From positions 2,490,001 through 2,522,000 of the forward strand of contig NZ_CP147990.1 of assembly GCF_037902255.1 (NCBI RefSeq): a stretch of DNA of 32,000 bases. Direction: 5' to 3'. Of the stretch, positions 1-32,000 are shown piece after piece. The notes beneath the pieces were generated by a model, which saw only the letters and a program-made list of their open reading frames with translations, did no database searches and was not told the DNA's origin. Position numbers and translations under genes: made by a program. Every line of letters begins with the position of its first letter. The stretch's first letter is position 1. This DNA is from Candidatus Electrothrix sp. GW3-4. GTDB taxonomy: Bacteria > Desulfobacterota > Desulfobulbia > Desulfobulbales > Desulfobulbaceae.

Positions 1-820
1 CATAATACATATCAGCAGCAGCAGCCTTTATGGCTGTCTGGAGCATGGCCTGGTACTCGGGCGGAAGTTTTTTATAGGCCCGTTTATTAATGAGAAACTG
101 CATCTCCGAGGCAGGCTCATGCCAACCGGTGTAATAATACGGGGCCACCTTGTGAAAGCCCATCCTGATATCCATGCCCGGTCCTACCCACTCCAGGGCA
201 TCAATGGTGCCGCGATCCAGGGAGGTGTACAACTCACCCGCCGGAATATTGGTCACGTTCACGCCTAGCTTGGCAAAGACCTCACCAGCCAAGCCGGGAA
301 TCCGCATCTTGAGGCCCTTGAGATCATCCAGAGAAATGATCTCCTTTTTAAACCAACCTCCCATCTGCACCCCGGTATTTCCACCAGGATAGCAAAACAC
401 CTTAAAGCGGTCATAGACCTGCTGCATGTACTTCATACCGTCCCCGTAATAAAACCAGGCATATTGCTCAGCCGTAGTCATACCAAAAGGCACAGTGGTG
501 AAAAAGATCGTGTTAATATCCTTGCCCTTCCAGTAATAGGAGCCGCTATGACCCATCTGGTACTGCCCGCCCTTGACCATATCCAGGACTGCCAGCGGGG
601 CCTTATGCTTTTCCTTTCCTTCCACCCGAATAGTGAATTTCCCGCCGCTCATCTCCTCAACCATCCTGGCTACCTGCACAGGGGGCGAGGCCAGCGGGGT
701 CAGGGTTGAAGGCCAGGTTTCAGCCAGTTTCCATTTCACTCTCTTGGCGGCCTGGGCCGGATGACCTGTCATGGTGATGAGTAGCGCTGCTATAAGGGTA
801 AATTTTCCAAAAAATTTCAT
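1..820 (-). CDS. TRAP transporter substrate-binding protein (DctP family); C-terminus cut by window edge
   Basis: Not in the ORF track because it runs off the window. My minus-strand translation from ATG 820 gives MKFFGKFTLIAALLITMTGHPAQAAKRVKWKLAETWPS...GGQYQMGHSGSYYWKGKD...GGWFKKEI. That is a signal peptide plus typical DctP-type TRAP solute-receptor motifs. An AGGAGG RBS lies about 6 nt upstream (826-831). Confidence 0.8.
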   Translation of the reverse strand, partial: MKFFGKFTLIAALLITMTGHPAQAAKRVKWKLAETWPSTLTPLASPPVQVARMVEEMSGGKFTIRVEGKEKHKAPLAVLDMVKGGQYQMGHSGSYYWKGKDINTIFFTTVPFGMTTAEQYAWFYYGDGMKYMQQVYDRFKVFCYPGGNTGVQMGGWFKKEIISLDDLKGLKMRIPGLAGEVFAKLGVNVTNIPAGELYTSLDRGTIDALEWVGPGMDIRMGFHKVAPYYYTGWHEPASEMQFLINKRAYKKLPPEYQAMLQTAIKAAAADMYY

Positions 821-910
821 ACAACCTCCTGGTAATTCTTCAGTACAATATCTCTTCTGTCTTTTTTGAAAGCAAATCCCCTTTTAATAAACAAATCATT
901 CCACTGCCGC

Positions 911-944
911 AATAAAAAAGGGGTGCCGAAAAACGGTACCCCTT
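911..944 (-). terminator. Rho-independent terminator downstream of transketolase
   Basis: On the minus strand: GGGGTACCG-TTTTT-CGGCACCCC, a 9-bp stem with one mismatch, followed by TTTTTTATT. It lies 30 nt after the transketolase stop. Confidence 0.55.
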
Positions 945-973
945 GAGCAAAAGAATATGATCTGAACAAGAGC

Positions 974-2911
974 TCAGCCAAGCAACTCCTGCACAGTCGC
1001 AGCAATGGATGCACTATCCAGGCCCTGCTGTTTGTACAGATCTGCAGGGCTACCGGACCCACCGTACTGCTTCACCCCGAGACGACGCAGTTTGGGAGAC
1101 AGCCCCTTATCCATCAGAGTAACAGCAACAGAGGCACCCAGACCGGTGTCCGCATGGTGATCTTCCACCGTGACAATGGGGCCGAGAGCGGCAGCCTTGA
1201 TAACAGCCTGCTCATCCAGAGGAATCAGGGAGGCCATATTGAGCACTCCCACAGATTTGCCCGCATCTTTGAGGAGCTGCCAGGCCTCGATACAGGCCGG
1301 AGTCACTGCACCATAGGTGATAATGGTGGCATCCGTGCCTTGACGCAGCCAGTCGGCCTTGCCCGGTGTAAAGACATAATCCGCATCAAAGAAGACCGAT
1401 CCATCTTCCTTGGTGACGGTCGGCATCTTGGACCGTCCCATGCCGACAAAATGATTACCCGGCTGAGTAGCGATGTAGCGGATAATTCGGTCAGTCTGGT
1501 TAGGATCACAGGGGATAAAGGCGGAAAAACGGAAGTAGTTTTTCATCAGGCCCAGATAATCAATACACTGATGGGTGGGGCCATCCTCACCCACATCCAG
1601 ACCCACATGGGTAGCCACGACCTTAAGGTTCGTGTGATTGAAATCGTTCAGCCGATTCTGGTTATAGACCTCGGAAACGGCAAAGGAGCCAAAGGTGGAA
1701 AAGAAGGTTACCATATTTTCACAGCTCATGGCACCAGCAGTGGCGGCGGCATGATGCTCCTGGATCCCCAATTCCAGATAGCCCTCAGGAGAATGCTTGT
1801 GAAAGCCGCCCATCTTAACAGAACCTTCCAGGTCGCAGGACACCCCAGTTATTACCGGCGGCTGCCCCGGTTTATTATTGGCCTCAGCCAGACCCAACAG
1901 GGCATTACCATAACCGGAACGGCAGTCGGTCTTCTCATCAGCCGCATAGACAATGGGCTCACCCGGCTGAATCTCTGGATAATCAGCCCGAGGGGGCATA
2001 ATAGTTGCGGTGCTCACCGGCTCGTTGCGTCGTGCCTGCCACTGCGCAAAATCATTTTCCACGCCCAGCTCTGCTAAGGCATCCGCCAGCATATCCGGGG
2101 GGAGGGGGGAACCGTGGTACTTGGCCTTGTTCTCCATAAAGGAGATGCCCTTGCCCATCACGGTCTTTATAACCAACACTGTAGGCACCCCGCTGATATT
2201 ACGGTAGGCATCCCGCATCGCCTGATACAGGGCCTGATAATCATGCCCCTCTTTCACAACCACGGTATTAAATCCCAGACCGCCGTACAGTTTCTGCATG
2301 CACTGGGGCATGATATCCTCGGTGCTGCCGCAGATCTGGAGCTGATTACGATCAATAAGCACGGTCAGGTTATCCAGTTTGTACTTCACTGCATGACGAA
2401 TAGCCTCAGTGATCTGGCCCTTCTGCTGCTCACCATCACCCATCAGGCAGAAGACCCGGTTCTTCTTGCCCTGAATTTTAAAGGCATGGGCCATACCCAC
2501 GGCCGTGGACAGGCCCTGCCCAAGATTGCCAGTGTCCCACTCCACCCCGGGCACTATGGATTCCACATGGCCGGGAAAGCCGGACCCGGTGCGACGGAAG
2601 CCGATAAGAAAATCTTCCTCGTTAAAATAGCCGTTCTCGGCCAATACGCTGTAGACACCTGGCGAGATATGGCCGATGGACTCCACCATTCGGTCGCGTT
2701 CTGGCATGCGGGGATTGGCGGGATCATGCTTGAGCAGGCCATAGGCCACCAACAGCATATCCAGAGATGACAGGGATCCTCCGGGATGGCCGGAGGCTGC
2801 CAACGAAGTGGACAGCAGGATACGCCGGGCGCAACGGGTACGCATTTCTTCCAGGGTCGAAATTTCCTGAGCCGTCAGCTTGCTGGCGGCAGGATCAAAT
2901 TTCAGGGACAT
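974..2911 (-). CDS. tkt: Transketolase (single-chain, 645 aa)
   Basis: 645-aa ORF with a ThDP-enzyme N-terminal motif (GHPGGSLSSLDMLLVAYG), a GDGEQQKG ThDP-binding loop, and pyrimidine-binding and C-terminal domains. A GAGGAG RBS lies upstream of the ATG. Confidence 0.93.
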   Translation of the reverse strand: MSLKFDPAASKLTAQEISTLEEMRTRCARRILLSTSLAASGHPGGSLSSLDMLLVAYGLLKHDPANPRMPERDRMVESIGHISPGVYSVLAENGYFNEEDFLIGFRRTGSGFPGHVESIVPGVEWDTGNLGQGLSTAVGMAHAFKIQGKKNRVFCLMGDGEQQKGQITEAIRHAVKYKLDNLTVLIDRNQLQICGSTEDIMPQCMQKLYGGLGFNTVVVKEGHDYQALYQAMRDAYRNISGVPTVLVIKTVMGKGISFMENKAKYHGSPLPPDMLADALAELGVENDFAQWQARRNEPVSTATIMPPRADYPEIQPGEPIVYAADEKTDCRSGYGNALLGLAEANNKPGQPPVITGVSCDLEGSVKMGGFHKHSPEGYLELGIQEHHAAATAGAMSCENMVTFFSTFGSFAVSEVYNQNRLNDFNHTNLKVVATHVGLDVGEDGPTHQCIDYLGLMKNYFRFSAFIPCDPNQTDRIIRYIATQPGNHFVGMGRSKMPTVTKEDGSVFFDADYVFTPGKADWLRQGTDATIITYGAVTPACIEAWQLLKDAGKSVGVLNMASLIPLDEQAVIKAAALGPIVTVEDHHADTGLGASVAVTLMDKGLSPKLRRLGVKQYGGSGSPADLYKQQGLDSASIAATVQELLG

Positions 2912-3144
2912 TGTACGCTCCTCTTCATCAAAAAAAATAAAATATAAAAAAACAGATCGGACAAAAGAACTTGCCCGGTTAACTCAGATGCTTTATTCAA
3001 GGGAGACGGTTCAGCCTGCACCTGGGCAGGAGACACACGCAACCCGTTATAATACAATGATGCAGAAACACAACCGTAAACAGCAACCGTCCTGAGCAAA
3101 ATATCGTCCCCTGTTAAGGGCAATCCAAAAGCGATAACAATACC

Positions 3145-4077
3145 ATGAAAATAGGCTCCCTTCTTCTCGATACTCCATTCATCCTTGCCCCCCTTGCGGG
3201 TTACACCGATATTTCTTTTCGTCTCCTCTGTCGGGAGATGGGGGCAGGCCTGACCGTCTCTGAGATGATCAGCTGCCACGGGCTGGTGTACGGCCAGAAA
3301 AAAACCCTGGTCATGCTCAAAACCATAGCGGAAGAACGGCCCTGGGCCGTGCAGCTCTTTGGCAACGAACCAGAGCTCATGGGCCAGGCCGCTGCCCTTG
3401 TCTCGGAGCGACCAGTAGATATTATTGATATCAACATGGGCTGTCCGGTACGCAAGGTCATCAAGAAGGGTTCAGGCGCAGCCCTGATGAAAGAGGAAAA
3501 CCTGCGCATTGCAGAGGAGATTATCCGGGCGGTGGTCACCAATACCCCTTGTCCGGTGACCGTTAAATTCCGCAGCGGCTGGAACGATGACAACATCATC
3601 GCCCCGGAGTTCGCCCGCATGGCTGAGTCTGCCGGGGCTGCAGCCGTCACTGTTCACGCCCGTACCTGGGCCCAACAGTTTGGGGGCAAGGCAGATCGCC
3701 AGATCATTGCAGCAGTGAAAAAAGCCGTGCATATCCCGGTGATCGGCAACGGCGATGTCTTGTCTTATAAAGACGGATTGGAGATGATGGCGGAGACCGG
3801 CTGCGCCGGGGTTATGGTCGGACGCGGAGCATTAGGAAATCCCTGGGTTTTCCGCGCAGAAGGTATGCCGGAAAGCCTGCGGGATCGCCTGCCGGTGATT
3901 CTGCGCTATTTGCAACTTGCTGAAGAGCATCTGGACACGGAACGGCTGCTCTTTCGTGTCAAAAATCATACCTGCCGCTATTTTACCGGTCTACGCGGTG
4001 CGGCTGAGATCCGTAAACACATTATTGCCTGCCCATCCGTAGAAGAAATAGAAAAGATGCTGAACAGCCTTGCCTAA
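3145..4077 (+). CDS. tRNA-dihydrouridine synthase (Dus family)
   Basis: 310 aa. Has LAPLAGYTD, INMGCP (catalytic Cys loop), TVHARTWAQ and GNGDV...GRGALGNPWVF, the classical Dus TIM-barrel motifs. Confidence 0.9.
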   Translation: MKIGSLLLDTPFILAPLAGYTDISFRLLCREMGAGLTVSEMISCHGLVYGQKKTLVMLKTIAEERPWAVQLFGNEPELMGQAAALVSERPVDIIDINMGCPVRKVIKKGSGAALMKEENLRIAEEIIRAVVTNTPCPVTVKFRSGWNDDNIIAPEFARMAESAGAAAVTVHARTWAQQFGGKADRQIIAAVKKAVHIPVIGNGDVLSYKDGLEMMAETGCAGVMVGRGALGNPWVFRAEGMPESLRDRLPVILRYLQLAEEHLDTERLLFRVKNHTCRYFTGLRGAAEIRKHIIACPSVEEIEKMLNSLA

Positions 4078-4161
4078 TCGCAACGGCAGGCCAGAGAAAG
4101 CCCGCGGTTCTCAGCGCACACCTGTTTTATATATCTAAACTTCTCCTCCCACGCTTTGATC

Positions 4162-4190
4162 TTGACATTCCCCTAACCCGCTTTTATGCT
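4162..4190 (+). promoter_or_regulatory. Candidate sigma70-type promoter for selD
   Basis: TTGACA (4162-4167), 17-nt spacer, TATGCT (4185-4190), about 110 nt upstream of the selD start. Confidence 0.35.
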
Positions 4191-4299
4191 ATGATGAACA
4201 ATTCTCTCTCCTTGGAAAGGGCTACCAGAGTAGACCAAGGCATGGGGCAGCATAAGGGAGTGGGCTTTATTTCTCTCATTGAACCAGGAGGTTAACACG

Positions 4300-5349
4300 T
4301 TGTTTTTTAAGAAAAAGACCTTAACAGGACTGGCTCGCACCTGCGGTTGAGCTGCAAAAATTGGTCCGACGGATCTGTCGGACGCGCTTGCTGGCCTTAC
4401 CCCACCTGATGACCCGAATCTGCTGGTCGGCATTGAGACCTCAGATGATGCAGCAGTGTACCGTCTGAACGACGGGGTGGCCATGATCAACACGGTCGAT
4501 TTTATCACCCCGCCGGTTGATGATCCCTATTGGTTCGGCCAGATCGCAGCGGCCAACGCTATCTCTGACGTCTACTCTATGGGGGGGCGGCCTGTTACGG
4601 CCCTCAACGTTGTGATGTTCCCCTCCAAACGACTTGACATGGGCTATCTCAAGGAAATCCTCCGGGGTGGTCATGATAAGGTCGAGGAGGCCGGGGCCTG
4701 TCTGGTCGGCGGCCATACCGTTGATGATGAGGAGCCCAAATACGGCCTTTGCGTTAACGGCGCAGTCCATCCTGAACGGGTTCTCACCAATGCGGGCTCC
4801 TTGCCCGGAGATGCCCTTATCCTCACCAAGCCCTTGGGCTCTGGGGTCCTGTTCAACGCTGTTCGCTCAAAAAAAATACCGCTTAAAGAGATTGAACAGG
4901 AATTGCTGCCCTCTCTGGCTGCCCTGAACGGAACAGCCATGGAAACAGCCCTCCGCTTTAGCCTACGCGCCTGCACCGATATTACTGGCTTTGGTATCCT
5001 TGGTCACCTGCTTGAAGTTGCCCACGGTGCCAAGGCCAGGGTCCTGCTCAACTACCGTGCCCTGCCCTTCTATGCTGGGGCCCTGGAGATGTACAAAAAA
5101 GGGGAGACAACCGGCAGCAATAAGGCCAATCGGGCCTTGGTCGCCAGGCACGACCTAAAAATGCATGCCTCTCTCTCAAAGCATGAAGAAGAACTCCTCT
5201 ATGACCCCCAGACCTCGGGCGGCCTCCTCCTTTCCGTGCCCAAAGAGCGGGCAGAGAGTTTAGTAACGGCCTTGCACAAGAACGGGGTCTATGCAGCAGT
5301 TTGCATTGGAGAGGTACTGGACGGGCCAGCAGGTATTATAGTTGAATAG
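4300..5349 (+). CDS. selD: Selenide, water dikinase (selenophosphate synthetase), selenocysteine-containing form
   Basis: The ORF track shows only 4456-5349. Reading the same frame upstream gives TTG(4300) FFKKKTLTGLARTCG-UGA(4348-4350)-AAKIGPTDLSDALAGLTPPDDPNLLVGIETSDDAAVYRL. This is the SelD N-terminal glycine-rich loop, with Sec where E. coli has the catalytic Cys. AGGAGG lies 8 nt before the TTG. Total 349 codons, the normal SelD length. Confidence 0.88.
4364..4383 (+). promoter_or_regulatory. Bacterial SECIS-like hairpin for the selD UGA
   Basis: GTCCGAC (4364-4370), loop GGATCT, GTCGGAC (4377-4383). A perfect 7-bp stem starting 13 nt after the UGA, with G residues and a U in the apical loop. 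Confidence 0.6.
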
Positions 5350-5399
5350 AGCAGGATAACTTGCATTTTTTCTGTCATCACAGCAAACACAGCCTTTTC

Positions 5400-6413
5400 T
5401 CATGCCGTTTCCCAGCACACCCGATTCCGTCCACCTTGCTTGGCGGCATAGAGTTGCTCATCCGCCCGCCTGATATAGGCTTCGCGATTTTCTCCATAGG
5501 TATATTCGGCAATGCCGATACTGACCGTAATTCGCCCAACAGCGGAAAAGGTCTGCTCGGCAATCTGTCGGCGAAGTCTGTCGGCAATATCCGCAGCAGC
5601 TTGCAGAGATGTCTTTGGCAAACAGGCAAGGAACTCCTCTCCGCCATAGCGGATAACATAGTCGGATGTCCTCAAACAGTGCTGAATCAGGCGGGCTGTT
5701 TCAACAAGCACCGCATCCCCGGCCTGATGACCGTAGGTATCATTCACTTGCTTGAAATGATCAATGTCCAGCATCAGGATGGACAGGGCATGCTTTTTAC
5801 GCTGAGCTAAATCCATCTCATAGCACATCACATCCTCCAGCTTCCTTCTATTGAAGACACCTGTCAGATCGTCCGTGATGGCGATCTGTTTGAGCTCCTC
5901 CTGCAATTTATACTTGGTATAATGATAACTCTCCATGGTGATGACGATTTCCAGCATGATCATCTTGGTAATAGACTGAAAAGTCTCCGACTTATCCTCG
6001 GCATAGGCATCAACCAATCTTTTTATTTCCTGAAGATACTTGTTAAAGGCACCGATATACCAGAGCGGTTCAATATTCAGGGCAACATGGGTATATCCGA
6101 CATGCAAGCGGGAAAGCATGTATTCCTGATCATATTCGCCGCTGAAGAGTTGCTCAAAGTGGGCCAGCTGTTTTTCCTTCAGCCGCTGAACCGTCTCTTT
6201 ATCCTTAAAATAGATCTGGAGATCGTCAAACTCAAGCAGGTGCTGATAAAATGCGTCAAAGAGATCAACCGGGAGTTCCGGGATCAGTGCTCGAAAGGCC
6301 TTAATCCGCCGAATATCTTCTGGACCGATACCAAGGAACTCCTTGCGTCGTTCAAAGTCCTCAGGGGTGATATTGAGCTCTTTGGCAATCCGCTCTGCTG
6401 TCTTTCGATTCAT
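5400..6413 (-). CDS. Globin-coupled sensor diguanylate cyclase (sensor globin + GGDEF)
   Basis: The N-terminal ~160 aa look like a globin-coupled-sensor/protoglobin domain (...HVGYTHVALNIEPLWYIGAFNKYL...). The C-terminal GGDEF domain has an intact RYGGEEF active site. Confidence 0.85.
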   Translation of the reverse strand: MNRKTAERIAKELNITPEDFERRKEFLGIGPEDIRRIKAFRALIPELPVDLFDAFYQHLLEFDDLQIYFKDKETVQRLKEKQLAHFEQLFSGEYDQEYMLSRLHVGYTHVALNIEPLWYIGAFNKYLQEIKRLVDAYAEDKSETFQSITKMIMLEIVITMESYHYTKYKLQEELKQIAITDDLTGVFNRRKLEDVMCYEMDLAQRKKHALSILMLDIDHFKQVNDTYGHQAGDAVLVETARLIQHCLRTSDYVIRYGGEEFLACLPKTSLQAAADIADRLRRQIAEQTFSAVGRITVSIGIAEYTYGENREAYIRRADEQLYAAKQGGRNRVCWETA

Positions 6414-6623
6414 ACGTTCCTTTTCCTTTTTCCTGCTCTCCGATGCCTATCAGTCAGAAAGAGTGAGACTGCTAAACGCTGATGATCAGATATCCCTCCT
6501 CTCATCCCCTTATCAAAAGAGCAAGGGAAACTGGAATCGTCAGCCCATAGATAGGGGCCCATGGATCAGAAAGAATGTGTTGTCCTGATCAACAGCACAT
6601 AATATCGCAAAGGCATGCACAGC

Positions 6624-6822
6624 TTCCCCACAGAAATAAGGGGCAATCCCCTGGGGGATATCCTTGCTCCCTTGAGAAAAAATCTTTCACCCTTTATGAC
6701 GGAACATAATCCCCTTGGGGAGGGTGTTTCAGCAGAGGAAATGATTCCTCTCCCCCTAGGGGATATCATTCCGGGGACAGGGCCGCGCCCCCTGTGACGG
6801 AAGATAATCCCCACAGGGAAAA
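6624..6822. repeat. Array of short C4/G4 palindromes with two longer direct repeats (intergenic)
   Basis: ATCCCC-TG-GGGGAT (6646-6659), TCCCC-TT-GGGGA (6710-6721), CCCC-TA-GGGG (6753-6762) and TCCCC-ACA-GGGA (6808-6819). Also TGACGGAA(C/G)ATAATCCCC at 6697-6714 and 6795-6812, and GGGGATATC at 6655-6663 and 6759-6767. Confidence 0.5.
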
Positions 6823-6920
6823 CGTTGCAGAACATGGGGAGGAATCAGTCAGAAAGGCAAGCCAGAAAATCATCTCAGGAACTCTTCCCATGGAACGATG
6901 CGTAAGAAAGATCAACTTCT

Positions 6921-6950
6921 TTGACAGCGAAGCCTCAGCAACAGTATAAT
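6921..6950 (+). promoter_or_regulatory. Candidate sigma70 promoter for the 7001-8227 gene
   Basis: Consensus TTGACA (6921-6926), 18-nt spacer, consensus TATAAT (6945-6950). A GGAGG RBS lies just before ATG 7001. Confidence 0.5.
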
Positions 6951-7000
6951 ATAATTGTAAGGATAGGGGAAAAATAGATTGCCTTTACGGAGGTTATCCC

Positions 7001-8227
7001 ATGAAAGAATCACCTTTTCTTTCCTTGCCTGTCTGGCTGCAGGAAATCCTCACAGATCCGTTTAAAAAATACCTCGTCCTCGCCCTCTGCTGTCTCGGCA
7101 TCGGTATCTCCCTGGTAGAACAGTACGCACAAGAGCATACGACCGCCCCTGAACAGGGAATCGTCTTCTTTTTTCATCGTCAATGTCCCCATTGCCAACA
7201 ACAAAAGAAGTTCAATCCCTATCTCAAGGCCAAATACCCGGAACTGCATTGGACGGAGTACGATACTGCGAACCGGGAGCATGCCCAAATCTTTGCCCGA
7301 TATGCCCGGGAAAGGGGCATGGATCAGCGTCATCTCGGGGTCCCGATGACCTTTATCGGCCCCTATGTCATCTCCGGCTTTGACAGCGGGGAGACCACCG
7401 GGGCTATGCTTGAACAGGCGATCCGGGCCTATCTGGAGGATGATCCTTCCCTTATGGAGGGGGCAGCGTTGAACGGGAAGGGAAGCGAGACCGTGGAGCT
7501 GCCCATCCTGGGAGAGATCAGGCACAGCGAGTATTCGCTTTTTTCCCTGGCCGTGCTGCTGGGTCTGGTGGACGGGTTCAATCCCTGTGCCATGTGGGTG
7601 CTGGTCTACCTGATCTCCATCGTCCTGACCCTGAAGAGCCGCAAAAAGATCTGGCTCTTGGTGGGCACCTTTGTCGGGGCCTCCGGGATACTCTACTTCC
7701 TCTTCATGACGGCCTGGCTCAACGCCTTTCTCTTCCTCGGCTATCTCCGCATCCTGACCCTGCTCATCGGCCTGATGGCGGTGGGTGTCGGCATCCTCAA
7801 CATCCGGGAATACCTGCAAACCAAGGGGGAACTGGTCTGCACCATCGGCAATGCGGCCTCGAAAAAAAAGACCATGGGCCGGATCGACCGGATCGCCCAG
7901 GCCCCGCTCAGCCTGTTCACGGTCTTCAACATCATCGTCCTGGCCTTTATCATCAACTCCATCGAGTTTGCCTGTTCAGCAGCCCTGCCAGCCATTTACA
8001 CCCATGCCCTGTCCCTGAAGGCCTTGCCAGCGATCCAGTACTATGCCTATATCCTGCTCTATGACTTCTTTTTCATGCTGGATGATCTGATCATCTTCAG
8101 CCTCGCTGTCCTGGCCCTGAACACCAATCTCGGACAACGCTATGCAAAGTACTGCAAGATCATCGGTGGGATCGTCTTGCTGCTCTTGGGCTGCATGATG
8201 GTCTTTGCACCTGATCTGCTTAGGTAG
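7001..8227 (+). CDS. Thioredoxin/glutaredoxin-fold (CPHC) domain fused to a polytopic DsbD/CcdA-like membrane domain
   Basis: 408 aa. One N-terminal TM segment, then FFFHRQCPHCQQ...GVPMTFIG (redox-active CxxC thioredoxin fold), then about 6 TM helices with a GFNPCAMW motif like the CcdA/DsbD electron-transfer core. Confidence 0.7.
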   Translation: MKESPFLSLPVWLQEILTDPFKKYLVLALCCLGIGISLVEQYAQEHTTAPEQGIVFFFHRQCPHCQQQKKFNPYLKAKYPELHWTEYDTANREHAQIFARYARERGMDQRHLGVPMTFIGPYVISGFDSGETTGAMLEQAIRAYLEDDPSLMEGAALNGKGSETVELPILGEIRHSEYSLFSLAVLLGLVDGFNPCAMWVLVYLISIVLTLKSRKKIWLLVGTFVGASGILYFLFMTAWLNAFLFLGYLRILTLLIGLMAVGVGILNIREYLQTKGELVCTIGNAASKKKTMGRIDRIAQAPLSLFTVFNIIVLAFIINSIEFACSAALPAIYTHALSLKALPAIQYYAYILLYDFFFMLDDLIIFSLAVLALNTNLGQRYAKYCKIIGGIVLLLLGCMMVFAPDLLR

Positions 8228-8256
8228 CAGCCCTGCTTATCGGCCAGATCACTCCG

Positions 8257-9351
8257 CTACTCTGATTCCTCTGAGCCTCCTCTGGTTCCCAAGCTTCGGC
8301 TTGGGAATCCCTGTCCCTGAAGTCCTGCTTCCCAGATGAAGCGGAGCTTCACGATGATCATACCCAAGCAGAGCCTGGGCACCAGCAACCAGCATTTTTT
8401 TCGGGACCAAGCCCCTCCCTGACCGTCACTACTCCGTACGTTCCTTGTCCAGGGAGGTGGCTGCCCCTTGTCCTGCGCACTACCGTGCGGCCTGAGCTTA
8501 TGACCTGAGGCAAGGCGGAAGCCGACGTTGTCGTCGCGGCGGTCCGGCGAGTAGTGGAAACGGCAGGCGGAACGGACGTTCCTGCCGTTGCCGCCCCACG
8601 AGCCGCCCCGCATAACACGGAAGGAGCCCGATGCATGGTACGGATCAGCGACCGGCTGTTCTCCTAAGTGCTCCTCCCAGCTATCCGCACACCATTCCCA
8701 GACATTGCCGTGCATCTCGTACAGACCCCAAGGGTTCGGAGGCAGGGATTTGACCGGGACGGTCTTTTTCCGATAGGCGCCTTTTTCCCCGTTAGCATAG
8801 GGACGGTTGCCGTTATAGTTCACCTGTTCCGGCGTGATATTTGTACCAAAGGAAAACGGGGTGTCCGTGCCTGCCCGACAGGCATGTTCCCATTCCGCCT
8901 CTGTGGGTAGGCGGAAGAGCATGCCTTCTTCTGTCCCTCCGGCCTCCGCAATGCGTCGATTCAGCTCGGTAATAAACTCCTGGGCATTGTCCCAGCTCAC
9001 CTCTTCCACCGGGTTGAATTTATCGTCTTGGAACTCAACAGGATTCCTACCAATAATCGCCTGCCATGCCGCCTGGGTGACAGCAGTATCGGCCAGCCAG
9101 TAGCCTCTGGTCAGGCTGACCTTATGGAAATCTTCAGTGCTTAATCGGTCTGCCTCGTCAGCTGGTGAACCCATCATAAACTCCCCGGCGCAATCCAACG
9201 GAAACGCTGGCGCAGTTGCTTTAAATCTGGTTCCAAAACTCCGGCTTGGGAACGAGGAATCTGCAGGTCGGCATAGAGACCGTATTGATCCTCTCCCCAC
9301 TCGCAGGCCCATGCCGGGGGAAAGGCGGGAGGATGAAAGTTGCTCTGGCAT
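8257..9351 (-). CDS. DGR target 1: FGE-sulfatase (SUMF1/C-type-lectin-fold) domain protein carrying VR1; N-terminal part frameshifted and start uncertain
   Basis: FGE-sulfatase motifs: EFMMGSP...GYWLADTAVTQAAW...VSWDNAQEF...RLPTEAEWEHACRAG...NPWGLYEMHGNVWEWCAD...RVMRGGSW...GFRLA. The first ~58 codons of the ORF-track model are an out-of-frame reading of the linker. The first in-frame ATG is at 9177. The last ~80 codons read through a repeat element. Confidence 0.8.
   Translation of the reverse strand: MPEQLSSSRLSPGMGLRVGRGSIRSLCRPADSSFPSRSFGTRFKATAPAFPLDCAGEFMMGSPADEADRLSTEDFHKVSLTRGYWLADTAVTQAAWQAIIGRNPVEFQDDKFNPVEEVSWDNAQEFITELNRRIAEAGGTEEGMLFRLPTEAEWEHACRAGTDTPFSFGTNITPEQVNYNGNRPYANGEKGAYRKKTVPVKSLPPNPWGLYEMHGNVWEWCADSWEEHLGEQPVADPYHASGSFRVMRGGSWGGNGRNVRSACRFHYSPDRRDDNVGFRLASGHKLRPHGSAQDKGQPPPWTRNVRSSDGQGGAWSRKKCWLLVPRLCLGMIIVKLRFIWEAGLQGQGFPSRSLGTRGGSEESE
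8284..8390. repeat. Structured ~105-nt repeat, copy A (left island boundary, inside the target-1 3-prime tail)
   Basis: GGTTCCCAAGCTTCGGCTTGGGAATCC...GATGAAGCGGAGCTTCAC...CCCAAGCAGAGCCTGGGCACCAGC. About 85 percent similar by eye to copies at 11458-11557 and 17323-17431, in the same orientation. Confidence 0.7.
8475..8490 (-). promoter_or_regulatory. Short GC hairpin 14 nt 3-prime of VR1 (candidate DGR target-recognition structure)
   Basis: GCGCAC-TACC-GTGCGG: a 5-bp CGCAC/GTGCG stem with a 4-nt loop. Identical sequence at the same offset from VR2 (11641-11656). Absent next to the TR. Confidence 0.35.
8505..8628 (-). repeat. DGR variable region VR1
   Basis: 124 bp aligning without gaps to TR 9752-9875. 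15 mismatches, all at TR plus-strand T positions, which are A on the coding strand. Encodes GSFRVMRGGSWGGNGRNVRSACRFHYSPDRRDDNVGFRLAS. Confidence 0.9.
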
Positions 9352-9548
9352 CTAACTTCTGATCTCAGTGCTCCTCGTTCACTTCGGTACCCGACCTCCT
9401 GCTCGAGTACCCCCTGTGCAGCAGGTGCAGCAACCGTCGTATCGGCATCATTATCTCGTTGCCGCGCTGCTGGCGCATCGTGCGTCTGCTTTCGTTCAGC
9501 ACGAAATATCAGACGCTCTGTCCATTGACGAATTCCTGATTTTGCCAC
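9174..9548 (-). pseudogene. Upstream piece of target 1, separated from the FGS domain by a 1-nt frameshift
   Basis: Ends ...PPAWACEWGEDQYGLYADLQIPRSQAGVLEPDLKQLRQRFRWIAPGSL*. RFRWIAPG is the first strand of the FGE-sulfatase domain, which continues as EFMMGS in the other frame. Compared with paralog 12350-12366, one nt is missing near 9183-9190. Confidence 0.45.
9229..9253. repeat. Solo hairpin core of the repeat family (degenerate), in the target-1 linker
   Basis: GGTTCCAAAACTCCGGCTTGGGAAC, related to GGTTCCCAAGCTCCGGCTTGGGAAC. Confidence 0.5.
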
Positions 9549-9751
9549 CGAAAGACTACCTTGATTGACGGTGACCTGAAAAGTTCGGTCACCTGGAAAC
9601 GGATAAACAGTCAGGTGTTCATGGCAACAAGCATCCGCTTGGCATTACCAACGTGACTGCCACCTTGTTATTCGCTTTTAACCTGAAAAAAATCCGGAAA
9701 AAAGACAGGGCCTGATTTGGTCATGAGCGGTTGTTCCAATGCAACTCTGAG

Positions 9752-9875
9752 CTGAGGCAAGGCGGAAGCCGTTGTTGTCGTTGCGGTTGTCCGGCGAGTT
9801 GTGGTTACGGTAGGCGGAACGGACGTTCCTGCCGTTGTTGTTCCACGAGCCGCCCCGCATAACACGGTTGGAGCC
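9752..9875 (-). repeat. DGR template region (TR), non-coding
   Basis: Third copy of the 124-bp repeat. On the minus strand it carries 11 AAC codons (GSNRVMRGGSWNNNGRNVRSAYRNHNSPDNRNDNNGFRLAS). It has no FGS context around it and lies 62 nt downstream of the RT stop. Confidence 0.9.
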
Positions 9876-9898
9876 TTTGCAATCATAACCCTTTTCCT

Positions 9899-9934
9899 GG
9901 TTCCCAAGCTCCGGCTTGGGGTTCCAACGGGAAC
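9899..9934. repeat. Solo hairpin core between RT stop and TR
   Basis: GGTTCCCAAGCTCCGGCTTGGGGTTCC (CCCAAGC/GCTTGGG stem), immediately followed by GTTCC-AACG-GGAAC. Confidence 0.55.
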
Positions 9935-9937
9935 AGC

Positions 9938-10945
9938 CTATACATCCGGGGGCGGTTTATCCAATAATTGTTTCTTCCGCCATGCGGAACTGTCGGTTCC
10001 CTGTGCAACAGCATGGACGGCTGCATACGCTGTCTGTAATTGACAATCACTTAGGTTTCCTTGTTCATATTCCTGTTCCCAATACCGTCGCCTTCGGTTG
10101 ATTGTCTGTTTTCGCCGCCGACTTAATCGAACAATACCCTGCATGATCCTGAACCCGCAATAGGTCACTCCGGTTCGACAGGGAAGAATCTGCACATTGG
10201 ATTTAACTGTCAGTAAGCGTCGTTCCTGTAAATAATCAGCAACATCCCTCAGAGTGCACTTGGCATCTTTTTTTGAAGGACACCACCAAATAATATCATC
10301 CATATAACGAACAGCAGCAGTGACCTGCCGATGAGATGTCAGCAGACGATCCAGCCCGTCCAGATAGAAATTGGCAAAGTATTGAGAAGTCAGGGAGCCG
10401 ATGGGAAGTCCTTTCTCCTCCATATCAGGACAACTTTTTATAATGCGATACAGCTGATAATGAAACCGGTTCCCCTTAAAATGCCGCATAAGCAAACGAA
10501 GGAGAATCTCATGGTCTATTGCTGAAAAGTAAGCTGAAATATCAATTTTTACAAGCCACAGAAAACGCCGGAGATTTTTCTGTACCTGCTGAACAACCCT
10601 ATGCACCCCTTTGTTTTGTCGGCAGGCATAACTATGATGGACCATACTTTTTTCCAGTCGTTCTCCTGTCACGTTCATTACGGCATGATGAAAGATTCTG
10701 TCTTCAAAACAGGCTGCATGTATCAGACGTTTTTTCGGATCATGAATCTGAAAAGCCCTGAAGCGACCGTAGGGCATTTTTTCAGCAAGAATATCTCGGG
10801 CCATTCTGGAGAGCCTGCTGTCAAGTTCGCTGTAAAATTCCTGAACAATCCTGCGATGTCGCTTTCCTCTTGAAGCCTTATGCAGAGCAAGGCAAAGGTT
10901 CCTGTAATCAGCGATTTCTTCCAATGACACCTTTTGTCGTTTCAT
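9938..10945 (-). CDS. DGR-type reverse transcriptase
   Basis: 335 aa. RT motifs include IGSLTSQYFANFYL (the DGR-specific [ILV]GxxxSQ signature) and the catalytic YMDD. The size and the adjacent TR are typical of DGR RTs. Confidence 0.95.
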   Translation of the reverse strand: MKRQKVSLEEIADYRNLCLALHKASRGKRHRRIVQEFYSELDSRLSRMARDILAEKMPYGRFRAFQIHDPKKRLIHAACFEDRIFHHAVMNVTGERLEKSMVHHSYACRQNKGVHRVVQQVQKNLRRFLWLVKIDISAYFSAIDHEILLRLLMRHFKGNRFHYQLYRIIKSCPDMEEKGLPIGSLTSQYFANFYLDGLDRLLTSHRQVTAAVRYMDDIIWWCPSKKDAKCTLRDVADYLQERRLLTVKSNVQILPCRTGVTYCGFRIMQGIVRLSRRRKQTINRRRRYWEQEYEQGNLSDCQLQTAYAAVHAVAQGTDSSAWRKKQLLDKPPPDV

Positions 10946-10954
10946 CCAGTTTCA

Positions 10955-11287
10955 TCACTGTTCGAGGTGCTGTTTTTTTCGGCATTGCTCAAGGCAGGAG
11001 AGAAATTGTGCACTATATTTTTCAACCCGTGCCTGACCGATACCTTTTCCAGCAGATAACGCGGTATTTGAGCATATATTATCAGTGACCATCCATGCAA
11101 GCTGCGCATTGGTAAAGACGGCGTAGGCTGGAATACCCTCGTCCTCTGCTATCTGCTTTCTTAGATTACGGAGTTCTGCATATACTGAAAAGTCTTCAGG
11201 TGACAGTATCTCCTTGTAGTCCACCTGACTTTTCTTCCTGCCCGTTTTTGCCAGATCACCCATGGGAGCATGTTCAGCGGTTGTCAC
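10955..11287 (-). CDS. HRDC-domain DGR accessory protein
   Basis: 110 aa. SVYAELRNLRKQIAEDEGIPAYAVFTNAQLAWMV...ALSAGKGIGQARVEKYSAQFL matches the HRDC helical-bundle pattern seen in RecQ and RNase D C-termini. It sits 9 nt upstream of the RT on the same strand. Confidence 0.75.
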   Translation of the reverse strand: MTTAEHAPMGDLAKTGRKKSQVDYKEILSPEDFSVYAELRNLRKQIAEDEGIPAYAVFTNAQLAWMVTDNICSNTALSAGKGIGQARVEKYSAQFLSCLEQCRKKQHLEQ

Positions 11288-11457
11288 GCAGATCGACCAG
11301 AAACTGTTTGCACCGTCCTGAACAAAATTTTTTCTATACTCACAACCTGGTGCTGATTGACAAAACGATTCAGTTCAGTTTCGATCTCTTCCGGAAACTG
11401 TGCAGGAACAGCAAAAAATTTCAGCAAAACGGTTTCTCCCGAGAAGAAGTATCTTTT

Positions 11458-11557
11458 GGTTCCTCCGGCTTGGGAACTCTATTTCTGAAGCTCTGCTTCA
11501 CAGATGAAGCGGAGCTTCACGATGTTCGTGCCCAAGCAGAGCTTGGGGGCACCAGCG
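11458..11557. repeat. Structured repeat, copy B (first hairpin truncated), inside the target-2 3-prime tail
   Basis: GGTTCC--TCCGGCTTGGGAAC...GCTCTGCTTCACAGATGAAGCGGAGCTTCACGATGTTCGTGCCCAAGCAGAGCTTGGGGGCACCAGC. Confidence 0.7.
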
Positions 11558-12526
11558 CTTAAAAAATCGGGGCCAAACACCTCCCTGACCGTCACTACTC
11601 CGTACGTTCCTTGTCCAGGGAGGTGCCTGCCCCTTGCCCTGCGCACTACCGTGCGGCCTGAGCTTATGACCTGAGGCAAGGCGGAAGCCGTAGTCGTCGT
11701 CGCGGTAGTCCGGCGAGCGGTGGAGACGGTAGGCGGAACGGACGCTCCTGCCGTAGAGGTCCCACGAGCCGCCCCGCATAACACGGTCGGAGCCAGAGGT
11801 GTCATTGTATGGATCAGAGACAGCCTCTTCGCCTAAATTCTCCTCCCAGCTATCCGCACACCATTCCCAGACATTGCCGTGCATTTCATACAGTCCCCAA
11901 GGATTGGGCGGCAGGGATTTTACCGGGACGGTCTTTTCCCGATACTTCCCTTTTTCTCCGTCCGCATAGGGATGGTTGCCGTCATAATTCACCTGTTCAG
12001 AGGTGATATTTTTACCAAAGGAAAACGGGGTGTCTGTGCCTGCCCGGCAGGCATGTTCCCATTCCGCCTCCGTGGGCAGGCGGAAGAGCATCCCCTCTTC
12101 TGTCCCTCCCGCCTCCGCAAGGCGTCGATTCAGTTCGGCAATAAACTCCTGGGCATTGTCCCAGCTCACCTCTTCCACCGGGTTGAATTTATCGTCTTGG
12201 AACTCAGCAGGATTCCTACCAATAATCGCCTGCCATGCCGCCTGGGTGACAGCAGTATCGGCCAGCCAGTAGCCTCTGGTCAAGGTGACCTGGTGGTAAT
12301 CTTCATCGCCATCGCGTTCTTTTTCATCCGGCGGTGAACCCATCATAAACTCACCCGCCGGAATCCAACGAAAACGCTGGCGCAGGTTCTTTTCTCCGGT
12401 CCCCAAGCCGAAGCTTGGGGACCAGCGGAAGCTTGGGAACAAGGAATATGCAGGTCCGCATAGAGGCCAAAGCAATCCTGTCCTACCGCACTTGCCCACT
12501 TGGGTTTTATTAGCGCCTGCAGGCAC
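11498..12526 (-). CDS. DGR target 2: FGE-sulfatase domain module carrying VR2; probably the displaced C-terminal domain of the 677-aa ORF, start uncertain
   Basis: ...NLRQRFRWIPAGEFMMGSPPDEKERDGDEDYHQVTLTRGYWLADTAVTQAAW... Highly similar to target 1 outside the VR. There is no ATG or SD at the ORF-track GTG start. The first ATG (12346) overlaps the upstream stop as ATGA. Confidence 0.85.
   Translation of the reverse strand: MPAGANKTQVGKCGRTGLLWPLCGPAYSLFPSFRWSPSFGLGTGEKNLRQRFRWIPAGEFMMGSPPDEKERDGDEDYHQVTLTRGYWLADTAVTQAAWQAIIGRNPAEFQDDKFNPVEEVSWDNAQEFIAELNRRLAEAGGTEEGMLFRLPTEAEWEHACRAGTDTPFSFGKNITSEQVNYDGNHPYADGEKGKYREKTVPVKSLPPNPWGLYEMHGNVWEWCADSWEENLGEEAVSDPYNDTSGSDRVMRGGSWDLYGRSVRSAYRLHRSPDYRDDDYGFRLASGHKLRPHGSAQGKGQAPPWTRNVRSSDGQGGVWPRFFKRWCPQALLGHEHREAPLHL
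11641..11656 (-). promoter_or_regulatory. Short GC hairpin 14 nt 3-prime of VR2
   Basis: Same GCGCAC-TACC-GTGCGG as at 8475-8490. Confidence 0.35.
11671..11794 (-). repeat. DGR variable region VR2
   Basis: 124 bp, ungapped against the TR. 14 mismatches, all at TR adenines on the coding strand. Encodes GSDRVMRGGSWDLYGRSVRSAYRLHRSPDYRDDDYGFRLAS. Confidence 0.9.
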
Positions 12527-14376
12527 AGCTCGGTCAGATCGGTTTTGATGCTGCGAACCTCCAGCAACGAAATTTCTTCAGCATCGGTTATCGACTGCAC
12601 CTGCTCGGTCAGCGGATCAGGCAGGTCCACCGAGCAACTGCTGTCGTCGCTCAGGACCAGCTTGATCGCCGGTCGGCGATAGGAAAGAGCGGCCAGCAGA
12701 CTGGTATGCTGCTGCGGGACCTGGGTGGGCACATGGCGGGCAACGACCAACCGTCTGCCCTGCTGACAGAGCCAGACTCTCTGCTCCGGCTGCTCATTCG
12801 AAGGAAGCAACTCAGGGTCCAGGGCATGGCCGCTCCGGCTGGTGGGTTGGCCCGGATTGAGCTGGGAGAAAATGGTCTGCAGCTCCCTATACGCCACACC
12901 CCGTTGCACAGCAGGCCCGCACATCCGACTCTCCAGACGGATGGCCCAGGCCTGACAGGCAGGGTCGGCCAGTTTTCCCTGGGCAGACAGCTGCGTAAGA
13001 AAGGCACAACCCGTCTGGATATCCTGCTCCATTACCTTCCGTTCCTGCCCCTGAAAAACCGCCTCCTTGTCCAGCAGGGCCTCGACATTGAGCAGCTCCT
13101 CAAACCAGATCTCCTCCGCCAGGGGCTGCCGCCAATACCTGAGCTGCTGTAGGGCGAAGCGCTGCTCTTCCGGCGGCAAGGTCGCGAATTTTTGCAACCG
13201 CTCTTTACGGGCCTGGCTATGGAAGGTGGCTGCCACATTATGCGGTTCCCGGATATCCGGGTGCTGCCAGCACAGGGCCTCGATTACTGCGGGCGGCTGC
13301 GCCCCGAAACGGTGCATCCCCAGACGGAGGCAACGCAGGAGCTGGGGTTCCAGGCGCAGAGCCGGGGCAGCCAGGGTAAGCAGCTGTTCTGTCCAGTCGT
13401 TCTGCCTGTCCGGGCCTTCTTCTATATCTGCGGGGAAGGGCCGGGCCTGTGCATCCCAGCTGAGACAGCGGATCTGTCGCCGGACAAGGGCGGGATAGTC
13501 GGCAGGCGCACAGGGCGTCAGCAGGGTGATTGGATTGCCGTTGCGCAACAGGCACTGCACCAGCTGCTGATACTGCTGCTGGCGCCGGTTGAAGCTGCGG
13601 GGCTCCCTACCGGCCTGCTGCGACAGCCGCCCCAGATCGCTGAGCAGCAGGACCGGGGTCCCGGTGGGCGGCAGGCGAAAGGGCTGGAGGACAAAATCCC
13701 TGCTGATCTGCCGGGGTTCTGTGTCGCCGTTGGTGATCACGGCCCTACTGATCTGTCCCGACCCAAAGGTGTCGTACAGGTGCAGGGTGAGCCAGGTATG
13801 ATCCGACCAGAACGGGGTGAGATGGACCTGGCGGTCATCAATGATCTGCAGGGCGTCCAGGCTCTGCTGCTGCGCCGTGACAGGCAGTCTGCCGGGAAAT
13901 TCCGCCCGGCTGAGCTTGTCAATGAGAACCGGCAGATCAATGGAGCGCCCCCCCTGGCAGTCCAGGGCCAGCCAGGGAAAGAGGCGGGTACGCAGGTCTT
14001 CCAGGCTGGTCAGGGCCGGATATACCGGTGGTACCTCGGGACGGTTCTGCCAGGCGACCGGGCGGGTACTGATGACCGTCTCTTTCCTTTTTTCTTGCTC
14101 CTGTTTTCGACGCTCTGCAGCATCCTTGAGCGATGCATAACGGACAAGCTGGAGATAGCGGGCCGTGAGTTGGGCGGTGGGGCTGCGGTTCAGAACAGGA
14201 GTAAAACTTACTGGCTGGCCGGTGACTGTAATTGAGGCTGATTGAATAGCAAACCGGGTTGTTTCTCCGGCTTCATAGCGCAGGCCTAATTCTCGGCCAA
14301 TCCTGTTGCCAAGCTGCTGATCTCCTTCAGCCAGGGCCACGAGCAGGTCGGCCCGGCTGAGCTGGCCTGGTTTCAT
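12343..14376 (-). CDS. 677-aa protein of unknown function; its C-terminus carries the pre-FGS linker motif
   Basis: Long ORF whose ATG overlaps the AAA+ stop as ATGA. I recognise no catalytic motif. It ends ...KPKWASAVGQDCFGLYADLHI, then reads out of frame through a hairpin-repeat insertion into the FGS module. Confidence 0.8.
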   Translation of the reverse strand: MKPGQLSRADLLVALAEGDQQLGNRIGRELGLRYEAGETTRFAIQSASITVTGQPVSFTPVLNRSPTAQLTARYLQLVRYASLKDAAERRKQEQEKRKETVISTRPVAWQNRPEVPPVYPALTSLEDLRTRLFPWLALDCQGGRSIDLPVLIDKLSRAEFPGRLPVTAQQQSLDALQIIDDRQVHLTPFWSDHTWLTLHLYDTFGSGQISRAVITNGDTEPRQISRDFVLQPFRLPPTGTPVLLLSDLGRLSQQAGREPRSFNRRQQQYQQLVQCLLRNGNPITLLTPCAPADYPALVRRQIRCLSWDAQARPFPADIEEGPDRQNDWTEQLLTLAAPALRLEPQLLRCLRLGMHRFGAQPPAVIEALCWQHPDIREPHNVAATFHSQARKERLQKFATLPPEEQRFALQQLRYWRQPLAEEIWFEELLNVEALLDKEAVFQGQERKVMEQDIQTGCAFLTQLSAQGKLADPACQAWAIRLESRMCGPAVQRGVAYRELQTIFSQLNPGQPTSRSGHALDPELLPSNEQPEQRVWLCQQGRRLVVARHVPTQVPQQHTSLLAALSYRRPAIKLVLSDDSSCSVDLPDPLTEQVQSITDAEEISLLEVRSIKTDLTELCLQALIKPKWASAVGQDCFGLYADLHIPCSQASAGPQASAWGPEKRTCASVFVGFRRVSL
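12398..12440. repeat. Hairpin-repeat insertion (one full and one half core) in the 677-aa/FGS linker
   Basis: GGTCCCCAAGCCGAAGCTTGGGGACC (8-bp stem CCCCAAGC/GCTTGGGG) followed by AGCGGAAGCTTGGGAAC. Confidence 0.6.
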
Positions 14377-15449
14377 GGTGCCTCAGCCAGGCTGTCCCGG
14401 GGAAAATCGGGATGCTTTTTCGAGGTGAAGCGGGACAGGGTAGTGAGCAGCTCGACAAACTCCTCTGGGCTCCGTTCCTTCTTCAGCTTATCCATGCCCC
14501 GCAGCAGGTCAAAATACTCGGCCTGACCGGGCAGGGGGTGGAGATTTTTCTCCTGGGCAAGGGCCCTGTCATTCAGGATCATTTCAGCGGCAGCCTGCAA
14601 CACATTTTTATCACGCTCCATTTTGTCGTTTTCCAATTCGGGAAAATTCGGCGCGCCGTGCTTAACCAGATAGGCCACCTGCTCCGCACGATTTTCCGGC
14701 AGGCCCAGGGTCACGGAGAGACAACGGCGGATAAAGGCATCCGGCAGGATCCGTTCCTCATTGGTGGTGATGATGATGAGGGGAGGGATGCCCTCGGCCT
14801 CCACCGGCCTGTCCATCCCTTCGGGATGGAAGCGGTTTGCCCCCAGGACCTCCAGCAGGCCGTTGGGCACGCTGCTGTCGGCCTTGTCGATTTCATCGAT
14901 CAGGACAACGGCTCCGTTGCTTTCCGCCTTGTCCGCATTGAGATAATGGGCCATGGGATTTTCAGAAAGACCGCAGGGATCTTCCGCCTTTTCACCGACA
15001 CCGGCTTGCTGCCGACAGGACTGAATTTTTGCATACTGTTTCCCAGCCGATTGCCAGTTCAGGGCCTGCCAAAGCGGGCCGGGAGAGAGATAGTTGGCCT
15101 TGGCAAGGCGCTCCCTTGCCCGGCAGCGTTCGTTTTCATCCTTACATAAGGCCCCCTCTATCTGGGCATCCGCCAGCCGGGCCACGGCATCAAAGGAACA
15201 GAGCAGGTCCTTGGCCTCGGTGGAATGGTTGACCGTGAAAGGGATATAGGTGCGTTTGAGGGCCGCAGCGGCTGCCTTGGCCAGCTGGCTCTTGCCAGCA
15301 CCGGGTTCGCCCCGGATCAGCAGGGGCCGGTTGATGGCCAGGGCCGCGTTGACGGCATCAATGGCGTCCTGCTCAAAGACGTAGATGTGTTCTTCACCGT
15401 GGTCGTTGGTGATGGTCGGACGGGCACCTTTGAGTATCTTATTCTTCAT
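14373..15449 (-). CDS. MoxR-like AAA+ ATPase (AAA_5 type)
   Basis: 358 aa. Walker A LLIRGEPGAGKSQLA, Walker B AVVLIDEIDKAD, then NGLLEVL...PLIIITTNEERILPDAFIRRC (sensor and arginine region), as in the MoxR/CbbQ/NorQ class. Confidence 0.88.
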   Translation of the reverse strand: MKNKILKGARPTITNDHGEEHIYVFEQDAIDAVNAALAINRPLLIRGEPGAGKSQLAKAAAAALKRTYIPFTVNHSTEAKDLLCSFDAVARLADAQIEGALCKDENERCRARERLAKANYLSPGPLWQALNWQSAGKQYAKIQSCRQQAGVGEKAEDPCGLSENPMAHYLNADKAESNGAVVLIDEIDKADSSVPNGLLEVLGANRFHPEGMDRPVEAEGIPPLIIITTNEERILPDAFIRRCLSVTLGLPENRAEQVAYLVKHGAPNFPELENDKMERDKNVLQAAAEMILNDRALAQEKNLHPLPGQAEYFDLLRGMDKLKKERSPEEFVELLTTLSRFTSKKHPDFPRDSLAEAP

Positions 15450-16923
15450 CGTGTTTTCTTTCAGCTATAAGGGCGGGCAGATTAATAAGCAAAGGGAGTT
15501 CCGCTTTTTCAAGGTCGGGATTTCCCGCGGCCAAATTCAAGATGATCAAGTTGGGATATTCCTCTGCATACTTGGCGAGTTTCTTCAGTTCTTCACTTCC
15601 GAAACGGACAATGAGATAAAAACTGTTTCCCTCTTTTCGTGCTTGGCTCAACCGCCCGTTAACCAGGTTTTTTGGATTAAATCCCGGCTGATCCTTTGCA
15701 AAGCGCTCTGCCAGTAGGTTATCCAGGGCTGACGTGGAAAGAATATTTTTATTTAGGACATCAAAGACATGTATGCCGTCTTTATCAATACCGTTTTCAG
15801 GCGGTGAGGAGAGGGCAAAACGCCCCCGCATAACAAAGGCTCTGTAGTCCTGTTTCGTTTTCCCAGCAGGACGGGAGGCAGTAACATAGGCCTTGCGGCA
15901 ATCAAAAGCAGCCATACTGCATTCCGCAGCAACGTCGCAGATACAGTCGATATCAATTGCCCCCTCTGCTGACCGATCGATCACCACTGATTGGTTGATA
16001 AAATACCACGGCAATAGGGCCAGAGCCAAGGTCCGTCTGTCTTCCTGATTCGTGTCCAGCTGTTCAATATACTCTAAAAAATCTGGGAGACTCTGCTGCA
16101 CCAGCTCACGGACAACCTGTCCCGGCTCTGCTGAACCGCCCAACGCCTTTTTCAGGTTTGCTTTCTCATTGAGCATCTGGTCAGCAAGTTTGAGAATTTT
16201 TTCCGATTTTGTGCTGTAGCTAGTATCAAATTTCTGGAGGATACGCCTGAATTCTTCGTCTCCATCCCATAGGCGTTTGAGGTAAACAGCTGTCAGACGA
16301 TTCGGAATAACCTCTTTTTTCCTTTCCGAATCATACTCAAAATATCTGCGAAGAATTCCGGCAAGTTTTCCTTGGATAAAAATCGGACTCCCGGATGCTT
16401 CACGCCAGTCTCTCATGCAGGGCAACGTAGTAGTAACATTCAGCTGAAGATGTTTACCCCCAGCGGCAGGGGCTTCAAAAGTCCCGGAGAAGAGTTCCAA
16501 TCCATCTGTATCTTGAGTTTCTCTGTTATAATATGGATAACCGCCGCCTTTCCAGTCTCCGGGTTCTTCAAGTTCATTGAGGAGCAATAGGTCAATGTTA
16601 GCTGCGGCCTGTTCACAGTGCAGCAACACTATATCATACTCTTCAGATGCAAAGAGAATACCCTCTTCATCCAACAGACCTTGCAGAGTTGTTGCCTGAA
16701 AAGTAATCTCATAGTCGGTATCTTTGGCCCCCTGTGACCTGATGTGCACAAGTATAGGGCGCTGATTATCGTATGCGCCATCAGCAGCGGCAAAACCGTG
16801 ACGGCAGGTGATAAGAATCCCATTACCGAGGATATAACCGGAAAAATACCTGTGCGCCTTCACACCCTTGCTTATGGTGGGTAGAGCAAGACGAACTATC
16901 CGATTTTGGATTTCCTCTCTCAA
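15439..16923 (-). CDS. Trypsin-like serine protease (N-terminal ~215 aa) fused to an unrecognised ~280-aa C-terminal domain
   Basis: Catalytic-triad contexts: ILITCRHGF (His), EYDIVLLH (Asp), EASGSPIF (Ser), in the order and spacing of the chymotrypsin fold. TTG start overlaps the upstream stop (TTGA), with GGAG 7 nt upstream. Confidence 0.8.
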   Translation of the reverse strand: MREEIQNRIVRLALPTISKGVKAHRYFSGYILGNGILITCRHGFAAADGAYDNQRPILVHIRSQGAKDTDYEITFQATTLQGLLDEEGILFASEEYDIVLLHCEQAAANIDLLLLNELEEPGDWKGGGYPYYNRETQDTDGLELFSGTFEAPAAGGKHLQLNVTTTLPCMRDWREASGSPIFIQGKLAGILRRYFEYDSERKKEVIPNRLTAVYLKRLWDGDEEFRRILQKFDTSYSTKSEKILKLADQMLNEKANLKKALGGSAEPGQVVRELVQQSLPDFLEYIEQLDTNQEDRRTLALALLPWYFINQSVVIDRSAEGAIDIDCICDVAAECSMAAFDCRKAYVTASRPAGKTKQDYRAFVMRGRFALSSPPENGIDKDGIHVFDVLNKNILSTSALDNLLAERFAKDQPGFNPKNLVNGRLSQARKEGNSFYLIVRFGSEELKKLAKYAEEYPNLIILNLAAGNPDLEKAELPLLINLPALIAERKHDEE

Positions 16924-17285
16924 CGATCATCTCCAGCGAGATTCACATTAGAATCATCGGCATTTTTGGCCGCTAAACTCAGTTTAATCTTCTGTTCAGA
17001 GACCTTTTGATATTCCCCTTCCGCACTGAGATCAATTTGTGCGCCCACCTTTCCCACCAGATATTTGACCAGGCCCTCGCTGAGGTCTACCTTGCCAACG
17101 GCCTTGCCGCCCCCTTTGACCTTCTTGGCAATGGTCAGGTTGAGCTCCAGCTCAATATCCTTCACACCAAAGCGAATCTGCTTCCCTTCTCCCTGCGCTT
17201 GCGCCTTTTCCAGCTCACTCCTCAAGCCCTCAATCACCTCTGCCAACTCAACAACTGTTGCTGCCTGGGTGTCTTTCTCGCCCAT
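16920..17285 (-). CDS. Trypco2-like (trypsin-co-occurring domain 2) small protein
   Basis: 121 aa. LAEVIEGLRSELEKAQAQGEGKQIRFGVKDIELELNLTI...GGGKA...QKIKLSL matches my memory of the trypco2 pattern: a helix, then R-F-x-V-x-x-hELEh, a Gly-rich loop, then h-K-h-x-L. It sits directly upstream of a trypsin-like protease. AGGAGGG RBS. Confidence 0.65.
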   Translation of the reverse strand: MGEKDTQAATVVELAEVIEGLRSELEKAQAQGEGKQIRFGVKDIELELNLTIAKKVKGGGKAVGKVDLSEGLVKYLVGKVGAQIDLSAEGEYQKVSEQKIKLSLAAKNADDSNVNLAGDDR

Positions 17286-17322
17286 GATATCCCTCCTGAG
17301 TAAATTTTTTCCTGATGTTCCT

Positions 17323-17431
17323 GGTTCCCAAGCTCCGACTTGGGAATCCCTGCTCTGGAAGCTCTGCTTCCCATATGAAGCGGAGCTTCATGGTGTTCGT
17401 CCCCAAGCAGAGCCAGGGAACCAGCGGAACC
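17323..17431. repeat. Structured repeat, copy C (right island boundary, between cbiD stop and trypco2 start)
   Basis: H1: GGTTCCCAAG-CTCCGA-CTTGGGAATC. Outer stem GCTCTGCTT (17361-17369) / AAGCAGAGC (17405-17413), enclosing ATGAAGC-GGA-GCTTCAT (17375-17391). Confidence 0.7.
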
Positions 17432-17452
17432 AAAGATTGCTCTGCCCGGCAA

Positions 17453-18544
17453 TCAAACCTGCTCAATCACGCCGTCCTCCGAGGTCACAAGATAAACGCT
17501 GACCGGGAGGCCGGAGCATTCCTTTGCATATTGCCGGGCCTTACGACAGACGGCCCGCACCAGATCGTCCCTGTTCTTTTCCTGTAGGCGCTGCAAGATC
17601 TCCCGGGCCGTATTGGCCTGCCTCATCCGGGCAACGCTGTCCCGATCCAGCCCCAGCTCCCCCAGGAGATCGGCGGCCTGCTCCATCTCCAGGGCCCCAT
17701 TGCGGACATGGGTCTGGGGTATGCAGAGGGCGCCCTTGAGGACCTTGGCCCACATGCCCGCCAGATGTATTTCACGGAAGCCATGCCGACCAGCCGCTTT
17801 CAAGGCATATTCCAGATAATCCCCCATCATTACTTGGGCCTCTTCCGGGAGTTGAAGGAGCTTCTGCACGGCGGCCTCTGAGGTCCGCCCTGTGGAAAGG
17901 ATGACCTGGTCCAGCCCGGCGGCCCGAGCCACCTGCATGGAGGCATCAATGGTGTCGGTCCAGGCCTTGGCCGAGACCGGTCGGACAATGCCGGTGGTGC
18001 CCAGGATGGACAGACCACCGATGATGCCCAGGCGCCGATTCAGGGTCTTTTCTGCCAGCTCTTCCCCATCACGGACAGAGATGGTCACCAGCAAGGATAC
18101 CGGCTTCGGCAGGGAGTCCGTCACTTCAGTTATTGCTTCGGCCACGGCCTCCCGGATCATCTGGCGGGGCACCGGGTTAATAGCCGGTTCCCCCACCGCA
18201 ATGGAGAGGCCGGGCTTGGTCACGGTCCCTACGCCAGTACCGGCCCGGATCGTCACCGTCTCATCGCCCTCACCTGCTGCTTCCTTACTGACTTTGCGGA
18301 CAACGGCAATAATCTCGGCCCCGTTGGTCACGTCCGGGTCATCACCGGCATCCTTGATGACAGAGGCGCTTGCCGTATTATCTTCCAGGGTACAGATATG
18401 GAGTGAAAAACAACGACGCTCTCCATCCGGGAAAGGGATATCCACCTGTTGTGGGTAGGATTCACCAAGTAGCATAAGGGTAGCAGCCTTAGCCGCAGCA
18501 GCAGCGCAGGCGCCAGTGGTATAGCCGGATCGGAGTTCAGCCAT
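17453..18544 (-). CDS. cbiD: Cobalt-precorrin-5B (C1)-methyltransferase CbiD
   Basis: [21 protein letters not shown]...[14 protein letters not shown]...[24 protein letters not shown] are typical CbiD motifs. I chose ATG 18544. The ORF-track extension to 18709 overlaps the upstream macro-domain gene and looks non-coding. Confidence 0.88.
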
Positions 18545-19058
18545 TTTCTCCGTCGTACCTGGAAAGGGCCTGAGTGAATGCCGAGATTGCGGCCTGATTG
18601 AAACAGCAGATAGAGACGGTTGCAATCTTTCCGGGATGGGCATGAAGAAAGGTCGCGATCTCTCGCACGGCGATGTCCGCAGCCTGCGGCAGGGGATACC
18701 CATAAACACCGCAGCTTATGGCTGGGAAGGCTATTGTGCGCAGGTTATGCTTCAAGGCAAGTGCCAGAGAGGTGCGGTAGCAACTGGCAAGCAATTCAGG
18801 TTCTTGCTGCTTGCCGCCGCGCCAGATAGGCCCGACGGTATGAATGACATGGCGGGCAGGCAGGTTATGACCTCCTGTGATCCTTGCCGCGCCAGTATGG
18901 CAGCCGTTGAGCTGCCTGCACTCTGCAAGCAGTCCTGGTCCAGCGGCACGGTGAATCGCCCCATCAACGCCACCGCCTCCGAGCAACGAGCGGTTTGCGG
19001 CATTGACGATCGCGTCAGCCTGGAGGGTTGTTATGTCTGCCTTGATTACTTCAAGCAT
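18537..19058 (-). CDS. Macro-domain protein (O-acetyl-ADP-ribose deacetylase-like)
   Basis: 173 aa. [26 protein letters not shown]...VIHTVGPIW...[14 protein letters not shown] is the canonical macro-domain signature. Confidence 0.9.
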
Positions 19059-19152
19059 CGTGTTATCATCTCACCTGAATTCGTATAATAAATGGTCCCT
19101 TCCCTTGTACCAAACTCTTCCTTTTCCGCTATTAAAACGAAACTCACTCCTC

Positions 19153-21972
19153 TTAGCCCATTGAATTCTTCTTAAGAAGTTCAGCGACCTCCTCCGGTGG
19201 CAACGGCTTGCTAAAATAATACCCCTGCACCTCTTCACACCCCATCTCCCTGAGCAGCTCCAGCTGACCCTTAGTCTCAACCCCTTCGGCAACGACCTTG
19301 AGATTCAGACTCTCTGCCATGGACAGAATAGAGGCAACAATAGCCTCATCATTACGGTCACGAACAATATCAGCAATAAACGCCTGATCAATCTTCAGGG
19401 TATTGACCGGAAAATTTTTCAGATAAGCAAGCGAAGAGTAGCCAGTGCCGAAATCATCAATAGCTATCCGCACCCCCAGCGCCCTAATATCTGAGAGTAA
19501 TTGCGCGGCCTCTTCTGGATTCTCCATAAGGACGCTCTCCGTAATCTCCAGCTCTAAGGCCTCCGGCCTAATGCCGTTCTCATGAAGGGTTTCAATAAGG
19601 AGAGCGAGCAGCTGCTTATCCTGAAATTGCCTTGAGGAGAGATTGGCCGCCAAAGACAACCCCACTATCCCCTGCTCCTGCCAGACCGTGACCTGTTGAC
19701 ATGCCTCCCTCAGCCCCCATTCCCCGATGGCCAGGATAAGACTGCTTTCCTCGGCAACAGGAATGAATTCAGCCGGAGAAATAATCCCCTTTGTCGGATG
19801 GCGCCAGCGCATGAGCGCCTCTACCCCGCAAATTTTTCCTCTTGCAAGGTCATATTTGGGTTGATAGTACAGGATAAATTCTTCATGCTCCAGGGCATGC
19901 CGTAATTCTCTTTCTACCGTCACCCGATGGAGCAGATTTTCATTCATCTGGGCACGAAAATACTGGTAACTTCCCTGCCCCCGCTTTTGGGCAAAACTTA
20001 TCGCTATATCTGCATTTTTGATCAGGCTTTCCGCATCCTGACCATCCTCTGGATACACAGTAATACCGATACAGGCATCAATAAAGATCTCCTCACCTGC
20101 AATATGAAAAGGCTGCTGAAGAACATGCAGTACATGGCGCGCCAGATGGCCAACACAATCCTTGAGCTTCACTTTGGAAAGAAGGACCATGAATTCATCA
20201 CCACAGAGCCTTGATACGGTATCAGTTTCCCGGACACAACTGCGAATTCTCTTGGAAACCTGGACCAGCAAATCATCACCAGCCTTATAGCCAAGGGTAT
20301 CATTGATATCCTTAAATCGATTCAGATCAATACAAAGAAGAACCAGAGGTTCACCATAAAACTGGCTGTTGAGCAGGGCTTGGGCGAGAAGCTCCTCAAA
20401 AAGAGTCCGGTTGGGAAGGTTTGTCAAGGGATCGTACAACAGCAGCTTTTTCAGCTGCTTTTCCACCTTTCTTTTCTCGGTAATATCGGTAAAAAGACCA
20501 ACATAATTTATCGTCTCGCCGCTCATGTCGTAGACTGCATTAATCGTAAGATATTTTTGATACACCTCTCCGCTCTTGCGCCGATCCCATATCTCTCCTG
20601 ACCATTTTCCGCTCTCCTTTAATTCCTTCCACATCGTCTCATAAAAGGCCTGATCATGATACCCTGACTTGCAGATCCGTGGGTTCTCACCGACGACCTC
20701 CCTCGGTTCATACCCTGTAATCCAGGTGTAGGCCTTATTGATATCCACAATCGAGGCATCAGCGTCTGTGATAACAATGGCCTCTCCGGTGTTTTCCAAG
20801 ATCTTCTGATCGAGTTGGAGCTGATATTCTAACTCCTTTTGATCAGTAATATCAGTGCGGATATACCCGAGCCCACATTTTTTCTGCCCGCAATCGCTGA
20901 GAGGAAAGCAAGACGTTTTCAGCACCCTTTTTTCATTATCTATCCAGAAGGTTTCCTCATATTCTCCTGCCTGCTGGAACACCTCAGAAGCTTTCTCGTC
21001 CTTTTGTTGCACTGGCAGGAGCCCCTCTTCTGACCTGCCGATGATATCTTTGTGTTCGAGCCCGAAATACTTTTTAAAACGTTCGTTAACCAGGGTGAAT
21101 CGTCCTGATACGTCTTTCAAGGCAATGAGGGAGGGTGAATGTTCAAGAACATCGACAAACTTTTTTTTGGTTGTCTCAAGCTCCTCAGCCTTTTTCCAGA
21201 GTTTTTTCACCTCATCCCGGCAGGTGCTCAGTAAAAAAAAACTACACAGCAGATAGGCGCAAAAAGGCAGCAGGTGCCAGAGCCTCCACAGCAGATCCCA
21301 GCGGGGAGGAAAGAACGAAAGGAAAGAGGTCAGGGAAAAAAGGAAGCTCGCGCTTGCAAGCAGTCGGTTTTGCCCTGGAATGCCTTGTCCTTGCTCATTA
21401 CCAAGAAAAAAACACCAGGCAACGAGAAAACAGATACCGCCAAAGGCTGCCAATGGCTGGGCGATCCTGTGCAGTTCGTTACTCCCCCCCTGTGCAGAGA
21501 CGGTATTTAAAAAAAACAAAAGGAATATACCGACAGTAAGAGAGGAGATACCCACCAGCCAAGGAAAGGTCCTCAGCACTCCTGGGGACAACTGCCTTGT
21601 CGGCAGGCTCACTAGGGCCAACAAGATAAGACCTCCGACGAACAGAGCCAACGCATGCAGGCCAGAAGCGAGCAAACCTGCGTATCCTGCCTGCAGGCCA
21701 TCAAGTACCCCCATCCCCAGCAGGGCCGAGGCAAGCAGCATCAAACCTTGATCACGATGTTTTTCATGCTGGATCAGCATCCAGAAGAGGGCAGAAAAAA
21801 GGGCGACACAGGCTCCGCCAACAAGGAAGAGAACATGCAGAGATTCAGGAAACCAGTACCCGTTTTCCTGGGCAGGCAGGACCAAGGCAATAAAGAGGAG
21901 AAGGAGCAAGATGACGGGACCTTCTGCTGCTCGAACAATCCATGTTCGCAGCCTATCAGCTTGCCCTGTCAT
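19153..21972 (-). CDS. Membrane-anchored PAS/PAS-GGDEF-EAL signalling protein
   Basis: 939 aa. About 8 N-terminal TM helices and two PAS-like segments, then a GGDEF domain with a degenerate CGDEF motif. The EAL domain has EALMRW, DDFGTGYSS and a KIDQAF-type motif. Confidence 0.9.
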   Translation of the reverse strand: MTGQADRLRTWIVRAAEGPVILLLLLFIALVLPAQENGYWFPESLHVLFLVGGACVALFSALFWMLIQHEKHRDQGLMLLASALLGMGVLDGLQAGYAGLLASGLHALALFVGGLILLALVSLPTRQLSPGVLRTFPWLVGISSLTVGIFLLFFLNTVSAQGGSNELHRIAQPLAAFGGICFLVAWCFFLGNEQGQGIPGQNRLLASASFLFSLTSFLSFFPPRWDLLWRLWHLLPFCAYLLCSFFLLSTCRDEVKKLWKKAEELETTKKKFVDVLEHSPSLIALKDVSGRFTLVNERFKKYFGLEHKDIIGRSEEGLLPVQQKDEKASEVFQQAGEYEETFWIDNEKRVLKTSCFPLSDCGQKKCGLGYIRTDITDQKELEYQLQLDQKILENTGEAIVITDADASIVDINKAYTWITGYEPREVVGENPRICKSGYHDQAFYETMWKELKESGKWSGEIWDRRKSGEVYQKYLTINAVYDMSGETINYVGLFTDITEKRKVEKQLKKLLLYDPLTNLPNRTLFEELLAQALLNSQFYGEPLVLLCIDLNRFKDINDTLGYKAGDDLLVQVSKRIRSCVRETDTVSRLCGDEFMVLLSKVKLKDCVGHLARHVLHVLQQPFHIAGEEIFIDACIGITVYPEDGQDAESLIKNADIAISFAQKRGQGSYQYFRAQMNENLLHRVTVERELRHALEHEEFILYYQPKYDLARGKICGVEALMRWRHPTKGIISPAEFIPVAEESSLILAIGEWGLREACQQVTVWQEQGIVGLSLAANLSSRQFQDKQLLALLIETLHENGIRPEALELEITESVLMENPEEAAQLLSDIRALGVRIAIDDFGTGYSSLAYLKNFPVNTLKIDQAFIADIVRDRNDEAIVASILSMAESLNLKVVAEGVETKGQLELLREMGCEEVQGYYFSKPLPPEEVAELLKKNSMG

Positions 21973-21979
21973 TCGCTGC

Positions 21980-23923
21980 TCATCCCGTGTTTTTGCGCAG
22001 AATACGCTTATCTCCGACCCGAATGGTCAGCTTGATCTTATCAAAGTACTCCAATAAGGGGATGGAAAACTTGCGGGTCAGTCCCGTGAGGTCTTTAAAA
22101 GCCGGGGCGTCAATCTCCCCTTCTTTGTCCAGATAGTCTTGCACGCTTTCTGCCAGCCGATGAAGTTCTTCGGCATAAAAGAATAAGGCCTCATTAATTT
22201 TGATCAAGGTGCCGTTCTGCAGGAGCAGATCAATGACCTGACGGATTTGCTTTTCGGGAAATTCCGCAAAGGTGGCCAAGACGTCCTTCAAATTCGGCGG
22301 ACGCAGGCCAGCCTCCTGGTACAGCTTGCCGATTTTTTCCTGCATTTCCTGTTCATCAACCTGCAGGGTTACCTCATGGCTCCTCAAACGCACCTCTGCC
22401 CCTTCCTGGACAATGAGAGCGTTTTTGGCAAGGCTGGTCATCAGGTACTGAAACAGCTTCTGGTCCACCGGAGGCCGGAGACGGGAGCGTATTTCCTCTC
22501 TTGCCAGACCGCTCTTAAGGGGATTTTCCTTATGATACTGCTCTAACAAAGTGAGCACGGCTTGATTGAGCCGCTCAATCACCTGGCCAGCAACCAGACG
22601 TTGATTTTCCGATTCCACCACCAGGACCTTTTTTGCAGAGATAGGGACCTGGAGCTGTTTTTTCAGTTTTTTACCAAACAGACCCAGGCGGGTGGAAAGT
22701 TGGTCCGCTGTAATCCCCTGTATTCCACTCTCTTCAAGAAAGAGGAGCATTTTTGCAATAATGCTCTCTCCCTCATTTTCTGCTTTATAAATGGAAAAGA
22801 TAACACGATTACGTGCCCTGTTCTGCTCAGTGGAACGTTTCCGCTTCGGCGGCGCATTGTTGAGAATCACCCCGCCGCCCAAGGTGGCAACCGGTGAATA
22901 GCTGCGCAGGACAAAACGGTCGCCTGGCCAAACCGCCACAGGATCCTGGACAATGAGCTGGATATCGGCATCTTCACCTGGCTCCACCGTGTCCTTTTCC
23001 ATCAGGACCACCCGGGCCAGGATTTCCCGGGTACCCACATGTAAACGTACCTGGGTCCTGTTCTTCAATTTTCTCGAATTATTGGCCAGGAAATGAAAAT
23101 CCGCATCCAGCAGGGTTGAGGCCTGCATAGTGCCTGGGGTGGCAGCGAGATCGCCCCGGTTGATCTCCTCCTTTTCAATGCCTTGCAGGTTGATCGCTGT
23201 ACGATGTCCAGCCTCAACAATCTCCTGTTCTTGGCCATGCACCTGGATGCCCCGGATCTTGGCAATCAGCCCACCCGGATAAAACATCAGGTCTTCCCCC
23301 ACGGCAACCCGCCCGGAAAGAGAAGAACCAGTGATCACGGTCCCAAAGCCCTTCATGGAGAACACCCGGTCGACTGCTAAACGAAATGGCCCGAATTCCT
23401 CCTGAAATTTGATTGTACCTACCTTTTCATCCAGCACCTTTTTCACCGCCTCAATCCCCTCACCAGTAGTGGAGGACACGGCCAAAATCGGAGCCTCTTC
23501 CAGGAAACTGCCTGTAAAAAAATCCCTGACCTCTTCCTCGACCATCTCCAGCCATTCTTCCTCCACCATGTCCTTCTTGGTCAGGATGATCAGGCCGTCT
23601 TTGACACCCAGCAATTTGCAGATATCAAAATGTTCCCTGGTTTGGGGCATGATACCCTCATCCGCCGCCACGATAAAGGCCACCATGTCCATACCTGCGG
23701 CGCCAGCCACCATATTGCGAACAAACTTCTCATGGCCCGGCACATCAACAATACCCAGACGATGCCCGCAATCGAGGTCGATATAGGCAAAGCCCAATTC
23801 AATGGTGATGCCCCGCTTTTTTTCTTCCTGTAACCGGTCGGTTTCAATACCGGTCAGGGCGCGGATCAAACTTGTCTTACCATGGTCAACATGACCGGCG
23901 GTACCGAGGATTATTTCACGCAT
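21980..23923 (-). CDS. selB: Selenocysteine-specific translation elongation factor SelB
   Basis: 647 aa. The GTPase N-terminus [19 protein letters not shown]...DVPGHEKF...TKKD is followed by a long C-terminal winged-helix extension of the length typical for bacterial SelB. Confidence 0.93.
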
Positions 23924-23935
23924 AAATATTTCTGC

Positions 23936-24250
23936 TTATTGCTCACTATCGGCCTGCGCAGTCTTACGATAGGCCAAAAATTCTATAACAGTTTTTTTCT
24001 CTTTTTGATTGAGAAAATTCATTTGATCAGAATAGCGCATCATCTTTTCCACAGTCTGCTTCCATTCTGAATGATTTTTTTCCGCACCATATACCCTGTC
24101 AATGCTGTGACAGATAGTACATTTTTTCTCAACCAGCGTTTTTCCTAGCTCGTCCCCCCCCTCTTCTGCAAAGCAGGGGGCGATCAAGAGCAATGGCAGC
24201 AAAAGAGCAATGCAGCAACAACAGCAAAAGGTCCATTTTTGTTTTTCCAT
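23936..24250 (-). CDS. Small secreted monohaem c-type-cytochrome-like protein
   Basis: 104 aa. Signal peptide, one CTICH (CxxCH) site, then W...TVEKM. It is the same module as the two repeats in the next gene. Confidence 0.65.
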   Translation of the reverse strand: MEKQKWTFCCCCCIALLLPLLLIAPCFAEEGGDELGKTLVEKKCTICHSIDRVYGAEKNHSEWKQTVEKMMRYSDQMNFLNQKEKKTVIEFLAYRKTAQADSEQ

Positions 24251-24296
24251 AGAAGCATCTTCCTTATATTGTCTTCCTTATATTATCTTCCCTTGA

Positions 24297-25199
24297 TCAT
24301 TCTTCCTTCTCTGGCCGGGAGGAACTCCGACTGGACAAAAATGTAACAACCGTCGCTTGTTCCTGTGAGCTCAGGAATTCCTTCTGCTTGGAATAAGCGA
24401 TCATATTCTTCACGGTCTCCCCCCACTCCTCGTACGTTTTTTCAGCCAGATAAATCCGATCCAGACCATGACAGAAAGAACATTTTTGTTCGATCAAGTT
24501 CCGCCCTCTCTTTCCCTTGAGTCCAGACGCCTCAGCAGCCAATCTTTCCCGCCGATTCTGCTGATTGATAAGATAGTTAAGAATCTCCTCTCCTTGGGAT
24601 GCGCTGATATTGGGCGTATCAAAGGAGACCATACGGTGGACAGTCTCTGCCCAGCCCTGCTCGGTTTTCAGGCTCTTAAAAACTCGTTCTAAGGTATGGC
24701 ATTTCCCACATTTTTGTACCACGAGTCTTTGTCCCTGTTTCTCATCCAACACAGCGACGTCTTCTTTGGATAGGGCCATCTTACCAATATCGCTCTGGTG
24801 AAGGAAATAATAGCCAGCCGTCATACTGTTGAGGAGAAAAAGGGCCAGGAATACGGCCAGCCCGATCCCTGGCACATGTTTTTCAAAGCGTTTAAAACGT
24901 CGGACAATAAGAACTTTAAAGAGAAGAAGGGGAACAACAAGAAGTGCCAACGAGATATGGAGAATGGTCCGTGGTGAAAACTCTTCCTGATAACTTCCGG
25001 CCTTAGAAAGCATGACCGTTACGATGACCAGAAAAAAGACGATAAAGATATATCCTGTCACCCTATGCGCCTTGACCAGACGCTGATTGGCCTTACTGTC
25101 TTTTTTGGGATTGCCCCGCAGCTCCAACATCAGGAGCATAGCGCAGGCCCCGGTCAAGGTAGCTGCCAGCCCAGCTATTGAAGTTATTATCGGACTCAT
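24297..25199 (-). CDS. Membrane protein (4 TM) with two CxxCH cytochrome-c-like modules
   Basis: Four hydrophobic helices, then KCGKCHTLERVF...GWAETVHRM and KCSFCHGLDRIY...EWGETVKNM. I prefer ATG 25199 (AGAGG 8 nt upstream) over the ORF-track GTG at 25217. Confidence 0.7.
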   Translation of the reverse strand: MSPIITSIAGLAATLTGACAMLLMLELRGNPKKDSKANQRLVKAHRVTGYIFIVFFLVIVTVMLSKAGSYQEEFSPRTILHISLALLVVPLLLFKVLIVRRFKRFEKHVPGIGLAVFLALFLLNSMTAGYYFLHQSDIGKMALSKEDVAVLDEKQGQRLVVQKCGKCHTLERVFKSLKTEQGWAETVHRMVSFDTPNISASQGEEILNYLINQQNRRERLAAEASGLKGKRGRNLIEQKCSFCHGLDRIYLAEKTYEEWGETVKNMIAYSKQKEFLSSQEQATVVTFLSSRSSSRPEKEE

Positions 25200-25547
25200 G
25201 AACAATGCCTCTAGCACCGCATTCCCTCTGGCTTTACAATACGTGCTTATAATACACGTTTACAATATGCCCCACCCTATTCCTTTCTTTTGCACGCTCA
25301 ACCACAGGTCATGCTCAAGGCGTTTCACAATAAGGGCCGAGACGAATCCCCCCACCTCCCTTCTTATCATGGGCACAGCAAGTGAAACCATGGATAGACC
25401 TCGTAAGCGCTCCCAGGAGAGAGGGAAAAGATTTCTCAGGCCAGAAGAATTCCAGGCAGGTAGACTTCACTGTTAGAGGAAGGCAAACGTCTCCCTGTCA
25501 CATTGGCTTGCCACTACCAGGGAAACCTCTGGACCTTCTTAGCCTTC

Positions 25548-26174
25548 TTAGAAATAAGGATTCCCTTCTGCCTCATCCCCGATGGTTGATTTAACACCGC
25601 CATAGCCATGTCCTGGCCAGACAACTGTTTCCGGTGGTAGAGTCAGGAGGCGTTCCCGGATGGACAGAGAGAGTTGCGGCATGGAACCACCAGGAAAATC
25701 CGTACGCCCGACTCCACCGACAAACAAGGTGTCACCGGTAAAGCAATCCGGCTTATTATAGAGGCATATCCCACCTGGAGTATGCCCTGGAGTATGAATC
25801 ACGGTCAAGCTTTCCTCACCGATAATGATGTTCTCACCGTTTTCGACCAAAATATCTGCTGGGGGTGATTCCGGTAACCCGAGCATAGAAAAATAGCTTT
25901 TGGCGTCCGCAGTGTTGAAAAATTCAGCATCCGACCGATGCATGATGATTTGTGCCCCGGTCGCCTCCTGAATAGGCCCGTTACCGCATACGTGGTCTGG
26001 GTGACCGTGGGTATTAATGATATACATCACATCGAGATTATGCTCTTTGCAGGCGGCGAGTATCTTTTCTTCATCTCCGCCAGGGTCAATGACTGCTGCC
26101 TTTCCTGTCTTTACACAGGAAACAACATAGCAACAAACGCTCATCATACCGACTGTCAGCTGTTGTATTCTCAT
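25548..26174 (-). CDS. MBL-fold metallo-hydrolase (glyoxalase II-like)
   Basis: 208 aa. Has INTHGHPDH (the HxHxDH motif), HTPGHTPG and a GDTLF-type segment. Confidence 0.85.
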   Translation of the reverse strand: MRIQQLTVGMMSVCCYVVSCVKTGKAAVIDPGGDEEKILAACKEHNLDVMYIINTHGHPDHVCGNGPIQEATGAQIIMHRSDAEFFNTADAKSYFSMLGLPESPPADILVENGENIIIGEESLTVIHTPGHTPGGICLYNKPDCFTGDTLFVGGVGRTDFPGGSMPQLSLSIRERLLTLPPETVVWPGHGYGGVKSTIGDEAEGNPYF

Positions 26175-26292
26175 AGTAACGGGTCTGCTCTCTTCAGTTC
26201 AGGTGAATCAGATAGTCATAAAAAGCCATCCTGGTAATTCCAGCTTGGCTTTCAGGCTGTATAATGTTTTTTATCAGCAACTGTTCTCCGAC

Positions 26293-27276
26293 TCAGCAAT
26301 CGCATTTATTTGGATTACATCCGTCATCGCCACAGCCACAGGTAGAGCCCGTAATGGTCTTTAAGCCCGTTGCCAGCGTTAGGCCTGCTTTTGCTTTTTT
26401 GACTTTTAGACGTCGTTCAACGGCTTCCACCACCTCAGCAAAGGCCTTTACAGCCGGGCTGTTCTCATCAGAAGAAAGATAGGGTTTTCCGCTGTCCCCG
26501 CCAACGACCACCCGGGGCTCCATAGGTACTCTACCAAGAAAGGGCAGCTCAAAATCACGAGCTGTCTTCTCCCCACCACCGGAACTAAAAATATCCACGG
26601 TTTCCTCACAATGGGGACAGATAAAACCGGACATATTTTCAACCACCCCGACAATGGGCATTTCTACGGTTTTACAAAAATTTATGGATTTGCGCACATC
26701 AGCTAAGGCCACAGCCTGGGGGGTGGTGACAACCAGAGCCTGTACATTGGGAATAGTTTGCGCAACAGAGAGCGGTTCATCACCTGTCCCTGGAGGGGCA
26801 TCAACAACAAGATAGTCCAGTTCTCCCCAGTCCATATCGGCAACGAACTGACGAATAGCCTGTATTTTCAAAGGGCCACGCCAAATAATCGCCTCATCCC
26901 TGTCCTTCATCATGTATTCCAGGGAAACGACCTTCACATTTTCATTATAGACCAGCGGCGGCACCAAGGAGTTTGCTGACTGACGGGACTCCAAGGATTC
27001 GGTTAAGTCAAGCATTCGGCAGATATCCGGCCCGTGCAGATCGACATCCATCAGGCCGACTTTATACCCCTTCTTGGCAAGCCCTAAAGCGAGATTGACA
27101 GCAACAGTGGATTTTCCAACCCCTCCCTTACCGCTCATAACCAAAATTTTATGCTTGATCTTCCCCAGCGACCGGGTGATAGCAATATCCTGTTGAGCAA
27201 TTTGCGCATCGGCAGAGTGGCACGTCGAATGGTCCTCACTCTCACATGCATCGCATGAACTCATCATATCCTCCAT
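26293..27276 (-). CDS. apbC: Mrp/NBP35/ApbC-family Fe-S cluster carrier ATPase with Cys-rich termini
   Basis: Deviant Walker A VMSGKGGVGKST and a CPHC motif (FICPHCEE). The N-terminus is Cys/His-rich and the tail ends CGCGDDGCNPNKCDC. Confidence 0.88.
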   Translation of the reverse strand: MEDMMSSCDACESEDHSTCHSADAQIAQQDIAITRSLGKIKHKILVMSGKGGVGKSTVAVNLALGLAKKGYKVGLMDVDLHGPDICRMLDLTESLESRQSANSLVPPLVYNENVKVVSLEYMMKDRDEAIIWRGPLKIQAIRQFVADMDWGELDYLVVDAPPGTGDEPLSVAQTIPNVQALVVTTPQAVALADVRKSINFCKTVEMPIVGVVENMSGFICPHCEETVDIFSSGGGEKTARDFELPFLGRVPMEPRVVVGGDSGKPYLSSDENSPAVKAFAEVVEAVERRLKVKKAKAGLTLATGLKTITGSTCGCGDDGCNPNKCDC

Positions 27277-27602
27277 TTAATAATCAAATACATAGTAAGG
27301 GAAATAAGGCGATTCAACAATCGTCCAGAGGTATTCGCCTTTGATAAATCAATCTTCCGCCGTCTCGAGGCGGGTTGCACACTGTGCAGCCTGCGCCGTC
27401 TGTCCAACACCAAGCTTGACGGAACATACAGGGCAACACAGATCAAAATAGGGCATAACATTGATGTTATACTCGTAAGGCTTGCATTCTAACTCCGAGC
27501 TCCTGAAAAGCAATAAAAAAAGTTCAGCAGACGCAATCACCTATCATAGCGTAAAAACAACACAACAACAAGGCAGGAGCAGGGTGCAAAAGACAGTGTT
27601 TC

Positions 27603-29987
27603 TTACTGACGGATTCGTGCCAGAGGATAATAGCGGTTCAAATCAAAAAGTCCAGCCTGAACCGGTTGTTCCTGAAAAAAACGCTGCTGAAACCAATCAT
27701 ACTCCTGCCAAAACTGAGCATCAGCCCGATTAATACCATATCTGACAAATCGAGCTATCTCGGCCTCGCCTACCTGCTCTTTCCTGGCCAACAGGGACCA
27801 AAAATCAGGGAGGTCTTTTTCATGGATCTTGAAAAAATAATTAGGATACGAGCCCACAAAACCAGGCAATATATCCATACTGTCTTTGGAAGAATTCAGC
27901 ACGCCTTTTTCATGGATCATGGTGTAATAAGAGACATTATCATGCCAACGATTGACGACAATGCTCAAGCTGGCATCCCGTCTGTTTTCCCGAACAATGC
28001 GAACGAAAGCGAGGTTAGCGTTATAACTGTTAAAGTATGATAACAGAACAGAATCGGGGCCCGTCACAGAGCGAAATCCCCGCAGAATATCCTGATCCGT
28101 TTCCAAGCGGGGAGGCACTTGCGGAAAGGAGCTCTCTGCCTTGAGATAGTTGATCGAATCAAGGCGTATTCCTGTGGAGATCGGGAGTTCCTTGCCAACA
28201 ATATGCTCGATAAACTCTCTTTTTGGATTATCCGAGCTAAAGGAAATTGCAGCGGGCATGAAAGGAGCAGTGGTATCGAGCAGGCTGGCCTCTGCGCCAA
28301 TATACCAGGACCGCTGCATCTCCATCCGCTTTGCCACGGGCATGAAATTGAGAAAACCGAGTTCACCTTCCCGACGCAGCTTGTCCATGTACAGGCGGAC
28401 TGCGGTCTGATGCCCCAGGGTGCCGTACACATCAAAGCCTGCAACCAGAGAATAATAAATCCGCTCAAGCAAAGGATAATCAATGAGCCAAAGGGTGCGG
28501 GGCAGGCTGCCCAAAACACCCCGATGCACAGAAGCGCTGTCAAAATGGCGATACACTGTCAGCAGAGGGGCATCCGTGCTCCGTTCCCCTTTCCAGATCG
28601 TTTCATAGCCCAGCCCTTTGTCATAATAGGCGGTGTAAAAATCCTGTCTGGAGTGGAGATAGCGAAGCGAGGCCTGCTGATATTTATTATTGATCATATC
28701 ATTGAGCAGCCTTCCAAGGGAAAATTCAGAGCCACGCTCAATGGGCATGATCAGATTATCCTGATTCATACGGAGAAACCCCGGATACCTGACACTCAGA
28801 TCATATTCCGGGTCAAGAAACAGCACCCAAAAATGGTCATGGATCACATTGAGTGCGACCTGCCCACGACAGACTGGCCCACGGATAAAGGTCATGATGA
28901 TATAATGGGCATTGTCCAGGAGAAAACGATATCGGGAGGCAGCGGGTATCTGCGCAAAGGCAACAAAGGGATTGGCACTCAGCTCAGTGCCATAGCCGAC
29001 CAGATAAGGTTCCTGTAACCATTGCGGCGTGATAAACAGTTCTTTGAAGCGAGCCAGCATCCAGCTGTCAAACTGGACCACCATGTGCGTCTTATGAACA
29101 ATGGTGGAATGAATCTTGCGAAAACGATAAAAAAAGGTATCGGTTTCAGGATCATCATAGGGCCGGACAGTGGCTATCAGGTCAATGGGCTGGCCAGGAG
29201 GTGCCTTGGAGCGAACCAGCTCATAATACTCATGAGTATCAGTTTCAAACTTGATATGGGCCAGAAAATAATGTTCATAGAGATAACGGGCCGTCATCGT
29301 ATGTTTCGGATCAGCCATGTTCAAAAAGGCCTCCCAGCGTGCTATCGGGGCCTGATCCACGGGTTTCGGGGTGACCAGCTCCTGTTGTTGTTCCTGGGTC
29401 GGCCCTTGCCTACCCTGAGCCAGCCAACCGGCAATCACCTCAAATTCTTCCTTCTTTAAGGGAGGAAAACCAAAGGGCATCCCTTGATTGGGATGTTTGT
29501 CCAAATAGCGCCCCAACTCGGCCCCGTTTTCAGCACAGGTCAGATCATCTGCCTCTGAATGATATGCACCGCTGCTCTCTGGATGCTCCATCTTATGAGC
29601 AAGCAACTGCAAGAGAATGGAGTTATTCAGACCAACATGAGCAGTATTCTCTGTTACCGTGTAAAATCCCTTATCCCGCCATTCTTCGCTTGTCCGGGCA
29701 TCAAAAAAAAGCCGGGTTGGGTCCATTGTCGTCAGGCGGTCCGCATTATATATGGCCTCCTTGCTCGCGCCCCGGTCTAATCCTTCATAAGAACTGAGCT
29801 TCAATTGGCAGGGAGAATTATAGCAGGAATGGCAGACCACACAGCGTTTATCCAACAATGGTTTTACTTCACTTAAATAATCGATGGGATGGTCGGGTAT
29901 CTGCACCTGAACAGGTGGAGGAGGTGCTGCGCAGGCGGTCAGTAAGAGCAAAAGGAGAAAGGAGAAAAAAGGCTTACAAGCGACCAT
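27603..29987 (-). CDS. cti: Fatty acid cis/trans isomerase (Cti family)
   Basis: 794 aa. Signal peptide, then an N-terminal haem-c motif CVVCHSCYNSPCQLKLSSYEG. The length and this conserved N-terminal block resemble Pseudomonas/Vibrio Cti. Confidence 0.8.
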   Translation of the reverse strand: MVACKPFFSFLLLLLLTACAAPPPPVQVQIPDHPIDYLSEVKPLLDKRCVVCHSCYNSPCQLKLSSYEGLDRGASKEAIYNADRLTTMDPTRLFFDARTSEEWRDKGFYTVTENTAHVGLNNSILLQLLAHKMEHPESSGAYHSEADDLTCAENGAELGRYLDKHPNQGMPFGFPPLKKEEFEVIAGWLAQGRQGPTQEQQQELVTPKPVDQAPIARWEAFLNMADPKHTMTARYLYEHYFLAHIKFETDTHEYYELVRSKAPPGQPIDLIATVRPYDDPETDTFFYRFRKIHSTIVHKTHMVVQFDSWMLARFKELFITPQWLQEPYLVGYGTELSANPFVAFAQIPAASRYRFLLDNAHYIIMTFIRGPVCRGQVALNVIHDHFWVLFLDPEYDLSVRYPGFLRMNQDNLIMPIERGSEFSLGRLLNDMINNKYQQASLRYLHSRQDFYTAYYDKGLGYETIWKGERSTDAPLLTVYRHFDSASVHRGVLGSLPRTLWLIDYPLLERIYYSLVAGFDVYGTLGHQTAVRLYMDKLRREGELGFLNFMPVAKRMEMQRSWYIGAEASLLDTTAPFMPAAISFSSDNPKREFIEHIVGKELPISTGIRLDSINYLKAESSFPQVPPRLETDQDILRGFRSVTGPDSVLLSYFNSYNANLAFVRIVRENRRDASLSIVVNRWHDNVSYYTMIHEKGVLNSSKDSMDILPGFVGSYPNYFFKIHEKDLPDFWSLLARKEQVGEAEIARFVRYGINRADAQFWQEYDWFQQRFFQEQPVQAGLFDLNRYYPLARIRQ

Positions 29988-30256
29988 AAGGGCTCCAGAT
30001 GAGAGTAAGGGGCAGCGGGTTTCTTGTCATATACTACTTGTCCATTGACAAGTTCGTCAAGTTCCCAACGATGGTATACCCATATCGTCAACCTCCAGGA
30101 AATGACATTTCTTTCATGTCGGAGCAGCATCTTTTGTCACTTGGGGAGGGTATAACAAAAACAGAAAGGATAAGAAGAGGACAGAGGCAGGTTATTCCCA
30201 GGGGGTATTTTTCTGCCCTATATCCTGAGATCATCTCATCATTAAAGGAGAACACC

Positions 30257-30556
30257 ATGAAAAAACAAACAGTAATTTTCGCGCTGGCCCTGCTGAGCCT
30301 CTGCTCGGTTCATGCTTTTGCTGCTGATAATGCACAGCGCAGAGAGGGGCGGCATCGCCAGCCACCACAGGAGGCGTACACGGTCTGTGAAGGAAAGGAG
30401 AGCGGAGACCAGGCTGAGTTCACTGGGCGTCGGGGAGAGGCTGTTACAGGGATCTGTGTCCAAGAAAAAGACGGTGATCGTCTGTTCCTCCGCCCAGATC
30501 ATCCACCTGAAGGGCCTCAAAAACGCCAGGGAGGAGGAGAAGGCCCAAGAGACTAA
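30257..30556 (+). CDS. Small secreted hypothetical protein
   Basis: AAGGAG RBS and ATG 30257. MKKQTVIFALALLSLCSVHAFA is a clear signal peptide, and the mature part is charged and low-complexity. The ORF-track start at 29999 was rejected. Confidence 0.5.
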   Translation: MKKQTVIFALALLSLCSVHAFAADNAQRREGRHRQPPQEAYTVCEGKESGDQAEFTGRRGEAVTGICVQEKDGDRLFLRPDHPPEGPQKRQGGGEGPRD

Positions 30557-30574
30557 CGACAGCTACAGACTGTT

Positions 30575-30602
30575 CCTCCTGAAGGATTTTCGCGTCAGGA
30601 GG
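30575..30602 (+). terminator. Hairpin between convergent genes (possible terminator)
   Basis: CCTCCTGA, 12-nt loop, TCAGGAGG. No U-tract follows. Confidence 0.25.
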
Positions 30603-30706
30603 GACAGCCTTACTCCACATGAGCTCTAACACAGACCTTCTCATGCTGAGGCCCTGGCAGCGGCCGGAAAGAAAGCATATTTGATGCTCAATATCTCATT
30701 TATTCT

Positions 30707-32000
30707 TTAGTTACGTACCTTAACGTCGAACTCGAACACAGCATTTTCAGGATGTTCCCCCCATTTTTTCACCACCTTGAGATATTTTCCACTCAGGAAG
30801 AATTCCGGACTATGTTCGTCCCAGACGCCGGGACCGTCATCTCCCACAGTCCAACCAAGATCTGTTGTACCTATCTGGGTAATCTCCGTCCATGGTCCGT
30901 TAAGATCATCAGCCACATAGGCTTGATAGAGAATGACATAGGAACCGGTGAAAAACCTCATTCCGTACACCGGGCTGGGATTACCATTTTCATCGGCAAT
31001 GTCAAATGTCGCATAGAATCCACCTCTCTGAAGAATACCGGTTACTGCATTACCGGTTGTCAGATCGTCATCGATTAACACTTCTGGGTTAACCATATCT
31101 GAATCTGCGATGGCCGTGGGGGTCTGCCAGACTAGCTCACCGGGAAGACCTTCAGCTTCCTTAGCACCAACATCCGGGCCGTTTCCATTGAATTCATCAT
31201 TCACACCGAGAATCGGCTCTGCAGCATCGATGCATATAGAGTAAGGATCCAGAGAGTAATCGTCAGCAAGATAAGGGTTACTGAAGATGATATTATCACC
31301 TATAATCCCAGTGCCTTTTGGTATTAGGTGATAAAGGTTGGTCGAGGCAGTTACTACAGCCCCTGCTTCTTGCCCTATCCCCCCTGGAAGGCGATAGAAG
31401 ATATTGTTTCTCACATCCGCGCTGCTGGTTGCATCGAGATAAATCCCATCACCTGGGCCTAAATTTAATGGTCCCGCTCCGCCACTGTTGGCGTTACCAA
31501 CGATCGTATTGTGAAAAACATTGGCGCTTGATCCGGTTAACAATTGTATTTGATAGAGATTTCCACCAGGTTCATGTAAGACATTTCGGCTGATGTCAAG
31601 CTGGCTATTGTAGAAAGCAACCTGACCGCCACCAGCATAACCGTTATTGTAAATATCGTTCTTTTCAATACTGCCGTAGCAACCACCGGTTAATATTCCA
31701 TAACGAGGGTGGTTGGAAATGGTGAGTTGACTTAGATTGATCTCGCAGTTTTCGAGGTATATACCTGGGGTAAGATCTGTACCGTTGCTATCAAAAATAG
31801 CTCCTGAAACATCAAGTGTGGAATCGGAGGCTTCCAGCCCTGGTCTTGCGGCTCCTGAAACCATACCTCCATGCATGGTGAATTGAGTATCGTATCCATT
31901 TCCAGCTATTACTATGTTCGGGGCGCCAACCGTAACCTCGAATGTGGAGTCTTTGACATCCACAATCGCACCACTCTGCACGATGAGGTTGGGGGCTACC
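30707..32000 (-). CDS. Right-handed beta-helix repeat protein with a C-terminal discoidin/galactose-binding-like domain; N-terminus outside the window
   Basis: Repeated G-x-G-I/V-Y/F and N-N-I/T-I/V turns are typical of parallel beta-helix (pectate-lyase-like) repeats. The C-terminal ~130 aa form a beta-sandwich-like region. The frame stays open to the window edge. Confidence 0.65.
   Translation of the reverse strand, partial: VAPNLIVQSGAIVDVKDSTFEVTVGAPNIVIAGNGYDTQFTMHGGMVSGAARPGLEASDSTLDVSGAIFDSNGTDLTPGIYLENCEINLSQLTISNHPRYGILTGGCYGSIEKNDIYNNGYAGGGQVAFYNSQLDISRNVLHEPGGNLYQIQLLTGSSANVFHNTIVGNANSGGAGPLNLGPGDGIYLDATSSADVRNNIFYRLPGGIGQEAGAVVTASTNLYHLIPKGTGIIGDNIIFSNPYLADDYSLDPYSICIDAAEPILGVNDEFNGNGPDVGAKEAEGLPGELVWQTPTAIADSDMVNPEVLIDDDLTTGNAVTGILQRGGFYATFDIADENGNPSPVYGMRFFTGSYVILYQAYVADDLNGPWTEITQIGTTDLGWTVGDDGPGVWDEHSPEFFLSGKYLKVVKKWGEHPENAVFEFDVKVRN

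Follow-up and report, generated by a model that had tools for sequence, protein, structure and literature searches.

An HRDC-accessory-type diversity-generating retroelement on the chromosome of Candidatus Electrothrix sp. GW3-4

Do the three similar repeats around a reverse transcriptase (RT) gene of Candidatus Electrothrix sp. GW3-4, a host related to cable bacteria (Ca. Electrothrix), form a diversity-generating retroelement (DGR), and is it complete? The original prediction, made on a 32,000-nt stretch of the chromosome (hereafter the window), was of a complete DGR with one template repeat (TR) and two independently rewritten variable repeats (VRs). The locus is very probably a genuine chromosomal DGR of the HRDC-accessory type, which is the best explanation of the data as a whole, mechanism included, and it belongs to an already described kind of DGR. 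Its features are listed in Table 1.

Table 1. Features of the locus, in window coordinates, in order along the minus strand
Feature	Position	Strand	Evidence or remark
Trypco2 (trypsin-co-occurring domain 2), first operon gene	16920-17285	-	Pfam PF19631 E=3.7e-16
Trypsin-like peptidase	15439-16923	-	conserved H42, D97, S177; Foldseek fold matches
MoxR-like AAA+ ATPase	14373-15449	-	Pfam AAA_5 1e-11; bpMoxR 28.6 bits (cut-off 27 bits)
Long target, N-terminal 677 aa, extension of unknown fold	12343-14376	-	ends at stop after frameshift
Long-target linker insert	12396-12437	.	perfect palindrome GGTCCCCAAGC-TTCG-GCTTGGGGACC + frame-setting CC run 12427-12428
Long target, FGE-sulfatase (C-type-lectin fold) ORF, 342 aa	11498-12526	-	Pfam PF03781 E=1.3e-47
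VR2	11671-11797	-	14/14 TR mismatches at TR adenines; 17/17 including AAA codon
Short GC hairpin CGCAC-GGTA-GTGCG, 16 nt 3' of VR2	11642-11655	-	DNA fold
Long stem-loop 3' of VR2	11570-11633	-	loop motif ACAAGGAACGTACGGAG, then T-run; DNA fold z=-3.65
Multi-hairpin repeat element copy, 3'-truncated	11457-11555	-	roughly 107-nt element
Accessory gene, conserved N-terminal domain + HRDC	10955-11427	-	Pfam HRDC 1e-13; listed HRDC ORF 10955-11287
DGR RT, 335 aa, intact	9938-10945	-	RVT_1 1.8e-17
Solo palindrome CCCAAGC-TCCG-GCTTGGG	9903-9920	.	between RT stop and TR
TR	9752-9878	-	non-coding; 11 AAC codons in VR frame
Structured RNA directly 3' of TR, ~150 nt	9601-9751	-	16-locus covariation
P2 hairpin of this RNA	9721-9751
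A-rich motif of this RNA	9665-9679
P4 helix of this RNA	9652-9664 paired with 9601-9616
Inner hairpin of this RNA, GGAU loop	9628-9642
Short target	8257-9548	-	GTG start 9548; listed ORF 8257-9351; Pfam PF03781 2.8e-46
VR1	8505-8631	-	15/15 TR mismatches at TR adenines; 18/18 including AAA codon
Short GC hairpin CGCAC-GGTA-GTGCG, 16 nt 3' of VR1	8476-8489	-	DNA fold
Long stem-loop 3' of VR1	8403-8467	-	loop motif ACAAGGAACGTACGGAG at 8432-8448
Multi-hairpin repeat element copy	8279-8385	-	short-target (target-1) ORF reads through

Computed alignment on the coding (minus) strand reproduced the gap-free matches of TR 9752-9875 to VR1 8505-8628 and VR2 11671-11794 and upheld the predicted counts of 15 and 14 mismatches, respectively, all at TR adenines. 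Mismatches at non-adenine TR positions were sought and none was found (29/29 on adenines). This TR segment consists of 29 adenines and 95 other positions, the latter identical across TR, VR1 and VR2 (95/95). By a hypergeometric calculation, mismatches confined to adenines would arise by chance with a probability of 9.7e-12 (VR1) and 7.1e-11 (VR2). The VRs differ from each other at 16 positions, every one a TR adenine, in agreement with the claim that they were rewritten separately. The codon 5' of the earlier TR start (9876-9878) is AAA in the TR, TCG in VR1 and TCT in VR2; because it also differs in both VRs, the TR probably extends to 9878. Homology ends on the 3' side at the first mismatch outside TR adenines, where the TR has C (9751) and both VRs have G (8504 in VR1, 11670 in VR2). 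No additional VR was found in the 32-kb window. The 11 AAC codons were counted in-frame, and the TR lies, as predicted, outside any FGE-sulfatase (FGE or FGS) gene, between the RT stop (9938) and the short-target start (9548). If each of these codons can encode any of 15 residues, 15^11 = 8.6e12, and the earlier arithmetic of about 10^13 variants per target is correct; with every A-containing codon counted, about 10^16.3 protein variants are obtained. Stop codons are impossible among adenine-rewritten VR products, as computed.

TR-to-VR homogenisation is lineage-specific: the TRs of the window and of Ca. Electrothrix laxa have 10 differences in 95 shared non-A positions, and both VRs of each genome equal their own TR at all non-A positions. 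The flanks of the target paralogues differ at 37/300 positions on the 5' side and 5/100 on the 3' side. In the loci compared, the boundary reads AG/CTCA at the TR end and AG/GTCA at the VR end, with one exception (TR of L013, AG/CGCA). In 16 related loci (Ca. E. laxa, Thiothrix, Methylococcales and others) the genes follow a common order: a MoxR ATPase, the VR-bearing long target, the accessory gene, RT and TR, and lastly a short target with its own VR. This order, with A-only TR/VR pairs, occurs in Electrothrix, Thiothrix, Methylococcales, an Escarpia symbiont and others; one TR with two VRs is consequently the family norm. The predicted pair of rewritten VRs is thus real, but it is standard for this RT lineage and not special. 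A metagenome scan returned only a distant relative.

The IGSLTSQ and YMDD motifs attributed to the RT are present, the ORF containing LPIGSLTSQYFAN and RYMDDII. Its best PDB match is the Bordetella phage DGR RT (8ub7, E=4.6e-38), with IGSLTSQ aligned, whereas group II intron and retron-type RTs match at 1e-11. Over its full length it shares 75% identity with the E. laxa RT, and no close relative was found in IMG/VR. The accessory family comprises proteins of 158-177 aa, whose conserved N-terminal domain (motif MKxKFFxIPV...FVADGxNSFWxICV) has no Pfam match. In the window, a frameshift interrupts the accessory gene at 11328-11333, where the run is A6 instead of the A7 of E. laxa; a Logan contig from a sibling sample (L001) is 100% identical over this gene, A6 included.

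In a 16-locus alignment of the RNA 3' of the TR, 90.6% of cells are paired, compared with 30-37% when the partners are slid, compensatory changes occur in 21/25 pairs, and the covariation score was equalled by 0/500 shuffles. This RNA has no match in Rfam. A predicted pairing of the TR 3' end with the GGAU loop shows GC-to-GU changes only and hence lacks compensatory-covariation support. The GGTA loop of the VR-proximal hairpins fits GRNA, and related loci have equivalent hairpins with stems differing in sequence. The ACAAGGAACGTACGGAG motif is confined to VR 3' sides (window, L002, L020), and a terminator-like match (11590-11571) lies within the VR2 long stem-loop. Three window copies of the multi-hairpin repeat show about 80% identity in alignment; the solo palindrome is missing from the equivalent E. 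laxa site.

Both VRs lie at the C-terminal end of FGE-sulfatase domains, of which one is the C-terminus of a protein of ~900 aa and the other a short stand-alone paralogue. Full-length homologues of the long target are all 881-950 aa, each with a C-terminal FGE-sulfatase domain (one 885-aa ORF in E. laxa); the N-terminal part has no Pfam match. As assembled, the long target falls into two ORFs, of 677 aa and 342 aa, its linker being 71 nt versus 33 nt in E. laxa, whereas Logan contigs L021 and L022 read CCC at the linker, which is then 72 nt and in frame within a single ORF encoding about 959 aa. In the short target, a palindrome insert (9233-9250, +21 nt) keeps the frame, and a 1-nt deletion at 9183-9186 moves the FGE domain into the frame of ORF 8257-9351. 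The deletion is seen against the long-target paralogue, E. laxa and L024, whose intact short-target orthologue begins MAKSKIRQW... and contains RFRWIAPGEFMMGSP. In the operon, the genes for Trypco2, a trypsin-like peptidase and a MoxR-like ATPase immediately precede the long target, and at least 14 related loci likewise have the MoxR-like ATPase in this adjacent upstream position. Trypco2 is also called in L021 and is kept upstream in L002, L005, L006, L007, L009 and L017. The peptidase has no match in Pfam, NCBIfam or PADLOC; its H42, D97 and S177 are unchanged in 12 homologues, its N-terminal domain has an AF2 pLDDT of 70-90, and the leading Foldseek PDB matches of the model are DegQ, DegP, HtrA, Esp and V8 (E about 1e-8 to 1e-7). 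Since no vWA or VMAP domain was detected in the operon, it is not a canonical ternary system.

The interpretation as a DGR is therefore supported by the A-only mismatches, the affinity of the RT, the HRDC accessory gene and the FGE-sulfatase targets. All defining components are present, but to call the element complete says more than the sequence shows, for 3/4 of the protein-coding genes of the cassette (accessory gene, short target and long target) are frameshifted as assembled, leaving the RT intact. A recently disabled DGR, with VR diversity left by past activity in a cassette now decaying, is a possibility to be taken seriously, if a rather unlikely one. The shortened accessory A-run, on which the independent sibling contig agrees, and the nucleotide lost from the short target are in its favour, as are the repeats or palindromes inserted into each linker, ahead of the TR and on the 3' side of each VR, and the absence of split ORFs across about 27 kb of flanking window genes. 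However, neither VR has a non-A difference from the TR, so that the last retrohoming was recent relative to the 5-12% divergence of the paralogue flanks; the RT aligns end to end with its orthologue, HRDC and both FGE domains are still open reading frames, and two sibling assemblies, with one extra C, lack the long-target frameshift. The frameshifts are in or beside short homopolymer runs and may thus be assembly errors. With these frameshifts considered, the element may still be active in the strain. That the homopolymer runs act as reversible switches, the accessory gene alternating between A6 and A7 and the long target between CC and CCC, and so phase-vary DGR activity or sensor expression, seems very improbable. 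It is true that the window departs from 16 kb of sibling-sample contigs only at the C-run of the target linker, and that a -1 slip at the accessory AAA codon would give back the exact conserved peptide IEKNFV; yet efficient slippage would call for longer runs than 2-3 C and 6-7 A, consensus error accounts equally well for a single-base difference between assemblies, and the short target lost a T beside a G-run, which is not a simple run-length change.

The VR sequences of the window might also be a consensus or chimera of the haplotypes in a heterogeneous population, absent from any single cell. Independent Logan assemblies of three sibling runs all end at the TR/VR and paralogue repeats, as expected if these are repeated or polymorphic, and the two assemblies of the relative L024/L025 part exactly at the VR 3' boundary. 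We regard this as improbable, because long identical stretches among three repeats alone predict contig breaks; a chimera would still be built from A-site variants, leaving the DGR inference untouched. The chance that there is no DGR, the three 124-nt copies being paralogous repeats under gene conversion with an accidental or mutational A bias, is practically negligible. Concerted evolution of the targets does reach beyond the VR (88% mutual identity versus about 75% to the E. laxa orthologues), but gene conversion would remove, not make, the VR1-VR2 differences limited to TR adenines, the probability of mismatches all on A is about 1e-11 per VR, and the third copy, the TR, encodes no protein and is rich in A at precisely those codons that vary. 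The identical pattern recurs beside the same RT in >12 independent loci, and this recurrence, the A-only mismatches and the lineage-specific homogenisation refute ordinary paralogous repeats.

The DGR resembles that of Bordetella phage BPP-1 (bRT-Avd, TR, Sp RNA, mtd VR) in its homologous RT with identical IGSLTSQ, adenine-only mismatches, a VR at the C-terminus of a C-type-lectin-fold domain, a common GC-rich, A-poor 3' end of TR and VR, a GRNA-loop GC hairpin 3' of VR and a structured non-coding RNA directly 3' of TR. It differs in having an accessory protein with an N-domain of unknown type plus HRDC instead of Avd, the order accessory-RT-TR instead of avd-TR-brt, two targets, a cellular operon as its setting instead of a phage tail fibre, a further conserved stem-loop on the 3' side of each VR, and a VR hairpin stem of 5 bp instead of 8 bp (7-10 bp in phage DGRs; PMC3240598). 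The HRDC-containing DGRs of Architecture C, of which the Treponema denticola TvpA DGR is an example (Wu et al., 2018, PMC5758913), share the HRDC accessory gene and FGE-sulfatase-type target; among surveyed DGRs, 13% have two targets and 4% HRDC genes (PMC5758913). Compared with Architecture C, this RT lineage has the fixed order long target, accessory gene, RT, TR, short target, and the accessory protein adds the conserved N-terminal domain. MoxR-adjacent DGR targets that have unassigned N-terminal extensions, and trypsin-like peptidases, have been described (PMC10907252; PMC7159879). As here, a MoxR-like ATPase is immediately upstream of the DGR target in Thiohalocapsa PB-PSB1 DGR 8/9 (clade 5A; Dore et al., 2024, PMC10907252) and with the FGS effectors of MoxR-vWA ternary systems (Kaur et al., 2020, PMC7159879); these loci likewise have a target N-terminal extension without a recognised domain, an adjoining trypsin-like peptidase and Trypco adaptor, and filamentous or multicellular hosts. 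The present locus differs from them in its host (Desulfobulbaceae, cable bacteria) and in the lack of a detected vWA or VMAP domain. No searchable paper contained both 'diversity-generating retroelement' and 'cable bacteria'.

The Sp (spacer) RNA of Bordetella phage folds back on the TR. In BPP-1, this spacer 3' of the TR is needed and serves as the primer for cDNA synthesis (PMC6182149). In the Electrothrix DGR, the RT gene is probably co-transcribed with the TR and the downstream structured RNA, which is the positional equivalent of the Sp RNA and may prime cDNA synthesis. The RT, assisted by the accessory protein, would copy the TR to cDNA, misreading adenines, and the cDNA would take the place of VR1 and VR2 sequence. 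Targeting may depend on GGCTTCCGCCTTGCCTCAG, the GC-rich 3' end common to TR and VRs, and on the hairpins that follow each VR; these hairpins match the published requirement for a hairpin 3' of the VR, for which a consensus exists (PMC3240598). The family-wide difference of C (TR) and G (VR) at the boundary plausibly guards the TR from overwriting. The diversified parts are the ligand-binding tips of two FGE-sulfatase domains, and the operon appears to be of the conflict/sensor (defence-like) type found in multicellular bacteria, in which the targets may function as sensors.

The cassette is a genuine diversity-generating retroelement (DGR) of the HRDC type, with FGE-sulfatase targets and a link to a MoxR/peptidase sensor. 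The interpretation given in the original prediction holds: mismatches are confined to adenines, and a reverse transcriptase (RT), an HRDC gene and FGE targets are all present. Recomputed alignment of the template repeat (TR) with the two variable repeats (VR1 in the short target and VR2 in the long target) has reproduced the predicted absence of gaps and the predicted numbers of mismatches, all 15 in VR1 and all 14 in VR2 being located at the 29 adenines of the TR, while the other 95 positions are the same in the three copies. The hypergeometric chance of such a distribution, p = 9.7e-12 for VR1 and 7.1e-11 for VR2 (about 1e-11 each), agrees with the adenine restriction originally proposed. 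The TR contains 11 in-frame AAC codons, as previously counted, and the separate rewriting of the two VRs is upheld by 16 sites at which they differ from each other, each a TR adenine. An AAA codon preceding the TR start (9876-9878) is replaced by TCG in VR1 and by TCT in VR2, and thus the TR probably extends over 9752-9878. The homology ends at C in the TR versus G in the VRs. Variation of all A-containing TR codons is computed to yield about 10^16 proteins, a stop codon being impossible. No further VR was found across the 32-kb window.

Coordinates of features in the window and of related elements in the E. laxa locus (L002) and the metagenome relative (L020)
Feature	Position	Strand	Remarks
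Protoglobin-GGDEF diguanylate cyclase	5400-6413		
FGE-sulfatase domain, target 1	8257-9351	minus	PF03781, E=2.8e-46
TR	9752-9875	minus	gap-free alignment to VR1 8505-8628 and VR2 11671-11794
RT (RVT_1)	9938-10945	minus	LPIGSLTSQYFAN and YMDD present; reading frame intact
HRDC domain ORF	10955-11287	minus	HRDC, E=1e-13; directly upstream of RT
FGE-sulfatase domain, target 2	11498-12526	minus	PF03781, E=1.3e-47
Trypco2 gene	16920-17285	minus	E=3.7e-16; beside trypsin-like peptidase gene
Macro-domain protein	18537-19058		
PAS-GGDEF-EAL protein	19153-21972		
Multi-hairpin repeat (~107 nt)	8279-8385, 11457-11555, 17317-17424; L002:2215-2335; L020 ~1240-1330		~80% identity between copies
Solo terminal palindromes	9233-9250, 12402-12419; 9903-9920		coding linkers of both targets; between RT stop and TR
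ACAAGGAACGTACGGAG sites	8432-8448, 11598-11614; L002:9424-9440, 12265-12281; L020:1190-1206		loop of long hairpin

The TR of the window differs from that of Candidatus Electrothrix laxa (E. laxa) at 10 of the 95 shared non-A positions. In each of the two genomes, both VRs agree with their own TR at all non-A positions, while the target paralogues of the window differ at 12% of positions in the 5' flank and at 5% in the 3' flank. This own-TR match is the signature of lineage-wise TR-to-VR information flow. Gene conversion between the paralogues was considered as a source of the match between VRs and TR and was rejected, because it would also have erased the differences at the A sites. A metagenome scan with the TR/VR pattern for population variants recovered one relative only (L020, 82% identical), and Logan contigs of sibling runs end at the repeats.

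The RT carries the predicted DGR motif and YMDD, and it is assigned to the DGR clade by its [I/L/V]GxxxSQ motif and by sequence searches that place it nearer to bRT than to the RTs of group II introns or retrons. Its best match among solved structures is the 328-aa Bordetella phage DGR RT (PDB 8ub7, E=4.6e-38), versus E of about 1e-11 for retron-type and group II intron RTs in the PDB search, and NCBIfam models of the group II, retron and Drt types are all far below their cut-offs on this protein. A viral-contig scan found no relatives of the RT. The adenine pattern of TR and VRs, the location of a VR at the 3' end of a lectin-fold ORF, where it makes up the last ~40 residues of the FGE-sulfatase match in both targets, and an adjacent accessory gene are likewise as in known DGRs. 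Accessory proteins of the family are 158-177 aa long and consist of a conserved N-domain and HRDC. The N-terminal domain of ~65 aa (MKxKFFxIPV...LNxF...FVADGxNSFWxICV) is kept in the window (~11300-11427) and in the related loci L002-L017; it has no Pfam match. In the window, a change from A7 to A6 splits this gene by a 1-nt frameshift between the N-domain and the HRDC part, and A6 is also present in a Logan contig from a sibling sample (L001).

As assembled, the cassette is partly frameshifted. The long target is unbroken elsewhere, with 885 aa in E. laxa and 881-950 aa in all full-length homologues; its frame shift in the window arises from a 71-nt linker with a perfect 11-bp-stem palindrome. 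Two sibling-run Logan contigs (11.8 and 4.2 kb) differ from the window only by an extra C at 12427-12428, which restores a single long-target ORF of ~959 aa. Programmed -1 frameshifting at this palindrome was discarded, since an upstream slippery heptamer is absent. The short target starts at GTG 9548, like its intact orthologue in a closer relative (L024), and has a 1-nt deletion at 9183-9186. The frameshifts may be errors of the assembly, true inactivating mutations or runs of variable length. No split genes are found in the remaining ~27 kb of the window, and the RT is intact. Exact-protein look-ups of target 1, the 677-aa ORF and the 124-aa ORF returned no record. The ORF tails following the VRs consist of conserved non-coding hairpins and a repeat element. 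They are not regarded as a conserved protein domain, because a 2-nt indel separates the tails while their DNA is 80-95% identical; a claim that they arose via stop-codon loss was also dropped, as the GH.LRP... reading matches gammaproteobacterial relatives with tails of 45-66 aa.

That repeat element, ~107 nt long, terminates in the palindrome GGTTCCCAAGC-NNNN-GCTTGGGAACC, and two copies lie just 3' of the VR flanks, where the target ORFs read through both. Five palindrome matches occur in the window versus 0.26 expected. The palindrome insert adds 21 nt in frame to target 1, and the linker of target 2 measures 71 or 72 nt; solo palindromes are absent at the equivalent E. laxa sites. The large palindromes might be taken for DGR target hairpins, but they belong to a dispersed repeat that also occurs outside the cassette (at 17317-17424 and L002:2215-2335) and is missing from the E. 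laxa DGR. The element is apparently a repeat of the REP/MITE kind, carried by Electrothrix-type genomes.

An RT-based genome scan identified 18 loci, the nearest in E. laxa (75% amino acid identity) and others in Thiothrix, Methylococcales, an Escarpia endosymbiont, a deltaproteobacterial MAG and more. In nearly all of them a MoxR ATPase, a long target, an accessory gene, the RT, the TR and a short target are found in this layout. The long targets are ~880-1050 aa with the VR ending the FGE domain, the short ones ~270-310 aa with a VR, and TR/VR mismatches are again at A only. Two VRs per TR are therefore the norm in this RT lineage. In the closer relative represented by L024 (ENA ERZ23877643) and L025 (GCA_003704795.1), the long target is 68% identical, and the short target follows it directly, the accessory gene, RT and TR being absent from the interval. 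Its long-target C-terminus is not TR-like, a VR-like segment being present in the short target only, and the two assemblies part ways exactly at the VR 3' boundary. Immediately downstream of the E. laxa DGR (L002:12720-16655), a second MoxR-like gene (441 aa) accompanies an 863-aa FGE-sulfatase protein whose C-terminus has no TR match; this pair is apparently a paralogous system that is not diversified.

TR and VRs share a GC-rich end, GGCTTCCGCCTTGCCTCAG, followed by C in the TR or G in the VRs. The boundary (marked by a slash) reads ...AG/CTCA in the TRs of the loci compared (AG/CGCA in L013) and ...AG/GTCA in the VRs. A hairpin, CGCAC-GGTA-GTGCG, is located 16 nt downstream of both VR1 and VR2, and in related loci each VR is followed on its 3' side by a short GC hairpin whose G-rich loop has 3-4 nt. 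Phage DGRs possess a hairpin with a GRNA loop, at a distance of 4-34 bp and with a 7-10 bp stem (PMC3240598). The window hairpin fits the loop and the distance, whereas its stem has 5 bp. Judged from sequence, candidate VR cis elements, an IMH-like end and a GRNA hairpin, are thus found. In cable-bacterium-type loci, the GC hairpin is followed by a second, longer stem-loop, whose loop carries the 17-nt motif ACAAGGAACGTACGGAG. This motif is found only 3' of VRs, 60-75 nt away, in three genomes, and may act in target recognition or as an element of a 3'-UTR. A promoter/terminator scan was uninformative save for a terminator-like site after VR2.

On the 3' side of the TR, ~150 nt are conserved in 16/16 loci and fold into covarying helices. 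In the 16-locus alignment 90.6% of cells form pairs, versus 30-37% with the partners slid; compensatory changes occur in 21 of 25 pairs, and none of 500 shuffles reached the observed covariation score. An Rfam search of 8000-12700 at E<=1 gave no match. In the Bordetella phage BPP-1, a ~140-nt spacer (Sp) that follows the TR is essential; it folds back onto the TR and serves as primer for cDNA synthesis (PMC6182149). The window RNA likewise lies directly 3' of the TR and has a conserved structure, and by this analogy we infer a similar role in priming. It is a tentative and rather doubtful extension that the RNA at 9601-9751, together with the N-domain/HRDC accessory protein, would play, without Avd, the part that the Sp/Avd module has in BPP-1 priming. 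In such a scheme, cDNA synthesis would start at a site fixed by base-pairing of the GGAU-containing loop with the TR 3' end, GGCUUCCG, and the nucleotide used for priming would come from a conserved A-rich stretch (GCAAAAAGCAA in most loci). No compensatory changes back this predicted contact between the conserved GGAU loop and the TR. If true, the scheme would provide an undescribed RNA family and a tractable model of HRDC-type DGR priming.

Upstream of the DGR, Trypco2, a 494-aa protein, a MoxR-like ATPase and the long target are encoded in this order on the same strand. The ATPase is of the AAA+ type (AAA_5, 1e-11; bpMoxR 28.6 bits, barely over the 27-bit cut-off). Pfam, NCBIfam, PADLOC and PDB sequence searches of the 677-aa and 494-aa proteins returned nothing. 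AF2/Foldseek analysis assigns a trypsin-like fold to the N-domain of the 494-aa protein, in which H42, D97 and S177 are invariant. A MoxR-type ATPase and Trypco2 with a trypsin-like peptidase are features in common with the MoxR-vWA-VMAP ternary system (Kaur et al., 2020). As Pfam detected no VMAP domain in the 494-aa protein, and domain searches none of the vWA type in the long target, this operon would not count as a canonical VMAP ternary system. Foldseek gave weak, non-significant matches of the 677-aa extension (12343-14376) to vWA-like folds, including NorD, the vWA partner of MoxR-type NorQ, and the CMG2 vWA domain (E 0.08-0.24). Residues ~170-340 of the extension form an alpha/beta domain with invariant IIDDRQ and LLLSDLG, which may be a degenerate vWA domain. 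The operon matches MoxR-associated DGR loci known in multicellular bacteria (PMC10907252), among which the DGR 9 'variation' agrees with a trypsin-like N-domain lacking a VMAP match, and also the DGR-linked FGS effectors described by Kaur et al. (PMC7159879). Elsewhere in the window, an in-frame TGA at 4348-4350 (...ARTCG*AAKIGP), probably a selenocysteine codon, precedes an AIR-synthase-related (SelD-like) ORF at 4456-5349, and a SelB gene is located at 21980-23923.

Homologues of the peptidase and the long target come nearly all from Ca. Electrothrix MAGs, and the host is likely a cable bacterium. A literature search retrieved no paper pairing 'diversity-generating retroelement' with 'cable bacteria'. 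The mechanism itself is not new, the DGR, the layout with two targets and the FGE-type scaffold being already known; what is added is the likely cable-bacterium host, the conserved RNA 3' of the TR, the VR-flank elements and the partial frameshifting in the assembly. The comparative set exposes the elements of an Avd-less lineage, namely the TR-3' RNA, the C/G boundary mark and the VR-flank hairpins, and these conserved elements are open to direct tests of priming and target recognition. A filamentous, multicellular, sulfide-oxidising lineage of cable-bacterium relatives joins the hosts in which a DGR is linked to a sensor operon of the MoxR/peptidase kind, in keeping with the proposal that multicellular bacteria are characterised by such hypervariable 'antigen sensors'.

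Follow-up and report, generated by a model that had tools for sequence, protein, structure and literature searches.

Does a DGR joined to a chain of protease and ATPase genes, in a cassette of about nine kilobases in the filamentous cable bacterium Candidatus Electrothrix sp. GW3-4, make up a defence system, and if so, of which kind? We analysed a 32,000-nucleotide stretch of contig NZ_CP147990.1 (positions 2,490,001 to 2,522,000), referred to here as the window, for which a sequence-only reading had proposed an NTPase-coupled conflict system; in general terms that reading was reasonable. The locus is a real conflict system, and it belongs to a kind that has already been described and computationally predicted. 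We consider it probable that the segment from ~8257 to 17425 is a DGR-coupled, MoxR-ATPase-linked protease/Pepco conflict cassette of the abortive-infection type, whose features are collected in Table 1.

Table 1. Features of the cassette, in window coordinates, with the evidence for each.
Feature	Coordinates	Strand	Evidence
Copy A of the ~105-nt long-hairpin palindromic element, directly upstream of Trypco2	17321..17425	-	85% identical to copy C over 105 nt
Trypco2 / Pepco-family small protein, 121 aa; predicted protease-activated pore effector	16920..17285	-	Pfam Trypco2 3.7e-16
Serine protease, 494 aa, TTG start	15439..16923	-	Invariant triad; AF2 and Foldseek; relatives' Trypsin_2
MoxR-like AAA+ ATPase, 358 aa, AAA_5/midasin type	14373..15449	-	Pfam AAA_5 1e-11
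N-terminal extension of the DGR sensor, ~640 aa	12442..14376	-	Homologues fused to FGE
Frame break of the sensor gene	12391..12442	-	tblastn frame -3 to -2; paralogue DNA alignment; homologue junctions; palindrome search
FGE-sulfatase / C-type-lectin-fold sensor module, frame -2, DGR target with VR2	11498..12391	-	Pfam FGE-sulfatase 1.3e-47
VR2, in the long sensor	11667..11794	-	88% identical to TR; 14/14 mismatches at TR adenines
HRDC-domain DGR accessory gene, frame-disrupted	10955..11427	-	Pfam HRDC 1e-13; tblastn with 4 orthologues
DGR reverse transcriptase (RT), 335 aa, intact, IGSLTSQ and YMDD motifs	9938..10945	-	Pfam RVT_1 1.8e-17
Template repeat (TR), AAC-codon-rich	9748..9875	-	Repeat comparison
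Short CLec-only second DGR target with VR1, frame-disrupted	8257..9548	-	Pfam FGE-sulfatase 2.8e-46; tblastn
VR1, in the short target	8501-8628	-	15/15 mismatches at TR adenines
Copy C of the palindromic element, cassette 3' end	8282..8386	-	Repeat comparison

Four minus-strand ORFs, for Trypco2, the serine protease, the MoxR-like AAA+ ATPase and a 677-aa product, are chained by overlaps: a 4-nt TTGA (16923-16920) between the first two, 11 nt (ATGAAGAATAA) between the protease and ATPase ORFs, and ATGA between the ATPase ORF and the 677-aa ORF (12343-14376). These coordinates and overlaps match the sequence-only reading exactly, and the operon-like chaining that it described is correct. The Trypco2 ATG is preceded by an AGGAGG-like RBS. 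Co-conservation, the check which that reading had proposed, was found: the block of Trypco2, protease, AAA+ ATPase and N-extension-FGE protein recurs as a four-gene unit, in the same order, in at least ten other contigs (L001, L002, L004, L005, L006, L007/8, L010, L012, L016 and L017) at 24-78% identity, usually with HRDC, RT and a short FGE protein downstream. The chromosomal surroundings of the cassette differ among three genomes, and in this respect it behaves like an island.

The 677-aa product had been taken for a separate partner of the ATPase, but it is part of the sensor itself. All nine full-length homologues of the N-extension (880-1157 aa) carry a C-terminal FGE-sulfatase domain, and the frame changes here: the 677-aa ORF makes up the first two thirds of the sensor, which is split in this copy, and it ends in a frame-shifted tail. 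By tblastn, homologue P0001 matches in frame -3 through its residues 1-641, as far as 12442, and in frame -2 through residues 646-882, starting at 12391. Between the ‘LYADL’ and ‘QRFRW’ codons lie 71 nt in the sensor gene but 54 nt in its paralogue, the short target, and the 17 extra nt (net -1) include the palindrome CCCCAAGC-TTCG-GCTTGGGG (12402-12425). This palindrome is a partial copy of the long-hairpin element listed in Table 1, as are the segments at 11487-11547 and 9894-9920; copy A of the element is predicted to fold as RNA at -61.4 kcal/mol (z = -6.8). The 677-aa ORF and the FGE ORF belong to a single gene read in two frames, and the earlier observation that the former runs into the VR2-bearing FGE module, linking the chain to the DGR, was correct.

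The DGR itself is real. Over the 124-nt TR core, which holds 29 adenines, all TR-VR mismatches (29/29) lie at TR adenines, and VR1 differs from VR2. What has been mutagenised is the C-terminal lectin-fold pocket of two targets, the long sensor and a short FGE-only protein. The RT is 75% identical to its E. laxa orthologue over the full length. As sequenced, the accessory gene and both targets are not intact: HRDC, long target and short target each switch frame relative to their orthologues. In the HRDC gene, frame -3 encodes the first 33 aa (11427-11329) and frame -2 the remainder, with A6 at ~11327-11332 where E. laxa has A7; in the short target the N-terminal ‘PPAFPPAWACEWGEDQYGLYADL...QRFRWIAPG’ is in frame -1 and the FGE domain in frame -3, with the break near 9185 (GGG-GAG versus GGGTGAG). 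For the host lineage (cable bacteria, Desulfobulbaceae) we found no DGR literature.

The N-extension comprises a disordered N-terminal region, an α/β domain (~176-310) with the motifs IIDDRQ.HL.P[YF]W and LLSDLG, a helical part (~320-510) and a β-rich part (~530-620). It matched no family in any library searched, including Pfam, NCBIfam and PADLOC. In a search for vWA across nine N-extensions there was no Pfam match even at E≤10, and the DxSxS MIDAS motif was absent. The top Foldseek matches of its AF2 model (pLDDT 70, pTM 0.67) were vWA domains, all weak (E 0.06-1, none ≤1e-3); NorQD was among the weak fold matches, and the AAA+ domain of DnaA was a competing one (E 0.12).

The two enzymes of the chain are intact. 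In the ATPase, Walker A (GEPGAGKS; G47, G50, G52, K53, S54) and Walker B (LIDEID; D185, E186) are invariant in 10 orthologues; it scores 28.6 bits against Pfam bpMoxR (cutoff 27), and its best PDB sequence matches are midasin AAA domains. The protease consists of a trypsin-fold domain (residues ~1-230, triad H42/D97/S177) and a conserved C-terminal domain (~235-494) without an assigned fold. It matched nothing in Pfam, where it falls below every threshold, nor in NCBIfam or PADLOC. Its family, however, numbers 403 representatives at E≤1e-3, and Trypsin_2 was matched by 46 of 65 relatives; across these 65 members, at a mean identity of 12%, H42, D97 and S177-G178 are invariant, and the serine motif S177-G178-x-P180 is conserved. 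The AF2 model (pLDDT mostly 70-90 for residues 1-230, low for 366-480) has 342 PDB matches at E≤1e-3, among them DegQ/DegP/HtrA and V8/Esp proteases (E 2e-8). On its modelled fold, triad order and GxSGxP-like motif, which all fit, the protease is trypsin-like (chymotrypsin-fold, PA clan). VMAP was not detected C-terminal to the peptidase in the window protein by Pfam at E≤10, and VMAP families are absent from those listed for the 65 relatives. The sequence-only reading was thus right in its intact Walker motifs and His/Asp/Ser triad and in its domain calls, which hold by Pfam for Trypco2, AAA_5/bpMoxR and FGE-sulfatase, and by triad, relatives’ Trypsin_2 and Foldseek for the protease.

Recent work bears on the remaining gene, the product of which is identical to WYD82533, a ‘trypco2 family protein’. 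Evans et al. 2025 (bioRxiv, PMC12642450) showed experimentally that Pepco (Trypco1/2), a pore toxin, is already assembled as a β-barrel before a protease unlocks it: a trypsin-like protease cuts after a conserved Ile (I97 of 117 aa) and so takes off a C-terminal tail of ~2 kDa. On that precedent Trypco2 is the more likely effector, with the protease as its activator; the earlier proposal that both act as effector thus probably stands for Trypco2 and not for the protease. Likewise, the statement that this kind of architecture lacks experimental characterisation is outdated for its effector half, and still holds for the MoxR/N-extension architecture. The window protein has an N-terminal amphipathic helix and, in ‘QKIKLSL’, I100 of 121 aa, followed by a 21-aa polar tail; in an alignment of 7 Trypco2 orthologues the I100 column is conserved as I/V and the tail is variable. 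By analogy with SsPepco, I100 would be the cleavage site. PADLOC had no model matching Trypco2, the protease or the sensor.

The gene order, which had been thought possibly undescribed, was in fact described by Doré et al. 2024 (PNAS, PMC10907252), who present this architecture, for DGRs of RT clade 5A, as a variant of the MoxR ternary systems from Kaur et al. 2020. Both papers (PMC10907252, PMC7159879) read the class as a DGR-diversified antigen sensor combined with MoxR and Trypco/trypsin. At the RT clade 5A loci, such as DGR 8 and DGR 9 of Thiohalocapsa PB-PSB1, a MoxR-like ATPase likewise lies directly upstream of a long target whose N-extension has no predicted domain where vWA would sit, there is a second, short CLec-only target, and genes for Trypco1/2 and a trypsin-like peptidase lacking a canonical VMAP often adjoin; this likeness is one of gene order and domains. 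Those loci, too, are read as a hypermutated antigen sensor in a conflict system of a multicellular bacterium. They differ in that the host here is a Desulfobulbaceae cable bacterium rather than a purple sulfur bacterium or cyanobacterium, that the accessory is an HRDC protein, and that frame disruptions affect the sensor, the short target and the accessory gene.

Comparison with other known systems sharpens this placement. The VMAP-ternary MoxR-vWA systems (Kaur, Burroughs, Iyer and Aravind 2020, eLife, PMC7159879) share Trypco, a trypsin-containing protein, a MoxR ATPase and a DGR-diversified protein in which FGS is always C-terminal, whereas both of their defining domains, vWA in the FGS protein and VMAP in the protease protein, are undetectable here. 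SsPepco-SsAvs4 (PMC12642450) resembles our locus in having a small Trypco/Pepco gene directly upstream of a trypsin-like serine protease; the conserved hydrophobic residue of Trypco2, ~20 residues before the C-terminus and with a polar tail behind it, may be a further likeness. In SsAvs4, however, protease and STAND (Avs4) sensor are fused, while our locus encodes its DGR-diversified sensor separately, with the gene for a MoxR-like AAA+ ATPase between sensor and protease; Pepco-module proteases have also been reported together with FGE sensors (PMC12642450). Canonical DGRs (Bordetella phage BPP-1 Mtd, Treponema denticola TvpA) share RT and TR/VR, adenine-specific mutagenesis and a C-terminal C-type-lectin/FGE-fold pocket, but their targets are a phage tail fibre or surface lipoprotein, not a predicted intracellular multi-domain signalling protein of an ATPase/protease operon, and they use Avd in place of HRDC. 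The MoxR-vWA chaperone pairs RavA-ViaA, NorQ-NorD and CbbQ-CbbO also have an AAA_5/MoxR-type ATPase with its partner gene immediately downstream; the partner here has no recognisable vWA/MIDAS, and the setting is one of conflict, not of metalloenzyme maturation.

Could the roles be distributed differently? Under the scheme put forward for FGS-containing VMAP-ternary systems (PMC7159879), the protease protein would be sensor or switch, MoxR would activate it, the DGR-diversified FGE protein would bind the invader and neutralise it by coating or sequestering it, and Trypco2 would be a mere adaptor for the protease. We consider this unlikely, even though Trypco, trypsin protein, MoxR and FGS protein follow one another in the same order, because neither vWA nor VMAP is detectable, a clear effector exists in the protease-unlocked toxic pore formers Pepco/Trypco (PMC12642450), and a hypervariable pocket fits recognition better than execution, as argued in PMC10907252. 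It is also quite unlikely that the locus serves something other than defence, as a self/non-self, developmental cell-death or signalling device (for example in kin discrimination or damaged-cell removal) whose DGR varies the recognition of cell-surface or intracellular self ligands. It would fit that multicellular bacteria show an enrichment of such systems (PMC7159879, PMC10907252), that Electrothrix is itself a filamentous cable bacterium, that the cassette has no phage or mobile-element gene beside it, and that no relatives were found on viral contigs. However, the only Pepco-protease module tested experimentally answers phage portal proteins (PMC12642450), no signal peptide or transmembrane segment was detected in the sensor when its sequence was read by eye, and island-like variable placement is typical of defence genes.

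Whether this particular copy still works is a separate matter. With the sensor split by the 17-nt segment, and HRDC gene and short target each one base short, the system as sequenced has most likely been turned off or is in decay; the genes for ATPase, protease, Trypco2 and RT are still intact. A stronger version, in which the locus in this strain is a non-functional remnant, its sensor, short target and HRDC gene being pseudogenes and its intact genes merely lesion-free so far, is a real but lesser possibility. The three disruptions cluster in the 4-kb DGR/sensor half, none was noticed among the housekeeping ORFs examined in the window by a survey that included no dedicated frameshift search, and both targets have ~45-aa read-through tails that their homologues lack. 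Against it, the products of the Trypco2, protease, ATPase and RT genes keep their full length and their invariant catalytic residues, the 640-aa N-extension and the FGE domains contain no in-frame stops, and two of the three disruptions affect one base each and could stem from errors of long-read assembly; fragments nearly identical to the window, from another assembly, also have divergent, frame-shifted ends, apparently owing to length differences of a single base. Decay, which the sequence-only reading had itself named as an objection, is thus partly borne out, in that sensor, short target and HRDC gene all have frame disruptions. It is compatible with our preferred explanation, which partly includes it, and concerns the present copy, not the nature of the cassette.

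In our preferred reading, that of a protease/Pepco conflict cassette, an invader-derived ligand would be bound by the variable lectin pocket, and the signal would pass through the ~640-aa N-extension to the MoxR-like ATPase, which by ATP-driven remodelling would release or activate the protease. We infer this direction of signalling, with the FGE module as sensor rather than as the neutralising effector of Kaur et al.; the coupling of sensor to protease by the ATPase is a guess, because the N-extension and the C-terminal domain of the protease have no assignable fold or family. That conserved C-terminal domain may stand in for VMAP as the docking and regulatory part. The protease would then cut Trypco2 behind the conserved I100, removing its polar tail of ~21 residues, and the clipped protein would turn from a pre-assembled β-barrel into a membrane pore, such that the infected cell would die and the clonal filament would be protected.

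Four minus-strand ORFs form the upstream part of the cassette, and the chain of overlaps that the sequence-only reading had described was confirmed in the ORF list and by reading the junctions directly (see table). The Trypco2 start codon is preceded by a good ribosome-binding site, and the bpMoxR score of the AAA+ ORF barely exceeds the gathering score in Pfam. Pfam also assigned the FGE-sulfatase domain (1.3e-47), a lectin-fold module that carries the variable repeats (VRs), and in its neighbourhood the reverse transcriptase (RT), the HRDC protein and a second FGE protein. The DGR is a textbook case: each of its two VRs is 88% identical to the template repeat (TR), all mismatches fall at TR adenines (29/29), and the RT carries the motifs IGSLTSQ and YMDD. 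Scans of the window for Rfam families and for tRNAs, tRNA-Sec included, found nothing, and promoter and terminator consensus scans were uninformative.

Positions of cassette features and palindromic elements in the window.
Feature	Position	Strand	Remarks
Trypco2	16920-17285	minus	mechanical ORF list; Pfam 3.7e-16
Protease ORF, 494 aa	15439-16923	minus	TTG start; shares TTGA with Trypco2 stop
AAA+ ORF	14373-15449	minus	11-nt overlap with 494-aa ORF; Pfam AAA_5 (1e-11) and bpMoxR
677-aa ORF	12343-14376	minus	ATGA overlap with AAA+ ORF
HRDC accessory gene	10955-11427		
TR	9748-9875		DGR template repeat
Short FGE target	8257-9548		
~105-nt element, copy	17321-17425		directly upstream of Trypco2
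~105-nt element, copy	8282-8386		directly after last DGR target
~105-nt element, partial copy	11487-11547		3' of VR2
Terminal palindromic unit	9894-9920		between RT stop and TR
Terminal palindromic unit	12402-12425		at sensor frame-break

The 677-aa ORF, annotated in GW3-4 as a hypothetical protein (exact proteins of the 4.64-Mb contig), had been read as a protein in its own right, a view that did not hold up. It corresponds instead to the front of the DGR sensor, the N-extension, which in nine full-length homologues (880-1157 aa) is fused to a terminal FGE-sulfatase domain; the other matches are fragments. When the full-length homologue P0001 was aligned to the window, its residues 1-641 fell in frame -3, down to 12442, and residues 646-882 in frame -2, from 12391. 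The spacing between the conserved codons for 'GLYADL' and 'QRFRW' is 71 nt in this sensor versus 54 nt in the paralogous short target, and the 17 extra nucleotides contain a perfect palindrome, CCCCAAGC-TTCG-GCTTGGGG. Together, the fusion in homologues, the change of frame and the extra nucleotides show that the sensor is a single gene, split in the GW3-4 genome. A programmed -1 ribosomal frameshift was considered at this site, given the net shift of -1 and a palindrome that would form a perfect 8-bp hairpin with a UUCG loop. No X XXY YYZ slippery heptamer was found on reading the 0 frame of the overlap, the hairpin precedes the only A-rich run instead of following it, and all intact homologues examined at the junction are in frame there; programmed frameshifting was rejected as unsupported.

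The N-extension family is very small, a word-seeded search of 5.8 billion proteins having returned 12 members, and no Pfam, NCBIfam or PADLOC profile matched the extension, even at E<=10. Its AF2 model is usable (pLDDT 70, pTM 0.67), and comprises a disordered N-terminal region, an α/β domain (~176-310) bearing the invariant motifs IIDDRQ.HL.P[YF]W and SDLG, a helical region and a β-rich C-terminal part. Foldseek comparison of this model with the PDB gave no match at E<=1e-3; the best of the weak matches were to vWA domains (CMG2, ANTXR1, VWF-A1, CLCA1 and the NorQD complex; E 0.06-1). Pfam vWA was not found in nine members of the family, and a profile search against PDB sequences gave nothing significant, with a weak match to the AAA+ domain of DnaA (E 0.12). 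The idea that the α/β domain is a degenerate copy of the cassette's own AAA+ ATPase found no support (hhalign probability 0.5%). We leave this domain unassigned; the vWA matches are no more than suggestive, and it may be a cryptic vWA without a MIDAS.

The His/Asp/Ser triad claimed for the 494-aa protease was unproven at the outset, since the protein matched nothing in Pfam, NCBIfam or PADLOC, even at E<=10, and a profile search against PDB sequences was without significant result. It is now supported by several lines of evidence. H42, D97 and S177-G178-x-P180 are unchanged across 12 close relatives, and an exhaustive profile search recovered a family of 403 representatives at E<=1e-3, mostly 470-530 aa long and alignable end to end. 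Among 65 family members with a mean identity of 12%, the sole invariant columns are H42, D97, S177 and G178, and 46 of these 65 match Pfam Trypsin_2. The AF2 model is confident over residues 1-230 and resembles the DegQ/DegP/HtrA and V8/Esp/Spl proteases (342 PDB chains at E<=1e-3). The C-terminal half (~235-494) is conserved family-wide, is poorly modelled by AF2, and in the family listing of the relatives has no match to VMAP or any other family. No relative of the protease was found on viral contigs, and a phage-borne origin of the cassette is thus unsupported.

The order Trypco2, protease, AAA+, N-extension-FGE is kept in the contig of Ca. E. laxa (L001) and in those of other relatives (L002, L004, L005, L006, L007/8, L010, L012, L016 and L017), whose proteins are 24%-78% identical to those of the window, and is followed by HRDC, RT and the short FGE target where the contig permits. 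Co-occurrence of the AAA+/sensor pair with Trypco2-protease, part of a check proposed earlier, is seen in all of these contigs. One relative (L003) has the AAA+/sensor pair with neither Trypco2 nor protease, and with another upstream gene; this distant pair (L003 11387-14948) lies beside an opposite-strand Roc-COR-TIR protein and a TIR protein, possibly an alternative effector arm. Right after the Ca. E. laxa cassette (L001 15988-20844) stands a second set of AAA+ (441 aa, including a long insert), long FGE (863 aa) and short FGE (283 aa) genes, which includes no Trypco2, protease or second RT; the same DGR may act on this set in trans. The sensing and killing halves are therefore separable modules. 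The neighbours of the cassette differ between genomes (CbiD in the window, a PDDEXK_2 gene and TelA in Ca. E. laxa, an ATP-synthase operon in L011), and it is therefore island-like. The flanking genes in the window, for a macro-domain O-acetyl-ADP-ribose deacetylase, a PAS-GGDEF-EAL protein and a globin-coupled diguanylate cyclase (18537-19058, 19153-21972 and 5400-6413), belong to the ordinary chromosomal complement and show no obvious link to the cassette. In the mechanical ORF list, a SelD-like AIR-synthase-family ORF, with SelB nearby (4456-5349 and 21980-23923), seems to lack its N-terminal end, which an in-frame TGA (selenocysteine) might explain.

The ~105-nt element is predicted to fold as one long RNA hairpin (-61 kcal/mol, z -6.8). 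Its two full copies are direct repeats with 85% identity, and from their positions upstream of Trypco2 and after the last target, they bracket the whole 9-kb cassette. The element is also found upstream of the cassette in Ca. E. laxa (L001 5492-5599). Its terminal unit, CCCAAGC-N3-4-GCTTGGG, occurs four times in the window versus zero expected, in all four cases within the DGR part. The element may be a repeat of the REP/MITE type, a site of recombination or an RNA element.

The sensor is not the only disrupted frame. In the short target, a shift of one base separates the frame of the conserved N-terminus 'PPAFPPAWACEWGEDQYGLYADL...QRFRWIAPG' from that of the FGE domain, owing to a T missing in GGG(T)GAG near 9185, and the HRDC gene is split at a homopolymer that is A6 here versus A7 in Ca. 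E. laxa, a one-base difference that may reflect either a genuine slippage mutation or an error of long-read assembly. Both DGR targets also bear C-terminal read-through tails of ~45 aa, absent from homologues. Compared with the window, near-identical fragments of another assembly diverge at their ends, where the frame is shifted, apparently through single-base length differences. Sequencing error could thus account for both single-base lesions, but not for the 17-nt segment in the sensor. Trypco2, protease, ATPase and RT are full-length, and in a survey not aimed specifically at frameshifts, the housekeeping ORFs inspected in the window showed no disruption. All three disruptions are net -1 and lie in the DGR/sensor half; one falls in the A6/A7 homopolymer, and one arose with a copy of the palindromic unit that also brackets the cassette. 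Conceivably they represent a reversible OFF state rather than random decay, in which a phase-variable or palindrome-mediated switch would silence a hypermutating sensor prone to autoimmunity, together with its mutator, and leave the ATPase-protease-pore arm intact, with the N-extension and the protease C-terminal domain serving as a vWA-less, VMAP-less MoxR coupling module; we regard this full scenario as very improbable.

The gene order had been thought possibly undescribed, but the locus belongs to a known, computationally predicted kind. Kaur et al. 2020 (PMC7159879) defined ternary systems of MoxR, vWA and VMAP in which Trypco-trypsin pairs and FGS domains diversified by DGRs occur; vWA and VMAP, both defining there, go undetected here at the sequence level. 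Doré et al. 2024 (PMC10907252) already described a vWA-less, VMAP-less variation. In it, the gene upstream of the long target encodes a MoxR-like ATPase, the N-terminal extension of that target is uncharacterised, and another, short target consists of CLec only; Trypco1/2 and a trypsin-like peptidase are often present as well. They made the case for the FGE domain as an antigen sensor. Our locus fits the description of their MoxR-associated clade 5A loci. Evans et al. 2025 (PMC12642450) found that Pepco (= Trypco1/2) is a stable 9-10-mer β-barrel; a trypsin-like protease cuts it behind a conserved Ile (I97 of 117 aa), and loss of the ~2-kDa tail turns the barrel into a lethal pore. In the Trypco2 of the window (121 aa), I100 lies within a conserved QK[IV]KL motif, and a polar tail of variable sequence comes after it. 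Coupling this feature with the frame of all three studies, we propose that a ligand would be bound by the variable pocket and the signal carried by the N-extension to the MoxR ATPase, which would activate the protease; the protease would clip the Trypco2 tail, and the resulting pore would kill the cell. We infer this order of events, our observations covering only component identities, the DGR signature and gene linkage.

A full-text literature search found no paper naming both Electrothrix and DGRs. New here are the host lineage, cable bacteria, the recognition of the annotated 677-aa protein as a truncated sensor, and the delimitation of two conserved modules, the ~640-aa sensor N-extension and the ~260-aa protease C-terminal domain, which presumably hold the coupling logic. 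The split sensor is a caution against accepting the 'hypothetical protein' as it stands. DGR-diversified, MoxR-linked protease/Pepco conflict systems now reach an electrically conductive multicellular lineage, in a compact, strongly co-conserved four-gene unit with sensor, ATPase, protease and pore each on its own protein, so that the recently established Pepco mechanism is testable downstream of a hypermutable sensor.
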